A DNA stretch of 64,000 nucleotides from an uncultured Flavobacteriaceae bacterium (GCA_963768235.1 CAVYHF010000016.1:7718-71717), one strand, 5' to 3'. Positions 1-64,000 are shown, numbered from the stretch's first letter. Numbers and translations: made by a program. The notes: generated by a model from the letters alone, not told the origin.

Positions 1-244
1 TTACCAAATATTTTTTGTATTAACTCGCTACCACATATTCTTCCATCAGTAAGTAATTACTACTAACGTGTTCGTTTATGATTTGTTGGCGTGGAGCCAA
101 ATGGAGCGAGAAAATCCCGAGACCTTGGGATAGCATAGCGGTCTCGAGTATATAATAAATTAGTACAATTCATAAGTTTAAAAGTAAGGTAATTTTTCAT
201 TTAGTAATTAAGCTAAATGAATTATACATATTGTTTGGCACAGT

Positions 245-1180
245 TTAATATTTATTATGAAAGTCAAGTACTGATTTCTTGAAATTTGCAGGCGATTCTA
301 TATATTCAAAGTGACCACAATTTTCATAAAGGGAAAGTTCCGAATGAGGTATTTTATTTTTAATTGCTTTTGCCCCATCGACAGAAAACACACTTTCAGT
401 TCCGTGAAGAATCAAAGTTGGACAAGTTATTCGATATAATTTATCGTGAATATCATATTTTCCTAATCCCTTTCTAACATGGTTATTGGTAGCATCAATC
501 TTTTTAATACTGATTGAGTCAAAACCAAGTGTGAGTTTCGAAGTATCCCTTGGATTTGCAAAATAACTGGTCAGAAAAGTTTTGTAATATTTGTTATAGG
601 ATGAAACATCGTAATTTTTGAATTCGTCAGATCCGGAAATACTATCTAAATAGTTGTTCTGTTCTTCAGTAAGCCGTGAATTAATTGTTTTAATTTGATA
701 AGGAGTCCTAAGATCATAACTAGCAGCATCTGTGTCTATAAGAACTAGAGAGTTAAGATTATCGGGAAATGTTATTCCGTAATACATTCCTAATAAACCA
801 CCAAAGGAATGACCCAGAAGATTGACTTTTGATAAACCAAAATGTCTTCTTAATTCTTCTAGGTCTCGGACAAAGCTATCCATGTTCAGATTAGTTGAGT
901 CATTTTCCCCTTCAGACCAACCACTTCCTCTTTGATCATAGTATAATAATGTAAATTCAGACGACAGAAGCGAGTCTATTTGAGGCTTCATATACTTGTG
1001 ACTTAATCCCGGTCCACCATGAAGGATGACTAGAGTATCTCCCCTACCAGAAATTGAATAGTAGTGTTTAGCTGTATTTATGTTAATGTAACCACTATTT
1101 GTATTATTAATGCTTTGCTTGCGTGTACAGTTTATTACTAACAGCAAACCCATGAAAAACAAAAGCTTTTTTAAATGCAT
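245..1180 (-). CDS. alpha/beta hydrolase, prolyl aminopeptidase-like lipoprotein
   Basis: 311-aa ORF with a lipoprotein-type signal ending LLVINC. HGGPG oxyanion-hole motif and GHSFGG nucleophile elbow are typical of proline iminopeptidase-type alpha/beta hydrolases. Confidence 0.8.
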   Translation of the reverse strand: MHLKKLLFFMGLLLVINCTRKQSINNTNSGYININTAKHYYSISGRGDTLVILHGGPGLSHKYMKPQIDSLLSSEFTLLYYDQRGSGWSEGENDSTNLNMDSFVRDLEELRRHFGLSKVNLLGHSFGGLLGMYYGITFPDNLNSLVLIDTDAASYDLRTPYQIKTINSRLTEEQNNYLDSISGSDEFKNYDVSSYNKYYKTFLTSYFANPRDTSKLTLGFDSISIKKIDATNNHVRKGLGKYDIHDKLYRITCPTLILHGTESVFSVDGAKAIKNKIPHSELSLYENCGHFEYIESPANFKKSVLDFHNKY

Positions 1181-1212
1181 ATAGTTTCTATGTAATTTTG
1201 CCCAACGTTTTG

Positions 1213-1248
1213 TATATGAGCCGTTTCCCGAAGGGTATGGCTTATATA
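1213..1248 (-). other. nested hairpin downstream of the membrane protein gene
   Basis: TATATGAGCC ... GGCTTATATA (one mismatch) encloses CCC-GAA-GGG. On the transcribed minus strand the inner loop is C(UUCG)G, a stable tetraloop. No U-tract follows. Confidence 0.3.
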
Positions 1249-1289
1249 ACTTGTTGTGCTCAGTTTTATTAAACTCTAAAGAAACATGA

Positions 1290-1907
1290 TCAACTTGTTT
1301 TAATTAATTCAATTCCAATTAAGGAAAATCCTATACCTAAGGATATACTTCCAATAACACCTCCCCATACAGGCGTAAAAATTCCTGAAATAAGGGGGAG
1401 CATAAAAAATCCTGCAATTACTAAGGCTGGTCCTAAACGCTTTAATTTCCGGGTCATCAAAAGAGATATCATAAACAAAATCCATCCAATAGAAAATGTT
1501 GCTAATGCTAGCATAGCTCCAATATCATAGCCTATAGATTCAGAAGAGTCTAATTTGTCCATGACCTCAGGGCTTATTTTGGCAATGTCAGGAAGAATAA
1601 ATATTTGATGCCATTCATTTGCAAAAAGGAACGCACTACCAAAAAAAGCAATAATAAATGTAACATGTCTGAACAATCTAGCACGTTCTATTTGGCTGTG
1701 TTGCAGATAAAGTCCAATGGAACCAAATAAAAGAAATACTGCTGTTAAAGCGGCGAAAATCATTCTATAAAAAAATGGAGAAGATGTAAGTATTTTACTA
1801 AAAGGTGCTTCAAAGTCAACAAATGGAGAAATAGCAACGTTGGTTATAACAAAAAACAACCCTCCCATAATTAGGGCGATCCCACAATATTTAATCAACT
1901 GTTTCAT
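1290..1907 (-). CDS. integral membrane protein, unknown function
   Basis: 205-aa ORF made almost entirely of about 6 hydrophobic helices. No family recognised. Confidence 0.6.
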   Translation of the reverse strand: MKQLIKYCGIALIMGGLFFVITNVAISPFVDFEAPFSKILTSSPFFYRMIFAALTAVFLLFGSIGLYLQHSQIERARLFRHVTFIIAFFGSAFLFANEWHQIFILPDIAKISPEVMDKLDSSESIGYDIGAMLALATFSIGWILFMISLLMTRKLKRLGPALVIAGFFMLPLISGIFTPVWGGVIGSISLGIGFSLIGIELIKTS

Positions 1908-1939
1908 ATGATATGCATTTAATTAAGCACAACAATTAT

Positions 1940-1961
1940 ATATAGTAACAAGTTACTATAT
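1940..1961. promoter_or_regulatory. 22-bp perfect palindrome ATATAGTAAC-AA-GTTACTATAT
   Basis: Perfect 10-bp arms, 33-54 bp upstream of the start of the membrane protein gene at 1907. Confidence 0.4.
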
Positions 1962-2150
1962 TTCTATTTTGTCAATACCACCCTAAATTCCTATAATTTT
2001 ATCGAAAAAGCAATAATAATTGGCACTAAAAATGATGTAAATATGTACAAAGGAGTACAACTTTTTTAAATGACTTTAGCTGCCTGTTTTGAAGAAGTTG
2101 ACCAAAGCGTTATTTTAATCTAGCAAATGAGCAAATAGCTGTTCAATAAA

Positions 2151-2173
2151 AAAGCCCTTTTTTTAAGGGCTTT
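2151..2173 (-). terminator. intrinsic terminator after the amidohydrolase pair
   Basis: Perfect 9-bp stem AAAGCCCTT / AAGGGCTTT with a TTTTT loop. On the minus strand it is followed by a T-run. Confidence 0.7.
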
Positions 2174-2196
2174 TCAAAAATCATTATGAATATTGT

Positions 2197-3492
2197 TTAT
2201 TTACCTTCATACTTTCCCATATACCGTTGCCAAAGTTCGGTTTGGTGGGTTTCCAATGATAGGGTACGGCCATCAATAAAAGCATGGGTCAATTGGTTGC
2301 CCCGCATATCCAAGGCATCGCCTGTAGAAACAAATAGGGTGGCGCTTTTGCCAACCTCCAAGGTGCCATACTCCTTATCAATGCCCAATATCTTGGCACT
2401 GTTGCCCGTAATCATCTGTAGTGCTTTTTCCCTATCTAACCCTTGGCCAACCACCTGGCCTGCATAAAAGGGCAGGTTTCGTGTCTGAAAGTTAGAGGAA
2501 CTTCCGTTTTGTATGGCCACTAAAACACCTGCATCTGCCAATAACTTGGGCAACTTATAAGGCAGATCGTAGTCCTCATCATCCAAGGCCGGTAGGTTGT
2601 GGGTAAACTGTACCAAAACAGCAATGTTGTTTTCCTTGAGAAAATCGGTGATTTTATAAGCATGGTAGCCACCAACTAATACCACCTCTTTGGCGCCATT
2701 GCCCTTTGCTGAAGTTATTGCATCAATGATCTCTTTTTCACCATCGGCGCGGATATATAATTTTTGCGAGCCATCAAAAACACCTTGCATTGCCGCAAAA
2801 GCCGGGTTCAAGTCCGCATTTTTCGTTTTCCCATAAGCTGCCGCATTAGCTAAAAAGCTTTGTATCTCATCCAATTGCTTTGTGTACTCCTTGTTGGGTT
2901 GAAACCCCCTAGGTTCACCCATCCACCAACGACCTCTTCTAAAACTATTGGGCCAGTTCATGTGTATACCATCATCTACTTTTATGGCAGCATCTTCCCA
3001 GTTCCATGCATCAAATTGCACAATTGATGAGGTTCCGGAAATTCTCCCTCCTTGCGGGGTAATCTGACCTATGAGCACACCATTGGGGCGCATACTTTCC
3101 ACCACCTGTGATTCGGCATTATAGGCGATTAAACTGCGAACATGTGGAATCATTTCGCCAATCTCGTCCTGGTCGTTACTGGCACGTACGGCATTGACTT
3201 CAGTAAGTCCCAAAGCTTTGGAGGGAGCTATAAAGCCAGGGTATACATGTTTCCCTTTGCCTTTAATGACCGTGCCTTTACGGGCAATCTTTGTCATGGC
3301 ACTACCCACAAAGGTAAGTTTGCCACCTTCAAACATGATCAGGGCATTTTCAATGACTTCGCCATTACCCAAATGTGCCGTGGCACCGTCTATTGAAATG
3401 GCTTCTTTTTGCCCAGAAGCAGGGGTTTGCTGGGCTGTACCCATAAACAAAGCCATGACTGCTAAAACTAATGTGTATATTGATTTTTTCAT
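2197..3492 (-). CDS. amidohydrolase-fold protein, secreted, metal-binding HxH motif degenerate
   Basis: The ORF is open to 3573, but the signal peptide MKKSIYTLVLAVMALFMGTAQQ starts at 3492. Amidohydrolase-like strand GKHVYPGFIAPSKALGL has SKA where HxH is expected. Confidence 0.8.
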   Translation of the reverse strand: MKKSIYTLVLAVMALFMGTAQQTPASGQKEAISIDGATAHLGNGEVIENALIMFEGGKLTFVGSAMTKIARKGTVIKGKGKHVYPGFIAPSKALGLTEVNAVRASNDQDEIGEMIPHVRSLIAYNAESQVVESMRPNGVLIGQITPQGGRISGTSSIVQFDAWNWEDAAIKVDDGIHMNWPNSFRRGRWWMGEPRGFQPNKEYTKQLDEIQSFLANAAAYGKTKNADLNPAFAAMQGVFDGSQKLYIRADGEKEIIDAITSAKGNGAKEVVLVGGYHAYKITDFLKENNIAVLVQFTHNLPALDDEDYDLPYKLPKLLADAGVLVAIQNGSSSNFQTRNLPFYAGQVVGQGLDREKALQMITGNSAKILGIDKEYGTLEVGKSATLFVSTGDALDMRGNQLTHAFIDGRTLSLETHQTELWQRYMGKYEGK

Positions 3493-3585
3493 TGTTTTTT
3501 TTATAACACCACTCAACAACCTCTCGACTCCGCTAGAGGTGACATATGGTTTGTTTTCTAATAATTTTTCCATTTTCTATGCTTA

Positions 3586-6531
3586 TTATAGAGAATCGCA
3601 GTGAAGTTTCTCTTTTTTAGTATTCTTCGGGGCCTGTGTTTTACCACCACTATCTTTTTCCTTAAGCATCATCGTGATGAGTTTGTTTCGCTCATTTTTT
3701 ATCGTTTCACGCTGTTGCTTGTCTTTTTCCAAATCAAAATAAGTGGCTCCTTCAATCAAGGTTTTCTCTGCCTTTGCGTAAATAGACAATGGGTTATCAC
3801 TCCATAACACCAAATCGGCATCCTTACCTTCTTTAATGCTGCCCACGCGCTCATCAATATGCAAAAGCTTGGCAGGGTTAATGGTCACCATTTTCCAGGC
3901 CTCCAGTTCGGAAACACCGCCATATTTTATGGTTTTAGCTGCTTCTTGGTTTAATCTACGCGACATTTCGGCATCATCACTGTTAATGGCCACCGTAATA
4001 CCTTGGCTGTGCATAATAGCCGCGTTATAGGGTATAGCGTCTTTTACCTCGTATTTGTAGGCCCACCAGTCACTGAATGTTGACCCACCAACGCCGTGTT
4101 CGGCCATTTTATCGGCCACCTTATAACCTTCCAAAATGTGGGTGAACGTATTTACTTTAAAACCGAATTTATCGGCCACTTTCATCAACATATTTATTTC
4201 GCTTTGCACATAGGAATGACAACTTATATAACGCTCCCCGTTAAGGATTTCAACCAAGGTTTCCATTTCCTCATCATGGCGATAGGGATTTCCACTCTTC
4301 TTTTTGACCTCGTATTCCTTGGCCCGCTGAAAGTAATTCATAAATACTTGTTCAACACCCATTCGTGTTTGTGGAAAGCGACTGAAACTCTGCCAGTTAC
4401 TTTGTTTTACATTTTCACCCAAAGCGAATTTTATGAACTTGGGCGAATCGCTATAGATCATATTTTGGGCACTTTCTCCCCATTTCAACTTCAAAATCGC
4501 AGAACGCCCACCAATGGGGTTCGCTGAACCATGAAGCAATTGCAAGGAAGTTACACCACCTGCTAAATTGCGGTAAATATCAATATCCTCAGGATCTACC
4601 ACATCTTCCATTTTAACTTCGGCTGTGGAATTATGGCCTGCTTCGTTAATGGCCAAGGCCGCCAAATGGCTATGCTCATCGATTACGCCAGCAGTAAGAT
4701 GCTTTCCTGAAGCATCGATTACTTTAGCGCGACCTGCATTCAGGTTTTGACCGATTTTTGAGATTTTACCGTCCTTGACCAAGACATCGGTATTTTCAAG
4801 AATTCCTGCATCTTCGCTCGTCCAGACCGTGGCATTTTTGAAAAAAATGTCCTCCGATTTAGGAATGGAGGAATATCCATAGCCCAAATTGGGATACGTA
4901 ACGGCCACCATTTCTGGTTTCTTGGCTTCTTTTTTCTCTTTCTCCTTTTCGGCGAAGGCTTTGGTCTGCGTTGCCTTAAAAGTAGATTCCTTCCCGGAGG
5001 GACCAATTAATCTTCCTTTGATTGTAGCGCTATTGCCTTTGACCAATCCCGCCATACGATATAGCTTATCGTCTTGGGTAAAAGAAAGATTCATCCAAGC
5101 ATCTTTATATGAGATTTTGGATTTTAATTTAATGGTGTCCTTTTTTACTTCTGCTTTAGGCTTACTGGGTTCACCGGTAATTGAAAGTTTAAAGGATTCA
5201 TTTCCTGCCATTAGATCATAATCGCCACGAATTTCTTTTTGATCCTTATCGTTAATGACATTCTTGGTACCCTGTACCCAGTTTTCATAAAACGTGGTAC
5301 TCTTATTGAAAATATCGCCTGAAGTAATCAAGAAGTTCGCATAACGACCTTGTTGCAAGGACCCAATTTTATTTGATTTGCCTAAAATCTGAGCAGGAAT
5401 CGTGGTTAAAGCTTCTAAAGCTTTGGTTTCTGAAAGTCCGTAGGTAATGGCCTTTTGTAATTTGTCCTTGAGTTTCGCTGGGGATTTTAATCCGTTTAAC
5501 GTAAAAGAAAAAGTAACTCCATTCTCCGCCAATATTTTCGGATTTGCCGGGGCTTGGTTCCAGTGACGCATGTCTTCCAAAGAAACATACAATGCCTGGT
5601 ACGGATTACTAACATCATAGGCATCCGGAAAGTTCAACGGCAAAATAAGCTTTGCGTTGGTGTTCTTAATATCAGCAATGGCTTCATATTCATCACCACC
5701 GCCTAAAATTGTATATTGAATTCCGTTTTTATCACCTATACCATCGGCTCTCAGTACATTGCCCTTATCGCCAGCTGCAATAATTTGCACCATTCCTTTA
5801 TTGGCATTCAATGCCTCCAAGGAACGGTCTTTGGTGTCCATATTGCCTTTGGCATACCAATCGGCATCGGTATACATTTGGCGAAGTAAGGCCATGGCAC
5901 CCATTAATGAAGTAGGGTAGCTTTGTCTTGAAGCCACACTTTTTGAAAATGAGAAGTAGTGGCCCGATTTATCATCAATTACCCTTTTTGAATTATCCGC
6001 TTGTCCGTTTAAAGCTATCAGGACGCCGGTTCCACGCGCAATACCGTCTTGAATGTGCGAATTGACAACACCAAAACCGGCATCGCGCAATTCCTTGGCC
6101 TTTTTGTCATCATATTTGAATTTGCTGATGGCATTGCTTTCAGGCATAATATGGTCGTTCCAGTAAAAACCTTCTCGAGTGGCATCATATTGAGGAGAAC
6201 GCCTGTCGCCTTGGGCACGTTTTGGTTTGCTTACCCCAAAATCAGAATAGATATCGATAAAAGATGGATAAACTGATTTTCCATCCAAATCTACAATTAC
6301 TGTGTTTTTTGGAATAGTTACCGATTTGCCTACCTGTACCACTTTTCCATTCTGAATAAGCAAGGTACCTTGCTCAACAACTTGGGTAGGTGTAATGAAG
6401 ATCTTGGCGTTCGTAAATGCTGTGAAATTGTTGTTTTTTGATTTTACCCCATCGTTTTCCGGAAAGTAATCCTGGGCAAATAAAGTTGCACCACACCATA
6501 GAATGGTGAGTGCCAGAAGTCTCATTTTCAT
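3586..6531 (-). CDS. large two-module amidohydrolase family protein, secreted
   Basis: 981-aa ORF with signal peptide MKMRLLALTILWCGATLFAQ. The C-terminal module has canonical GVIDEHSHLA and INSDD. The N-terminal module has PSFIDIYSDFG (YSD instead of HxH). Confidence 0.85.
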   Translation of the reverse strand: MKMRLLALTILWCGATLFAQDYFPENDGVKSKNNNFTAFTNAKIFITPTQVVEQGTLLIQNGKVVQVGKSVTIPKNTVIVDLDGKSVYPSFIDIYSDFGVSKPKRAQGDRRSPQYDATREGFYWNDHIMPESNAISKFKYDDKKAKELRDAGFGVVNSHIQDGIARGTGVLIALNGQADNSKRVIDDKSGHYFSFSKSVASRQSYPTSLMGAMALLRQMYTDADWYAKGNMDTKDRSLEALNANKGMVQIIAAGDKGNVLRADGIGDKNGIQYTILGGGDEYEAIADIKNTNAKLILPLNFPDAYDVSNPYQALYVSLEDMRHWNQAPANPKILAENGVTFSFTLNGLKSPAKLKDKLQKAITYGLSETKALEALTTIPAQILGKSNKIGSLQQGRYANFLITSGDIFNKSTTFYENWVQGTKNVINDKDQKEIRGDYDLMAGNESFKLSITGEPSKPKAEVKKDTIKLKSKISYKDAWMNLSFTQDDKLYRMAGLVKGNSATIKGRLIGPSGKESTFKATQTKAFAEKEKEKKEAKKPEMVAVTYPNLGYGYSSIPKSEDIFFKNATVWTSEDAGILENTDVLVKDGKISKIGQNLNAGRAKVIDASGKHLTAGVIDEHSHLAALAINEAGHNSTAEVKMEDVVDPEDIDIYRNLAGGVTSLQLLHGSANPIGGRSAILKLKWGESAQNMIYSDSPKFIKFALGENVKQSNWQSFSRFPQTRMGVEQVFMNYFQRAKEYEVKKKSGNPYRHDEEMETLVEILNGERYISCHSYVQSEINMLMKVADKFGFKVNTFTHILEGYKVADKMAEHGVGGSTFSDWWAYKYEVKDAIPYNAAIMHSQGITVAINSDDAEMSRRLNQEAAKTIKYGGVSELEAWKMVTINPAKLLHIDERVGSIKEGKDADLVLWSDNPLSIYAKAEKTLIEGATYFDLEKDKQQRETIKNERNKLITMMLKEKDSGGKTQAPKNTKKEKLHCDSL

Positions 6532-6603
6532 ATTAAAATTTTAGCTAATTAGTCGTTCTAAAGATATAGGTTGCACTTTAAATAATCGGGCATGTTAACT
6601 TTT

Positions 6604-7677
6604 TTAACGTTTTACCGGATGCTCCTTGTGGTAAGTGACCAATAGGGAAACTACGGCACTATAACTCTTGATGCCTTTGGTCTGGTTATTGGCCTTTAAG
6701 AACGTATCGAAAATGGACTTAAAGACGGGTTCTAAGGGATTTTCGAAAGACTGCCAAAAATCGGCCATTTCCTGAAAGTTTTTTTGAATACCAGGATTCA
6801 TCTTGGCATATAGTTCTTTGAATTTTTCTTCATCATGACGGCGAATATCACTAAGGGTGTAACCCAAGGCATATGCATAGGCTGAATATTGAAAATAGAT
6901 ATCGGGATTATAAATTGTGGCCAAATACCCTATGAAATTAGTCTCATTTTCGGCAGAGTACCCCACTTGATGCCCAATTTCGTGGCCACTTACCACCGGA
7001 AACTTAAAGTTTGGCAGACGACCGTTTACCTGAGCCTCATGGGTAAATGGGTTCAGATACCCACCATAACCCATATATGTCAAAGCCGTACTAAAAATTG
7101 ACTTTTTAATGCTAGGTTTTTTATAGGAAATAAAGGGATATGCCTTTTCCAAGTTGTCATAACCAATCAAAGTTTTATTAAAAATTTCTTTTTTGGAATA
7201 CGGAATTTCAACCGCCAATGCGGTGTCTTTGGTTATACTGAATTGAAGTTCATTGGTTTTTAAGATCAAGACTTCTACGAGATCTAATAGTTCATCATCG
7301 GTATGTTCTTCATTCAAAGCGAACTTTTCGGCCAAAGGTTGGCGGTAATAATTCAATCCCCAGAGCAGATGAAAGGTGAAGTAAGCGATTGATAATATGA
7401 AAAGCACATTGCGCAAAAATCGAAATGGATAGGTGCGGATTTCCAACCAATGCCTTATTACATACCGTATTGCCAAAACAGAAAGTATAAAATAAAAAAT
7501 ATCCCCTGCAGAGAAAGGAATCCATCCGTATAAAATCCTGAAGAATTTTGATATCCAGGGATATATGCCCTCGCTGTAATATTTTTCGACCGCATCTGGA
7601 TAGTTTGCCAACCATTTCACTAGAATAATCTGCGGAATTATCGATAGGGCAACCCAATTTTTAATTTTGTAAGCCAT
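6604..7677 (-). CDS. DUF3810-like membrane zinc metalloprotease-like protein
   Basis: N-terminal TM helices and an HEIGHQ (HExxH) motif. Start chosen at MAYKIKNW, because the longer ORF would overlap divergent pepD. Family name recalled from memory. Confidence 0.7.
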   Translation of the reverse strand: MAYKIKNWVALSIIPQIILVKWLANYPDAVEKYYSEGIYPWISKFFRILYGWIPFSAGDIFYFILSVLAIRYVIRHWLEIRTYPFRFLRNVLFILSIAYFTFHLLWGLNYYRQPLAEKFALNEEHTDDELLDLVEVLILKTNELQFSITKDTALAVEIPYSKKEIFNKTLIGYDNLEKAYPFISYKKPSIKKSIFSTALTYMGYGGYLNPFTHEAQVNGRLPNFKFPVVSGHEIGHQVGYSAENETNFIGYLATIYNPDIYFQYSAYAYALGYTLSDIRRHDEEKFKELYAKMNPGIQKNFQEMADFWQSFENPLEPVFKSIFDTFLKANNQTKGIKSYSAVVSLLVTYHKEHPVKR

Positions 7678-7749
7678 TGAATCAAAAATAGGCATTAATG
7701 GGTTAAAGTTAATTCGCAAACCGTATTTTTGAAACACAAAATCAAAGAT

Positions 7750-9210
7750 ATGAGCAAAGAAGTACGCGAACTCGAGCCAAAGGTGATCTGGAATAAATTT
7801 TCCGATTTAAATGAAGTGCCAAGACCTTCTAAAAAGGAGGAACGGGTGATACAATTTATGTTGGATTTTGGTAAATCACTAGGTCTTGAGACCTTTTCAG
7901 ATGCTGTAGGTAATGTGATTATAAGAAAATCGGCAACAACCGGAATGGAAGACAGGAAAAAGATAACCCTGCAATCCCATTTGGATATGGTGCACCAAAA
8001 AAATGCGGATACCGACTTTGATTTTGATGTTGAGGGAATTAAGATGTTTATCACAGGGGACTGGGTCAAAGCTAAAGGAACTACGTTGGGTGCCGACAAT
8101 GGTTTGGGCGTGGCTACCATTATGGCTTTGTTGGAAAGTACTGATATTCCGCATCCTTTTTTGGAAGCCTTGTTTACCATTGATGAAGAAACAGGGATGA
8201 CGGGGGCCATGGGTCTTAAAGGAGGTGTTTTACAGGGAGAAATCTTATTGAACTTAGATACCGAGGAAGATTATGAATTGGATATTGGATGTGCTGGAGG
8301 TATTGATGTAACCGCAACGCGAAATTATACTCAAGAAAATGTAGCTGCTGATTCTATGGGATGTTTAATAAGCGTCAAGGATTTGCAAGGAGGCCACAGC
8401 GGCATGGACATTCATCGAGGCTTGGGCAATGCCAATAAGATCATGAATCGTTTACTTTTCAATGGTATAGAAAAGTTTGATTTACAAATTGCAGAAATTG
8501 ATGGGGGAAGTTTACGAAATGCTATACCTCGCGAGAGTTTTGCCAAAGTAGCTGTAAAAAGTTCCAATAAATCAGATTTTGAAGCTGAGTTTGCACAATG
8601 GGGGGAAATAATCAAATCTGAACTTTCAGTGAACGAACCAGATCTGACCATTTCTTTGGAATGGAAAGAAGCGCCTAATAAGGTAATGCTAAAAGACACC
8701 CAAGAAAAATTGATAAGGGCTATTTATGTTGCTCATAACGGGGTGTATGCGATGAGCGCCGCTATTGCTGATCTGGTGGAAACATCTAATAATGTCGCCC
8801 GGGTAGCTGTAAGAAATGGGGAAATAAAAATAGGCTGTTTAACACGTTCTTCTGTTAATTCCGCTAAAATGGATCTTGCAAACGCCTTGAAATCCGCTTT
8901 TCAATTGGCAGATTGTGAAGTGAGAATGGACGGGGAATACCCTGGTTGGAAGCCCGATCCTGATTCGGCCATTTTAAAAGTGTTGGAAAGTAAATATGAG
9001 ACCCTTTTTGGTGCAAAACCAGATGTGGTAGCTTGTCATGCAGGATTGGAATGCGGTATTTTAGGGCAGAATTATCCTGATATGGATATGATAAGTTTTG
9101 GTCCAACAATCAAAGGGGCACATTCCCCAGATGAACGGGTAAGTATATCATCTGTGCAAAAATTCTGGAAATTTGTACAGGAGATTTTAAAAGATATTCC
9201 CAAGAAATAG
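7750..9210 (+). CDS. pepD: aminoacyl-histidine (Xaa-His) dipeptidase, M20 family
   Basis: Motifs LQSHLDMVHQKN, GADNGLGVA and FTIDEETGMTGA. Start placed at MSKEVRELEP. Confidence 0.9.
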   Translation: MSKEVRELEPKVIWNKFSDLNEVPRPSKKEERVIQFMLDFGKSLGLETFSDAVGNVIIRKSATTGMEDRKKITLQSHLDMVHQKNADTDFDFDVEGIKMFITGDWVKAKGTTLGADNGLGVATIMALLESTDIPHPFLEALFTIDEETGMTGAMGLKGGVLQGEILLNLDTEEDYELDIGCAGGIDVTATRNYTQENVAADSMGCLISVKDLQGGHSGMDIHRGLGNANKIMNRLLFNGIEKFDLQIAEIDGGSLRNAIPRESFAKVAVKSSNKSDFEAEFAQWGEIIKSELSVNEPDLTISLEWKEAPNKVMLKDTQEKLIRAIYVAHNGVYAMSAAIADLVETSNNVARVAVRNGEIKIGCLTRSSVNSAKMDLANALKSAFQLADCEVRMDGEYPGWKPDPDSAILKVLESKYETLFGAKPDVVACHAGLECGILGQNYPDMDMISFGPTIKGAHSPDERVSISSVQKFWKFVQEILKDIPKK

Positions 9211-9305
9211 GTCTTTTTTCTAAGAAATATGCATCTCATTTAACAAATAGTTTTGAATCTACTAATAAAAATTTAGTAACTTTAAGAAATTGATAAATCA
9301 ACGTT

Positions 9306-9773
9306 ATGGGTATTAAGAGTTTTCAAGGTGCGAGAAAGAACCAGCAGGCAACAGATGATATTCCCTTCAAAGTAAGTGATTTCATGACTAAGAATTTAAT
9401 CACTTTTAGACCTGAACAATCAATTGAAGAGGTCATAGATTCATTGATAAATAATAAAATATCAGGCGGTCCTGTGGTTAATGATAAGAACGAGTTGGTT
9501 GGCATTATTTCTGAAGGGGATTGTATTAAACACATTAGTGAGAGTAGGTATTATAACATGCCTCCGGAAGATGATAAAATTGAGAACCGCATGGTCAAAA
9601 ATGTTGAAACTATCGATGGCGATATGAATATTTTTGATGCTGCGAATAAATTCCTGAGTGACAAACGACGTCGCTTTCCTATTGTTAAGGATGGTAAATT
9701 GGTGGGTCAGATTTCGCAAAAGGATATTCTGAAAGCGACCATAATGATGAAGTCACAGAATTGGAAAAAATAA
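9306..9773 (+). CDS. CBS domain pair protein
   Basis: 155-aa ORF with two CBS repeats (VSDFMTKNLITF...GIISEGD and MVKNVETI...GQISQKDIL). Confidence 0.8.
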   Translation: MGIKSFQGARKNQQATDDIPFKVSDFMTKNLITFRPEQSIEEVIDSLINNKISGGPVVNDKNELVGIISEGDCIKHISESRYYNMPPEDDKIENRMVKNVETIDGDMNIFDAANKFLSDKRRRFPIVKDGKLVGQISQKDILKATIMMKSQNWKK

Positions 9774-9795
9774 CACAGTATAAATCAAGAAAAAA

Positions 9796-9827
9796 GCCTT
9801 GACGTTTTTCGTCAAGGCTTTTTTTTA
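9796..9827. terminator. bidirectional intrinsic terminator between convergent genes
   Basis: Perfect 9-bp stem GCCTTGACG / CGTCAAGGC with a TTTTT loop. It is preceded by an A-run and followed by a T-run. Confidence 0.8.
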
Positions 9828-9841
9828 TTCTGAAAATTACT

Positions 9842-10999
9842 TTACTCTGCAACACCAGTAACTTCTATATCAAATATTAAGTTGGAATTTGGCGGGATTG
9901 GACCGCCACCTTGTTCACCTAACCCTAGGTGTGGCGGCATAAAAACACGTATTTTATCGCCTATTTTCATTGTTAAAAGGCCTTCTTTAAAACCAGGGAA
10001 TAATCTTGCCTCTGGACTGTACAACATTGGTGTTGCTTCGTAACCACGACCTTGTTTTCTTCGTTCGTCATAAGTATTGAACATTTTGGCAATTTCTTCG
10101 ATATTGCTATCGAATAAGGTGCCATTCTCTAAATAACCGGCGTAGAATACTTTTACTTGTTGACCAATTTTTGGTCGTTCACCAGTTCCTTCAACTAGGT
10201 TATAAATTTGTAATCCAGATGGAAATGCCTTTGCTTTCTTCTTCATTTCTGTCAATTCAGCTACAAAAGCAGGAAGCATTTTTTTGAAAGCTTCCATTCT
10301 GGCTTGATTTTCTTTTTCCGCCTTAGCCAAACGCTCTTCCTCTGCAGCAAAATAATCGGTCATAATTTGTACCGCATCGAATTTTTTGGCCTCTTTGCCA
10401 TTTCTGATTATTTCAACCGTGTTCATAACCACATCAACCACAGGTTTGTCTTTTTGGGGAGCTTGTGATGTTGCAACATTTGCAATGGTATCAAGAACAT
10501 CCATACCTTTTATTACTTCACCAAAAACAGTGTGTACGCCATTTAACCAAGGTGTAGGTTTGAGTGTGATAAAAAACTGACTGCCGTTTGTTGTTGGCCC
10601 GCCATTGGCCATAGATAAGATACCCTTCTTGTCATGAACTAACGAGTCATTAAACTCATCTTTGAATTTATAGCCTGGATTACCAGTGCCTGTTGCTGTT
10701 GGGTCACCACCTTGAATCATAAAATCTTTCATTACCCTATGAAATGTAAGGCCATCATAATATTTTTTACCTTTATACTCCTCACTTACAAACGGACTGG
10801 TTCCTTCTGCCAAGGATACATAATTAGCAATGGTTATAGGCGTTTTAGCGTGTTCCAATTTAACAACGATATCACCTTTATTGGTTTGGATATCAGCAAA
10901 TATCCCATCACCTAAATCGGCATGCTTACCCGTTTTGCAGCTCGTCAAAGCCAAGATAACTGTGAGTACTAATAAATATATTTTTTTCATTTTTTTCAT
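9842..10999 (-). CDS. dual-family peptidyl-prolyl isomerase (N-terminal cyclophilin + C-terminal FKBP), lipoprotein
   Basis: Lipoprotein signal LALTSC. Cyclophilin block FHRVMKDFMIQGGDP...SMANGGPTTNGSQFFIT. FKBP block VKVFYAGYLENGTLFDSN...IPPNSNLIFDIEV. Confidence 0.85.
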   Translation of the reverse strand: MKKMKKIYLLVLTVILALTSCKTGKHADLGDGIFADIQTNKGDIVVKLEHAKTPITIANYVSLAEGTSPFVSEEYKGKKYYDGLTFHRVMKDFMIQGGDPTATGTGNPGYKFKDEFNDSLVHDKKGILSMANGGPTTNGSQFFITLKPTPWLNGVHTVFGEVIKGMDVLDTIANVATSQAPQKDKPVVDVVMNTVEIIRNGKEAKKFDAVQIMTDYFAAEEERLAKAEKENQARMEAFKKMLPAFVAELTEMKKKAKAFPSGLQIYNLVEGTGERPKIGQQVKVFYAGYLENGTLFDSNIEEIAKMFNTYDERRKQGRGYEATPMLYSPEARLFPGFKEGLLTMKIGDKIRVFMPPHLGLGEQGGGPIPPNSNLIFDIEVTGVAE

Positions 11000-11000
11000 T

Positions 11001-11549
11001 TTAATTTTGAATACTATCTTGTTGTTTTTTGATTTTCAATACGGTTATTGTTGATTTTATCGGAACATTGATTCCAATTTTATTATTGTCGCCATGGTAG
11101 CCATAAGCCAATGAAGACGGAAACAAAAAAGTAGCCGTTTCCATTTCTTTTAAAAGTTTAACGCTATTACGTAATCCCGGAAAAAGCTCTTGTTTGTCTA
11201 CTTTATATTTTAAAATACCAATTTCTTCACCTGAATAGATCGTATCATTGTTAAAACCCACTACATTATAGGTCAGTGTTACCAAATCATCAGGTTGAGG
11301 TGAGTAAGTGGAAGCTTCATTTTTTTGCACATAATAGTACCAAGCACCAGCAGCACTATGCTCGTATTCCCGTAATGAATCTTTTGCCATAATGGTATTC
11401 ATCATAGCTTCCTCCAGTGCCAAGAGTTTTTTGCTTCTTTCGACAGAGGCATTAAAACTACCACTTTTAACCTTAACTGGTCGTCGGGGTTCTGGGCTTC
11501 CGCAACTTGCCAAATTAAAAATCAACAAAATTAGGAGTACCTTTTTCAT
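11001..11549 (-). CDS. gldI: FKBP-type PPIase lipoprotein, GldI-like (gliding motility associated)
   Basis: 182-aa ORF with lipoprotein signal FNLASC and an FKBP-like C-terminal half (LTYNVVGFNNDTIYS...FLFPSSLAYGYHG). Size and context match GldI as I remember it. Confidence 0.65.
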   Translation of the reverse strand: MKKVLLILLIFNLASCGSPEPRRPVKVKSGSFNASVERSKKLLALEEAMMNTIMAKDSLREYEHSAAGAWYYYVQKNEASTYSPQPDDLVTLTYNVVGFNNDTIYSGEEIGILKYKVDKQELFPGLRNSVKLLKEMETATFLFPSSLAYGYHGDNNKIGINVPIKSTITVLKIKKQQDSIQN

Positions 11550-12562
11550 GGATTTAATTGTTCTTTATAATCTTGCAATAAGGAAACAAAATAATCGACG
11601 GTTTCAGCTAGGGAAATTTCACTTCTACCACCAGCTGCGTTGGTATGTCCGCCACCATTAAAATGCTTTCGTGCAAATTCGTTTACTGAGAAATCACCTT
11701 CAGAACGGAATGAAATTTTAATAATTCCTTCTTCCTTGTTTTCAATAAATATTACAGCAAAACAGATTCCAGATAAGGTAAGTCCGTAATTAACAAACCC
11801 TTCGGTGTTTCCTTTTTGATAGTTATAGGTATCAAGTTCATCTTGACTCAGCGTGATGTATGCCGTATTAAAATCCTCCAAAATCACCATATTTTTTAGT
11901 GCACAACCTAAAAGATGAAGTCTACTTGGTGTATTGGTATCATAGACCAAATTATGTGCTTTTGTATTTTCAGCTCCTTTTTCAATAAGTGCAGCTACTA
12001 CTTTATGGGTTCTACTGGTCGTCGATGAATATTTGAACGAACCGGTGTCGGTCATTATGCCCGTGTAAATACAATCGGCGATTTCAGGCGTAATTTTGTC
12101 GTCATCACCCAAGTATTCTATGAAATTATAAATCATTTCACAGGTAGAACTCATACTCACATCTGAATATATGATTTGAGCGTAATCGGATGGCGCTTGA
12201 TGGTGGTCGATCATAATGATCGGGGTATTGGCTCCTTTAAGATAAGATTCCATTTGACCTATACGCCCCAAGTGATTAAAGTCCAAAGTGAAAATTAGTG
12301 TTGCCTCTTCTATTTTTTCCTTGGCCTGTGAATTCTCTTTTTCAAAATTGAGAATATGTTCATGACCGGGCATCCATTTTAAGAATTTAGGGTAATCGTT
12401 TGGAGAGATAACGGTGGCCTCTTGCCCTATGTTTTTTAGATAGTGCCATAATGCCAAGGTTGAGCCAATAGCATCACCATCAGGGTTCTTATGGGGAACA
12501 ATCACGATTTTCTGTGGTTTTGAAAGCAGTTTCTTAACCGCATTTACATCCTCTAAATTCAT
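11546..12562 (-). CDS. nrnA: DHH-family oligoribonuclease / pAp phosphatase
   Basis: DHH motifs HKNPDGDAIGS, MIDHHQ and GGGHTNAAGG. It has a 4-nt overlap with the downstream gldI-like gene. Confidence 0.85.
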   Translation of the reverse strand: MNLEDVNAVKKLLSKPQKIVIVPHKNPDGDAIGSTLALWHYLKNIGQEATVISPNDYPKFLKWMPGHEHILNFEKENSQAKEKIEEATLIFTLDFNHLGRIGQMESYLKGANTPIIMIDHHQAPSDYAQIIYSDVSMSSTCEMIYNFIEYLGDDDKITPEIADCIYTGIMTDTGSFKYSSTTSRTHKVVAALIEKGAENTKAHNLVYDTNTPSRLHLLGCALKNMVILEDFNTAYITLSQDELDTYNYQKGNTEGFVNYGLTLSGICFAVIFIENKEEGIIKISFRSEGDFSVNEFARKHFNGGGHTNAAGGRSEISLAETVDYFVSLLQDYKEQLNP

Positions 12563-12809
12563 GCGCGCAAAGATAACAATATAGCGTAGAATTTCATCAT
12601 AAAAGACAATTTTTACCTAAGAAATCTAACCCTTGGGAATGACGAAAAACCGAATTGGAAAGGAAAGGGGGGTTTTTTTAAAAGTTTTGGTTTTATCAAA
12701 ATTCATCTTCAATCAAAAAAAGTCTTTTTTACCTTTATAGGTGGTAATAGAGAAACTTTAGGGCAAAGAAAGCAATCATTTTGAGACTTGCCTTTTCATG
12801 AATAAAACG

Positions 12810-12817
12810 TACTTTTG
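12810..12817 (+). promoter_or_regulatory. Bacteroidetes-type -7 promoter box (TAnnTTTG) upstream of ndk
   Basis: TACTTTTG lies 17 nt upstream of the ATG at 12834. This supports the shorter ndk start. Confidence 0.5.
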
Positions 12818-12833
12818 CCCAAAATTTTTACAA

Positions 12834-13253
12834 ATGACTACAAACAGAACTTTTACAATGATCAAACCCGATGCGGTTGAAAATGGACATATTGGTGCCA
12901 TTTTAGGGAAAATAACTTCTGCAGGTTTTAAGATCGTGGCCATGAAATATACTCAGTTGAGCAGAAGGGATGCTGAGAAGTTTTATGAAATACATTTGGA
13001 ACGTCCATTTTTTGGGGAATTGGTTCAATTTATGACAAGAGGACCAATTGTTTCTGCAATTTTGGAAAAAGAAAATGCAGTTGATGATTTTAGAGCGTTG
13101 ATTGGGGCTACCAACCCTGCAGAAGCTGCTGAAGGTACTATTCGTAAATTGTTCGCAACTGACATTGCTGAGAATGCTGTTCATGGTTCAGATAGTGATG
13201 AAAATGCAGCTATTGAAGGTGCTTTTCATTTTTCAGGAAGAGAGATATACTAA
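12834..13253 (+). CDS. ndk: nucleoside-diphosphate kinase
   Basis: [12 protein letters not shown] and NAVHGSDS active-site His motifs. The ORF is open from 12798, but MTTNRTF is the canonical N-terminus. Confidence 0.95.
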
Positions 13254-13297
13254 CTCTATTTTATATATTTACAAAGCCACCCAATAGGTGACTTTTT

Positions 13298-13594
13298 TCA
13301 TCGTAAAACTATCTTTTTGACCAAGTTTTTGCCGAGCTCCTCATTGAGCATATCCAATATTTTGGACTTGCCATGACTTAATTCCTCCCTAAGTACCGAT
13401 GAGGATAAGGATACATACAATGTTTCATTACGGAGCTCAATAGCCGTAGTATAATTGTTCACTCCGTTACCCATTAAATTTACCCAAGCTTCGCGAGCAT
13501 TCACTTTGTCAATACCATGTTGCAGCTTGTTTTTTTGAATAAAATCGTTCAAGGCTTCACTCAAAGGTAGATTATCGTTTTTTCGCTTTGCCAT
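13298..13594 (-). CDS. DUF721 domain protein (recF-associated)
   Basis: 98-aa ORF in the typical position downstream of recF. Family name from memory. Confidence 0.75.
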   Translation of the reverse strand: MAKRKNDNLPLSEALNDFIQKNKLQHGIDKVNAREAWVNLMGNGVNNYTTAIELRNETLYVSLSSSVLREELSHGKSKILDMLNEELGKNLVKKIVLR

Positions 13595-14013
13595 TATTTG
13601 TTCACATTAATGGGTTCAAATCGTTTGTAATAGTAGGTGATATTCTCAGTATTGGTAACTGAGAAGGAATGTTCATCCAAGGATTTTAAGACCTCTGTCC
13701 ATTCACTTAGCTCGTTTTTATAGTGTATCTCAATTCTGTTTTGCTGCGCAATGATCGTAAATTGCTCTGCATCATTCGATGTGTCAAAAGTACCATCAAA
13801 CTTTGGGTAGACTTTTTTCCTATATCCAGACAATTCTTTTAACTCAATATAATCTACCGTGGTATTCACTTTGTATTCCTTGCTTTGCCCATTGGCCAAC
13901 GTTACCTTTTCAATTTCCCAATAACCGTTTAAAAGGGTAAGTTCTTCCTGTGAGACCTTATTTTGACATGCTACCAACATAAGAAAGATTCCGAAAGACA
14001 CAATTTTATTCAT
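13594..14013 (-). CDS. small lipoprotein, unknown function
   Basis: Start set at MNKIVSFGIFLMLVACQ (lipobox VAC), immediately after the recF stop. The longer ORF would overlap recF. Confidence 0.6.
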   Translation of the reverse strand: MNKIVSFGIFLMLVACQNKVSQEELTLLNGYWEIEKVTLANGQSKEYKVNTTVDYIELKELSGYRKKVYPKFDGTFDTSNDAEQFTIIAQQNRIEIHYKNELSEWTEVLKSLDEHSFSVTNTENITYYYKRFEPINVNK

Positions 14014-14014
14014 T

Positions 14015-15094
14015 TTACAATTTAAATATTTTATAGGATTGATGTATGTTTTTAACGATTTCTTCGGTTCGTTCGGCATGGGTATCACTAATAAAAATCT
14101 GTCCGAAATTTTCATTATCCACCATGCTCACGATTTGTGCCACCCGGTTTTCATCCAGCTTATCAAAAATATCATCCAATAATAATATCGGCGTAGTTTT
14201 GGCCTGTTTCTTTATAAAGTGGAACTGTGCGAACTTTAGGGCTATCAAGAACGATTTTTGTTGCCCTTGACTACCGAATTTTTTAATGGGATGCCCTGTT
14301 ATTTCAAAGTTCAGATCATCTTTATGTATGCCCATACCAGTATATTGCAAAATACGGTCTTTCTCAACGTTTTTGGTAAGTAGACTTAGCAGATCATCAT
14401 CAAGTAACTTACTATCATAGCTCAAAGTAACTTCTTCGTTGCCCCCTGAAATAGAGGCATATTGTTCCTTAAAGATAGGGATGAATGCTTCTACAAACTT
14501 CAAGCGTTTTTTGAATATTTCAGAACCATATTTATGCAATTGTTCATCGTAAACCGAAAGGGTGGAAGCATCAAAAGTATGATTCGCAACGAAATACTTT
14601 AAGAGCGAATTTCGCTGAACGAGTATCTTGTTATATTTGATGAGCGTCTGTAAATAATCCTTGTCCGATTGCGAGATAACCCCATCTATGAACTTTCTCC
14701 TGGTATCACTCCCTTCAATAATTAAATCACGGTCTGCAGGGGAAATAATCACTAAAGGTATAAGGCCAATATGGTCAGACAAACGCTCGTAGGCCTTACC
14801 GTTTCTTTTAATGATTTTTTTCATGCCCTTTTTCAGGCTACAGACAATTTTTTCTTCCCTATCAAGTTTTTCAAACTCGCCATCTATAACAAAAAAATCT
14901 TCCTCATGTTTTATATTTTGCGAGGCAACAGGGTTAAAATAACCTTTACCAAAAGACAAATGATAAATGGCATCCAAAGCATTGGTTTTCCCCACTCCGT
15001 TAGGACCAACAAGGCAATTGATTTTACTATCGAACTCAAAGTTTCGGGAGTCGAAATTCTTATAATTGATAAGGGATAATCGCTTAAGAAACAT
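14015..15094 (-). CDS. recF: DNA replication and repair protein RecF
   Basis: Walker [10 protein letters not shown], signature-like FGSQGQQKS, and Walker [12 protein letters not shown]. Confidence 0.95.
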
Positions 15095-15190
15095 TCAGTG
15101 AACCTCCGGATTTTTATATTATAACACGTGTAACTTGCAAAATATCCAAAAATAACGAATAAATACCGCTCCTGATTTCAATAAAAACTT

Positions 15191-15198
15191 TATTTTTG
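15191..15198 (+). promoter_or_regulatory. Bacteroidetes-type -7 promoter box (TAnnTTTG)
   Basis: TATTTTTG lies 21 nt upstream of the ATG at 15219. Confidence 0.5.
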
Positions 15199-15218
15199 CG
15201 CGATTAATAAAAATACTG

Positions 15219-15986
15219 ATGGCAACTTATAAAAAGCGCGGTTTTAAACCGAAGAACAAGGCTGAAGAGCAAAGATTCAATGAGCAGGAAAGTACAACGG
15301 CTGAGGTATTTAGCACCTTGGATGAGAGTGCTTCGAAGACTGAGGAATGGGTATCTAAAAACCAGAATTATATCCTTGGGGTCATTGGGGTCATTGCAGT
15401 AGCTGTTTTAGGTTATTTGGCTTACAGTCAGTTTATTCAGAAGCCAAAGGATGCAGAAGCAACAAATGAACTTTTATATCCACAGCAATATTTTGAGCAA
15501 GCATTGACAAATACAACAGCTAAGGATTCACTTTACAATTTGGCGTTAAACGGTGCTGAAGGTAAGTATGGGTTCTTGGACATTATTGATGAATACCAAG
15601 GAACAAAAGCGGCCAATTTAGCCAATTATTCAGCTGGAATGGCATATTTGGATATGCAGCAATATGAGAATGCGATTTCACATTTAGAGAATTTTTCTTC
15701 TGATGATGATATTTTAGGGTCCCTAGCAAAGGGTGGTTTAGGTGATGCCTTTATGCAGTTAGGTCAGCCTGAAGATGCATTGGGATATTACGAAAGTGCA
15801 GTAGTGCATAGTGTAAATGACTATACCACTCCAAAATTCCTTTATAAATCCGGAGTTACAGCTTTAGAATTAAAACAAAACGATAAAGCTTTGAAATATT
15901 TCCAGAGAATTAAAGATGAGTTCCCATCTTCTGATGAGGCCACTACTATTGATGCTTTTATAGGAATGGCTAAAAGTACCAAGTAA
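15219..15986 (+). CDS. membrane-anchored tetratricopeptide-repeat protein
   Basis: 255-aa ORF with one TM helix (ILGVIGVIAVAVLGYLAY) followed by TPR-like repeats. Confidence 0.7.
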   Translation: MATYKKRGFKPKNKAEEQRFNEQESTTAEVFSTLDESASKTEEWVSKNQNYILGVIGVIAVAVLGYLAYSQFIQKPKDAEATNELLYPQQYFEQALTNTTAKDSLYNLALNGAEGKYGFLDIIDEYQGTKAANLANYSAGMAYLDMQQYENAISHLENFSSDDDILGSLAKGGLGDAFMQLGQPEDALGYYESAVVHSVNDYTTPKFLYKSGVTALELKQNDKALKYFQRIKDEFPSSDEATTIDAFIGMAKSTK

Positions 15987-16468
15987 TGGCTACTGAAAAT
16001 AAGAATTTATCGGTTTACGATAAAGCTACAATCCCAAACGCGAAGGACTTTCGGTTTGGGATTGTTGTTTCTGAATGGAATGCTAAAATTACAGAAAACC
16101 TTTATAAAGGAGCTTATGAAGCTTTATTGGACTGTGGTGTACTTAAAGAAAACATTATTCGTTGGAATGTTCCGGGTAGTTTTGAACTGACCTATGGTTC
16201 AAAAAAGATGATCACTTCGCAAAAAGTTGATGCTGTAATCGCTATTGGAAGTGTCATTCAGGGTGAAACTAAACATTTTGATTTTGTTTGCAGTGCTACA
16301 GCCCAGGGAATCAAAGACTTGAATGTACTTTATGATACGCCCGTGATCTTTTGTGTCCTTACCGACAATTACATGCAACAAGCAATAGATAGAAGTGGTG
16401 GCAAGCATGGTAATAAGGGTACCGAAGCCGCAGTAGCTGCTATTAAAATGGCTGCTTTGGGAAAGTAA
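15986..16468 (+). CDS. ribH: 6,7-dimethyl-8-ribityllumazine synthase
   Basis: 160-aa ORF with typical lumazine synthase blocks (FGIVVSEWN, VPGSFEL, GSVIQGETKHFDFV). TAATG overlap with the upstream gene. Confidence 0.95.
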   Translation: MATENKNLSVYDKATIPNAKDFRFGIVVSEWNAKITENLYKGAYEALLDCGVLKENIIRWNVPGSFELTYGSKKMITSQKVDAVIAIGSVIQGETKHFDFVCSATAQGIKDLNVLYDTPVIFCVLTDNYMQQAIDRSGGKHGNKGTEAAVAAIKMAALGK

Positions 16469-16576
16469 GTCTTGAATTTAAGTAATTTACTTCATATTAA
16501 TTTATCGACATTTTCTTTTAGTTACACTGTTAACAAATTTTGGCAATAGGTTTACAGCATATTTTTTGATTTTAAG

Positions 16577-16584
16577 TAACTTTG
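16577..16584 (+). promoter_or_regulatory. Bacteroidetes-type -7 promoter box (TAnnTTTG)
   Basis: TAACTTTG sits just upstream of the ATGs at 16591/16597. This argues against the TTG start at 16582. Confidence 0.45.
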
Positions 16585-16590
16585 GAAGCA

Positions 16591-16890
16591 ATGGGTATGT
16601 TTAGTAAAATAACGAAAAGAGGAAAGAATAGAAAGTACGATTATAAGCCTCGTTTCTATGACGATAAGGGAAGGGGTAACCCTTATAAGATGGAACCAAA
16701 ATTTGATAAATTTCGAAGTACAGTCAATACCCCAAGAGGAATAAAGAGAAAACTTAATTCGGCCATGGATGATTTAAGGACCAAAGGTGACCGAAATTTA
16801 AAAATAAGAATGATTGTTATTTTGGCAGTATTGATATTTATTTTTCTCTACATCATCGATTTTGACCTATCTATATTCTATAAGGGCTAA
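16591..16890 (+). CDS. small basic protein with C-terminal TM anchor, unknown function
   Basis: About 99-aa ORF with a Lys/Arg-rich N-terminus and one C-terminal TM helix. Its stop overlaps the mutL start (TAATG). Confidence 0.5.
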   Translation: MGMFSKITKRGKNRKYDYKPRFYDDKGRGNPYKMEPKFDKFRSTVNTPRGIKRKLNSAMDDLRTKGDRNLKIRMIVILAVLIFIFLYIIDFDLSIFYKG

Positions 16891-18740
16891 TGGCAGATAT
16901 CATAAAACTTTTGCCAGACCATGTTGCGAATCAAATAGCTGCCGGTGAGGTAGTACAGCGACCTGCATCGGTAGTTAAAGAGCTATTGGAAAATGCCATT
17001 GATGCCGGGGCAACCTCCATAAAACTTATTATTAAAGATGGCGGAAAAGTTCTCGTTCAAGTAATTGATGACGGAATGGGCATGAGTGCTACTGATGCAC
17101 GATTGAGTTTTGAGAGGCATGCGACTTCCAAAATCCAAAAGGCTGAGGATTTATTCAACTTGAACACCAAAGGGTTCCGTGGTGAGGCGTTGGCTTCTAT
17201 TGCTGCTATTGCCCATGTTGAGATGCAGACAAAGCCCGAACAGGAAGAAATGGCAACCCATTTGAAAATAGAAGGTAGCGAAATCAAGTTCCAAGAGGTA
17301 TGTGTAACACCAAAGGGAACATCGATATCAGTTAAAAATCTCTTTTTTAATATACCGGCTAGGCGTAATTTTTTAAAATCGAATCAAGTGGAGCTTCGTC
17401 ATATTACAGACGAATTTCATAGGGTCGCTTTGGCTCATCCAAATATTGCCTTTAATTTTTATAATAATGGGAGCGAGCTGTTCAATTTGCCACAAGCAAA
17501 CCAAAGACAGCGCATCGTGCATATTTTTGGAAGTAAGATCAATGAAAAATTAGTCCCAGTTAATGAGGAAACCCAAGTAGTTCAGATTTCTGGATTCATC
17601 AATAAACCCGAGTTTGCCAAAAAAAGTAGGGGGGAGCAGTTTTTCTTTGTTAATAATCGTTTTATCAAAAGTCCGTATTTGCATCATGCCATATTATCGG
17701 CTTTTGAAGGTTTGATTAAATCCGATGCTTATCCTGGTTATTTTTTGTATTTGACTGTTGACCCAGGTTCAATAGATATCAATATTCACCCAACAAAGAC
17801 TGAAGTCAAATTTGATGATGAGCATACTTTGTATGCTATTTTACGATCAACGATAAAGCATAGCTTGGGCCAATTTAATGTGGTCCCGGCATTGGATTTT
17901 GAGCATGATCAAAATCTTGAAACACCTTATAGTTATAAAAATAAAGGTGCTTTGCAACCTAAGGTAACTGTTGATAGCGGGTTCAATCCTTTTCAAGATG
18001 GTCCCCAAAATTCTGCTGGTGCCAGAACTTATAAGAAACAGAGCACCGAAGGATGGGAAAATCTTTATGTGGGATTGGAATCCAAAGTAGGTAAGGACAA
18101 TGATTTTAGCAGTTTGAAATTCGAATCTGAAACGATTACAGGGTCTATTTTCGAGGGACAACAAGATCGTTTGGAAACCATAGCTACAACTTTTCAATTG
18201 CGACGGAAGTATATTGTGACTACTATAAAATCGGGCATGATGGTTATTGATCAGAGTAGGGCACATCAACGGGTTTTATATGAACAGTTTTTAAAGAATA
18301 TTACAGTTAATGAAGCTGTTAGCCAACAATTGTTGTTTCCATTGAGTTTATCTTTCTCTAAGACAGATGTCGATGTATTGAAAGACATTAAAGAAAGTCT
18401 AACGACCATTGGTTTTGTGTTTTCAAAGGTTGATGGAGAGGAAGTAAAGATAACGGGAGTGCCATTAATGGTTGCTGAAAGTGAAGTGGGTATTGTTTTG
18501 GATCAGTTGATTTCCGATTTTCAGTTGGAAATAACCGAAGAAAGCTTTTCACAAACCGATGTACTGGCGAAGACCTTGGCAAAAACCTTGGCTGTTAAGA
18601 CCGGGGAGGTTTTGAACAATACTTCGCAACAAGCGCTGGTGAACGATTTGTTTGCTTGTAAGGAAACTAGGGTGAGTCCGTTTAACAAACCAGTATTTGT
18701 GACCATAACCGAAAATGATATTGATAAAAAATTTATTTAG
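16890..18740 (+). CDS. mutL: DNA mismatch repair protein MutL
   Basis: GHKL ATPase motifs AAGEVVQRPASVVKELLENAIDAG and GFRGEAL. 616 aa. Confidence 0.95.
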   Translation: MADIIKLLPDHVANQIAAGEVVQRPASVVKELLENAIDAGATSIKLIIKDGGKVLVQVIDDGMGMSATDARLSFERHATSKIQKAEDLFNLNTKGFRGEALASIAAIAHVEMQTKPEQEEMATHLKIEGSEIKFQEVCVTPKGTSISVKNLFFNIPARRNFLKSNQVELRHITDEFHRVALAHPNIAFNFYNNGSELFNLPQANQRQRIVHIFGSKINEKLVPVNEETQVVQISGFINKPEFAKKSRGEQFFFVNNRFIKSPYLHHAILSAFEGLIKSDAYPGYFLYLTVDPGSIDINIHPTKTEVKFDDEHTLYAILRSTIKHSLGQFNVVPALDFEHDQNLETPYSYKNKGALQPKVTVDSGFNPFQDGPQNSAGARTYKKQSTEGWENLYVGLESKVGKDNDFSSLKFESETITGSIFEGQQDRLETIATTFQLRRKYIVTTIKSGMMVIDQSRAHQRVLYEQFLKNITVNEAVSQQLLFPLSLSFSKTDVDVLKDIKESLTTIGFVFSKVDGEEVKITGVPLMVAESEVGIVLDQLISDFQLEITEESFSQTDVLAKTLAKTLAVKTGEVLNNTSQQALVNDLFACKETRVSPFNKPVFVTITENDIDKKFI

Positions 18741-19484
18741 ATGGGGAGATTAACCGATGCAATTAAGCATTTACTGATAATAAACGTGCTATTATTTATA
18801 GCGACCATGTTATACGGAGACCAGATGTATGAATGGCTTTCATTATGGTTTCCAAAAAATGAAAATTTTGGATTTTGGCAAATGGTCTCGCATATGTTCA
18901 TGCATGGTGGTTTGGCACATATTGGTTTTAATATGTATGCGCTTTGGGCTTTTGGCACGCCACTTGAAAGAATGTGGGGAAGAAACAAGTTCTTGTTTTT
19001 TTACTTTTCGGCAGGACTGGGTGCAGCACTTATTCATACTGGGGTGAATTATTATTATTTTAATGAGGGTATTGATGCATTGGTTAATTCTGGGTTAGCG
19101 AAAAATGAGATAATTGAGATTATCTCTGGCGGTCAGTATAGTCCAAGTTGGTATGACATCGCACCAAAAAGTACAATCGATAACTTTTTGAGTGCATATA
19201 ATACCCCTGCTGTCGGTGCGTCTGGTGCAATCTATGGAATTTTAGTAGCTTTCGGAATGTCATATCCAAATAGCGAACTCTTCCTGATATTCCTTCCCAT
19301 CCCTATAAAGGCAAAAATATTCATCCCAGTTTTAATTGCTTTGGATTTATTCTCGGGAGTAACAGGTTATGGTATATTTGGACAAGGTATAGCGCATTTT
19401 GCCCATGTGGGAGGGGCTATTGCTGGTTTTGTAATGATGTGGTATTGGAAGAAAAACCAATTCAACAATAAACGTTGGAATTAA
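18741..19484 (+). CDS. rhomboid family intramembrane serine protease
   Basis: Multi-TM protein with HMFMHGG, GASGAIYG (catalytic Ser) and AHVGGAIAG (catalytic His) motifs. Confidence 0.9.
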   Translation: MGRLTDAIKHLLIINVLLFIATMLYGDQMYEWLSLWFPKNENFGFWQMVSHMFMHGGLAHIGFNMYALWAFGTPLERMWGRNKFLFFYFSAGLGAALIHTGVNYYYFNEGIDALVNSGLAKNEIIEIISGGQYSPSWYDIAPKSTIDNFLSAYNTPAVGASGAIYGILVAFGMSYPNSELFLIFLPIPIKAKIFIPVLIALDLFSGVTGYGIFGQGIAHFAHVGGAIAGFVMMWYWKKNQFNNKRWN

Positions 19485-19486
19485 CA

Positions 19487-20362
19487 ATGGCTACAGGAAA
19501 TTTAAAATATCAATATGCAAGATTATCGGTAGCTGAGAAACTCATTGCTATCAATGTACTGATTTTCATTGTTAATGGGTTGTTCACACTTTTGTTAGGT
19601 ATGAATGGAGACGCAATTCTTCAGTGGTTTCAATTGCCGAAGGACTTTTTTGATTTCTTGACCCAACCTTGGTCTATTGTCACCTATTCATTTTTTCATG
19701 CAGGATTGGGGCATATCTTCTGGAACATGCTCGTTCTTTTTTATGTAGGCCGCATATTTCTGAATTTGTTCAGCGGCAGACGATTTTTGAATGTCTACTT
19801 TTTAGGGGTGATCCTTGGTGGGTTGTTCTTTATGGTGAGTTATAATATATTCCCCGCATTTTTTAAAGTTAATGCAGCGCTTATAGGAGCATCTGCAGGG
19901 GTCAGGGCAATATTGATATTCATTTGTGCCTATATACCCAATCAGGAGGTTCGATTGATCTTCTTTAATATTAAGCTGTGGTATATTGGGGTGTTTATTG
20001 TTTTAATGGATTTGGTTCAATTATCAATGGGTGTCAACCCGGGAGGGCAATTCGCACACTTAGGCGGTGCTCTTTTGGGATACATCTATGCTCGACAATT
20101 ATTGAACGGAAAGGATATTGGAGAAGGATTCTCAAAAATAGTCGATGGTATTATAAACTTCTTTAAAAAGACTGAAAAAAAGGCACCTATGAAAACGGTT
20201 TATCGCAAGGAAAAAAAGACTGCTACAACTACGGCAAACTATAAAAAAGAAAGCCATCAACGTAAAATAGATACCATTTTAGACAAAATCAGTAAATCGG
20301 GCTACGAAAGCCTTTCCAAAGCTGAAAAGGACTTTTTATTCAAAGCAGGTAAAGAAGATTGA
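19487..20362 (+). CDS. rhomboid family protein, second paralog
   Basis: FFHAGLGH, GASAG and AHLGGALLG motifs, plus a basic C-terminal tail. The ATG lies directly after the upstream stop. Confidence 0.85.
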   Translation: MATGNLKYQYARLSVAEKLIAINVLIFIVNGLFTLLLGMNGDAILQWFQLPKDFFDFLTQPWSIVTYSFFHAGLGHIFWNMLVLFYVGRIFLNLFSGRRFLNVYFLGVILGGLFFMVSYNIFPAFFKVNAALIGASAGVRAILIFICAYIPNQEVRLIFFNIKLWYIGVFIVLMDLVQLSMGVNPGGQFAHLGGALLGYIYARQLLNGKDIGEGFSKIVDGIINFFKKTEKKAPMKTVYRKEKKTATTTANYKKESHQRKIDTILDKISKSGYESLSKAEKDFLFKAGKED

Positions 20363-20366
20363 TTTA

Positions 20367-21398
20367 GTGAAGGATCTTAGCATATTCAAAAAATTTTTAT
20401 ACATACTTAATGTAATATTTGCATTTTTGCTGCTACTTGCCTGTATTGCCACTGTACGTGACTTCGAATATATTTTCCTTTTTGTCATTTTTAAGTCTTA
20501 TCGTACCTTATTTGGTACTTGGCCAACATGCTATTCTTTTGTATTGGCTGTTTAAAAAGAAGAGACAATTTTAGTAATGTCATTTTCTGTTCTTGCTCTT
20601 AGGATATTTGACCTAATGGAACATTTTATTAAAGTATTTAATTCGAAAGATCAACATCAAAGATAGTGACATTAGTTTATTGACATTTAATTCAAACGAG
20701 TTCAATGGTCGTAAGATGGACAAAAATTCCAGTTACGATGAAGAAATTGTGACATTTATTAAGACACCAAGATGCTGATATTGTTTGTTTTCAGGAATTT
20801 AGTAGAAGTGTTAGATGAAAAATTTGAAACACTATCCATTCAATATATCAAACTCCATTTCTAGTGAAAGAAGTAGGCAAGCCATATACTCCAAATATCC
20901 AAATACTCGGAAATGGGTCTCTTGAATTTTCCAAATAGCAGCAACAATGCGATTTATGTTGATATTTGTGATAAAAAAGGATACACTAAGGGTTTATAAT
21001 CTTCATTTACAATCATTGAGAAGTTAGACCAGGTATCTTCAAAAGGGAAGCAACCACAGCGTTTATTCAAACGATTGAGCATAGTCATTTCAAAAACAAC
21101 AAGAGCAGGCCAAATTAGTAAGAGACCATGTTGGTCAAGTTGATTATAAAAAAATTATCTGTGGCGATTTTAATAACACCCAATTTTCAAGTTTATATAA
21201 AACGATAAAGGGGAGATGAACGATACCTTTCAGGAAAAGGGCTCAGGTTTTGGAAGTACTTATAATTTTAAGTTTTTACCCTATCGTATTGATTTTATCC
21301 TAGCTGACCCTGAAATCGACATAAAATCCCATAAAAATTTTGATGTTCGATTGTCTGACCATACACCTGTAATGGCCTCATTTCGATTGAAGGAATAA
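20367..21398 (+). pseudogene. endonuclease/exonuclease/phosphatase (EEP) family membrane protein, disrupted by about eleven +/-1 frame changes
   Basis: EEP hallmark peptides are present in order but spread over all three frames. They are FLSFLSLIVPYLVL, DISLLTFN, DADIVCFQEF, AIYSKYP, NNAIYVDI, DTLRVYNLHLQSL, IICGDFNNT, GSGFGSTYNF, RIDFIL and SDHTPV. No ORF over 62 aa exists in about 1 kb. Confidence 0.8.
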
Positions 21399-21701
21399 CA
21401 TGCCACAATCCACGGCGTCTGCCAAAATATGTATCATTAATGCAATCCCAAGAATTCGGGTTTTCTTAAAAAACAAAAGCAAAGTGTAGATGAAAATAGC
21501 CCAGTAACTATGCAATGGGTGAAAATTAATGCTACATCGGTTGGGGTCAAAAATAGGGGTGACTAAAAGGTGGTCAATATCGATCAAAATTCCTAAAAGT
21601 AATATGATGGCTATTTTAAAACTTTGTCCTTTGAAAAAATATAAAGCAATGAATATGGGAACGATGAAATGAATGCCATAATGTAGGAAGATTCTAAGCA
21701 T
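21378..21701 (-). CDS. small multi-TM protein (DUF6122-like)
   Basis: 107-aa hydrophobic ORF with His/Asp-rich loops (IDIDHL, HILADAVDC). Family name from memory. Confidence 0.6.
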   Translation of the reverse strand: MLRIFLHYGIHFIVPIFIALYFFKGQSFKIAIILLLGILIDIDHLLVTPIFDPNRCSINFHPLHSYWAIFIYTLLLFFKKTRILGIALMIHILADAVDCGMLFLQSK

Positions 21702-22329
21702 TCGTAAAACTTGGATTAATACTTTTCAAATAGGATAAAGCATTTGTGCCTTCATTAAACAAAAGGTCCAAAATACTCGTGTTTTTTATAAACCCGTGTC
21801 TATCTCCAAACACTTGAACATACTCCTGCTGTTTATATTCTTGCTCGTTTTTACATCTAACCAAAAACCGCGCATCCAGAATATTCATAGGTAAATGAAC
21901 TTGAAAGTTTTGTGTCCTTTCTGTAGGCATTTCAATCTGGAGACAATCGCAGATTATCTCAATGGTTTTTAGATTGAAATCCAGTAGGGAATCATGCTTT
22001 TTTTCAAACAATGGGGCAATTTCATCTTCAAAATACTCAAAGAAAGGTGATGTTCTATAAGCGGTCTGTAAGGTACGCCAATGTTGTCGCTGCCATTGAT
22101 AATCGTTCTCAAGCTTAACATCCTTATATTTTTGTCTTCCCTGATCACCGCCAACGTGTTTTATGGGAATACTGAGCATATGTTTACCTTGATCAGTACA
22201 TATATAGCACCGGTTTCGATAGGTCTGTTTTTGATAATTATCCGCTACCTCCCATATGATTTCATTCTGAACCAAACTCGCCATGGTTGTAATGTTGGGA
22301 AAGTATGTTGGATGAAGGAGAGTTTTCAA
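21694..22329 (-). CDS. WbqC family protein
   Basis: 211-aa ORF whose N-terminus LHPTYFPNI...YQKQTYRNRC is typical of WbqC-like proteins. This is the typical position next to lepB in flavobacteria. Confidence 0.75.
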   Translation of the reverse strand: MKTLLHPTYFPNITTMASLVQNEIIWEVADNYQKQTYRNRCYICTDQGKHMLSIPIKHVGGDQGRQKYKDVKLENDYQWQRQHWRTLQTAYRTSPFFEYFEDEIAPLFEKKHDSLLDFNLKTIEIICDCLQIEMPTERTQNFQVHLPMNILDARFLVRCKNEQEYKQQEYVQVFGDRHGFIKNTSILDLLFNEGTNALSYLKSINPSFTNA

Positions 22330-22336
22330 TTTTAGG

Positions 22337-22368
22337 GTTGATTTGTGGATTTGGTTAATTGTTGATTT
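22337..22368. repeat. block of 8-mer units GTTGATTT-GTGGATTT-GGTTAATT-GTTGATTT
   Basis: Read directly from the sequence. The reverse-complement units recur at 22770-22800, on the other side of the four-helix-bundle gene. Confidence 0.5.
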
Positions 22369-22717
22369 GGTATTTTCTTAGGGCATTGAGTTTGTTTGTT
22401 ATACTTTCAATTTGAGACCTGCAACTTTGATTTTTTTTCTCACTTAAGAAATTCAGTTCTTTAGAAATGATTAACTGGTTTAGCACTTCAACGGCAGAAC
22501 TGAAAGCAATTATTGGAAAATGGGCTTTATCCTTATTGGTTTTTCTAGCAGAACCCTCGGCGATATTTGAACAAACTGAAATTGAAGCTCTTCTAATTTG
22601 GGAGGTTACCCCGAACTTTTCATCATCTGGAAACTTAGAAGTTATAAGGTAAATAATTTTAGTAAACACCTTAGCTTCTTTCCAAACTTCCAATTTTTCA
22701 AAAGAATAAGTGTACAT
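22355..22717 (-). CDS. four-helix-bundle protein (23S rRNA intervening-sequence / Avd-like family)
   Basis: 120-aa ORF. FEKLEVWKEAKVF...QIRRASISVCSNIAEGSAR is the signature of this family. Confidence 0.85.
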   Translation of the reverse strand: MYTYSFEKLEVWKEAKVFTKIIYLITSKFPDDEKFGVTSQIRRASISVCSNIAEGSARKTNKDKAHFPIIAFSSAVEVLNQLIISKELNFLSEKKNQSCRSQIESITNKLNALRKYQINN

Positions 22718-22769
22718 ACCCGTTCATTAGTTTGTTTGGCTAATTGTTTTCACTAGTTATGTGGAAAAC

Positions 22770-22800
22770 CAAATCAACAAATCCACGTAATTCAAATCAA
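22770..22800. repeat. block of 8-mer units AAATCAAC-AAATCCAC-GTAATTC-AAATCAAC
   Basis: These are reverse complements of the units at 22337-22368. The last unit overlaps the lepB stop codon. Confidence 0.5.
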
Positions 22801-24497
22801 CTTTTTTTCCTTTTCTTTCTTCTAAAATAATCAAAGACGAACCAGCCCGCTAATGCAATAAGAAAGTATTTGAAGTATGAAATAGGTTCTCCATTGCCAT
22901 GTACCGTTGTGAATACACGTTCCCATCTAATTTTCCAGTTACGCCATCCATCTCTAAAGTTATCAATACTCATCCAAATAAAAATAGGAGTGCCCACAAT
23001 ATGGTTTTCAGGTACAAAACCCCATGTTCTGCTATCTTCGGAATGGTCGCGGTTGTCGCCCATCATCCAATAGTAATCTTGTTTAAAAGTATAGGTATCG
23101 GTTAAGTCACCATTAATACTTATCTGATTGCCTTTGACCGAAATCGTATTGCCTTCATAATCCTTTATTATCTTTTTGTAGACAGGCAACACCTCTAAAT
23201 TCAAGGGTACAGTCTTGCCTTTTTCTGGAAGGTAAATAGGGCCGAAATTATCATTATTCCATGCATATGAGTTATCCTGTGGAAAAATATTATATCCTTT
23301 TTCATCCTTTGGTTCTAATGTCTTTACTACTGAGTCGATAGCTGCATTATTATGCAATTTTTCAGCTAAATCATCAGTTATTGTCAACGACCGCTGTCTA
23401 TCAGTTTGTTCTTTTAAGGATAGCCCTGCACTTCTGATGACTTTTGTGGGTATTCCCAAATGATTGGTGATAAGTTCAATATTTCCTGAGTTTCCTCTTC
23501 GGCTCCCTAGTAGATATTTACTTATTTGGTCAAATTGATTTTGGTTCAATTGCGCTGTGACGTAGATTCTATTAAAATCAGTAACTCCCAGTTCTTTAAG
23601 TAACTTTGAGGAAACGCCTTTTTGGGAATAAGCCATATAATCATATTGGGGCATGGCCCTATCTGGAAGAACTGTTTGTTGTCCATTTATATGTACATAA
23701 CCATCGATCACAGCTAAAGAATCACCTGGCACACCAACACAGCGTTTCACATAATTCGATTTTTTATCAATTGGCTTTTTAACACCCTTTTCTTTTTTAA
23801 AGAATATACGAACGGTATCAGCAGGCCAACTAAAAACCACAATTTCATTTCTTTTTACTTTTTTGAAGCCTGGTAATCTGAAATAGGGCAATTGAGGGTT
23901 ATTTAAATATGATCGTATTCCCAGCCAAGGAATAGTATCATGCACCATGGGAGCAGCTACCGTTGTCATTGGTGTCCGCGCTCCATAATGAAATTTGCTT
24001 ACAAATAGAAAATCACCAATACGTAATGTTTTTTCCAATGATCCCGTAGGAATAACATAGGGTTGAATAAAATAGGTATGCACCAAAGTTGCTGCTACTA
24101 CGGCAAACACAATAGAGCTCACCCATTCTCCCATGGCGGTTTTGGGATGCAAACTACGTTCTTCAATGTATTGTACATCCAAGGCATAATTTATATAATA
24201 AATATAGAAACCTAGGGTCAGTACGACCAGCCAAGACTCCATTAAATTATTTCTGCCAAAACTTCGAATTGTCTCGACCCAAATGACCGGGAACATCAAT
24301 AAATTGATGATAGGAATAAATAGTAAAATAACCCACCATTTTGGCCGATTGATGATTTGCATAAGAACAATTGCATTATAAATGGGTATCGCAGCTTCCC
24401 ATGCTTTTCTTCCTGCTTTTACGTATAATTTCCAAGTCCCTAAAAAATGAATGACCTGAACAATCAAAATAAAAATAATCCACTGGGTACCGTTCAT
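22797..24497 (-). CDS. lepB: signal peptidase I with N-terminal multi-TM extension
   Basis: S26 motifs GSLEKTL, YVKRCVGVPGD and GDNRDHSEDSRTWGFVP. 566 aa, as is typical of Bacteroidetes. Confidence 0.9.
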   Translation of the reverse strand: MNGTQWIIFILIVQVIHFLGTWKLYVKAGRKAWEAAIPIYNAIVLMQIINRPKWWVILLFIPIINLLMFPVIWVETIRSFGRNNLMESWLVVLTLGFYIYYINYALDVQYIEERSLHPKTAMGEWVSSIVFAVVAATLVHTYFIQPYVIPTGSLEKTLRIGDFLFVSKFHYGARTPMTTVAAPMVHDTIPWLGIRSYLNNPQLPYFRLPGFKKVKRNEIVVFSWPADTVRIFFKKEKGVKKPIDKKSNYVKRCVGVPGDSLAVIDGYVHINGQQTVLPDRAMPQYDYMAYSQKGVSSKLLKELGVTDFNRIYVTAQLNQNQFDQISKYLLGSRRGNSGNIELITNHLGIPTKVIRSAGLSLKEQTDRQRSLTITDDLAEKLHNNAAIDSVVKTLEPKDEKGYNIFPQDNSYAWNNDNFGPIYLPEKGKTVPLNLEVLPVYKKIIKDYEGNTISVKGNQISINGDLTDTYTFKQDYYWMMGDNRDHSEDSRTWGFVPENHIVGTPIFIWMSIDNFRDGWRNWKIRWERVFTTVHGNGEPISYFKYFLIALAGWFVFDYFRRKKRKKS

Positions 24498-24596
24498 GTA
24501 AGCTTATAATTAAGGTTTTGTTAAACCGTTATTTATTTAAAATCAAGTTCAATTGCTATGCAATTAAGTGCTTTTATGTCTTATTTATTGTATTCG

Positions 24597-25298
24597 TTAA
24601 CCAAGGTTTAACACATCGCGCATTGAGAAAACCCCTTTTTTACCCGTAATCCATTCCGCCGCGATAACAGCTCCTAGGGCAAAACCTTCTCGATTATGCG
24701 CCGTATGTTTGATTTCTATACTATCAACCTTGCTTTGGTAATCAACAATATGGGTTCCTGGAACAGCAGCCAATCTTTTTGACTCAATGGTTATTTCATC
24801 TTCGTTACCTTGGCCAAGGCTCCAATTTTTATATCTTGAATTTGCGATCACACCTTCTGCCAAAGTAATGGCCGTTCCACTTGGGGCATCTAATTTTTGG
24901 GTATGGTGTATTTCTTCCATACCCACTTTATATTGCTCCAAATTTTTCATCATCTTGGCTAGATATTCATTCAGTTCAAAAAAGATATTCACTCCCAAGC
25001 TATAGTTAGATGAATAGATAAAGGCCCCTTTTTTTTCATTACAATATGTAACTGCATTGTCATAATCATCAAGCCAACCTGTTGTTCCTGAGATTATCGG
25101 GACATTGTTTTTAATACACTGTTTAATATTATCATAAGCAGCAGTAGGCATACTGAAGTCAATGGCAACATCCATATTAGAGAAATCAATCTCGGTGGTG
25201 TCTACTTCAATTTTAGCCACAATATGGTGACCTCTTTCCAAGGCAACTTGTTCAATCATCCTACCCATTTTTCCGTATCCGAACAAGGCTATATTCAT
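24597..25298 (-). CDS. dapB: 4-hydroxy-tetrahydrodipicolinate reductase
   Basis: MNIALFGYGKMG Rossmann start and EIHHTQKLDAPSGTA motif. The ORF is open to 25325, but that would overlap the upstream gene. Confidence 0.95.
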   Translation of the reverse strand: MNIALFGYGKMGRMIEQVALERGHHIVAKIEVDTTEIDFSNMDVAIDFSMPTAAYDNIKQCIKNNVPIISGTTGWLDDYDNAVTYCNEKKGAFIYSSNYSLGVNIFFELNEYLAKMMKNLEQYKVGMEEIHHTQKLDAPSGTAITLAEGVIANSRYKNWSLGQGNEDEITIESKRLAAVPGTHIVDYQSKVDSIEIKHTAHNREGFALGAVIAAEWITGKKGVFSMRDVLNLG

Positions 25299-25302
25299 TC
25301 TG

Positions 25303-25950
25303 TTAAAATTTAATAGTAAATGCAATCCCGTAATTAGGATTATTGGTTATAGGATTTAGATCTAAATAGGGCTTAATATCCATACTTAAATCCTCATCTA
25401 CATTGAATTGCTTCAAATGTGCATCAACATTGGCATCAATAATATTAAGTGCATACATGGCTATTGTAATAACCAAAGCTAGATCCCGGTCTCGCTGATA
25501 GTTTTCTTGTTGCCGCTCCAAATCAGCTGTATCTAAATCCGGAGAGGCGCCTTGGGCATTATCCCCATTAATATCATAAAACTCATCATCAGTAAACCCT
25601 GCCTGCCTTCTTTTGAAAGCTGTCCTGAAACGGTCGTACAGATCATCATTATAGGTATAGGCGTAAACTCCCGTGCCTATCACAGCATAGACAATGGGGA
25701 CTTTCCAATACCGTTTATTGTAAATCTGTCCAAGGCCGGGTAAAACAGCAGAATAAAATGCCGCTTTGCTCGGTGCTAATGGATTGATCTTCTTTCTTAT
25801 TTCAAAAATGGTATCCTGAATAATAATACCTTCCCGTTCTAAATCCGTATTTAATGAATCCTTTGTAGTTTGTTTTGGTTCTATCTCCTGAGCTGAAGAA
25901 ATCCAAGTAAAAAGAATTGAAAAAACGAACGCTGGGAGGAACCTATTCAC
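25303..25950 (-). CDS. DUF5683-like protein
   Basis: 215-aa ORF with a signal peptide and the conserved AAFYSAVLPGLGQIYNKRYWK block. Typical position after parB. Family name from memory. Confidence 0.7.
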   Translation of the reverse strand: MNRFLPAFVFSILFTWISSAQEIEPKQTTKDSLNTDLEREGIIIQDTIFEIRKKINPLAPSKAAFYSAVLPGLGQIYNKRYWKVPIVYAVIGTGVYAYTYNDDLYDRFRTAFKRRQAGFTDDEFYDINGDNAQGASPDLDTADLERQQENYQRDRDLALVITIAMYALNIIDANVDAHLKQFNVDEDLSMDIKPYLDLNPITNNPNYGIAFTIKF

Positions 25951-26845
25951 CTACGATTATTTTTTTAATACGATTGAATTCATCTTCAGAATTGAACGGA
26001 ATTGTAATTCTACCTTTACCAACATCAGAAGCGCTTACAGTCACTTTCGCAGACAGATGACCTGTTAGTTCCTTCGATGCTTTTTTGGCAAAAACAGGGG
26101 AAGTTCTACTTTTCTTTGCTCCTTGGGGAAGTGTACTTCCTTCGTGATATGCCCTAACGGCACTTTCAGTTTCACGCACTGATAGATTCTCACCGATAAT
26201 TTTCTCGTAGAGCGTAATCTGGTCTTCTTTTTTTTCAATATTCACCAATGTTCTCCCGTGCCCCATACTAACAAAACCATCGCGAATGCCTGTTTGGATT
26301 ATGGGGTCCAATTTCAATAAACGCATATAATTTGTTATGGTGGACCTTTTCTTGCCTACACGCTCACTTAGCTTTTCTTGGGTGAGTTTTATTTCATCAA
26401 TCAATCTTTGATATGACAATGCTATCTCAATAGGATCAAGGTCTTGGCGCTGAATATTCTCTACCAATGCCATTTCCAGTGATTCTTGGTCATTGGCAAT
26501 ACGTATGTATGCGGGTATTGTCTCAAGTCCAATAAGTTTGGAAGCCCTAAAACGCCTTTCACCTGAAACGAGTTGATATTTATTGAAATTTAATTTGCGA
26601 ACTGTAATGGGTTGAATAACACCAAGTTCACGAATTGATGAAGCAAGTTCCTGTAAAGCTTCATCATTGAAATTGGAACGTGGTTGAAATGGATTGACTT
26701 CAATAGCATCAACATCCAACTCCACTATATTGCCTACAACCTTATCGGCATTTTTATCCAATACCGATTTAATGTCATTTTCAGGATCTTTCAATAAAGC
26801 AGAAAGACCTCGGCCCAATGCCTGTTTTTTAGTTGCTTTCGCCAT
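25943..26845 (-). CDS. parB: chromosome partitioning protein ParB
   Basis: ParB box GERRFRASK, an HTH region, and adjacency to parA. Confidence 0.95.
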   Translation of the reverse strand: MAKATKKQALGRGLSALLKDPENDIKSVLDKNADKVVGNIVELDVDAIEVNPFQPRSNFNDEALQELASSIRELGVIQPITVRKLNFNKYQLVSGERRFRASKLIGLETIPAYIRIANDQESLEMALVENIQRQDLDPIEIALSYQRLIDEIKLTQEKLSERVGKKRSTITNYMRLLKLDPIIQTGIRDGFVSMGHGRTLVNIEKKEDQITLYEKIIGENLSVRETESAVRAYHEGSTLPQGAKKSRTSPVFAKKASKELTGHLSAKVTVSASDVGKGRITIPFNSEDEFNRIKKIIVGE

Positions 26846-27619
26846 TTAAACGGTTTCCTTGTTTTTTTTCAATAATTCATTCGCCATATTCAGATAATTG
26901 GCCGCTCCTTTACTGCTTGCATCATATTTGATTATACTTTCGCCATAACTTGGGGCTTCACTCAATCGCACATTTCGTTGAATTATAGTATCGAATACCA
27001 TATCTGAAAAATGTTTACGTACTTCTTCAACCACTTGGTTAGAAAGTCGCAATCTTGAATCGAACATTGTCAATAAAAGCCCTTCAATATCCAAATCTGG
27101 ATTATGGATTTTTTGTACGCTTTTTATGGTATTCAAAAGTTTACCCAATCCTTCTAAAGCGAAATACTCACATTGAATCGGGATAATGACCGAATCTGCT
27201 GCAGTTAAAGCATTTAAGGTCAACAATCCCAATGATGGGGCACAATCTATAAGAATATAATCATAATCATTTTTAAGTGCTGTAATTGCCTTTTTCATCA
27301 TATATTCCCGCTCATCCTTGTCTACCAATTCAATTTCAATGGCGACGAGGTCAATGTGTGATGGAATTAAATCCAAATTTGGAGAATCAGTAGGTATGAT
27401 AGTTTCTTTGGCACTTTTGGTATGCTCCAATAATTGGTACGTTCCTATTTCGACAGAATCAACATCAATTCCCAATCCCGAAGTCGCATTGGCCTGGGGA
27501 TCGGCATCAATGAGAAGCACCTTTTTTTCCAGAACACCTAGCGAGGCAGCTAGGTTTACGGTCGTGGTGGTTTTACCCACCCCACCTTTCTGATTTGCAA
27601 TAGCAATTATCTTGCCCAT
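26846..27619 (-). CDS. parA: chromosome partitioning ATPase ParA (Soj)
   Basis: Deviant Walker A NQKGGVGKTTT. 257 aa. Confidence 0.95.
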   Translation of the reverse strand: MGKIIAIANQKGGVGKTTTTVNLAASLGVLEKKVLLIDADPQANATSGLGIDVDSVEIGTYQLLEHTKSAKETIIPTDSPNLDLIPSHIDLVAIEIELVDKDEREYMMKKAITALKNDYDYILIDCAPSLGLLTLNALTAADSVIIPIQCEYFALEGLGKLLNTIKSVQKIHNPDLDIEGLLLTMFDSRLRLSNQVVEEVRKHFSDMVFDTIIQRNVRLSEAPSYGESIIKYDASSKGAANYLNMANELLKKNKETV

Positions 27620-27891
27620 AATCGTAGTAAGTTAGGGGTTAAAAATACGATTATTTATCGCGACAAAAAATGTATTTTGTTAACACAAAGTGAATAACTA
27701 CGGCACTAGACGTTAAATTGAGTTAAAGTTTTATTATTTAGCTAATTAGGTCCAATTTCTTGAATAAATAAATCAACTAAAATCTTTGTAATTCGAATGG
27801 TAGAATCTTAATTCTATTGATTTCCCTACAGTGCAGTTTATTACTTAATATAAATACTTTGGATAGTGGTTTTGAAAAGGACTTCTTAAAA

Positions 27892-29280
27892 TCATTCAAG
27901 CTGTAGCCGTCTTTTTTCAAAATCTTCGGCTAGGCGTTTGGGAACAATCGGTTCCAACAGGGTTTTTCTTGGTTTGGTTTTTACGAAAGGATAAAGTTCC
28001 ATATCATCCTTCATCCTATCCAACTCATTCATATACTTATTGCTTCCGACCAATACTTTTTCATTCTTGTTGAATTGGTTTTGTTCTTTTTGGGCACTTT
28101 CCCTAATTTTTTTCTGGATGTTATGTATTTTCAATTGTTTTAGAAATCCACCTCCAACTTCAATATTCTTGAACAATATCAGTGCCTTTTCAGCAATTTG
28201 CGCGGTTAAATTTTCAATAAAATAAGAACCATCAGATGGATTGTTTACTCTTTTAAAATGACTTTCCTCTTTTATGATCAGCAATTGATTACGTGCAATA
28301 CGCTCTGAAAATTCATTGTCTTTATGAAAAATACCATCATAGGTTAAATTACAAACTGTACTAGCACCGCCTAATATGGCCGACATACATTCCGTTGTGG
28401 TACGTAACATATTGACGTGGTGATCATAAAGTGTTTTGTTACGAAGGGTGGGAGTGCTAACAATGTGACAATCCGTATCAATACCGTATTTCATGGTTAG
28501 GGTCTTCCAAAGTAATCGTAATGCCCTTAATTTCGCAATTTCAAAGAAATAGTCAGAATCTACCGCCACCTTGAAATTGATTTCTTGAGGCGGTATTAAA
28601 CCATTGTTTTTTATGAAATTCAAATACTCATTGGCATGGGCTAAGGCATAGGCCAATTGCTGTACTCGGTTTGCCCCAGCATTTTGGTACAATGAAACAT
28701 CAATGCCCAAAGTATGTACTCCACTGGAAGTTAAGTCACCTTCCAATATTTGGGTAAGAATTTCATGGTCCTTATCCATGTTTTGAAACCAATTGCCTGT
28801 TAGAGCTAAATTACCTATGATATCAATATTCAAATAAATATTGGCATTTTTATCAACAACGTAATCCCTGATTTTCTTGATGTATTCAAAAGACAAAAAT
28901 TGTATTTCAAAATAAATCGGTGTCTTGGCTAGATTAATATTTTGTAATAAGGTATCAACTTTGATATCCTGGGAAGGAATCGTGAAAATAAGACAATCGG
29001 CTCCTCGATTTAAAACATCAATTGCCTTTTCATTCGCTTTTTTTCCACTACCAGCATAAATATTTTGGCCAATATGCCATTTTGGGACTGCGGTTATTTC
29101 GGCAATTTTCTTATTTTCGAAATCATCGGCATGATAAAAGGGTTTTACTGAAATACTTTCAGGTGAATCCCAAATCAATGATTTAGTATAATCGGCCCCT
29201 TTTAAGTCAAATTGTATTTGCTGTTTCCGAGCCTTGGCAGAAATAGTATCAAATTCTTCGAACAAGCCATCTTTACTCAT
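27892..29280 (-). CDS. methylmalonyl-CoA mutase family protein, MutA-like barrel only (no B12-binding domain)
   Basis: The 462-aa ORF is collinear with the first ~430 aa of the 608-aa MutA at 36302 (FDLKGADY..., LRTTTECMSAILGG, NPSDGSYFIE). It ends before the Rossmann/B12 domain. Confidence 0.8.
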   Translation of the reverse strand: MSKDGLFEEFDTISAKARKQQIQFDLKGADYTKSLIWDSPESISVKPFYHADDFENKKIAEITAVPKWHIGQNIYAGSGKKANEKAIDVLNRGADCLIFTIPSQDIKVDTLLQNINLAKTPIYFEIQFLSFEYIKKIRDYVVDKNANIYLNIDIIGNLALTGNWFQNMDKDHEILTQILEGDLTSSGVHTLGIDVSLYQNAGANRVQQLAYALAHANEYLNFIKNNGLIPPQEINFKVAVDSDYFFEIAKLRALRLLWKTLTMKYGIDTDCHIVSTPTLRNKTLYDHHVNMLRTTTECMSAILGGASTVCNLTYDGIFHKDNEFSERIARNQLLIIKEESHFKRVNNPSDGSYFIENLTAQIAEKALILFKNIEVGGGFLKQLKIHNIQKKIRESAQKEQNQFNKNEKVLVGSNKYMNELDRMKDDMELYPFVKTKPRKTLLEPIVPKRLAEDFEKRRLQLE

Positions 29281-29605
29281 TTTTCCTTTTCTTTAAGCTG
29301 TCCTCATATTCTATCAAGTAAATCTCTTCGTTCTTCTTTTTGAGGTAATATTGCTCCCTAGCGAATTTTTCCAACTCATTGCTATCCGATAATTTCTTGA
29401 TTATCTTTTTATCTTTTTCGATTTCATTCCTCAAAAAATCCTGGGTTTTTTCAAGGTTTTTTATCTCTTTTTTAAGCTCTCTGTGAATAAGAAGGGAATT
29501 AGTATCAAAAAAGAGCATCCATACAACAAAAACAGTCAGTACCAAAACATAGATATTGGTCAATATCCCAAACCACTTCTTCTTTTTAAGATTTTTTATT
29601 CCCAT
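29273..29605 (-). CDS. septum formation initiator (FtsB/DivIC-like)
   Basis: 110-aa ORF with one TM helix followed by a coiled coil. It overlaps the downstream MutA-like gene by 8 nt. Confidence 0.7.
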   Translation of the reverse strand: MGIKNLKKKKWFGILTNIYVLVLTVFVVWMLFFDTNSLLIHRELKKEIKNLEKTQDFLRNEIEKDKKIIKKLSDSNELEKFAREQYYLKKKNEEIYLIEYEDSLKKRKNE

Positions 29606-29611
29606 AGTCGG

Positions 29612-30220
29612 TTATACCAATTTTTCATTGATGATAGAACGTACAATATCAACAGCTACCGTATTGTATTTATTGTTTGGAATAATGATATCAGCATATT
29701 CTTTGGTAGGTTCAATGAACTGATCATGCATCGGTTTTAAGATGGTCTGGTATTTTTTCAGTGTTTCATCAAGGTTCCAGCCGCGCTCATTCACATCTCT
29801 CTTTAATCGCCTTATTAATCGCTCATCTGAATCTGCATGTACATATATCTTAATATCGAACATATCACGGATTATTGGGTTGGTCATAATTAAAATACCT
29901 TCAACGATCATTACCTTTCTTGCATAGGTTTTTACCGTATCTCTAGTTCTATTACACTCAATAAAAGAATAGACAGGTTGTTGAATTGATTTTCCTGATT
30001 TTAATTCTTTCAAATGATTCTCTAACAATTCGAAATCGATGGATTTCGGATGATCAAAATTGGTTTCTTTCCTTTCAAGAAGTGTTAAGTGGGATAAGTC
30101 GTTGTAATAAGAGTCTTGCGAAATAACACCAACTTCTTCGGCTGGTAACTCATTGATTATTTGATTGACAACCGTGGTCTTTCCACAACCCGTTCCACCA
30201 GCAATCCCTATTATCAACAT
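29612..30220 (-). CDS. udk: uridine kinase
   Basis: P-loop GIAGGTGCGKTT, 202 aa, typical Udk blocks. Confidence 0.95.
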   Translation of the reverse strand: MLIIGIAGGTGCGKTTVVNQIINELPAEEVGVISQDSYYNDLSHLTLLERKETNFDHPKSIDFELLENHLKELKSGKSIQQPVYSFIECNRTRDTVKTYARKVMIVEGILIMTNPIIRDMFDIKIYVHADSDERLIRRLKRDVNERGWNLDETLKKYQTILKPMHDQFIEPTKEYADIIIPNNKYNTVAVDIVRSIINEKLV

Positions 30221-30262
30221 ACGTTTTTATTTTGGTTCAAAAATAATGATTTGGTGTGAATC

Positions 30263-30293
30263 CAACCTTTTTTGTACAATGTTCTTGTTGGTA
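30263..30293. promoter_or_regulatory. two copies of the palindrome TTGTACAA spaced 23 bp centre to centre
   Basis: TTGTACAAT...ATTGTACAA read directly. It lies in the udk / mce divergent spacer. Confidence 0.35.
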
Positions 30294-30537
30294 ATTGTAC
30301 AACTTCTTGTTCGATGATTGAATAAAAAGTATATTCACATTGCAACTATAAATATGAATGTGAAAATAACACATTTTAGACTTAGATTGTTATAAAAACC
30401 AATTCCTTTTCTTATTGGAATCATAAAATTTAGCCTTTAATATGGGGTATATATCGGACTATAACGATTGCGGTTTTCTATCGCATTTATGAAAAGTTTG
30501 TTTAGATGGCGTAGGAAGATTCAATTTTATAAAAATA

Positions 30538-30553
30538 TATGACATCTGTCATA
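30538..30553. promoter_or_regulatory. 16-bp perfect palindrome TATGACA-TC-TGTCATA, candidate operator of the mce-mmd operon
   Basis: Perfect 7-bp arms. It lies 22-37 bp upstream of the TAATTTTG -7 box, over the expected -33 region. Confidence 0.4.
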
Positions 30554-30574
30554 AATTCTAGGTCCACTTCGCCT

Positions 30575-30582
30575 TAATTTTG
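30575..30582 (+). promoter_or_regulatory. Bacteroidetes-type -7 promoter box (TAnnTTTG) for the mce operon
   Basis: TAATTTTG lies 76 nt upstream of the mce ATG. Confidence 0.5.
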
Positions 30583-30657
30583 CCCCGTAATTGTAAGGAA
30601 TAAAGAATCTGAGCCTAGATTGGTTATAAAAGATAAATAATTTAAAAACTAAAAAAA

Positions 30658-31065
30658 ATGAAAATTTCCCATATTGAACATATTGGTATTGCTGTTGATA
30701 ATTTGGAAGAATCAATCAAGTACTATGAAGGGGTGCTGGGATTAAAATGCTACGCTATTGAAGAGGTTGTTGATCAAAAAGTGAAAACAGCCTTTTTTTT
30801 GGTAGGATCCACAAAAATTGAATTATTGGAAAGCACCTCTCCTGAAGGACCTATTGGTAAATTTATTTCAAAAAAAGGACCAGGAATGCATCATATAGCA
30901 TTTGCGGTTAAGGACACTGATGAAGCATTGAAGACTGTTGAAGAACGCGGGGTAAGACTTATTGATAAAGTGTCTCGAAAAGGTGCTGAAGGATTGAATA
31001 TTGGATTCCTACATCCTAAATCGACCAATGGAGTTCTTACCGAATTATGTTCAAAAAAGGCTTAA
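30658..31065 (+). CDS. mce: methylmalonyl-CoA epimerase (VOC fold)
   Basis: 135-aa glyoxalase-fold protein with IEHIGIAV and MHHIAF metal ligand blocks. Context with mmd and mut genes. Confidence 0.9.
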   Translation: MKISHIEHIGIAVDNLEESIKYYEGVLGLKCYAIEEVVDQKVKTAFFLVGSTKIELLESTSPEGPIGKFISKKGPGMHHIAFAVKDTDEALKTVEERGVRLIDKVSRKGAEGLNIGFLHPKSTNGVLTELCSKKA

Positions 31066-31112
31066 AAAAATTAAGGAATAGTAATTAAGAAATAAGATAA
31101 CCCTATATAATA

Positions 31113-32672
31113 ATGGCAAATCAAGATAAAATCAATGAGCTCATTGAGAAAAGGGCCAAGGCAAAATTGGGTGGTGGCGAAAGACGTATTGACTCTCAAC
31201 ATGCAAAAGGAAAGTTAACAGCTCGTGAAAGGATAGATCTGTTGTTGGATGATGACAGTTTTGAAGAGTTTGATATGTTCGTTACCCATAGATCAAAATC
31301 ATTTGGTTTAGATAAACAAGTTTATCTCTCAGATGGTGTTATTACGGGGCATGGCACTATAGATGGTAGAATTGTTTACGTGTTTTCCCAAGATTTCACG
31401 GTGTTTGGAGGTTCTTTATCTGAGACCTATGCCCTGAAGATTTGTAAGATTATGGATATGGCGATGAAAATTGGTGTACCTGTAATCGGACTTAATGATA
31501 GTGGTGGAGCTCGTATTCAAGAAGGTGTGCGATCCTTGGCAGGTTATGCTGAAATTTTCCAAAGGAATATTATGGCATCAGGGGTTATTCCCCAAATCTC
31601 ATCCATTTTAGGGCCTTGTGCAGGGGGCGCGGTTTATTCCCCTGCTTTGACCGATTTTACGATTATGACCGATAAAACCAGTTATATGTTCGTAACAGGC
31701 CCAAAAGTAGTGCAAACGGTTACAGGGGAAGTGGTGACTGCCGAAGAGTTAGGTGGGGCGAACATACATTCCACAAAATCTGGGGTATCACATTTCTTGG
31801 CCGAAACCGATGAAGAAAACATATTACTGATTCGAAAGTTAATGAGTTATTTGCCCTCTAACAATTTAGAAGACCCTCCAGCTATTGTTTGCGATGATCC
31901 GATTGATAGGTTAGAGGATGCCTTGAATGATATTATTCCGGAAAACGCCAATCAGCCTTACGATATTGTTGATGTTATTTCAATAATAGTTGATAATGGT
32001 GAATTTACTGAGGTACATAGAAATTATGCCCGAAACATCACTGTAGGATTTGCACGGTTTAATGGGCGTTCTGTTGGTATAGTAGCCAATCAGCCTAAAT
32101 ATTATGCTGGTGTTCTAGATATCGAGGCATCAAGAAAAGCGGCACGTTTTGTTCGTTTTTGCGATGCCTTTAATATTCCTGTAGTGACGTTGGTAGATGT
32201 TCCTGGTTTCTTGCCCGGAACTGGACAAGAGTATGGTGGTATTATTCTTCACGGTGCAAAATTATTGTTCGCTTACGGAGAGGCTACAGTGCCAAAAGTC
32301 ACCATAACCTTGCGTAAATCATATGGCGGCGCCCATGACGTAATGAGTTGTAAACAATTACGTGGCGATTTAAACTATGCTTGGCCAACGGCTGAAATTG
32401 CCGTTATGGGTGCCAAGGGTGCAGTAGAAGTACTTGAAGGAAGCAATATTAGAAAGATAGAGGATTCCGATGAAAAAAGTAAGTATATTGAGAAAAAAGA
32501 GGACGAATATACCGCAAAATTCGCCAACCCTTATGTGGCGGCCAAATACGGGTTTATCGATGATGTCATAGAACCTCGAAATACGCGATTCAGAATCATT
32601 AGGGCTTTAGAACTACTTAGTAATAAGAAAGAGGTAAACCCTCCTAAAAAACACTCAAACATCCCATTATGA
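31113..32672 (+). CDS. mmdA: methylmalonyl-CoA decarboxylase alpha subunit (carboxyltransferase)
   Basis: 519-aa acyl-CoA carboxyltransferase ([24 protein letters not shown]). It is followed by the OadG-like, biotin carrier and Na+ pump beta subunits. Confidence 0.85.
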
Positions 32673-33034
32673 TGCTATTGAACATGAGTTTGCAAATGGA
32701 TCAGGTTAGTGAAGGATATGTTATTTTACTGTCCGGACTATTAATCGTTTTTAGTGCCTTATTGATCCTTTCCCTTTTCTTTAAGTTTGGGTTACCTCTT
32801 ATGCTATATATCTATAGGATAATAACAAAAGGTAGGGACAAGAAAATCAAGGATATTCCAATAAATGCAGATGAAAATTTTACAGGTGAAGTTGCGGCAG
32901 TGATATCATCGGCTATTCATTTATATCTAAATGAGCAACATGATGCTGAAAACGCCGTACTGACCATAAAGCAGGCCAGAAAATTATATTCTCCATGGAG
33001 TTCAAAAATATATGGTACTCATCATAGACTTTAA
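32669..33034 (+). CDS. OadG-like small membrane subunit of Na+-translocating decarboxylase
   Basis: 121-aa ORF with one N-terminal TM helix. Position and ATGA overlap with mmdA match the delta/gamma subunit. Confidence 0.65.
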
Positions 33035-33095
33035 ACATTATTACACGTTCGGGGAATTTTCAAGATAAACGCAGGAACAAGAAACAATACCAACA

Positions 33096-33515
33096 ATGAA
33101 AAACTTTAAATTCAAGATACAGGATAACAATTACAATGTTAAAATTCTTTCGCATGAAGGCAATAAGATTGAGTTGGAAGTAAACGGAACATCCTATTCT
33201 GTTAAAATGAAGGAGGAAATCAAAAAAACCAAAACGCCAACATTGGTGCGTGCAGCCTCTAAAAGACCTTCCGAGCCATTAAAGGTAAACCCTAGCTCTT
33301 CAAAAACGAAAATAGTAGCCCCTATTCCAGGTGTAGTTTTATCCCTAGATGTAAAAGTGGGTGACACGATTAAGGTAGGGGACAGGTTGTTGGTGCTTGA
33401 GGCTATGAAAATGGAAAACAATATCGTTTCAGAAAAAGAAGGTACAATTACTGCCGTCAACGTCAGCGTTGGCCAACAAGTATTACAAAACGAAACAATG
33501 ATAGAATTAGAATAG
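33096..33515 (+). CDS. biotin carboxyl carrier subunit of the decarboxylase
   Basis: C-terminal biotinyl domain with an EAMKMEN biotinylation motif. 139 aa. Confidence 0.85.
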   Translation: MKNFKFKIQDNNYNVKILSHEGNKIELEVNGTSYSVKMKEEIKKTKTPTLVRAASKRPSEPLKVNPSSSKTKIVAPIPGVVLSLDVKVGDTIKVGDRLLVLEAMKMENNIVSEKEGTITAVNVSVGQQVLQNETMIELE

Positions 33516-33524
33516 AAATTTCGC

Positions 33525-33570
33525 AGTTGTTTGCGATGACATTGCTACTATGTTAAAACGCAAACCAACT
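33525..33570 (+). other. intra-operon RNA hairpin between biotin carrier and beta subunit genes
   Basis: AGTTGTTTGCG ... CGCAAACCAACT forms an 11-12 bp stem with one bulge and a 23-nt loop. No U-tract follows. Confidence 0.35.
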
Positions 33571-33585
33571 CGTAAAAATTAAATA

Positions 33586-34908
33586 ATGAAGAAAATATTA
33601 ATAATATTCGGAGTTCTATCACTACTCATTTTTATACGGCCTGTACTCGGTTTTAACAGTGATTCAAATCCTAAAGATAATATTGCATCGTTATCTACCG
33701 AACAAGTTGATAGCCAGGAAGATGGTATATATAAAAACGCATTTCATGGAATACAGCAGTTTTATAACTATACTGGTTTTGCAAACGCAACATGGGGACA
33801 TATACTGATGATTTTAATAGGACTCATATTTATATACCTCGGTATTAAGTTTGATTATGAACCGCTCTTATTGATTCCCATAGGTGTAGGTGTAATTATA
33901 GGGAACATACCTTTCGTAGCCGGAAACCAAACTGGTATCTATGAAACAGGTTCTGTATTGAACTATCTTTATTTTGGTGTGGTAAAAGGGGTTTATCCTC
34001 CTTTGATTTTTTTAGGCATTGGCGCAATGACCGATTTCTCATCGTTAATTGCCAATCCTAAATTAATGCTGTTGGGTGCCGCAGCGCAGATTGGTGTATT
34101 TGCCACATTTTTAGGAGCACTTTATTTGGGTTTCAATCTTCCAGAGGCTGGTGCTATTGGGATAATTGGTGGTGCAGATGGCCCCACAGCGATATTTCTA
34201 TCTTCTAAACTTGCGAATGGTATTAATATTCTCCCAGATGGGACAACGGTCAAAAACCTCATTGGACCTATTGCTATTGCTGCATATTCGTATATGGCAT
34301 TGGTGCCTGTTATTCAGCCGCCAATAATGCGATTATTGGTATCCAAGGAGGACAGGAAAATTAGAATGAAACCCCCAAGGGCCGTTTCCCAAAAGGAAAA
34401 AATGATTTTCCCAATTGTGGCATTATTATTAACAACATTCATATCGCCAAGTGCCTTGCCATTATTGGGTATGTTGTTCTTTGGTAACCTTTTGAAGGAA
34501 TCGGGAAGAACAGAACGACTTGCAGATACAGCCCGAACCAAACTTATTGATATTGTAACCATTCTTTTAGGGGTAACTGTTGGAGCATCTACGCAAGCAG
34601 ATATTTTCATCACAAGGGATTCAATGATGATATTCGGTCTTGGTGCCATATCATTTGTCATTGCGACGATGGGCGGCTTGCTTTTTGCCAAGTTCATGAA
34701 TTTGTTCCTTAAGGGTGAAAATAAAATCAATCCTTTGATTGGTGCTTCCGGGGTGTCCGCGGTACCAGATAGTGCAAGAGTCGTTCATGCTGAAGCACTA
34801 AAATCTGACCCTAATAATTATTTACTAATGCATGCCATGGCACCAAACGTATCGGGCGTAATTGGTTCTGCGATTGCAGCAGGTATCTTATTGAGTTTTT
34901 TAGGATAA
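33586..34908 (+). CDS. sodium ion-translocating decarboxylase beta subunit
   Basis: 440-aa polytopic protein with OadB/MmdB/GcdB-like blocks (GADGPTAIF, GASGVSAVP, MHAMAPNVSGVIGSA). Confidence 0.9.
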   Translation: MKKILIIFGVLSLLIFIRPVLGFNSDSNPKDNIASLSTEQVDSQEDGIYKNAFHGIQQFYNYTGFANATWGHILMILIGLIFIYLGIKFDYEPLLLIPIGVGVIIGNIPFVAGNQTGIYETGSVLNYLYFGVVKGVYPPLIFLGIGAMTDFSSLIANPKLMLLGAAAQIGVFATFLGALYLGFNLPEAGAIGIIGGADGPTAIFLSSKLANGINILPDGTTVKNLIGPIAIAAYSYMALVPVIQPPIMRLLVSKEDRKIRMKPPRAVSQKEKMIFPIVALLLTTFISPSALPLLGMLFFGNLLKESGRTERLADTARTKLIDIVTILLGVTVGASTQADIFITRDSMMIFGLGAISFVIATMGGLLFAKFMNLFLKGENKINPLIGASGVSAVPDSARVVHAEALKSDPNNYLLMHAMAPNVSGVIGSAIAAGILLSFLG

Positions 34909-34956
34909 ATAGTCGTTCAATGATTGGATATATAGATATATAAAATTTTAGAAAAA

Positions 34957-36246
34957 ATGAAAATTCCAAATTTAATGACAGCCGAAGATGCTGTTAAATT
35001 AATAAAATCAGGAAATAGAGTACTGATTCAAGGTGGATCTGCAACTCCTCAAACGTTAGTAAGGGCAATGGTTGACAGAGCACCTGAATTAAGGGGTGTT
35101 GAAATTGTACACCTTCATACAGAAGGGGAGTGCGGATATATCGCACCTGAATTAAGGGAAAGTTTTAAGACAAACGCCTTTTTTATTGGTGGAAATATTA
35201 GAAGAATGATTGGTAATACGGCCGATTATATTCCAATTTTTTTAAGCGATATCCCAAGTCTTTTCCGCCAAGGATACATGAATCTTGATATTGTTCTTGT
35301 TAACGTTTCACCTCCTGATAAACATGGTTTCTGTTCATTAGGCGTGTCAGTCGATATTGTTATAGCTGCCATTGAGCAAGGTAAAAAAGTAATAGCTCAA
35401 ATCAATCCACGTATGCCAAGGACCTTTGGCGATGCTTTGGTACATTTAAGAAACTTTGATGCCTGTGTGGAAGTAGTTGAGGAAATTCACGAAATGAAAT
35501 TGGCAGCACCGACCAAAGAAGAAGTTTTAATAGGAAAAAATATTGCTGGGATTATTGAAGATGGCGCAACGCTACAAATGGGTATTGGGGGTATTCCTAA
35601 TGCTGTTTTGAGCTTTTTGACCAATCATAAGGATCTGGGAGTGCATACTGAAATGTTCTCTGAAGGCATTGTTGATCTTGTAGAAAAAAATATCGTTAAT
35701 GGTTCACAGAAAAAATTGAATCCTTATAAAATTGTATCAGGTTTTGCTATGGGTTCAAGACGCTTGTATGATTTTATGGATGACAATCCCGAGATTGAAA
35801 TGAAAGATATCGCCTATGTAAACGATACCGCTGTTATTCGCCAAAACCCAAAAGTAACCGCCATTAATTCGGCCATAGAAATAGATTTCACCGGCCAGGT
35901 TTGTGCCGATTCAATCGGTACAAGAATGTTTTCTGGAGTGGGTGGTCAAATGGACTTTATGCGTGGTGCAGCTTTATCGCCTGGTGGTAAACCGATTATC
36001 GCAATTACTTCCTCAACGGCTAAAGGAGTATCCAAGATTGTTCCCATGTTACAGCAAGGTGCAGGAGTGGTAACAACACGTGCACATGCCAGATATGTGG
36101 CTACCGAATACGGCATTGCTGAGTTGTTTGGAAGAAACTTGAAACAACGCGCGCAATCATTAAGAGACATTGCACATCCTGATCATAGGGAAGAATTGGA
36201 CAAAGCTATTTTTGAAAGATTCGATAGTAGCTTAATGGTTCATTAA
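34957..36246 (+). CDS. acetyl-CoA hydrolase/transferase family CoA-transferase (4-hydroxybutyrate CoA-transferase-like size)
   Basis: 429-aa ORF with GIGGIPNAV, HTEMFSEG and GVGGQMDF blocks. It sits between the mmd and mut genes. Confidence 0.85.
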   Translation: MKIPNLMTAEDAVKLIKSGNRVLIQGGSATPQTLVRAMVDRAPELRGVEIVHLHTEGECGYIAPELRESFKTNAFFIGGNIRRMIGNTADYIPIFLSDIPSLFRQGYMNLDIVLVNVSPPDKHGFCSLGVSVDIVIAAIEQGKKVIAQINPRMPRTFGDALVHLRNFDACVEVVEEIHEMKLAAPTKEEVLIGKNIAGIIEDGATLQMGIGGIPNAVLSFLTNHKDLGVHTEMFSEGIVDLVEKNIVNGSQKKLNPYKIVSGFAMGSRRLYDFMDDNPEIEMKDIAYVNDTAVIRQNPKVTAINSAIEIDFTGQVCADSIGTRMFSGVGGQMDFMRGAALSPGGKPIIAITSSTAKGVSKIVPMLQQGAGVVTTRAHARYVATEYGIAELFGRNLKQRAQSLRDIAHPDHREELDKAIFERFDSSLMVH

Positions 36247-36301
36247 CTTTGTCATAATTTACAACAAGCAAACAAGTACATCACAATTAATAGTGCATAT
36301 T

Positions 36302-38119
36302 ATGAACGAAAAGAATAAATCACTTTTTTCAGAATTCAATCCTGTTACTAAACAAGAATGGATGGAAAAAGTGTGCATTGATCTTAAAGGTGCTGATTTT
36401 GACAAAAAACTGGTTTGGAAAAACTTGAGTAAAATCAAAATTCAACCTTTTTATAATGCGGAGGACAAACAGGACTATATTAAGAACACAGGTGAAAACT
36501 CGCAATCTTTGATCAACTATAGGGGTATAGCAGTGAGTTCTGCAGAGAGTGGAAATAAGCTTGCTTTAAAAGCTATTGAAGAGGGAATCAATGGTTTACT
36601 TTTTACGGTTGATAAGCGTATTTCAGTTGCTGATCTTTTGAAAGGTATAGATTTAAACAAAATAGCCGTTTCATTCATTTTAAGAACGAACGCTATTGAA
36701 TTCGTTTCTGACTTTTTTGAATTAGTAAAAGGGCAGAACATTGCAACTGATAATCTAAAAGGATTCATTGATTTAGAAATCATGTCCGATTATCTGACCC
36801 AAGGAAACTTGGAAGAAAATCAATTTGATACCACAACAGAACTTGTAAAGCTAGCAGCGGATTATCCAAATTTTAAGATGCTTACCATTTCAGGTAATGA
36901 ATATTTGGATTCAGGCGCTAACCAAGCACAAGAGGTGGCTTATACATTAAGTTCACTGGTTTTCTTAATTGAAAAACTTAAGGAAAGAGGAATTTCCGAA
37001 CAAGAAATTTTTGATAATCTGAATTTCAAATTGGCCATTGGTTCAGAGTATTTTGTTGAAATTGGAAAATTCAGGGCTTTTAACAGTTTGCTAGCGGAAG
37101 TTGCTGGTAAATATGGCATAACTGAATATATACATACAATAATTGCCAAAACTTCTATTTGGAGCAAATCTGTTACTGATCCACATACCAATTTATTGCG
37201 TGCAACAACCGAGGCCATGTCTGCTATTTTAGGTAATGTCGATGCTGTTTTAATTGATGCATACGATAAGGAGTTTAGTGATGCTTCAGATTTTTCAAGT
37301 AGAATAGCCGGCAATATTTCAACCATTTTAAAAGAAGAATCTTATTTAGGTAAAGTTGCCAATCCCGTAGATGGTTCTTATTACATAGAAGAGGTTAGTG
37401 CTAAAATTGCCACCAAAGCATTGGAACTATTCAAGGCCATTGAAGAAAATGGCGGATTCTACAAATCATTTGAAAATGAATTGATCCAACAGCAAATTGC
37501 TGAAATCCGTCAGGAAAAAATCAAATTGATAAGTCAAAGAAGGCTTCCAATGGTTGGGGTTAATAAGTATCCAAATCTTATGGAAACGGTCAATTCTAAC
37601 ATCCTTTCGGCGGGTGAAAAAAATAATTTCAAAGTTTTAACACCAAGAAGGGCTTCGTTGGAAATTGAAGCAATAAGAAAAACAACAGAAGAACTCGTAG
37701 CTAAAACCAACAGGCGTCCAGTAGTGGAATTGACCAGTTTTGGTAACCTGACCATGAGAAAAGCAAGGGCAGCCTTTGCATATGACTTTATCGGTGTTAG
37801 TGGTTTTACTGTATTGCAAGAACAGAGTTATTCATCGGCCCAGGAAGCTGCAGAACAAAGTGCCAAGTCAGACTCAAGTGTAGTGGTGATTTGTAGTTCT
37901 GATCAAGATTATGAGGAGAGCGCAGTAGCATTTGTAAAAGCATTTAGATCATTGAATAGCGAAAAAGTACTATTACTGGCTGGTAATCCAACAAATATAA
38001 TTAGTGAATTGACTGATGCAGGTCTTGATGGTTTTGTAAATATTAAATCAGATGTAATCATAACTATATCAAGCATACAGAATAAAATTCAGAGAACAAC
38101 AAAATCCTTAGAAGTATGA
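36302..38119 (+). CDS. mutA: methylmalonyl-CoA mutase small (beta) subunit
   Basis: About 605 aa, MCM barrel plus a C-terminal Rossmann-like domain lacking DxHxxG. ATGA overlap with mutB. The ORF is open from a GTG at 36293. Confidence 0.85.
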
Positions 38120-40248
38120 GACCCGATTTTTCAGATTTAACGTTAAATAAAACAGCTCCAAAAAAAGCTGATGCTTCAGGGAACACTGATGTTTGGAATA
38201 CACCTGAAGGAATCCCGGTAAAAAAACATTTTACAAAAGAAGATATTAAGGATGCCGAGCATTTGAACTTTGCGGCTGGTGTCCCTCCATTTTTAAGAGG
38301 GCCATACAGTACAATGTATGTAACCCGTCCCTGGACGATTCGCCAGTATGCTGGATTTTCAACTGCGGAGGAATCAAACGCGTTCTACAGAAGAAATTTG
38401 GCCGCAGGGCAAAAAGGACTTTCTGTTGCTTTTGATTTGGCAACACATAGAGGATACGATTCAGATCACCCTCGTGTAACTGGTGATGTAGGTAAAGCAG
38501 GAGTGGCGATTGACTCTATCTTGGACATGGAAATATTATTCGACCAGATTCCGTTGGATAAAATGTCTGTTTCCATGACCATGAATGGTGCTGTATTACC
38601 TATTATGGCTTTTTATATCGCTGCGGCGAAGAAACAAGGTGTTTCTTTAGATCATTTGAGTGGAACGATTCAAAATGATATTTTGAAAGAGTTTATGGTG
38701 CGTAATACGTATATCTATCCACCATTGCCTTCTATGAAAATTATCGGGGATATTTTTGAGTATACTACCCAGAATATGCCAAAGTTTAATTCAATTTCCA
38801 TTAGCGGTTATCATATGCAGGAAGCAGGTGCAACCGCCGATATTGAATTGGCTTATACGCTTGCCGATGGAATGGAATATATTAGAACTGGATTAAAATC
38901 AGGTTTGAAGATTGATGAATTCGCTCCAAGATTGTCCTTTTTCTGGGCTGTAGGAATGAATCATTTTATGGAAATCGCTAAAATGCGTGCAGCGCGAATG
39001 CTTTGGGCAAAAATCATAAAGCAATTCAATCCTAAAAATCCAAAATCAATGGCATTGCGTACGCATAGTCAAACTTCAGGATGGAGTTTGAGCGAGCAAG
39101 ATCCTTTCAACAATGTGGCCCGTACTTGCATAGAGGCAATGGCTGCGGGTTTGGGCGGAACACAATCTTTGCATACCAATGCATTGGATGAAGCGATTGC
39201 ATTGCCAACGGACTTCTCTGCTAGGATTGCCCGTAATACGCAGATATATATTCAAGATGAAACACAGATAACTCGAGCGGTTGACCCTTGGGCAGGTTCG
39301 TATTATGTGGAATACTTAACGCAGGAAATCGCCAAAAAAGCATGGGCACTTATTGAAGAAGTTGAAGAGCTTGGTGGAATGGCCAAAGCAATTGAAACTG
39401 GAGTTCCTAAAATGCGTATTGAAGAAGCTTCTGCCAGGAAACAGGCCCGATTGGATTCAGGTCAAGATATCTTAGTTGGTGTGAACAAATTCAAAACAAA
39501 GGAAAAATCAAATATCGAAATACTTGAAGTTGATAATACTGTTGTTCGTGATTCCCAAATTGAGCGTTTGAAAAAACTAAAGGCAAATAGAGATCAAGCG
39601 ATTGTTGATGCAAATCTTTCAGCCCTTTCAAAATGCGCTGAAACCGGTAAAGGCAATTTATTGGAATTAGCGGTAGAAGCTGCTGAAAATTTTGCTACTT
39701 TGGGTGAAATTTCAGATGCTTTGGAAGTCCATTTTGGACGTCATAAAGCGGATACTAAATTAATAAGTGGCGTGTACAGTAAAGAAGTAGATAACGATAG
39801 CACTTTTGCAAAAGCACAAAAACTGGCTGATAAATTTGCTGAGACGGAAGGTCGCCGCCCGCGGGTAATGATCGCTAAAATGGGTCAAGATGGGCACGAT
39901 AGGGGAGCTAAGGTAGTAGCTTCCAGTTTTGCCGATTTAGGTTTTGATGTAGATATGGGCTCTCTATTCCAAACACCTGAGGAAGTTGCAAAACAAGCCA
40001 TAGAAAATGATGTACATTTTGTAGGAGCCTCTAGTTTAGCCGCGGGCCATAAAACATTGATCCCACAATTGATAGGGGAGTTGGAAAAACTTGGAAGACC
40101 TGATATTATGGTGTTTGCTGGTGGTGTAATCCCGGAACAGGATTATGACTATTTATTGGAAAGAAAGGTAGCTGCCATTTTTGGACCTGGATCTGTAATC
40201 TCCGAATCGGCAATTACGATTATGGAGAAATATTTGGAACAAGTATAA
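38116..40248 (+). CDS. scpA: methylmalonyl-CoA mutase large (alpha) subunit
   Basis: [30 protein letters not shown] and the B12-binding motif [10 protein letters not shown]. 710 aa. Confidence 0.95.
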
Positions 40249-40273
40249 TTACCAACTGCAAATATTTATGAAA

Positions 40274-40306
40274 AGAGGATGGGAATTGTTTTCATCCTCT
40301 TTTTTT
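40274..40306 (+). terminator. intrinsic terminator after mutB
   Basis: Perfect 8-bp stem AGAGGATG / CATCCTCT with an 11-nt loop, followed by TTTTTT. Confidence 0.8.
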
Positions 40307-40319
40307 GATGTAATAAAAC

Positions 40320-41414
40320 TTAATCTCGTAGAGAAAGTGCGGCATTAAATGCATCAAGGGCAGAAGATACAGTGGCCGCGTTCGCTTTTGATGGTCTATC
40401 CCAAGTAACACCGGGAGAAACAGTGCCGAACATCATGCTATTTACCCAGATGGATTCTATGTTCATTTGAATAAAGAATTTGTATTCCTTTTTAGAGCTG
40501 TATTGATTTAAGTACATCAAATGTCTCATAAACACACCTTTGAACTGTTTGGCATCTTCATTGCAATCATAAGGTTCACAGAGGAGTTCAATTAAAATGA
40601 GGTCATCATTAGTCATATGATTTAAAGTTGCCTCTGCAATGGCTTCTGCATTTTTTAAGTAAGATTCGCTGCCAGTTATCTTATAGAGGTTTACGAGCCC
40701 TGTCAAAACCACTCCTTGGTTATATGTCCAAACATTTTTTGAAATCGTTTCCTCTCCTTTGATGCTTCGAACACCATCTTGAACGTTTCCATTTGAATCC
40801 AATAAATTGGATTGTAACATCCATTCCCAAATTATTGTTGCCCAATGTAATGCCGATCTTCCATTTACATTTTTTGTTCCGGCTAAATGCAATCTAGTTG
40901 CCAGGGTTAGGGTTAATCCATTACTGATAGACCCCTTATATTTCACCCCTTTTTTCCAGTATAGACCTCCATCTTCACTCCAACCCGTCGTTATATCCTT
41001 AAAAATGATATTGGCCATATTGAGGTAACGTTGTTCGCCTGTATATTCCCAAGCATCAAGCCACGCCAACGCCCACCATCCCTCATCATCATAATAGTCA
41101 TTGATAAAATTTTTACAAACCCAGGCACCTTTTTCATCGGTGGCTTCTACCTCAAATTCCTTGGTATTATCAAAAGTATAGGCAACGGTTTCTTTGAACC
41201 TGTCATCGCCTATTAATTTTGCGTGGTTTATTAAGGCAGTTAAAACATTGGCCCCATTCCACCAGGAAGTGGTATCCCAAAGACCAGTTTCAGGATTATA
41301 CCAATTTTCCAATTGAAAGGTTAAATTCTTTGCCCGTTCCTCAGTTTGGTTTTGTGCGAAAGATTGTAGGTTCAACCCTAAAACCAAAAATAAAATAAAG
41401 GGTGATTTGAGCAT
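40320..41414 (-). CDS. glycoside hydrolase family 76-like protein (alpha-1,6-mannanase fold), secreted
   Basis: Signal peptide ending SFAQ. WWNGANVLTALI and YYDDEGWWALAWL blocks (Asp-Asp pair) resemble GH76. Confidence 0.7.
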   Translation of the reverse strand: MLKSPFILFLVLGLNLQSFAQNQTEERAKNLTFQLENWYNPETGLWDTTSWWNGANVLTALINHAKLIGDDRFKETVAYTFDNTKEFEVEATDEKGAWVCKNFINDYYDDEGWWALAWLDAWEYTGEQRYLNMANIIFKDITTGWSEDGGLYWKKGVKYKGSISNGLTLTLATRLHLAGTKNVNGRSALHWATIIWEWMLQSNLLDSNGNVQDGVRSIKGEETISKNVWTYNQGVVLTGLVNLYKITGSESYLKNAEAIAEATLNHMTNDDLILIELLCEPYDCNEDAKQFKGVFMRHLMYLNQYSSKKEYKFFIQMNIESIWVNSMMFGTVSPGVTWDRPSKANAATVSSALDAFNAALSLRD

Positions 41415-41456
41415 GTTTAAAATTTACGAATTCTATAATCTGATAATTAATTGGTT

Positions 41457-42461
41457 TTATATAGTTTTTTTAAACTTTTCAATAATTAATTGTGCAGCTT
41501 TTACCGGGGATATTTTGGATGAAATAATATCTTTTTCTAAAACCGATAAATGCTCAGTAATATTCTTTGAGCCATAGAACAGTTGTTTTAGCTCTTCATT
41601 GATGTTGTTATACATCCACTGTATTTGCTGCTGAATTCTGTTCTTTTTGAAATAACCATTTTCATCGACTAATTTTTTATACTTCTCTATTTCATCCCAG
41701 ACGGTATCAATACCTATATTTTTTGTTGCAGAAGCTGTGGTTACCACAGGGCTCCAACCTGAATCGGATTGAGGAAAAATATGCAGCGCGTTTTGATATT
41801 GCCTTCGGGCCATTTCACTTTTTTTAATGTTATCGCCGTCGGCTTTATTAATAACCACCATATCGGCCATTTCCATAATACCCTTTTTAATACCTTGTAG
41901 TTCGTCACCCGCTCCTGAAAGCATTAACAGTAAAAAGAAATCAGTCATTCCATGAACTGCAGTTTCAGACTGGCCAACACCAACAGTTTCAATCAAGATA
42001 ACATCATAACCAGCAGCTTCGCAAAGAAGCATCGTTTCTCCTGTTTTATTGGCCACGCCACCCAGGGTGTCCCCAGTGGCCGAAGGTCGTATGTAGGCAT
42101 CCTCCAAATTGGCCAATTCTTCCATTCGTGTTTTATCGCCCAATATACTTCCTTTAGATCTTTGACTGCTTGGGTCTATAGACAATATGCCTACTTTATG
42201 TCCCTTGGTAATCAAATGTTTTCCAAAAGCTTCAATAAAGGTGCTTTTACCTACCCCAGGAACCCCTGTTATCCCAATTCTAATGGAATTACCAGAAAAA
42301 GGTAATATGGCCTGGATAATTTCCTTGGCCAGTATTTTATCACTTTCCAGATTACTTTCTACAATTGTGATTCCTCGTGAAAGAATAACCCGGTCTCCAC
42401 TTAAGATACCATCAATATATTCTTTTGCCGATAATCTGCCTTTTGGTTTGTAGTTTTTCAT
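41457..42461 (-). CDS. meaB: methylmalonyl-CoA mutase-associated G-protein chaperone
   Basis: P-loop GVPGVGKST, NKADGD, 334 aa. ArgK/MeaB family. Confidence 0.95.
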   Translation of the reverse strand: MKNYKPKGRLSAKEYIDGILSGDRVILSRGITIVESNLESDKILAKEIIQAILPFSGNSIRIGITGVPGVGKSTFIEAFGKHLITKGHKVGILSIDPSSQRSKGSILGDKTRMEELANLEDAYIRPSATGDTLGGVANKTGETMLLCEAAGYDVILIETVGVGQSETAVHGMTDFFLLLMLSGAGDELQGIKKGIMEMADMVVINKADGDNIKKSEMARRQYQNALHIFPQSDSGWSPVVTTASATKNIGIDTVWDEIEKYKKLVDENGYFKKNRIQQQIQWMYNNINEELKQLFYGSKNITEHLSVLEKDIISSKISPVKAAQLIIEKFKKTI

Positions 42462-42890
42462 TAATTGCTGATTAATATAAAATTATCAATTTGATTATCG
42501 CAACCATTCTGTGATAATACATAATAAACTGATAAATATCCAAACAATAAATTGTTTATAAATGGTCATAACAAAGGTAGTCATATTGCTATAAGCACCA
42601 TAATTGGGTTTTGGATTTAAAAGGATTCCGGACGCGTTCTTTAGGATACTTATTTTAAGATGAAAATGTGTTTCTACAAAGAAATAAATCCATAATTTTA
42701 GTTCTTTGAAATATGATAAATTTCATGTTTAGTGGGATTTTTTATATTTAATCTTGTTAGGTTTAATATTGAGATAAACGTTTATTTATGGCGATTTTGG
42801 AAATTTGCCTTAATACACGTATGCGGATTTTCTAAATATTGAAGGAATCTATTACCGACCAGTAATTAATAATTTAAGATAGCGCCATTT

Positions 42891-43376
42891 ATGAGCAAAA
42901 GTTATAAGGTTACCGTTAATGACAGTTTATCGTTTAACATTACCAATAAGGATGTTGCGAGTATAGATGCGCTGCCAACTTCAGCAAAAACGTATCATAT
43001 CCTACAAGACAACAAACCATTTTTGGCAGAAGTCATTGGTTCAAACTTTAATCAAAAGAACTATACGGTAAAGGTCAATAACAGCACCTATGATGTTAAT
43101 ATATCAGATGGCTTGGACCTATTGATCAAGGAAATGGGTTTTTCTTTGGGGTCAACCAAAAACATTGGTTCAATCCATGCCCCGATGCCAGGGCTAATTT
43201 TGGAAATTAATGTTAAGGTGGGCCAAGCGGTGAATGAAGAAGACCCGCTATTGATATTGGAGGCCATGAAGATGGAGAATGTAATCTCTTCCCCTAGAGC
43301 TGGAGTTATTAAATCAATAGCGGTAAACCAAGGTGAAGCGGTAGAGAAAAAACAATTATTGATAGAATTTGAATAA
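42891..43376 (+). CDS. biotin carboxyl carrier protein of acyl-CoA carboxylase
   Basis: 161-aa ORF with a C-terminal EAMKMEN biotinyl domain, directly upstream of the biotin carboxylase. Confidence 0.85.
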   Translation: MSKSYKVTVNDSLSFNITNKDVASIDALPTSAKTYHILQDNKPFLAEVIGSNFNQKNYTVKVNNSTYDVNISDGLDLLIKEMGFSLGSTKNIGSIHAPMPGLILEINVKVGQAVNEEDPLLILEAMKMENVISSPRAGVIKSIAVNQGEAVEKKQLLIEFE

Positions 43377-43377
43377 T

Positions 43378-44826
43378 ATGCCAATGAAAAAGATATTAAT
43401 TGCCAATAGGGGAGAGATAGCAATACGGGTTATGAAAACTGCCCAAAATATGGGAATCAAAACCGTTGCGGTATATTCAAAAGCAGACAGAAATGCTCCC
43501 CACGTAAAATTTGCCGATGAAGCCGTTTGTATTGGTGAGGCGCCATCAAACGAATCCTACCTTTTGGGTTCAAAGATTATTGAAGTCGCCAAAAGTTTAA
43601 ATGTTGATGGCATCCATCCTGGATATGGATTCCTAAGTGAAAATGCAGATTTTGCAGAAGAGGTTGAGAAAAACAATATCATTTTCATTGGACCTAAATC
43701 AAAAGCTATTAGGGTAATGGGTAGTAAATTGGCCGCTAAGGATGCCGTCAAGAACTATAATATACCTATGGTTCCCGGTATTGATGAAGCCATCACCGAT
43801 ATAACGAAGGCCAAGGTAATTGCCAAGGAAATTGGCTTTCCAATTTTGATAAAGGCTTCTGCAGGTGGTGGTGGTAAGGGTATGCGCGTTGTTGAGCAAG
43901 AAAAGGACCTCGAATCACAGATGAAACGGGCAATCAGCGAAGCCACATCGGCATTTGGGGATGGTTCTGTTTTTATTGAAAAATATGTTACATCGCCTAG
44001 GCATATCGAGATTCAGGTGATGGCTGACAGCCATGGTAATATTTTACATTTTTTTGAGCGTGAATGTAGTGTGCAACGTCGTCACCAGAAAGTGGTCGAA
44101 GAGGCACCATCCTCAATCTTGACTCCTGAGCTTCGTGAAGAAATGGGAATAGCTGCCACCAAAGTGGCAAAGGCCTGTGATTATTTGGGTGCTGGCACAG
44201 TCGAGTTTCTAATGGACGCTGACCACAAATTTTACTTCTTGGAGATGAATACAAGACTGCAGGTAGAACATCCCGTGAGTGAACTTATCTCAGGGGTTGA
44301 TCTAGTGGAATTACAGATTCGGGTGGCCCGAGGTGAGGAATTGAAGATAAAACAGGAAGACTTGAAAATAAATGGCCATGCATTGGAACTTCGGGTTTAC
44401 GCTGAAGATCCATTGAACGATTTCTTGCCTAGTGTTGGAACATTGGAAACTTATAAGTTGCCTACAGGAGATGGAGTGCGTGTTGATAATGGTTTTGAAG
44501 AGGGTATGGATGTCCCAATCTATTATGACCCCATGCTATCTAAATTGATTACTTACGGAAAAAATAGGGATGAAGCTATTCAAATGATGTTGAAAGCTAT
44601 TGAGGATTACCATATTGAAGGTGTGCAGACTACTTTGCCCTTTGGTAAATTCGTTTTTGAGCATGAAGCTTTCCGAACTGGGAATTTTGATACCCATTTC
44701 GTACAAAATTATTATTCCCCTGAAGTATTAAAGGCAAAAACAAACGAAGAAGCCAAAATTGCGGCCATTATAGCATTAAAAAAATATCAAGAAGATCAAA
44801 AAGTCTTAAGAATACCAACACTATAG
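43378..44826 (+). CDS. accC: biotin carboxylase subunit of acetyl/propionyl-CoA carboxylase
   Basis: ATP-grasp motifs ILIANRGEIA, GGGGKGMRVV and EMNTRLQVEHPV. The first ATG lies after the BCCP stop. The ORF track start at 43369 is a TTG. Confidence 0.95.
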   Translation: MPMKKILIANRGEIAIRVMKTAQNMGIKTVAVYSKADRNAPHVKFADEAVCIGEAPSNESYLLGSKIIEVAKSLNVDGIHPGYGFLSENADFAEEVEKNNIIFIGPKSKAIRVMGSKLAAKDAVKNYNIPMVPGIDEAITDITKAKVIAKEIGFPILIKASAGGGGKGMRVVEQEKDLESQMKRAISEATSAFGDGSVFIEKYVTSPRHIEIQVMADSHGNILHFFERECSVQRRHQKVVEEAPSSILTPELREEMGIAATKVAKACDYLGAGTVEFLMDADHKFYFLEMNTRLQVEHPVSELISGVDLVELQIRVARGEELKIKQEDLKINGHALELRVYAEDPLNDFLPSVGTLETYKLPTGDGVRVDNGFEEGMDVPIYYDPMLSKLITYGKNRDEAIQMMLKAIEDYHIEGVQTTLPFGKFVFEHEAFRTGNFDTHFVQNYYSPEVLKAKTNEEAKIAAIIALKKYQEDQKVLRIPTL

Positions 44827-44829
44827 ATT

Positions 44830-46371
44830 ATGGATTCAAAATTGAAAAAGTTAGAAGATAGGGTAGCTTCGGCCCATATTGGTGGAGGCAAAAGACGAAT
44901 AGATAAACAACATGCCAAACAAAAACTAACGGCAAGGGAACGAATCAATTACTTGTTAGACGAGGGTTCTTTTGAAGAGATGGGTGTTTTAGTAACCCAT
45001 CGCACCACCGATTTTGGTATGGACAAGGAAATGTATTTTGGCGATGGTGTCGTTACGGGTTATGGTACTATAAATGGCCGATTGGTTTATGTGTATGCCC
45101 AAGATTTTACCGTTTTTGGAGGTGCCTTATCAGAAACACACGCTGAGAAAATCTGTAAGGTAATGGATTTGGCCGTTAAAGTCGGTGCCCCTATAATTGG
45201 TTTAAATGACTCGGGTGGAGCGCGTATACAAGAAGGGGTAAGATCATTAGGAGGTTACGCCGATATCTTCTTTAGAAACGTTCAGGCTTCAGGTGTAATA
45301 CCTCAATTATCCGCTATTATGGGCCCATGTGCTGGGGGGGCAGTATATTCTCCAGCAATGACCGATTTCACCTTAATGGTTGAACAATCGAGTTATATGT
45401 TCGTAACAGGCCCAAATGTAGTTAAAACCGTCACCAATGAAGAAGTAACTTCAGAAGAATTGGGTGGCGCCAATACCCATGCTACAAAGTCTGGCGTAGC
45501 ACATTGCACGTCCGCGAATGACATTGAATGTATGGAGGATTTGAAAAAATTATTGAGTTATCTTCCTCAAAGCAATAAGGAAGTTGCTAAAAACCTGCCT
45601 TATGCATTAAAAGATGAAGTTAGGGATGTTTTGAAAAACCTTATTCCCGACAGTTCCAATACACCTTATGATATGCATGATGTCATTAAAGGAATTATAG
45701 ATGAGGATTCGTTTTTTGAGATACATAAAGATTATGCAGAGAATATCATAGTTGGCTTTGCAAGATTAGGCGGCAGAAGTATTGGTATAATCGCAAACCA
45801 ACCTATGTTCCTTGCTGGTGTACTTGATGTTAATAGTTCAGTAAAGGCTGCTCGTTTCACTCGTTTCTGTGACGCATTTAATATTCCTTTATTAGTGTTG
45901 GTTGATGTTCCGGGATTCTTACCAGGAACGGATCAGGAATGGAATGGTATTATTGTACATGGCTCAAAATTGTTGTATGCGCTGAGTGAAGCAACAGTAC
46001 CCAGAGTGACCGTAATTACAAGAAAGGCTTATGGTGGTGCGTATGATGTAATGAACTCTAAACATATTGGTGCAGACTTCAACTATGCATGGCCATCAGC
46101 AGAAATTGCTGTAATGGGAGCCAAAGGGGCTAGTGAGATTATTTTTAGAAGGGAAATCACGGAAGCTGATGACCCTGTAGCTAAATTGGCCGAAAAAGAA
46201 GCTGAATATGCAGAGAAATTCGCTCACCCATACAGGGCTGCACGTCGAGGATTTATTGATGAGGTGATACGTCCAGAAAATACAAGACGCAAATTAATCA
46301 AGACATTTAGTATGCTAGAAGGTAAAGAAGTCAATCTTCCTGACAGAAAACACGGTAATATTCCTTTGTAA
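44830..46371 (+). CDS. pccB: propionyl-CoA carboxylase beta chain (carboxyltransferase)
   Basis: 513 aa and a close paralog of the mmdA product at 31113 (many identical blocks). It is coupled to BCCP and biotin carboxylase rather than to a Na+ pump subunit. Confidence 0.9.
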
Positions 46372-46488
46372 ATAGATTAAGGCTTTTTATTAAACCCCTT
46401 GATTAATAAATATTGTGGGGTATTTTTTTGCTTTAAAATTGAATTTTTAATACTGATGAATTAAAAGGGATATGGCTACATTTGCCCA

Positions 46489-47706
46489 ATGCAAAAGGAA
46501 AATGTAAAACCCAATTTTGAATTCGTTGCCCTTATGGCAGCATTAATGTCTATAGTGGCTTTGGCCATTGATGCTTTATTGCCTGCTATTGCCAAAATCG
46601 GGATTTCCATAAATAGTTTAGACGCTACAGATAATCAATTGCTGATTACCATGATTTTTTTGGGATTGGGCATTGGTCAATTATTTTTTGGCCCATTGTC
46701 CGATTGCTATGGTAGAAAACCAATGGTATATGCAGGTTTTGTTGTATTTACAACGGCAAGTATTATTTGTGTTTCGGCCCCTTCTTTGGAAGTGATGATA
46801 ATAGGCAGGATTCTTCAAGGAATTGGTTTATCTGCTCCTCGAACAATTGCTATCTCCATAATTCGTGACACTTACAAAGGGGATTATATGGCCAAAGTAA
46901 TGTCATTTGTAACTGCATTTTTTATTTTGATCCCTGTTGTAGCCCCTGCCATAGGCAAGGCCATTATGGACATTTTTGGTTGGGAAGCAATTTTCTATCT
47001 ACAATTATTATTCGCCCTGGTTATTGGTATTTGGTTTTGGAGAAGACAGCCAGAGACTTTACATCCTGAATATAAAATTCCGTTTTCAAGCCATGTTTTT
47101 ATGGATGGGTTAAAGGAATTGGTCAAGTACAAGGAAACTTTGGCTTTTACTATTGTTTCTGGACTTATTACAGGTTCGTTTTTGGTCTATCTAAGTGCTT
47201 CGCAACATGTCTTTGAAGATCAATATGGATTGGTGGAAGAATTCCCCTATATTTTTGCTGGACTAGCAATCTCAATAGGATTGGCAACATTCTTGAATGG
47301 CACTTTGGTACTAAAATTTGGAATGCGAAAACTGGCGTTTACGGCGCTAACTTTTTTTAGTGGCTTTGCAATCCTTTATGTATTTCTTTTTTGGAACTCT
47401 GATAACCCTAGCTTGATTGTATTGATTGGGTTTTTGTCAGTACAATTCTTCTGTTTGGGTTTTGTTTGGGGAAACCTTAGATCTATCGCCATGGAACCCA
47501 TTGGTCATATCGCAGGAATTGGTGCAGCGATAACAGGTTTTATTTCAACCTTGCTATCAATCCCTATCGCAGCATATGTGGGCAGTTTTGTACAGGAAAC
47601 AGTTTTGCCCATGTTTATTGGTTTGGCTATTTGCGGACTACTTTCACTTGGAGTTTTTGTAATTATGCGCAGACAGGCTTTAAAACAATCAAAACTTGTC
47701 GCCTAG
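46489..47706 (+). CDS. MFS transporter, Bcr/CflA-type drug resistance subfamily
   Basis: 405 aa, 12 TM helices, MFS motif GPLSDCYGRKP. Confidence 0.85.
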   Translation: MQKENVKPNFEFVALMAALMSIVALAIDALLPAIAKIGISINSLDATDNQLLITMIFLGLGIGQLFFGPLSDCYGRKPMVYAGFVVFTTASIICVSAPSLEVMIIGRILQGIGLSAPRTIAISIIRDTYKGDYMAKVMSFVTAFFILIPVVAPAIGKAIMDIFGWEAIFYLQLLFALVIGIWFWRRQPETLHPEYKIPFSSHVFMDGLKELVKYKETLAFTIVSGLITGSFLVYLSASQHVFEDQYGLVEEFPYIFAGLAISIGLATFLNGTLVLKFGMRKLAFTALTFFSGFAILYVFLFWNSDNPSLIVLIGFLSVQFFCLGFVWGNLRSIAMEPIGHIAGIGAAITGFISTLLSIPIAAYVGSFVQETVLPMFIGLAICGLLSLGVFVIMRRQALKQSKLVA

Positions 47707-47724
47707 ATAGAAATAGTATAAACA

Positions 47725-47760
47725 GAAACCGCTCCTTAGGATGAACTAAGAAACGGTTTC
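47725..47760. terminator. hairpin between convergent MFS and acs genes
   Basis: GAAACCG ... CGGTTTC outer stem with an inner CTTAG/CTAAG pairing. Confidence 0.6.
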
Positions 47761-47793
47761 ATAGGTTTTCAATTGCTATTAAACAAAATTGGA

Positions 47794-49701
47794 TTATAGC
47801 GCATTCTTAATGATTTCCTCTACAACCTCAGGATTCAATAAGGTACTGATATCCCCAAGGTCGGAAGTGTCCTTACCTGCGATTTTCCGTAAAATTCGTC
47901 GCATGATCTTTCCGCTTCTTGTTTTAGGTAGTCCAGGTACAAATTGAATTTTGTTCAACTTGGCAATTGGTCCAATATGCTCGGTAATCTGTTGATTGAT
48001 TTCCATACGGAGATCATCTTTATCACGCACTTCACCAGCTTCTTTAAGGATGACATAGCCATACAGGGCATTTCCCTTAATATCATGGGGGAAACCAACA
48101 ATCGCGGATTCGGCAACAGCAGGGTGTTCGTTTATTGAATCTTCGATTGGTGCCGTACCTAAATTATGACCGGAAACAATAATCACATCATCAACCCTAC
48201 CGGTAATTCTGTAATACCCAACAGCATCCCTACTGGCACCATCACCCGTAAAGTACATGTTCTTATACGCTGAAAAATAAGTGTCTCGATAGCGTTCGTG
48301 GTTGCCCCAAATGGTTCTGGCAATCCCTGGCCATGGGTATTTAATGCACAATCGTCCTTCTACTTGATTACCTTTTAATTCCTCTCCATTTTCATCCATC
48401 AATGCTGGCTGTACCCCAATGAATGGTAAGGTCGCAAAAGTGGGTATTGTAGGTGTTACATAGGGTATGGGCGAGATCATAATTCCACCTGTCTCTGTTT
48501 GCCACCAAGTGTCGACAACTGGACTCCGATTTTTACCCACATTATAATTATACCAATGCCAAGCATCCTCATTAATGGGTTCACCCACTGTACCCAAGAC
48601 CTTTAAGGATGATAGATCATATTTTTCAACGAATTCCAAGTTCTCTTTAGCTAAGGCTCTAATAGCGGTTGGGGCAGTATAGAATTGGTTTACCTTGTGT
48701 TTTTGGACCACATCCCAGAAGCGACCATAATCCGGATAGGAAGGAACCCCTTCGAACATTACCGTGGTGGCACCATTTGCCAACGGGCCATAAACAATGT
48801 AGGAGTGCCCGGTTATCCAGCCAATATCAGCAGTACACCAATACACATCATCTTTTTTATATTGGAAAATATTCTTAAAAGTATAAGCAGTATAAACCAT
48901 ATAGCCGGCACAAGAGTGAACCATGCCTTTTGGTTTGCCCGTTGATCCGGAAGTATACAGAATGAAAAGCCAATCTTCCGCATCCATGATTTCTGCCGGG
49001 CAGTCAGCGCTGGCATCTTTCATAAGCGGCGCCAACCACTTATCACGACCTTTTTTTAAATTAATGTTACTATTAATACGTTTGGCAACCAATACTGTAT
49101 CAACACCAGGACAATAATCTAAAGCAGTGTCCACAATACCCTTTAAATCAATGGTTTTATTTCCGCGATAAGAACCATCCGAGGTAAGGACCAATTTACA
49201 ATCGGAATCATTTATTCTAGTCGCAAGGGCACTCGAGGAAAAACCGGCGAAAACGACTGAATGTATCGCACCGATTCGGGCACATGCCAGTACCGATACG
49301 GCCAATTCCGGAATCATAGGAAGATAAATGCAGACCCTATCTCCTTTTTTGATGCCATTTTCCTTAAGAACATTAGCCATTTTGCAGACCTGTTCATGCA
49401 ATTGTCCATAAGTAATATGTTGGGCCTCTTCGTCGGGATCGTTAGGTTCAAAAATAATTGCGGTCTTATCTCTACGGATTGTCAAATGCCTGTCAATGCA
49501 ATTCTCGGTAATGTTCAATTTTGCACCTTGAAACCATTTTACCTCGGGTTTGGTAAAATCCCATTCCAAGACCTTGTCCCATTTTTTGCGCCAAAGAAAA
49601 TGTTCCTCTGCGATTTCTTCCCAAAAACCCTCTGGATTTCGAATTGCTTTTCTATAAACTTGAAAGTACTCCTCTAGGTGTTTAATGTGGTAGTTACTCA
49701 T
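47794..49701 (-). CDS. acs: acetyl-CoA synthetase (AMP-forming)
   Basis: 635 aa with YTSGSTGKPKG AMP-binding motif and C-terminal PKTRSGKIMRR. Confidence 0.97.
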   Translation of the reverse strand: MSNYHIKHLEEYFQVYRKAIRNPEGFWEEIAEEHFLWRKKWDKVLEWDFTKPEVKWFQGAKLNITENCIDRHLTIRRDKTAIIFEPNDPDEEAQHITYGQLHEQVCKMANVLKENGIKKGDRVCIYLPMIPELAVSVLACARIGAIHSVVFAGFSSSALATRINDSDCKLVLTSDGSYRGNKTIDLKGIVDTALDYCPGVDTVLVAKRINSNINLKKGRDKWLAPLMKDASADCPAEIMDAEDWLFILYTSGSTGKPKGMVHSCAGYMVYTAYTFKNIFQYKKDDVYWCTADIGWITGHSYIVYGPLANGATTVMFEGVPSYPDYGRFWDVVQKHKVNQFYTAPTAIRALAKENLEFVEKYDLSSLKVLGTVGEPINEDAWHWYNYNVGKNRSPVVDTWWQTETGGIMISPIPYVTPTIPTFATLPFIGVQPALMDENGEELKGNQVEGRLCIKYPWPGIARTIWGNHERYRDTYFSAYKNMYFTGDGASRDAVGYYRITGRVDDVIIVSGHNLGTAPIEDSINEHPAVAESAIVGFPHDIKGNALYGYVILKEAGEVRDKDDLRMEINQQITEHIGPIAKLNKIQFVPGLPKTRSGKIMRRILRKIAGKDTSDLGDISTLLNPEVVEEIIKNAL

Positions 49702-49734
49702 TTTAATTGTTTTTAGGTGGTTCCTACATAATAT

Positions 49735-49743
49735 GTTTTGTGC
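49735..49743 (-). promoter_or_regulatory. GCACAAAAC motif 33 nt upstream of the acs ATG
   Basis: This is the short form of the 15-mer found upstream of the porin operon, in the same orientation and at nearly the same distance from the ATG. Confidence 0.3.
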
Positions 49744-50101
49744 ACGTATGCTATTTTTTCGATTATTTTATGGCATAATTGACGATGGCCCTTTGCCAGC
49801 ATCATTATCGCCATTTCTACATTACGATTTACGGAGTATTTTTCCGAATCTTACTTTCGTTCTACCAACTATAAAGTTAATCATAAATGATGGTATTCTG
49901 CCTTCTGAAAGCATCTTTTATAGGCTTAGCAAGACATGGTTAGCCCAATTTCAATCTACCATCCATGAACCACTTCTGATAATCATTATCTTCTTTTGAA
50001 AAATTGTTTTTTTGGTTGTTTGTACCAAACTAATTGTTGTGTTTGTTCATTCCAAAATTGCGCTGGACATTCGATGCTCTATTTATAAAACTCCTGATAC
50101 T

Positions 50102-50326
50102 TCATGATTTGGTTTTCTTAGAATTAAACAGTCCAAACCAATTGGGATTAAGTACCTTCAGTTTGATGAGCACCCAAAGAATGACAACAAAGCAGACGCC
50201 CATTACAATAGAGTTCATAGGACTAATTGGAGTTTCGCTCTCATATTTAAAACGCAGGTACAAGGAAACAATGGCGTATATACAGATAAAGATATCCGAT
50301 GCCAATGGTTTAAGACGTAATTTCAT
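50102..50326 (-). CDS. possible small two-TM membrane protein
   Basis: 74-aa ORF with two hydrophobic helices, 50 nt downstream of the response regulator. No family recognised. It overlaps an equally long plus-strand ORF. Confidence 0.35.
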   Translation of the reverse strand: MKLRLKPLASDIFICIYAIVSLYLRFKYESETPISPMNSIVMGVCFVVILWVLIKLKVLNPNWFGLFNSKKTKS

Positions 50327-50359
50327 TTAACTGACTTTTATTAGACATAGGTGTTGTTT

Positions 50360-50374
50360 GCACACAAAACCAAT
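50360..50374 (+). promoter_or_regulatory. second exact copy of 15-mer GCACACAAAACCAAT
   Basis: Exact match to the minus-strand 15-mer at 57048-57062, but in the opposite orientation. It also forms part of an imperfect hairpin just after the response regulator stop. Confidence 0.25.
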
Positions 50375-50376
50375 GA

Positions 50377-50745
50377 TTAACTAAGTAGTCCAAGTATTTC
50401 TGAAACTATCTTTTTTACTGAAAATGGCTTGGTTAAATATTTATCAACTCCAAGTTTTAAGCCTTTTTCAATATCTGAAACTTTATTTTTAGCTGTTAAG
50501 AACACGACCTTGGTGTTCTTTAGCATTTCACTGTTCTTTATGTGTTCTAATGTTTGGTAACCATCCACATTGGGCATCATTATATCCAATAAAACAACGT
50601 CAGGTACATTGCTTTGTAAAATATGTAATGCCTCGCTACCATCTCTCGCAATATATACTTCAAAATCCTGTTTTTTGAACGCATATTCCAAAGTCATTAC
50701 AATATTTGGTTCGTCATCGACGATCAATATTTTTTTCATTGCCAA
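50377..50745 (-). CDS. stand-alone receiver (CheY-like) response regulator, no output domain
   Basis: 122 aa. Acidic pocket VDDE, phospho-acceptor LLDIMMP, FLTAK and TKPF motifs. The protein ends right after the receiver fold. Confidence 0.9.
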   Translation of the reverse strand: MAMKKILIVDDEPNIVMTLEYAFKKQDFEVYIARDGSEALHILQSNVPDVVLLDIMMPNVDGYQTLEHIKNSEMLKNTKVVFLTAKNKVSDIEKGLKLGVDKYLTKPFSVKKIVSEILGLLS

Positions 50746-50757
50746 TAGTGATTAAAT

Positions 50758-53448
50758 TTAATTAAAAGGTAGCTTAAAACAAAAGGTTGAGCCAACTTTA
50801 GTGCCTTTTTCCACCCAAATTTTACCATTGTGTTTTTCAATGATTTGTTTACTAATTGCCAAACCTAATCCGCTACCCTGGGGCTTGATTGTATTTTGGT
50901 TTTCTGATTGATAGAATTTATTAAAAATATAATTTATATCCTCGTCAGGAATTCCTTTACCGTTATCTTTCACATAGATTTCGACACAATTATTGCCCAG
51001 TTTATAATCAAGCGTAATTACTCCTTTTTTAGGCTCACAGAATTTAATTGAATTGGATAGTAAATTAGTAAGTACTTGTAGAATTCTATCCTCGTCGTAG
51101 GGCAGTTCAAGTTTGAAACTGTTGTGGTTCACGATCTTGATTTCTTTATTGGCTGCTATGTGCTGGATGTTACCTATTGCTTTTTTTAAGGTTTTTTGAA
51201 TGTTTCTTTTTTTTAAGTTTAGCTGTTGTCTACCTGTAGAAAGCTTCTCGAAATCAAGTATGTTGTTAATCAATCGGGAAAGCCTATCAGAGTCGCTCAC
51301 AATGTTTTCCAGAAATATTTTCTTTAAATCAGATGGCATATCACCATCCTCATCCATCAAAAGTTCAGATGCTGCCCTAATTCCCGTAATTGGCGTTTTC
51401 AATTCATGGGCAATGGTATCCAAAAACTCATCTTTCTGTTTGTCCTTTGTTAGAAGTTTTTCATTTGCATGTTTTAATTGTGATGTAAGGTCTGTAAGTT
51501 CTGCAGATTTTTCCTGAAGCACCTTATTGCTACTGATGGTTTCTTTAGACTCTTCCAATATCTTCAACACTTCAGGTAAACTAATTTCCTGTTCTTTTAC
51601 TACCCCCGCTATTAGTATTTTAGCTGATGCACCACCAATACTACCCGTCAATAGTTTTTCGGAAAAATTAATCAAACGGGCATCGGCCATTTGAGTATCA
51701 TTGTTGATATTATATTTCCTAAAGAATAGGTTCAACGCACGTTGTGTTCTAGCTTCTCCCAAAAATTTGGTCAATACATTTTTAATATCCGCCACATAAG
51801 CTTCCCCTTTCCAAACAAGGGCGTTATCTTGTAAAGAGGAAAAGTTCTTACTATCAACGAACATTTCGGCATAATTACGCTCTCTGTAATGACCTTTAAA
51901 GGCTAAGGAAATGATCATATAGCAAAAGACGTTTACCAGGATACTCCAGAAAAATGCATGAGCGGCAGGAGTTAAAAAATCTAATCCGAAAAGCCCATAA
52001 GGTTTTAATGCAGTAATTCCGAACAAGCCGAAATCGGTAAAATCACTTGATCCGGTAAATGCCTCGATGGTAAATGGTAGTATTAGCGTATAAGTGGAAA
52101 TTAAAAATCCAACTATAATCCCGATAATTGATGCCAATGATGAACCACGATTCCAAAAAAGGCCAATAAAAAAAGAAGGTGCTAATTGGGCAATTATCAC
52201 AAAAGAAATTAGGCCAATGGAATACAATGACAATTCTATCGAAAAGTTGATATAGAAGATATATGCGAGTATGATAATTGTAAAAATGGAAATTCGTCTT
52301 ATATTCTTGATATAAGAGGCATTTTGCTCAGGTTTGGCTTTAAGGAATTTATCTAAAAATCCATATGGAATAATCAGGTTGTTACTGATCATTTTCGAGA
52401 GGGCCAAGGTTGAAACCACCACCATGGATATCACTGCGGAAAAGCCTCCCAGGAAAACCAGAAGGGCCAAAAAAGTATTGCCGCTATTCAATGGAAGTAA
52501 CAAAGTATAGTATTCTGCATTAACAGTTTCATCAAAAGTCAACTTACCTGCCCAAGCAATAAATATAACGAAGATGTTGAATAAGAATAAATACAACGGG
52601 AATAGCCAAATTGCTTTTTTTAGATGTTTTTCCCTACTATTTTCAATAACTGCTACCTGGAATTGCCTAGGCAATAAAAATATAGCCGTAAATGAAAGCA
52701 TCATTATGAAAAACCAGTTAAAACCACTTTCTAGATCAGGCAGCTTTGACAAGTTATCAAAATTAGCAGTTTTTGAAATTTGCCCATAAATATCCTCGGT
52801 ACCATCAAAGAGATAATAGGTAACATAGACCCCGACAATAAGGAAAAAGGTCAGTTTTAAAATTGATTCGAAAGCTACAGTAGCAACGATTCCTTTATGC
52901 TTTTCGGAAGCATCGGTTGCTTGGGTGCCAAAAAACGTTGCGAAAATCGCCAGAATCAAGGCGATATAAAAGGTGGAATCTTTAAAAATACTTATACCGA
53001 ATTTATGCGGTTCGATGGCCATGATTCCAAAGGTCTCAGCGACTGCTTTTAGTTGTAGGGAGATATAAGGAACCATGGCCGTAAAACATAAAACAGTGAT
53101 CAAGGCACCTAAAAACCTGCTGTTGCCATATCGTAACGATATGAAATCAGCAATAGACGATATCTTATGTCGTTTTGAGATTCGAATGATTTTGCGGAGA
53201 AGGACTATCCATAAAGGAATTGCAATCGCAGGCCCCAAATAAATGGGCAAAAAACCAACCCCGGAATTAGCGGCCATACCCACACTACCATAGTAGGTCC
53301 AAGCGGAGCAATATACTGCCAGTGATAAGGTATAAATATATGGATTATTGACCCATTTGCTTTTTGAATTCTTCTCGGCAATAAAGGCGATATAGAATAA
53401 TATCGCCAAGTAAACTATAATAATAATTATTAAACCATAATTACTCAT
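50758..53448 (-). CDS. sodium:solute symporter (SLC5)-fused sensor histidine kinase with STAC-like linker
   Basis: 896 aa. The N-terminal ~500 aa are a 13-TM SSS-like domain. It has the linker ARLINFSEKLLTGSIGGASAKILIAGV, a coiled coil, H-box IAHELKTP, N-box LLSNSIKF, G-boxes DNGKGIP / GSGLGLAI, and no receiver domain. Confidence 0.9.
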   Translation of the reverse strand: MSNYGLIIIIIVYLAILFYIAFIAEKNSKSKWVNNPYIYTLSLAVYCSAWTYYGSVGMAANSGVGFLPIYLGPAIAIPLWIVLLRKIIRISKRHKISSIADFISLRYGNSRFLGALITVLCFTAMVPYISLQLKAVAETFGIMAIEPHKFGISIFKDSTFYIALILAIFATFFGTQATDASEKHKGIVATVAFESILKLTFFLIVGVYVTYYLFDGTEDIYGQISKTANFDNLSKLPDLESGFNWFFIMMLSFTAIFLLPRQFQVAVIENSREKHLKKAIWLFPLYLFLFNIFVIFIAWAGKLTFDETVNAEYYTLLLPLNSGNTFLALLVFLGGFSAVISMVVVSTLALSKMISNNLIIPYGFLDKFLKAKPEQNASYIKNIRRISIFTIIILAYIFYINFSIELSLYSIGLISFVIIAQLAPSFFIGLFWNRGSSLASIIGIIVGFLISTYTLILPFTIEAFTGSSDFTDFGLFGITALKPYGLFGLDFLTPAAHAFFWSILVNVFCYMIISLAFKGHYRERNYAEMFVDSKNFSSLQDNALVWKGEAYVADIKNVLTKFLGEARTQRALNLFFRKYNINNDTQMADARLINFSEKLLTGSIGGASAKILIAGVVKEQEISLPEVLKILEESKETISSNKVLQEKSAELTDLTSQLKHANEKLLTKDKQKDEFLDTIAHELKTPITGIRAASELLMDEDGDMPSDLKKIFLENIVSDSDRLSRLINNILDFEKLSTGRQQLNLKKRNIQKTLKKAIGNIQHIAANKEIKIVNHNSFKLELPYDEDRILQVLTNLLSNSIKFCEPKKGVITLDYKLGNNCVEIYVKDNGKGIPDEDINYIFNKFYQSENQNTIKPQGSGLGLAISKQIIEKHNGKIWVEKGTKVGSTFCFKLPFN

Positions 53449-53635
53449 AGTATCTTTCTAATATGATATAGGAAATTATAATCGATACCAACCAGATTGA
53501 GAAGACCGCAAAATAAAAAAAAGGAATGCCAAAAATGGAATCATCTATATTGAAAACCAATAATAAAGGCACATTTAAAATCAATAATAGACCTATGGAT
53601 AGGATTATCAATTTTTGTTCGTGACGTTTTTTCAT
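53441..53635 (-). CDS. small two-TM membrane protein translationally coupled to the sensor kinase
   Basis: 64-aa hydrophobic ORF whose stop overlaps the kinase start by 8 nt. It lies immediately downstream of a terminator, so it is the first gene of the operon. Confidence 0.55.
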   Translation of the reverse strand: MKKRHEQKLIILSIGLLLILNVPLLLVFNIDDSIFGIPFFYFAVFSIWLVSIIISYIILERYYE

Positions 53636-53663
53636 TTTAATTGGCTGGTATTATAAATATAAG

Positions 53664-53694
53664 AAAAAAGCAGTACTCCAAAGTGAAGCACTGC
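53664..53694 (-). terminator. intrinsic terminator after actP
   Basis: On the minus-strand RNA, GCAGUGCU / AGUACUGC pairs fully (one G-U) and is followed by U6. On the plus strand the same position would be an A-C mismatch. Confidence 0.65.
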
Positions 53695-53720
53695 CTTATA
53701 CAATTATTAACTAATTTGTC

Positions 53721-55496
53721 TTAATGGTTGCTAGCTTCACCAGCACCACTAGGGATTCTAATGCTTTCAACCATTTCCTGCACATTCTCTGGTGGTGGTG
53801 CGGTCATTCTTGAAACCACCACAGATATGATTATATTGACAATCATTGCAATTGTTCCAAAACCTTCTGGCGATGTGCCAAACCACCATTCACTGGCCGG
53901 TCTAGCATCCATAACACCAATTAATCCGGTTTTATAACGAATCATGTAGAATAACATTAATGTGATACCAACAATCATACCTGCAATTGCCCCTTTGCTA
54001 TTCATTCTTTTATCAAAAATCCCCAAAATAATAGCTGGAAAGAATGATGCGGCAGCAAGACCAAAGGCCAAGGCTACTACCGCGGCGACGAACCCCGGCG
54101 GATATATTCCAAAAATACCTGCAATAATGATCGCAAACAAAATAGCGATACGTGCAGCCAATAATTCTCCCTTTTCAGAAATATTTGGTTTGATTTGCTT
54201 TTTAATCAAATCATGGGATATCGACGTAGAAATCACCAATAATAATCCCGCTGCTGTTGACAAGGCTGCCGCCAAACCGCCCGCTGCAACCAATGCGATT
54301 ACCCAGTTTGGTAAATTAGCGATTTCAGGATTGGCCAATACCATTATATCCCTATCGACATAAAGCTCATTTGATGAACTATTGGCATTTGATATTAGAC
54401 GTTCACCATTTGCTCCACGAGCATCAGTAAATGCCGGTTTTTTTCCTTCTAAAGCACTACCGGCAACATATTGAATTTTTCCATCATTATTCTTATCAGT
54501 CCAAGCAATTAAACCTGTGTCTTCCCAATTTTTAAACCATTGAGGAATTTCCTTATACGTTTTATTATCTACCGTTTCGATTAGGTTTGTTCTTGCAAAG
54601 ACAGCGATTGCAGGTGCAGTTGTGTATAATATAGCAATGAACAATAAAGCCAAACCTGCTGATTTACGTGCATCTTTAACTTTAGGCACTGTAAAGAACC
54701 TAACAATCACATGCGGTAATCCTGCTGTACCTGCCATTAGTGCAAGCGTAATCGCAAAAACATCCCAAGTGGACTTAGTTCCGCTGGTATATTCGTTAAA
54801 GCCTAATTGTGTATGTAATGCATCCAATTTATCCAAAAGAAAAGCTCCACCTTCAAGCTTAGCACCCATACCTATTTGTGGAATGGGATTCCCGGTCATT
54901 TGAAATGAAATAAAAATAGCAGGAACCATAAAAGCAAAAATCAGTACACAATATTGTGCAACTTGGGTATAGGTAATCCCTTTCATTCCTCCTAAAAAAG
55001 CAAATACAAGAACAACGGCCATTCCGATGATAACTCCAATATTGATATCGACTTGTAAGAATTGTGAAAATACAATTCCCACGCCTCTCATTTGTCCTGC
55101 TACGTAAGTAAACGAAACTATCAAGGCACATATAACTGCAACGGTCCTCGCCGTATTCGAATAATATCTATCTCCAATAAAGTCAGGTACTGTAAATTTC
55201 CCGAATTTCCTAAGATAGGGTGCGAGGAGTAGTGCAAGAAGCACATATCCACCGGTCCACCCCATAAGATAAACCGAACCATCATACCCGGCAAAAGAAA
55301 TGATTCCGGCCATAGAGATGAATGATGCGGCACTCATCCAATCTGCTGCGGTGGCCATTCCGTTCGCCAATGGGGATACACCACCACCAGCTACATAAAA
55401 CTCCTTAGTTGATCCCGCTCTAGCCCATATAGCAATTCCAAAATAAAGGGTGAAAGTAATCCCAACTAATATCCAAGTCCATAATTGAACACTCAT
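53721..55496 (-). CDS. actP: cation/acetate-type sodium:solute symporter, large subunit
   Basis: 591-aa SSS-family permease preceded by a DUF4212 small subunit and located next to acs. Substrate assignment is by context. Confidence 0.85.
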   Translation of the reverse strand: MSVQLWTWILVGITFTLYFGIAIWARAGSTKEFYVAGGGVSPLANGMATAADWMSAASFISMAGIISFAGYDGSVYLMGWTGGYVLLALLLAPYLRKFGKFTVPDFIGDRYYSNTARTVAVICALIVSFTYVAGQMRGVGIVFSQFLQVDINIGVIIGMAVVLVFAFLGGMKGITYTQVAQYCVLIFAFMVPAIFISFQMTGNPIPQIGMGAKLEGGAFLLDKLDALHTQLGFNEYTSGTKSTWDVFAITLALMAGTAGLPHVIVRFFTVPKVKDARKSAGLALLFIAILYTTAPAIAVFARTNLIETVDNKTYKEIPQWFKNWEDTGLIAWTDKNNDGKIQYVAGSALEGKKPAFTDARGANGERLISNANSSSNELYVDRDIMVLANPEIANLPNWVIALVAAGGLAAALSTAAGLLLVISTSISHDLIKKQIKPNISEKGELLAARIAILFAIIIAGIFGIYPPGFVAAVVALAFGLAAASFFPAIILGIFDKRMNSKGAIAGMIVGITLMLFYMIRYKTGLIGVMDARPASEWWFGTSPEGFGTIAMIVNIIISVVVSRMTAPPPENVQEMVESIRIPSGAGEASNH

Positions 55497-55526
55497 AAAT
55501 TTTATTATTTTTGGTTAGTTCTTAGA

Positions 55527-55787
55527 TTACTCGTCGTAACCGTATTTTTTATCTAGTTTGTTCATTAATCTCACATAAACGAAGATCAAGATCACGAATA
55601 CATAAATAGAACCTTGTTGTGCAAACCAGAAGCCTAGTTTGAAGCCACCTAAACGTATTTCGTTTAGTGCTTCCCTGAAAAGAATTCCTGCTCCGTATGA
55701 AACAAGGAACCAGATAGAAAGAAGAATAATCAGGTACCTCAAGTTTTCCTTCCAATACGCAGTGGCATTTTTTTGCTTTTCACTCAT
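55527..55787 (-). CDS. DUF4212 putative solute:sodium symporter small subunit
   Basis: 86-aa two-TM protein directly upstream of the symporter. This is the typical small-subunit arrangement. Confidence 0.85.
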   Translation of the reverse strand: MSEKQKNATAYWKENLRYLIILLSIWFLVSYGAGILFREALNEIRLGGFKLGFWFAQQGSIYVFVILIFVYVRLMNKLDKKYGYDE

Positions 55788-55799
55788 AGTTGTTGGTTT

Positions 55800-57020
55800 T
55801 TATAGATAAATCATTGCTTGGAGGGTAAGTGTTCCCACATCTGAACTTCCAAACTTTTGATTTTTGTACTCTAGTGTAAGTTTAGAGTTATGCCCACTAA
55901 GATATGCATTTGCACCGATTCCAAGTATATTCCTATTGTCATCTACAGCATCATAGCTGTTTGAGGCAAATGAAACGTATGGCTGGAATCTGGTTTTCGT
56001 TATATTACCTGCGAATACATATCCTATATGCGAATATACCATACTGCCTGTTCCATATGCACTGAACAGGTAATCGGTGCCATAATCATTACTCTGGTAT
56101 GTGGCATAGGCCGTTAAGGCGCTACCATCGTCTCCAAGCGGAGTATCGTAAAAAGCGTCAATAGCGAAAATTTTGACATCTTGCTGCTCCAGGTTCCCGG
56201 TGGCATCTGCGATGACAGATCCAGCTGGATGAAAAAAGAAACCAGCCCCGACATTGAATATCCTTTCACCTCCTAAGCAAGTGCCATTCTTGTATGGTAA
56301 GAAATTGGATTCTTGATTCAAAAAGTTGAAGTCAAAGTAACCAGCATAAGCTTTTCCAGCATCTTTGGAACCTATCAATCGTTTACCGGCATAGACTGCA
56401 GGGCCACCATTTTCAGGTGTTCTTGTGTCTAGACTATTTGTTATTGCGTCATTGATTGCTATGCGATATTGAAGTTTACCAAAATTACCCTTGGCGAAAA
56501 TACCCAAATGTCTAGCAAACTGATCTGATAGGCCGAGCGTAGACCATGACTGTCTATTGTTGTCCAAAGTCATGAAGTTCAATGTACTTTGATTGTTCAA
56601 TCTTGAAATTCCATTGTAATAATGCAATCCGCCACCAACAACATGGTCTTTGCCCACATTGTACTGTGCCCACGCGCCATGAAAGAATAATTGGGAGCCT
56701 TCTCCTTTGCCAACCGGTGAAAGTGTCTCACTATTAAGACTATTGAGTCCAAAGTGGGTCAAAATCATAAATTTTTTGTTGATTTGTGCAAACATCAGTA
56801 CTCTTGCCCGGCGCAGATTAAAACTGGTATTGCTCACATCATCAGGTACATCACCATTGTAGGTGCCCTGGACCTGAGCCCATGAAATTATTCGTAGGTA
56901 TTTATCTCCATTTTCATCGAACTTCATTTTAAAACCACCATTATAATCTGGTGACCCTTGTGAATACATAAGCTGAAAAGAGCAAAACACCCCTAACAGT
57001 AGCATAAATTGTCTCTTCAT
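55800..57020 (-). CDS. outer-membrane porin-like beta-barrel protein
   Basis: Signal peptide MKRQFMLLLGVFCSFQLMYSQ (start at 57020; ORF open to 57092). Alternating Gly/aromatic-rich beta-strand pattern throughout. First gene of the DUF4212-actP operon. Confidence 0.65.
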   Translation of the reverse strand: MKRQFMLLLGVFCSFQLMYSQGSPDYNGGFKMKFDENGDKYLRIISWAQVQGTYNGDVPDDVSNTSFNLRRARVLMFAQINKKFMILTHFGLNSLNSETLSPVGKGEGSQLFFHGAWAQYNVGKDHVVGGGLHYYNGISRLNNQSTLNFMTLDNNRQSWSTLGLSDQFARHLGIFAKGNFGKLQYRIAINDAITNSLDTRTPENGGPAVYAGKRLIGSKDAGKAYAGYFDFNFLNQESNFLPYKNGTCLGGERIFNVGAGFFFHPAGSVIADATGNLEQQDVKIFAIDAFYDTPLGDDGSALTAYATYQSNDYGTDYLFSAYGTGSMVYSHIGYVFAGNITKTRFQPYVSFASNSYDAVDDNRNILGIGANAYLSGHNSKLTLEYKNQKFGSSDVGTLTLQAMIYL

Positions 57021-57047
57021 AAGTTTTAAGGGTTTAGTTCGTAACAA

Positions 57048-57062
57048 ATTGGTTTTGTGTGC
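57048..57062 (-). promoter_or_regulatory. 15-mer GCACACAAAACCAAT 31 nt upstream of the porin ATG
   Basis: Exact repeat of 50360-50374 and related to GCACAAAAC upstream of acs. The downstream leaders also share GTwrGAAC and TAAAAAC-like blocks. Confidence 0.4.
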
Positions 57063-57129
57063 TTTGCGAAGCTCTCTAAAAGAATGCATCAATAAAAAAA
57101 CAATATATATATATGTTAATTAAATATAG

Positions 57130-57549
57130 TTAATCTCTAAAACGTTCCCATTTTATAAGCATAAATTTATCCCCAAGCTCCGTTATGACGACACCTGCGC
57201 CTGATAAGTTCCTGGTATCTTGAAAGTAAGATGAGAGTTCGTTTGCATTGAAAATCTTGTATGTAGGGTGATAATCAGGATTATATGGCCTTTTGATATT
57301 GTACTTTTTGACCCAGTTCAGGATGCTCACGTGTGAAATACCCAAAATACGTTCTATTTCACGATACGATAACCCCTCTAAATATAGCTGTAGTGCTTTG
57401 TTTACATAGTATTGGTCAATGCTCTTGCCAATTTTGTTTACAGAGAAGAAATAATTACATGATTTGCATTTATAACGCTGTCTTTCATTAATGATTCCGC
57501 TCTTTACAAATTGTTCAGAACCACAATTGGGACATTCATTGATTTTCAT
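57130..57549 (-). CDS. InsA-like zinc-ribbon plus helix-turn-helix protein (orphan, no transposase partner)
   Basis: CPNCGS...CKSC zinc ribbon followed by the HTH LSYREIERILGISHVSILNWVKKY, as in IS1 InsA, plus a ~60-aa extra C-terminal domain. No DDE ORF is nearby. Confidence 0.65.
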   Translation of the reverse strand: MKINECPNCGSEQFVKSGIINERQRYKCKSCNYFFSVNKIGKSIDQYYVNKALQLYLEGLSYREIERILGISHVSILNWVKKYNIKRPYNPDYHPTYKIFNANELSSYFQDTRNLSGAGVVITELGDKFMLIKWERFRD

Positions 57550-57601
57550 ATATATTAATTTAGCATAAATATAGTAAATTAGCAATAAAGTGACAATTGT
57601 T

Positions 57602-57636
57602 TGTATTATTGAGCCTGAATTATGTGTATTATTGAG
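57602..57636 (+). repeat. 12-bp perfect direct repeat TGTATTATTGAG x2, 23-bp period
   Basis: Read directly in the spacer between the InsA-like gene and the DUF294 gene. Confidence 0.45.
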
Positions 57637-57739
57637 TTGGAAAGTAATTCTTTAAACTTATTTCCTTTAAGATTGGTTATTTATGAATTATATGACAACA
57701 TTCAGGTTTTAACCTGCCTTCAATACTTAATTTTATAGT

Positions 57740-59650
57740 ATGAAAAATACAATTGCCGAACGTATCTATGATTTTCTAAAGAATTTCCCTCCTTTTAACT
57801 TTTTGGAAAGTAATCAATTGATGGCTATTTGTAAAAATGTCAGGGTTGGTTATTATGAAAAGGACAATTTTGTTTTTGAAAAGGATGATGAACTGCATGA
57901 TTCATTTTATGTTGTGAAAGATGGCGCAGTCGGAATTTTTAGGGAAAGCGATATTTTGGTCGATGAATGTGATGAGGGTGATATTTTTGGATTAAGGGCA
58001 CTCATTCGAAAAAGCAAGTATAGGCTAAGTGCTCAGACAATTGAAGAGAGTATAGTGTATAGCATATCTTCACAACTTTTAGAAGAGTTTATAACGAGCA
58101 ATGTACGTGCCAACAAGTTTTTAATGGCAAGTTTTGCAACAAACACTTTAAATCCTAACATCGATAGCAGCAATGGTAGATTGTATTCCCTCGAAGGGGA
58201 ATTCAACCAAAATACAGAACACCTTACCCATGTACAGAATGTGCAATTTAAGAGGGCGCCTGTTACCTGTACTGAAAACACAAATATTGAAACTGCCGCA
58301 TTAACAATGACGGAGAAAAGGGTAGGCTCAATAATCATCACCAAGGAGAATATACCCAAGGGAATCATTACAGATAAGGACCTGCGAACCAAAATTGCTA
58401 CTGGTAGATTCAATATATTAGAAATGGTTACTCAAATCATGAGTTCTCCGCTCATAACGATTCCTGAGGCTACCTCAATTGCCGAAGCTCAAATAACAAT
58501 GCTTAGAAATAAGATCACCCATCTATGTATCACAAAAGATGGCACGATTGAGTCTGAACTTGTTGGTGTATTATCTGAACATGATATTGTTGTTTCACAA
58601 AGCAATAATCCATCATTCTTGATTAAGGAAATAAAAAGAGCCCAAAATTCAGAAATACTAAAGGATGTTCGCCAAAAGGCCCAAGGACTTATGCAACGCT
58701 ATCTTGATCAGCATATACCTGTGTTTTTTGTCTCTAAAATTGTTTCAGCCATAAATGAGGCCATATGCCATAAGGCTATTGAGCTTTCAATGGTAGAATT
58801 GGATCAAACTGCCCCTGTCCCTTTCTCCTGGCTTTCGCTAGGAAGTCAAGGTAGGAGAGAACAATTACTGATGACAGATCAAGACAATGCGCTTGTTTTT
58901 GCCGATGTTCCCATTGGGATATATGAGGAAACCAAATCCTATTTTCTAAAACTGGCAACCTTGGTTACTGAAAAATTAAATGATGTGGGATTTGAAATGT
59001 GCCCGGCTGAAATGATGGCGAGCAACCCTAAATGGTGCTTGTCACTGAGTGAATGGAAGGCACAGTTCAATGATTGGATTACCAAACCCGATGAGGACAA
59101 GATCATGCTTTCTACAATATTCTTTGATTATGATAAGGTTTATGGCGATAGTGATTTAGTTGATCAAATGTCTGATAGTATTTTTGATTCAATCGACACT
59201 TATGAAATATTTTTAAATTTCTTAGCATTAAACGCAATTAAAAATCCACCACCATTGAGTTTCTTTAGGCAATTTCTTGTAGAGCATGGTGGCGAACATA
59301 AAGATATGTTCGACATTAAAGCCCGGGCTATAATGCCTTTGGTTGATGCTGCAAGATTATTGGTTCTTTCTAAAAACATCAAAGATTATAATAATACAAT
59401 CCTAAGATTCCAAAAACTGGCAGACCTGGAGCCACAAAATAAAGACCTTTATAATACATGTATTGATGCCTTCAAAATCCTATTGCGCTTTAGAACAATA
59501 GAGGGATTAAGACTTGGTGATTCAGGAAGATTTATTGATCTTAAATCCTTGGGTAAATCAGATCGTTTAAAATTGAAAGGATGTTTTGGTCCGATCAAAG
59601 ATATTCAGGAGTTGATTAAAGTGCGTTTTAACCTTTCACAGTTGATGTAA
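57740..59650 (+). CDS. cyclic-nucleotide-binding / CBS pair / DUF294 nucleotidyltransferase protein
   Basis: 636 aa with an N-terminal cNMP-binding-like beta-roll (FVFEKDDELHDSFYVVKDGAVGIF...GDIFGLRAL), two CBS repeats, the Pol-beta NTase motif LGSQGRREQLLMTDQDNAL, and a helical C-terminal domain. Confidence 0.9.
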   Translation: MKNTIAERIYDFLKNFPPFNFLESNQLMAICKNVRVGYYEKDNFVFEKDDELHDSFYVVKDGAVGIFRESDILVDECDEGDIFGLRALIRKSKYRLSAQTIEESIVYSISSQLLEEFITSNVRANKFLMASFATNTLNPNIDSSNGRLYSLEGEFNQNTEHLTHVQNVQFKRAPVTCTENTNIETAALTMTEKRVGSIIITKENIPKGIITDKDLRTKIATGRFNILEMVTQIMSSPLITIPEATSIAEAQITMLRNKITHLCITKDGTIESELVGVLSEHDIVVSQSNNPSFLIKEIKRAQNSEILKDVRQKAQGLMQRYLDQHIPVFFVSKIVSAINEAICHKAIELSMVELDQTAPVPFSWLSLGSQGRREQLLMTDQDNALVFADVPIGIYEETKSYFLKLATLVTEKLNDVGFEMCPAEMMASNPKWCLSLSEWKAQFNDWITKPDEDKIMLSTIFFDYDKVYGDSDLVDQMSDSIFDSIDTYEIFLNFLALNAIKNPPPLSFFRQFLVEHGGEHKDMFDIKARAIMPLVDAARLLVLSKNIKDYNNTILRFQKLADLEPQNKDLYNTCIDAFKILLRFRTIEGLRLGDSGRFIDLKSLGKSDRLKLKGCFGPIKDIQELIKVRFNLSQLM

Positions 59651-60319
59651 ATGTTCAGTAGGATTTTCAATAAAAAAAAGACTGAATTTTGGAAGGATTA
59701 TAACGATCATTTCAAAAACAAACCTTCGCAGCAGATTGATGAGGTGCGATTTATCGTCTTTGATACAGAAACAACGGGCTTGGATATTAACAGTGACCGT
59801 ATTTTGGCAATTGGAGCTATTTCAATTTTTAAAATCGAGATGGATGTAGGTGATTCTCTTGAAATATATTTAAAACAAGAAATATTCAATGCTGATTCAG
59901 TAGAAATCCATGGAATATTAAAAGAAGGTAATACGGTCAAGCATACAGAAAAGGAAGCTATTATTTCATTTTTGGAATATGCCAGAAACGCCGTTTTAGT
60001 CGCCCATCATGCTGCGTTTGATGTTGCAATGATCAATGCATGTTTGAAAAGAATGGGATTGCCAAAATTAAAGAACAAAGTTCTTGATACTGGCATACTG
60101 TTCAAGAAAACCAATCTCTGTAGGAATAAGGAAAAACACTATTCCCTTGATCAACTAAGTGATACTTTCAATCTTAAAAAGCATGACCGTCATACCGCCT
60201 CTGGCGACGCTTTTCTTACAGGATTGATATTCCTTAAAATAATATCCAACTTAAAAAAATCAAGAAACATAGAATTGAATGACCTCTTTTTCAATTCAGC
60301 TAGAAGGGGGTTGCTCTAA
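59651..60319 (+). CDS. DEDDh 3'-5' exonuclease (DNA pol III epsilon-like)
   Basis: Exo motifs FDTETTG, VAHHAAFDVAM and HTASGDAFLT. Its ATG immediately follows the stop of the DUF294 gene. Confidence 0.9.
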   Translation: MFSRIFNKKKTEFWKDYNDHFKNKPSQQIDEVRFIVFDTETTGLDINSDRILAIGAISIFKIEMDVGDSLEIYLKQEIFNADSVEIHGILKEGNTVKHTEKEAIISFLEYARNAVLVAHHAAFDVAMINACLKRMGLPKLKNKVLDTGILFKKTNLCRNKEKHYSLDQLSDTFNLKKHDRHTASGDAFLTGLIFLKIISNLKKSRNIELNDLFFNSARRGLL

Positions 60320-60338
60320 GTTATTCTACCTGATTTCT

Positions 60339-61421
60339 TTAACTTGGAAAGAAAACAACGCCACTGGAAGAGTCCTTCTTGGCACCTGTAACAGAGCTTA
60401 AAACATTAATTTTTTGTTCTATTCTTAAAATTCCCATTAAAGCAAAAACCAGTGCTTCTTTGTTTTCTATTAGCTCTTTTGATGGTACAATAACTTCAAT
60501 GTTAGCTCCTAATTTTTTCTTTAAAGTTTCAATAAGGAAATCATTCAATGCGCCACCACCGGTTACCAATATCGTGGATTTTGTAGCGCTTGTATTTGCT
60601 TTAACCTGAATGGCAACTTGTTCGCATAAATGATGGATTGAAGTATGTAGCAAATTTTCAATGGAATCTTCAGTTGCTTCTATTATGGGAACCACCTTTT
60701 GTGTAAACCATTCAAAACCAGTAGATTTTGGAAAAGGTAATTTATAGTATTCCAAAGCATTCAATTGTTGAAGCATTGATGAATTTATTTTACCGGTACT
60801 GGCCAATTGGCCACCTTTGTCGTATTGCAAATCTATCTTCTGGGTAATGTGATTCAAAATCATATTGGCTAGCCCAATGTCATAGGCAATACGTTGGCCA
60901 TTTGTTTCAAAGGAAATATTACTTATTCCGCCAAGGTTTAAACAGAAATCATAATTGCCAAAAAACAACTGATCCCCAATCGGAACCAATGGCGCTCCTT
61001 GCCCATTTAAAGCAACATCATTTGTGCGAAAATCGCATACAACTTTGCATGCACTTTCATTGGCTAAATGCTGTCCGGAACCAATTTGGTAAGTGAGGCC
61101 ATTTTCTGGTTGATGATGTGTGGTATGTCCATGACTGGCAATAAAATCAACATGCAAATCATTTTCTATAATGAATATTTTTACTTGTTCTCCAAGCCAT
61201 TGGCCATAGGTATTGTTAAAAATTAAAAGCTCATCGGCAGATAGAAAAATCGAATTTTTCAGCTTTTCTTTTATTTTTGATGAATAGGAAATGCTTTTGG
61301 TTTGGTCTATTTTATATTCCCATCGGTCCTGGGTTTTTGAAATATGACAATAGGCAATATCAAGCCCATCTAAAGAGGTGCCGGACATTAATCCTATGAC
61401 TTTATATGTTTTAATTGCCAA
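60339..61421 (-). CDS. anmK: anhydro-N-acetylmuramic acid kinase
   Basis: GLMSGTSLDGLD N-terminal motif. 360 aa. Confidence 0.95.
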   Translation of the reverse strand: MAIKTYKVIGLMSGTSLDGLDIAYCHISKTQDRWEYKIDQTKSISYSSKIKEKLKNSIFLSADELLIFNNTYGQWLGEQVKIFIIENDLHVDFIASHGHTTHHQPENGLTYQIGSGQHLANESACKVVCDFRTNDVALNGQGAPLVPIGDQLFFGNYDFCLNLGGISNISFETNGQRIAYDIGLANMILNHITQKIDLQYDKGGQLASTGKINSSMLQQLNALEYYKLPFPKSTGFEWFTQKVVPIIEATEDSIENLLHTSIHHLCEQVAIQVKANTSATKSTILVTGGGALNDFLIETLKKKLGANIEVIVPSKELIENKEALVFALMGILRIEQKINVLSSVTGAKKDSSSGVVFFPS

Positions 61422-61571
61422 AATGAGGTTTCTTATGGTTCAAGAATAATGATGAAAGTTAATTAGATTCGTTTCAATGTAAAAAAAAAGTATTCTTTTT
61501 TTGACCAAAACCCTTTTTTAAATAGCCTTAATTTACGCAAGTCTCATTGATGAGATAAATTCTTAAGGTTT

Positions 61572-61617
61572 TATACCATTGATTTTTGACAAATTTATAC
61601 TATTGATTTTTAACAAA
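61572..61617 (+). repeat. tandem 22-bp repeat TATACYATTGATTTTTRACAAA x2 (24-bp period)
   Basis: 20 of 22 positions are identical. Related TTTTTGAC cores occur twice more in the same spacer. Confidence 0.45.
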
Positions 61618-61771
61618 AATGTGTATTTTTAGAAATTAATATTCATTGGCCGAAAACGCTTTAATTAAATATCGATTTTCCATTGTTATTTGAATGCTGT
61701 GATTAATGAAGCAAATGGTTTTTGACCATATACATCAACTGATTTATTAACCGATTATAAAGTAATACAAT

Positions 61772-63283
61772 ATGAGTAAGACTAAAAAAGAGAACACTTT
61801 AACCCGCCGAGATTTTGTGGGCAGAACTTTGGCCGCTTCTGCAGCGTTTACTATCGTGCCGTCGTATGCCGTTAGTGGATTGGGGCATGTAGCACCAAGT
61901 GACAAATTGAATATTGCCGGTATTGGTGTTGGGGGCATGGGACTTGCCAATTTAAAGAATTTGGAATCGCAAAATATTGTAGGTCTTTGTGATGTTGATT
62001 GGAAGTATGCCAAAGGTGCTTTTGATAGGTATCCAAACGCTAAAAAGTATTGGGATTGGCGTAAGATGTTTGATGAAATGGGTGATGAAATAGATGGAAT
62101 TGTTGTTGCTACCGCAGATCATACACATGCTATTATTTCTGCACATGCCATGACCATGGGCAAGCACGTATATCTTCAGAAGCCTTTGACCCACTCGGTT
62201 TATGAATCAAGATTAATGACAAAATTGGCCAAGGAGTATAAGGTGGCTACACAGATGGGTAACCAGGGCGCTTCAGGAGAAGGTGTTGCCAAAACATGTG
62301 AAATACTTTGGAGTGGTGCAATAGGGGATGTAAAGAAGGTAGAATCCTTTACCGATAGGCCCATATGGCCACAAGGCTTGAACAGCCCTGAAAGAGGTGA
62401 TTGGGTACCCGATACTTTAGATTGGGACCTGTTTACAGGACCTGCAAAAATGAAACCTTTCAATGAGGTTTACCATCCATGGAACTGGAGAGGATGGTGG
62501 GATTATGGTACTGGCGCACTGGGCGATATGGCCTGCCACATTTTGCATCCTGTTTTTGAGGGCTTAAAACTAGGGTATCCTACAAAGGCACAGGCAAGCT
62601 CGTCATTATTATTGAATGATTGTGCTCCGGTTTCACAGGCTGCTAAACTTACGTTCCCGGCAAGGGGAAGACAAGGGAAGATAAAGCTACCAGAAGTTGA
62701 TGTTCATTGGTACGATGGTGGTGTTAAGCCAGAATTACCCGACAATTGGCCAGCTGGTAAGGATCCAAATAAAGCTGGTGGAGGAACCTTCTTCTACGGA
62801 ACAAAAGATATTCTTCATGTAGGTTGTTATGGTGTTGAACCAGAATTGATGTCTGGCAAAAAAATATCCGCAGCAAAAACAGAAAGAAGGGTTGAGGATG
62901 AATTAGGACTGGCATGGAATAAGGGAGCCCATGAAATGGATTGGGTAAGAGCGTGTAAAGAAAGTCCCGAAAACAGAAAACCATGTACTTCCGACTTTGC
63001 TGAAGCCGGACCATTTAATGAAATGGTCGTTATGGGCGTACTTGCTGTTCGCTTACAGGCCTTGAACAAAATATTGGAATGGGACGGTGAGAAAATGGAA
63101 TTCACAAATATTGGTGCTAATGAGGAAATTAGAACTGTTATTAAAGATGGATTTGAAATTCACGATGGTCACCCAACGTTCAATAAGGAATGGACAGATC
63201 CAATGAATGCAGTTGCATATTCTCAGGAGTTGATCAAACATACCTACAGGGACGGCTGGTCATTACCTGATATGCCCGCATAG
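61772..63283 (+). CDS. Gfo/Idh/MocA family oxidoreductase with twin-arginine signal
   Basis: TAT signal TRRDFVGRTLAASAAF and Rossmann motif NIAGIGVGGMG. 503 aa. Confidence 0.9.
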   Translation: MSKTKKENTLTRRDFVGRTLAASAAFTIVPSYAVSGLGHVAPSDKLNIAGIGVGGMGLANLKNLESQNIVGLCDVDWKYAKGAFDRYPNAKKYWDWRKMFDEMGDEIDGIVVATADHTHAIISAHAMTMGKHVYLQKPLTHSVYESRLMTKLAKEYKVATQMGNQGASGEGVAKTCEILWSGAIGDVKKVESFTDRPIWPQGLNSPERGDWVPDTLDWDLFTGPAKMKPFNEVYHPWNWRGWWDYGTGALGDMACHILHPVFEGLKLGYPTKAQASSSLLLNDCAPVSQAAKLTFPARGRQGKIKLPEVDVHWYDGGVKPELPDNWPAGKDPNKAGGGTFFYGTKDILHVGCYGVEPELMSGKKISAAKTERRVEDELGLAWNKGAHEMDWVRACKESPENRKPCTSDFAEAGPFNEMVVMGVLAVRLQALNKILEWDGEKMEFTNIGANEEIRTVIKDGFEIHDGHPTFNKEWTDPMNAVAYSQELIKHTYRDGWSLPDMPA

Positions 63284-63320
63284 ATTTTTTAACTGAATTA
63301 AAATTATAATAATAATCAAA

Positions 63321-63355
63321 TGTACAGAACCTGTCCAAATGGTGGGTTCTGTACA
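63321..63355 (+). terminator. strong hairpin after the oxidoreductase gene
   Basis: Perfect 11-bp stem TGTACAGAACC / GGTTCTGTACA with a 13-nt loop. There is no clean U-tract, so terminator function is presumed. Confidence 0.5.
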
Positions 63356-63377
63356 AATAATCAATAAGTAGTTAGAT

Positions 63378-64000
63378 ATGAGAAAAATAAGTTTAGTTGT
63401 AATATTTAGCTTGATATTGCTTCCTGTATTATCAAGCTGTAAAGACAAAAAGGCAGATCAAAAAGAGGAAGCCGCGACAGAAGCTGAAATAGTTGTAGAA
63501 ACAGAAGAAGCTCCTATGAATGAACTTACCTCGGCAGAGAAAGCTGATGGATGGGTAATGCTTTTTGATGGAAAAACTTCTGAAGGATGGCGTGGTTATC
63601 AAAAAGACCACTTTCCTGCAGCATGGGAAATAGTAGATGGTACCATGCACATGTTAGGCTCTGGTCGAGGCGAAGCAGGAGCTAAGGATGGTGGTGATAT
63701 TATTTATGATAAGCAATTTCAAAATTTTACCTTAAGCTTAGAGTGGAAAATTTCTGAAGGAGGCAATTCAGGCATTCTTTACTTGGGAGAGGAAAAATTG
63801 GATTATATCTGGAAAACAGCGCCAGAAATGCAAATTTTGGATAATGAAAGACACCCGGATGCAAAACTGGGCAAGGATGGTAATCGTATGGCTGGATCTT
63901 TGTATGATCTTATACCTGCTAAACCTCAGAATGCCAAACCTGCCGGAGAGTGGAATAAAATAGAGCTAACCGTGTTTAAGGGTACTGTTGTTCATAATCA
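63378..64000 (+). CDS. DUF1080 (3-keto-disaccharide hydrolase-like) lipoprotein, 3' end outside the window
   Basis: ATG at 63378, lipobox VLSSC, then GWVMLFDGKTSEGWRGY...NSGILY...EMQILDN blocks typical of DUF1080. The frame is open to the end of the window and is not in the ORF track because no stop is present. Confidence 0.8.
   Translation, partial: MRKISLVVIFSLILLPVLSSCKDKKADQKEEAATEAEIVVETEEAPMNELTSAEKADGWVMLFDGKTSEGWRGYQKDHFPAAWEIVDGTMHMLGSGRGEAGAKDGGDIIYDKQFQNFTLSLEWKISEGGNSGILYLGEEKLDYIWKTAPEMQILDNERHPDAKLGKDGNRMAGSLYDLIPAKPQNAKPAGEWNKIELTVFKGTVVHN

Follow-up and report, generated by a model that had tools for sequence, protein, structure and literature searches.

The nucleotidyltransferase-exonuclease pair and its surroundings

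The window that we analysed, a stretch of 64,000 nucleotides from an uncultured Flavobacteriaceae bacterium, carries on its plus strand a nucleotidyltransferase (NTase) gene of the COG2905 type (57740..59650, 636 aa; orthologue of PP_0354, PA3233 and Pflu5625), followed by a gene for a DEDDh 3′-5′ exonuclease (59651..60319, 222 aa; orthologue of PP_0353 and PA3232). Both open reading frames had been proposed in an earlier, sequence-only reading and were confirmed by ORF calls, as was their junction, where the exonuclease ATG (59651) abuts the TAA stop of the NTase gene (59648-59650) with 0 nt between them. The pair is a Flavobacteriaceae representative of a two-gene operon that is widespread and in which an NTase with sensor domains precedes a DEDDh exonuclease.

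Profile searches confirmed that the pair lies in an acetate/symporter island. A divergent intergenic region of 154 bp (57586..57739) separates the NTase operon from a minus-strand operon for an HTH protein, a porin and a symporter. The first gene of the latter (57130..57585) encodes a 151-aa IS1 InsA-like zinc-ribbon and HTH protein without the transposase catalytic domain, which is a candidate local regulator; an InsA-like HTH protein occupies the same position in loci L037, L057 and L071, and an ArsR-type HTH protein is found there in Saprospiraceae. Further along the minus strand lie an outer-membrane porin (55800..57092), with a weak ExtI-like match (NF040900, E 1e-17, below cut-off), a DUF4212 small symporter subunit (55527..55787; PF13937, E 3e-36; TIGR03647) and a VC_2705-family sodium/solute symporter (53721..55496; TIGR03648, 864 bits). 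The adjacency of porin and DUF4212 is conserved in 10 loci. On the same strand, an ORF for a 64-aa two-helix membrane protein (53441..53635), which immediately precedes the kinase gene in at least 10 loci, overlaps the start of a sensor histidine kinase gene (50758..53448, 896 aa; HisKA and HATPase_c). The SLC5-like N-terminal membrane half of this kinase was recruited by an SSS profile in a jackhmmer search and resembles the symporter weakly by BLASTP (E 0.022). A stand-alone receiver of 122 aa (50377..50745; PF00072, E 3.5e-31) and acetyl-CoA synthetase (acs, 47794..49701; ACAS_N, AMP-binding and AMP-binding_C), both on the minus strand, complete the island.

The kinase is of the CrbS/CbrA type, but it lacks a fused receiver, and no CrbR/ErdR-type response regulator whose output domain binds DNA was found near the pair, only the stand-alone receiver. 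A CrbR ACTU-like inverted repeat (e.g. TACGACTAAAGTCTAAA) was sought in 57586-57739 and not found; as this region contains no GTC triplet, the GACnnnnGTC core is impossible there. The locus shares the SLC5-domain kinase with the CrbS/R regulon and differs from it in the receiver-less kinase, the receiver without a DNA-binding domain and the absence of an ACTU-like site. The intergenic region also holds a direct repeat, TGTATTATTGAG (57602-57613 and 57625-57636), which is not statistically significant, two matches being reached in 13 of 100 shuffles.

Domains, catalytic residues and fold of the NTase

The cNMP-like, CBS and DUF294 domains that had been called in the NTase were borne out by Pfam, all four domains scoring above the gathering thresholds, and the string LGSQGRREQLLMTDQDNAL quoted for this protein is present in it. 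The same four domains were found in 120/120 of the closest NTase homologues, and the family comprises 1,576 clusters (50% identity) at E<=1e-30.

The N-terminal cNMP-binding-like domain (57851..58099, residues 38-120; PF00027, E 8e-13) has a degenerate phosphate-binding cassette. We looked in the NTase family for a functional cassette of the CAP/PKA/PKG type (Gly-Glu plus Arg-[ST]-Ala) and found instead the consensus F-G-[VLI]-R-[ASP]-L...Y...[TS]-A, in which the residue after G84 is V, L or I (Glu is never among the four commonest residues in 117 homologues) and the position of the canonical Arg is not conserved, being occupied by L, R, A or V. The wording "cNMP-binding-like" was thus apt, and, since the canonical Glu and Arg are missing, cAMP gating is not implied and the suggested control of the NTase by cyclic nucleotides is doubtful. 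The CBS pair that follows (58247..58591, residues ~170-284; two PF00571 matches, E 1.5e-21) is probably an adenosyl-ligand sensor: it matches the solved CBS structures 2ef7 and 2rif, the latter with bound AMP, and keeps the motifs G-h-h-T-D-x-D and G-h-h-S-x-x-D (G208 in 117/117 homologues, T211 in 113, D214 in 114 and D282 in 114).

The Pol-beta-type NTase core (58676..59095, residues 313-452; PF03445, E 9e-43, 145.9 bits against a cut-off of 21) contains the catalytic motif G368-S-x-G-R-x-E-x5-D380-x-D382 (58841..58885). Among 117 diverse homologues S369, R372 and E374 are invariant, G368 is kept in 115, D380 in 114 and D382 in 112, and the third catalytic carboxylate, D463 in IFFD (59126..59128), is found in 117/117; the protein thus carries the Pol-beta signature G-S-x9-13-D-x-D together with a third carboxylate. 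The helical "substrate-binding" domain DUF294_C (59207..59629, residues 490-630; PF10335, E 8e-27, 94.3 bits against 22.5) has an invariant R556 and near-invariant K527, D536 and R539; it belongs to the KNTase_C/HEPN clan, and the nuclease motif R-x4-6-H is absent (Table 1, PMC3710099).

When the AF2 model of the NTase (pLDDT 91) was compared with the PDB by Foldseek, the core and C-terminal domain together matched only protein AMPylases/deAMPylases, namely GlnE (3k7d, E 2.5e-8; 1v4a, E 4.9e-7) and DrrA-Rab8a (6yx5, E 1.6e-7), with TM-scores, normalised to the target, of 0.46-0.61. The predicted structure therefore shows a fold relationship to protein AMPylases. By sequence, the NTase-module profile (A4) matched no solved structure, GlnE, GlnD and DrrA were not found among PDB sequences with either this profile or the single sequence, and PADLOC gave no match of the NTase to a defence-system NTase model (CBASS or other anti-phage).

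The exonuclease

The 222-aa protein matches RNase_T (PF00929, E 1e-27) and scores above the cut-off of TIGR00573, and PADLOC matched it to generic DEDDh models only. The motifs FDTETTG, HHAAFD and HTASGD, named in the sequence-only reading, are all present. In 83 partner exonucleases from three phyla, Exo I (D38-T-E40, 59762..59770) keeps D38 in 82/83 and E40 in 83/83, the Exo II Asp (D124 in HHAAFD, 60020..60022) is kept in 82/83, and Exo III (H181-x4-D186 in HTASGD, 60191..60208) keeps H181 in 80/83 and D186 in 79/83; the DEDDh residues are also invariant in the Flavobacteriaceae alignment A3. The catalytic residues of both enzymes, which the earlier reading had singled out for checking, are hence conserved (112-117/117 NTases and 79-83/83 exonucleases), and from these residues both enzymes appear to be catalytically competent.

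Its AF2 model (pLDDT 84) has the RNase H-like exonuclease fold, with matches to the PolC exonuclease domain (9qpc, E 4.6e-12), DnaQ (8h2f), Pol III epsilon (2ido) and RNase T (3v9u); TM-scores, normalised to the query, are 0.65-0.72 for PolC, DnaQ and epsilon and 0.58-0.64 for RNase T. While it has the DEDDh motifs and the fold in common with these enzymes, it is a stand-alone protein of 222 aa with its own N-terminal helix and is genetically tied to a signalling NTase. The database names that make it a proofreading subunit, Pol III epsilon or PolC, were rejected, because every epsilon, PolC and RNase T equivalog score is below its cut-off (bits/cut-off: NF004316, 82/196; TIGR01406, 79.5/222.7; NF001688, 103/873; the best model, PRK09145, 110.7/189).

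A family-specific N-terminal extension (59654..59749), with a predicted helix at residues 2-19 and a basic and aromatic character (W14/Y17/F21), is invariant in alignment A3. Other lineages have different extensions or predicted membrane anchors at this end. In Alphaproteobacteria two transmembrane helices are predicted at the N-terminus of the partner exonucleases, and the operon contains an inserted gene for a small membrane protein; with these predicted anchors, the exonuclease would share the membrane with the symporter.

Coupling of the pair and its neighbours across phyla

The NTase and the exonuclease are strictly coupled across three phyla. The exonuclease lies directly downstream of the NTase in 74/75 of the Bacteroidota cases that leave space for its gene, with a gap of -4 to +3 nt in 61 of the 74, and it follows the NTase in 13/15 plasmid-borne loci (14 from Pseudomonadota, one from Bacillota) and in 5/5 Bacillaceae genera. 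In the Skermanella and Sinomicrobium loci, an intact NTase adjoins an SSS gene and the exonuclease is absent.

The pair is also enriched beside SSS symporters. The sequence-only reading had placed it near ActP/DUF4212 symporters and acs in other phyla; the link to symporters stood, with an SSS symporter adjoining the pair in 11/15 plasmid-borne loci, and the link to acs did not, with acs in only 2/15. What recurs beside the pair is not acs but an SSS-family symporter, whose subtype may be the DUF4212 type, the ActP type or even a Na+/sugar symporter. Even the symporter link had been drawn too narrowly, as the neighbours belong to three subfamilies (DUF4212, DUF485 and a Na+/sugar symporter in galETKM) whose small subunits are unrelated or absent. 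No SSS gene was found within 8-10 kb of the pair in any of the five Bacillaceae genera or in about 70% of the Bacteroidota loci, and the symporter is therefore not the sole or universal target. These comparisons narrow the search for a target from acetate metabolism to an SSS transporter or something at the membrane.

Pseudomonas orthologues and published genetics

In Pseudomonas, the same cNMP-like/CBS/DUF294 protein followed by an RNase_T exonuclease (PP_0354/PP_0353, PA3233/PA3232; Pflu5625) keeps the same company, with actP or another SSS symporter, acs and an SLC5-type sensor kinase. The Pseudomonas NTase is about 25% identical to the NTase here, and the pair lies downstream of yjcH-actP there, whereas here it is divergent from the operon of a DUF4212-type symporter. 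In Pseudomonas the two genes constitute a single ErdR-dependent operon, a direct target of the acetate regulator CrbS/R (MxtR/ErdR) that is co-regulated with acs and actP, and they are among the genes that depend most strongly on this acetate/short-chain-fatty-acid regulator. As the orthologues (Pflu5625, PP_0354/PP_0353, PA3232-PA3235) are already published as CrbS/R targets with deletion mutants, the pair is not the undescribed system for which it had been taken. That it has no assigned biochemistry still holds: none had been published as of September 2026, when a preprint (10.64898/2026.09.07.749794) still termed its function unclear.

The acetate phenotype that had been expected of knock-outs was not seen at 20 mM acetate, for either gene in P. 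putida or for the NTase gene in P. fluorescens; phenotypes appeared on pyruvate and propionate instead. Growth on pyruvate was impaired by deletion of PP_0353 (exonuclease) and of actP-I, whereas deletion of PP_0354 (NTase) had no effect, and growth on propionate was reduced by each single deletion. In transposon fitness data at 5 mM acetate, pp_0353 and actP-I behaved alike. In Shewanella and P. stutzeri, RB-TnSeq (2016) showed an "RNase T domain protein" to be cofit with DUF4212 symporters; its source label, "COG2905 (RNAse T domain protein)", is ambiguous, and we infer that the exonuclease is meant. The VC_2705-family symporter is probably the functional partner of the pair, on a basis that includes this published cofitness and the phenocopy. 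In short, loss of the exonuclease mimics loss of the transporter and loss of the NTase does not. This asymmetry fits an inhibitory nucleotidyl mark, with the NTase as its writer and the exonuclease as its remover.

A putative writer/eraser unit for symporter control

We tentatively propose, with a rough probability of 0.4, that both genes form one antagonistic regulatory unit, in which the NTase writes an inhibitory NMP mark, the exonuclease erases it, and uptake through an SSS symporter is thereby controlled. The sensor domains would set NTase activity, the CBS pair probably reading adenine nucleotides and the cNMP-like domain having a non-canonical pocket. The GlnE/DrrA-fold NTase would then place an NMP on a hydroxyl of the target, most likely a protein, the mark would inhibit the target, and the exonuclease would hydrolyse the same phosphodiester, free 5′-NMP and restore activity. 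The controlled process, here and in most Pseudomonadota, would be SSS-mediated uptake, here by the DUF4212/VC_2705-type monocarboxylate carrier; the pair would therefore tune the import of short-chain carboxylates and not acetate activation itself. What we infer in this scheme is which molecule accepts the NMP, that the mark inhibits it and that the exonuclease is the eraser.

The writer/eraser idea, already raised in the sequence-only reading, is compatible with the knock-out asymmetry and the GlnE/DrrA-like fold. Coupling, SSS adjacency, the alphaproteobacterial anchors and the apparent competence of both enzymes also speak for it, as do the Skermanella and Sinomicrobium loci. GlnE, GlnD and DrrA (SidM of Legionella) likewise combine a Pol-beta NTase core with a helical KNTase_C-clan C-terminal domain, and the regulatory logic, a reversible protein-NMP mark under metabolite control, would be similar. 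They differ in their sensor domains, and the relation to GlnE/DrrA is at the level of fold, without sequence-profile similarity, which counts against the proposal. The opposing activity resides in a second NTase domain in GlnE, an HD domain in GlnD and the PPM-fold SidD; here it would be a DEDDh exonuclease. No DEDDh enzyme is known to cleave a protein-nucleotide bond, which also weighs against a writer/eraser unit. There is a precedent for a nuclease-fold eraser, as AMPylation by SelO is removed by RNase Z (PMC12663964), with the difference that SelO is a pseudokinase, RNase Z is a metallo-beta-lactamase and the two genes are not an operon pair.

A more specific version, which we regard as doubtful, makes the exonuclease a dedicated protein de-nucleotidylase that strips the NTase-placed NMP from the SSS symporter or a tightly associated membrane protein, so that a reversible nucleotidylylation switch would gate solute uptake by cellular adenylate or metabolite status. 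If correct, it would provide a new fold for AMPylation erasers, and bacterial SLC5 transporters would have their first described post-translational on/off switch. More generally, a writer/eraser unit acting on SSS symporters would explain why exonuclease mutants resemble transporter mutants, constitute a new enzyme class for reversible AMPylation and open a way to study how bacteria restrict their uptake of acetate, propionate, pyruvate and lactate, substrates that are relevant to colonisation of the gut, to carbon turnover in the sea and to acetate-based bioprocesses. The NTase family is large and spans at least Bacteroidota, Pseudomonadota and Bacillota. New here are the coupling counts, the SSS-neighbour pattern, the AMPylase-like fold, the degenerate cNMP pocket and the alphaproteobacterial anchors.

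Alternative explanations

The knock-out asymmetry, with its phenotype on pyruvate for the exonuclease and none for the NTase, is explained equally well if the exonuclease is the effector and is merely restrained by the NTase. The ligand-gated NTase would nucleotidylylate its partner and switch it off, and the active exonuclease would process or stabilise an RNA needed for symporter expression. MntA, which nucleotidylylates the HepT RNase, is the model for an NTase that silences its own nuclease; there, too, the NTase gene lies beside a nuclease gene, and DUF294_C is in the Pfam clan of the HEPN/KNTase_C partners of minimal NTases. The pair is also self-contained, being invariant even where no symporter is nearby, and its abutting or overlapping start and stop codons suggest stoichiometric co-production. 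We nevertheless consider such an effector unlikely, since intact NTases adjoin SSS genes without any exonuclease, the membrane anchor predicted on the alphaproteobacterial exonucleases is odd for an RNA-processing enzyme, a recognisable RNA would be needed for each of three unrelated symporter operon types, and the partner-exonuclease alignment shows no additional conserved Tyr, Ser or Thr outside the generic DEDDh motifs. An MNT-HEPN toxin-antitoxin identity is itself ruled out, as the partner is RNase_T/DEDDh instead of HEPN and DUF294_C lacks R-x4-6-H (PMC3710099). The NTase here is moreover a 636-aa protein with sensors, and the pair does not behave like a toxin system, since mutants that lack the NTase survive with almost no phenotype.

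The classic way to write and erase RNA tails is to combine a Pol-beta NTase with a DEDDh exonuclease, as with PAPD5 and PARN in eukaryotes. The NTase could accordingly add untemplated 3′ nucleotides to a specific mRNA, sRNA or tRNA and the exonuclease remove them, setting the stability of transport transcripts. RNase T is among the best folds for the exonuclease, partner exonucleases have weak matches to Rv2179c-like exoribonucleases, and mRNA degradation has been speculated on for the pair (PMC9927547). RNA tailing is quite unlikely, however: the NTase fold is that of GlnE/DrrA, with no poly(A) polymerase, CCA-adding enzyme or TUTase among its top 50 structural matches, neither protein has an RNA-binding domain in Pfam, Rfam found no structured RNA in 47000-62000, and membrane anchors are predicted on the alphaproteobacterial exonucleases.

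Less probable again is a nucleotide messenger, a linear or cyclic oligonucleotide or other nucleotide signal made by the NTase and degraded by the exonuclease, like a cyclase with its phosphodiesterase. DEDDh enzymes such as Orn do degrade dinucleotides, the sensor domains are N-terminal to the NTase, the alphaproteobacterial exonuclease stands where a membrane-anchored protein of the signalling type has its output, and Cap18 is among the exonuclease structural matches (rank 49). Against this, the NTase has no similarity to CD-NTases and no PADLOC match, the exonuclease is nearer to PolC, epsilon and RNase T than to Orn, and the loci examined contain no gene for a receptor or effector that co-varies with the pair.

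Finally, the incidental adjacency of a housekeeping DNA/RNA exonuclease and an unrelated signalling NTase, as suggested by database annotations like "DNA polymerase III subunit epsilon" or "PolC-type DNA polymerase III", already looks untenable, given NCBIfam epsilon and PolC equivalog scores far below cut-off, abutting or overlapping codons kept in three phyla (74/75, 13/15 and 5/5), the single ErdR-dependent operon and a tandem duplication (L007) in which the NTase and the exonuclease were copied as one unit.

The NTase–exonuclease gene pair and its conserved residues

The NTase gene (57740–59650, + strand, an ORF of 636 aa) and the exonuclease gene (59651–60319, + strand, 222 aa) were found at exactly the positions that the sequence-only reading had assigned to them; they are co-directional, and the NTase stop codon (TAA, 59648–59650) directly abuts the exonuclease ATG. 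The proposed domains were all matched in Pfam, with cNMP_binding (residues 38–120, E 8e-13), two CBS domains (E 1.5e-21), DUF294 (PF03445, residues 313–452, E 9e-43) and DUF294_C (PF10335, residues 490–630, E 8e-27) above the gathering score in the NTase, and RNase_T (PF00929, E 1e-27) in the exonuclease, which also exceeds the TIGR00573 cut-off. The closest relatives are proteins of Maribacter and other Flavobacteriaceae (60–91% identity), and an identical protein is encoded on a JGI metagenome contig, where the neighbours are also the same. Natural fusions of NTase and exonuclease were absent among the homologues listed.

The family is large: at E ≤ 1e-30, a search of 1.84 billion representatives recovered 1,576 clusters (50% identity). 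When 117 diverse full-length NTases were aligned, S369, R372, E374 and D463 proved invariant, and 115, 114 and 112 of the sequences retained G368, D380 and D382, respectively; given this near-invariance, the G-S...D-x-D Pol-beta signature and a third carboxylate are under selection, with DxD lost in a few paralogues. Residues D38, E40, D124, H181 and D186 of the exonuclease are invariant in an alignment of the Flavobacteriaceae proteins, and the same five DEDDh residues are kept in 79–83 of 83 partner exonucleases from Bacteroidota, Pseudomonadota and Bacillota. Judged by these residues, both proteins look catalytically competent, and the lack of conservation which the sequence-only reading had named as counting against it was not seen, either for the NTase carboxylates (112–117/117) or for the DEDDh residues (79–83/83). 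Both CBS motifs retain the G-h-h-[TS]-x-x-D ribose-binding signature, which makes it plausible that the CBS pair senses an adenosyl ligand. In the cNMP-like domain, the canonical phosphate-binding cassette is not retained: V/L/I stands where a Glu would follow the conserved Gly, and the Arg position is variable. Gating of the NTase by cAMP or cGMP is therefore doubtful.

SSS symporters as recurrent neighbours of the pair

We examined the gene neighbourhoods in a Bacteroidota set, made up of the best 80 matches to a 16-sequence alignment (all Bacteroidota), and across phyla in PLSDB tblastn matches and five Bacillaceae loci, samples which are small and non-random. Of the 75 Bacteroidota loci with room for it, 74 have the exonuclease gene as the next gene downstream of the NTase gene, and the gap is −4 to +3 nt in 61 of these 74. 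An acs, symporter, DUF4212 or SLC5-kinase gene is present within 10 kb in 31/77 Bacteroidota loci (21/52 with full flanks), and 21/77 have some kind of SSS-superfamily ORF in the flank. As a rough internal background, only one SSS gene not of the island type was present in about 1.4 Mb of Bacteroidota flanking DNA, suggesting that such a gene would occur by chance in a few percent of 20-kb stretches. In a Gelidibacter MAG (locus L007, 3302–8532), a tandem NTase-Exo-NTase-Exo arrangement adjoins acs, the two genes having been duplicated as a unit.

The PLSDB sample comprised 15 plasmid or chromid loci (14 Pseudomonadota and one Bacillota), with the exonuclease adjoining the NTase in 13 and an SSS-family symporter adjacent in 11. 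The adjacent genes encode DUF4212 and a VC_2705-type symporter in Ruegeria, Skermanella, Paracoccus and Neorhizobium, DUF485 and ActP in P. aeruginosa, Methylocella, Rhodovulum, Microvirga and Aeromonas, a Na+/sugar symporter at the end of galETKM in Salinivibrio, and an SSS-like transporter in Vibrio penaeicida. The linkage to DUF4212- or ActP-type symporters proposed from the sequence alone is thus supported outside Bacteroidota, but that to acs is not, acs being found in only 2/15 loci. Sinomicrobium has an intact NTase without the exonuclease, 1 kb from an SGLT-like symporter. The pair was kept in all five Bacillaceae genera examined, and none of the five had an SSS gene near it. In Halobacillus and Pontibacillus (loci L098 and L100, ~1–8000), the pair lies beside DUF2627 and a divergent bkdR-ptb-bcd-buk-lpdV branched-chain acyl operon, an adjacency that may reflect no more than conserved synteny or may be a further short-chain acyl connection. 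In summary, the invariant unit is the NTase–exonuclease pair itself. In two phyla it is repeatedly accompanied by an SSS symporter, whichever substrate class this belongs to, rather than by acetate activation as such; the symporter link is not universal.

Published work on the pair

In P. fluorescens SBW25, acetate raises the level of the NTase orthologue Pflu5625 in a CrbS-dependent manner, the promoter carries a CrbR motif, the deletion had no phenotype, and the authors repeated the Aravind–Koonin prediction of regulation by nucleotidylation (PMC5715377). In P. putida KT2440, the promoter of PP_0354 (NTase) is bound by ErdR and the gene is acetate-induced (PMC8402216); it forms one operon with the downstream exonuclease gene PP_0353, deletion of either gene leaves growth on 20 mM acetate unaffected, and pp_0353 and actP-I were reportedly alike at 5 mM acetate in transposon fitness data (PMC9927547). 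A September 2026 preprint places the operon among the KT2440 genes most dependent on MxtR/ErdR (that is, CrbS/R), reports that each of the two deletions lowers growth on propionate, and still calls the function of the operon unclear (10.64898/2026.09.07.749794). Induction of PA3232–PA3235 on propionate is ~16-fold in P. aeruginosa (PMC9765439). By RB-TnSeq in Shewanella amazonensis and P. stutzeri, with lactate and D-alanine as substrates, Price et al. found DUF4212 symporter subunits to be cofit with a gene close by, labelled "COG2905 (RNAse T domain protein)", and speculated that symporter expression requires this gene (bioRxiv 072470). The published data are asymmetric: loss of the exonuclease resembles loss of the transporter, whereas loss of the NTase is silent on pyruvate.

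The interpretation made from sequence alone therefore stands in part: the coupling of the two genes and the SSS link are supported, while the acs linkage is not, and the term "undescribed system" fails because the pair had already been published in P. fluorescens, P. putida, P. aeruginosa and RB-TnSeq work. The statement that no function is assigned holds, since a literature search for DUF294, COG2905, PF03445 or the locus tags found no biochemical study. The pair is known to specialists and already flagged, and that of the window adds a new member, from Flavobacteriaceae, to a known operon family without biochemical characterisation.

Predicted structures and membrane anchoring

In a structure search with the AlphaFold2 model of the NTase (mean pLDDT 91, pTM 0.81), hits to the CBS and cNMP domains aside, the NTase and C-terminal module was covered only by the GlnE adenylylation domain (3k7d, E 2.5e-8), DrrA bound to Rab8a (6yx5, E 1.6e-7) and the GlnE deadenylylation domain (1v4a, E 4.9e-7). 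All three work on protein-AMP bonds. Among PDB sequences, a sequence profile of the NTase module matched no solved structure significantly, and GlnE and DrrA were also missed by the single sequence; the kinship indicated by the model is at the fold level only. DUF294_C has been assigned to the KNTase_C/HEPN clan together with the C-terminal domains of GlnD and GlnE, and lacks the HEPN nuclease motif (PMC3710099). For the exonuclease, the model (pLDDT 84) shows an ordinary DnaQ-like fold, whose nearest matches are the exonuclease domain of PolC, a DnaQ domain from Streptococcus, Pol III epsilon and RNase T, with an additional N-terminal helix in which W14, Y17 and F21 are conserved.

The partner exonucleases of Ruegeria (479 aa) and Paracoccus (659 aa) carry the DEDDh domain at the C-terminus, after two hydrophobic helices and a region without a Pfam match; the corresponding ORF of Neorhizobium is ~690 aa long. 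An initial impression of a HAMP/PAS module in these long alphaproteobacterial proteins was dropped, as Pfam detected no domain in their N-terminal 260–426 residues (PAS only at E 0.11). A conserved gene for a 165–194-aa membrane protein without a Pfam match directly follows the NTase gene in three alphaproteobacterial loci (L082, 9799–10317; L087, 8811–9308; L085, 8848–9432), separating it from the exonuclease gene, and in Paracoccus a stand-alone receiver gene is also inserted before the 659-aa exonuclease gene. A membrane-anchored DEDDh domain, as predicted here, would be hard to reconcile with proofreading and would fit a membrane-located substrate.

A possible writer and eraser of a protein modification

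We propose that the NTase would write an inhibitory mark and that the exonuclease would erase it. Without the exonuclease, the mark would build up and transport would fail; without the NTase, transport would be unrestrained, which would do no harm on pyruvate but would carry a cost on propionate, a toxic substrate. This is the simplest reading of the genetics, as loss of the exonuclease is similar to loss of the transporter, loss of the NTase is pyruvate-silent, and on propionate either loss is harmful. The acceptor of the mark would be a protein hydroxyl, favoured by the GlnE/DrrA-like fold of the NTase, by the association of the pair with three SSS subfamilies that have nothing but the transporter core in common, and by the predicted membrane anchors of the exonuclease. 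DEDDh enzymes free a 5′-NMP from a phosphodiester in which a 3′-oxygen normally forms the other side, and it is conceivable that a Tyr, Ser or Thr oxygen takes the place of this 3′-oxygen. There is precedent for a nuclease moonlighting as an AMP eraser, since RNase Z was recently shown to be the deAMPylase for SelO (PMC12663964). To the whole chain, with the NTase as inhibitory writer, the exonuclease as eraser and a protein hydroxyl as acceptor, we give a probability of about 0.4. Our analysis sharpens the hypothesis to an SSS-linked writer of GlnE/DrrA fold, with non-canonical residues in its cNMP pocket, and a DEDDh eraser.

The NTase could instead modify the exonuclease itself, following the logic of MntA–HepT, with the exonuclease acting on RNA; this we consider unlikely. 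It is quite improbable that the pair tails and trims RNA 3′ ends in the manner of PAPD5 and PARN, and we see very little prospect that it makes and degrades a nucleotide messenger. We reject a proofreading subunit because the epsilon, PolC and RNase T equivalog models all score far under cut-off with the exonuclease (best PRK09145, 110.7 vs. 189 bits) and the gene context argues against it; a defence system is likewise rejected, the NTase having no match in PADLOC.

The island and its regulation in the window

The pair and a minus-strand operon are divergently transcribed. In this operon, the genes for an InsA-like Zn-ribbon/HTH protein, a porin, DUF4212 and the VC_2705-type symporter are followed by those for a 64-aa membrane protein, the SLC5-domain histidine kinase and the stand-alone receiver, then by a 675-bp gap and acs. 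The IS1 InsA-like gene (57130–57585, − strand) heads the porin-DUF4212-symporter operon in 4/4 Flavobacteriaceae loci reaching that far, the window included. Its product has no DDE domain and carries a conserved C-terminal GAG..TELGDKFMLIKWERF[KR]D; counterparts lie at 9363–9782 of L037, 21238–21651 of L071 and 16344–16559 of L057, with lengths of 137–151 aa across loci, and in Saprospiraceae a 96-aa ArsR-type HTH protein occupies the position. The protein appears to be a transposase fragment that was domesticated as a DNA-binding regulator of the island, and would supply the regulator that the kinase and stand-alone receiver otherwise lack. The gene for the 64-aa two-helix membrane protein (53441–53635, − strand) overlaps the kinase start by 8 nt and is kept there in at least 10 other loci; by analogy with DUF4212 and DUF485 for true symporters, its product may be a small subunit of the sensor's transporter-like domain.

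The analogy to CrbS/R is partial, as the kinase of the window has no fused receiver, the receiver has no DNA-binding domain, and no CrbR ACTU-like site was found upstream of the NTase gene. By eye, no common upstream element was seen among 78 NTase genes; a local repeat, TGTATTATTGAG, present twice, is confined to the NTase upstream region of the window, and 13% of shuffles reach that count. The gap between the receiver gene and acs (49702–50376) is unusually long, being ~20–80 bp in related loci or holding a second acs-like gene; it contains short unsupported ORFs only and gave no Rfam match, and a permissive Rfam threshold detected no RNA family in 47000–62000.

Directly upstream of the acetate island, 36293–46371 holds genes for two methylmalonyl-CoA mutase subunits, a GH76 glycosyl hydrolase, MeaB, a biotin carboxyl carrier, biotin carboxylase and a carboxyltransferase, which, GH76 aside, are propionate-pathway genes. 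The mutase subunits, MeaB and the biotin-dependent carboxylase set make the whole region one of acetate and propionate assimilation, and are relevant here since in Pseudomonas the loss of either gene of the pair impairs growth on propionate. In other Flavobacteriaceae, the pair is more often at the opposite end of the island, convergent with acs (~15 loci); as it occurs at either end, the linkage has outlived rearrangement. In two Flavobacterium/Flavobacteriaceae loci (L059, 18537–20381; L060, 19753–21622), the ~1.8 kb from the gene for the kinase's small membrane protein to that for the porin has no VC_2705-type symporter hit, and a different carrier may have replaced this symporter.
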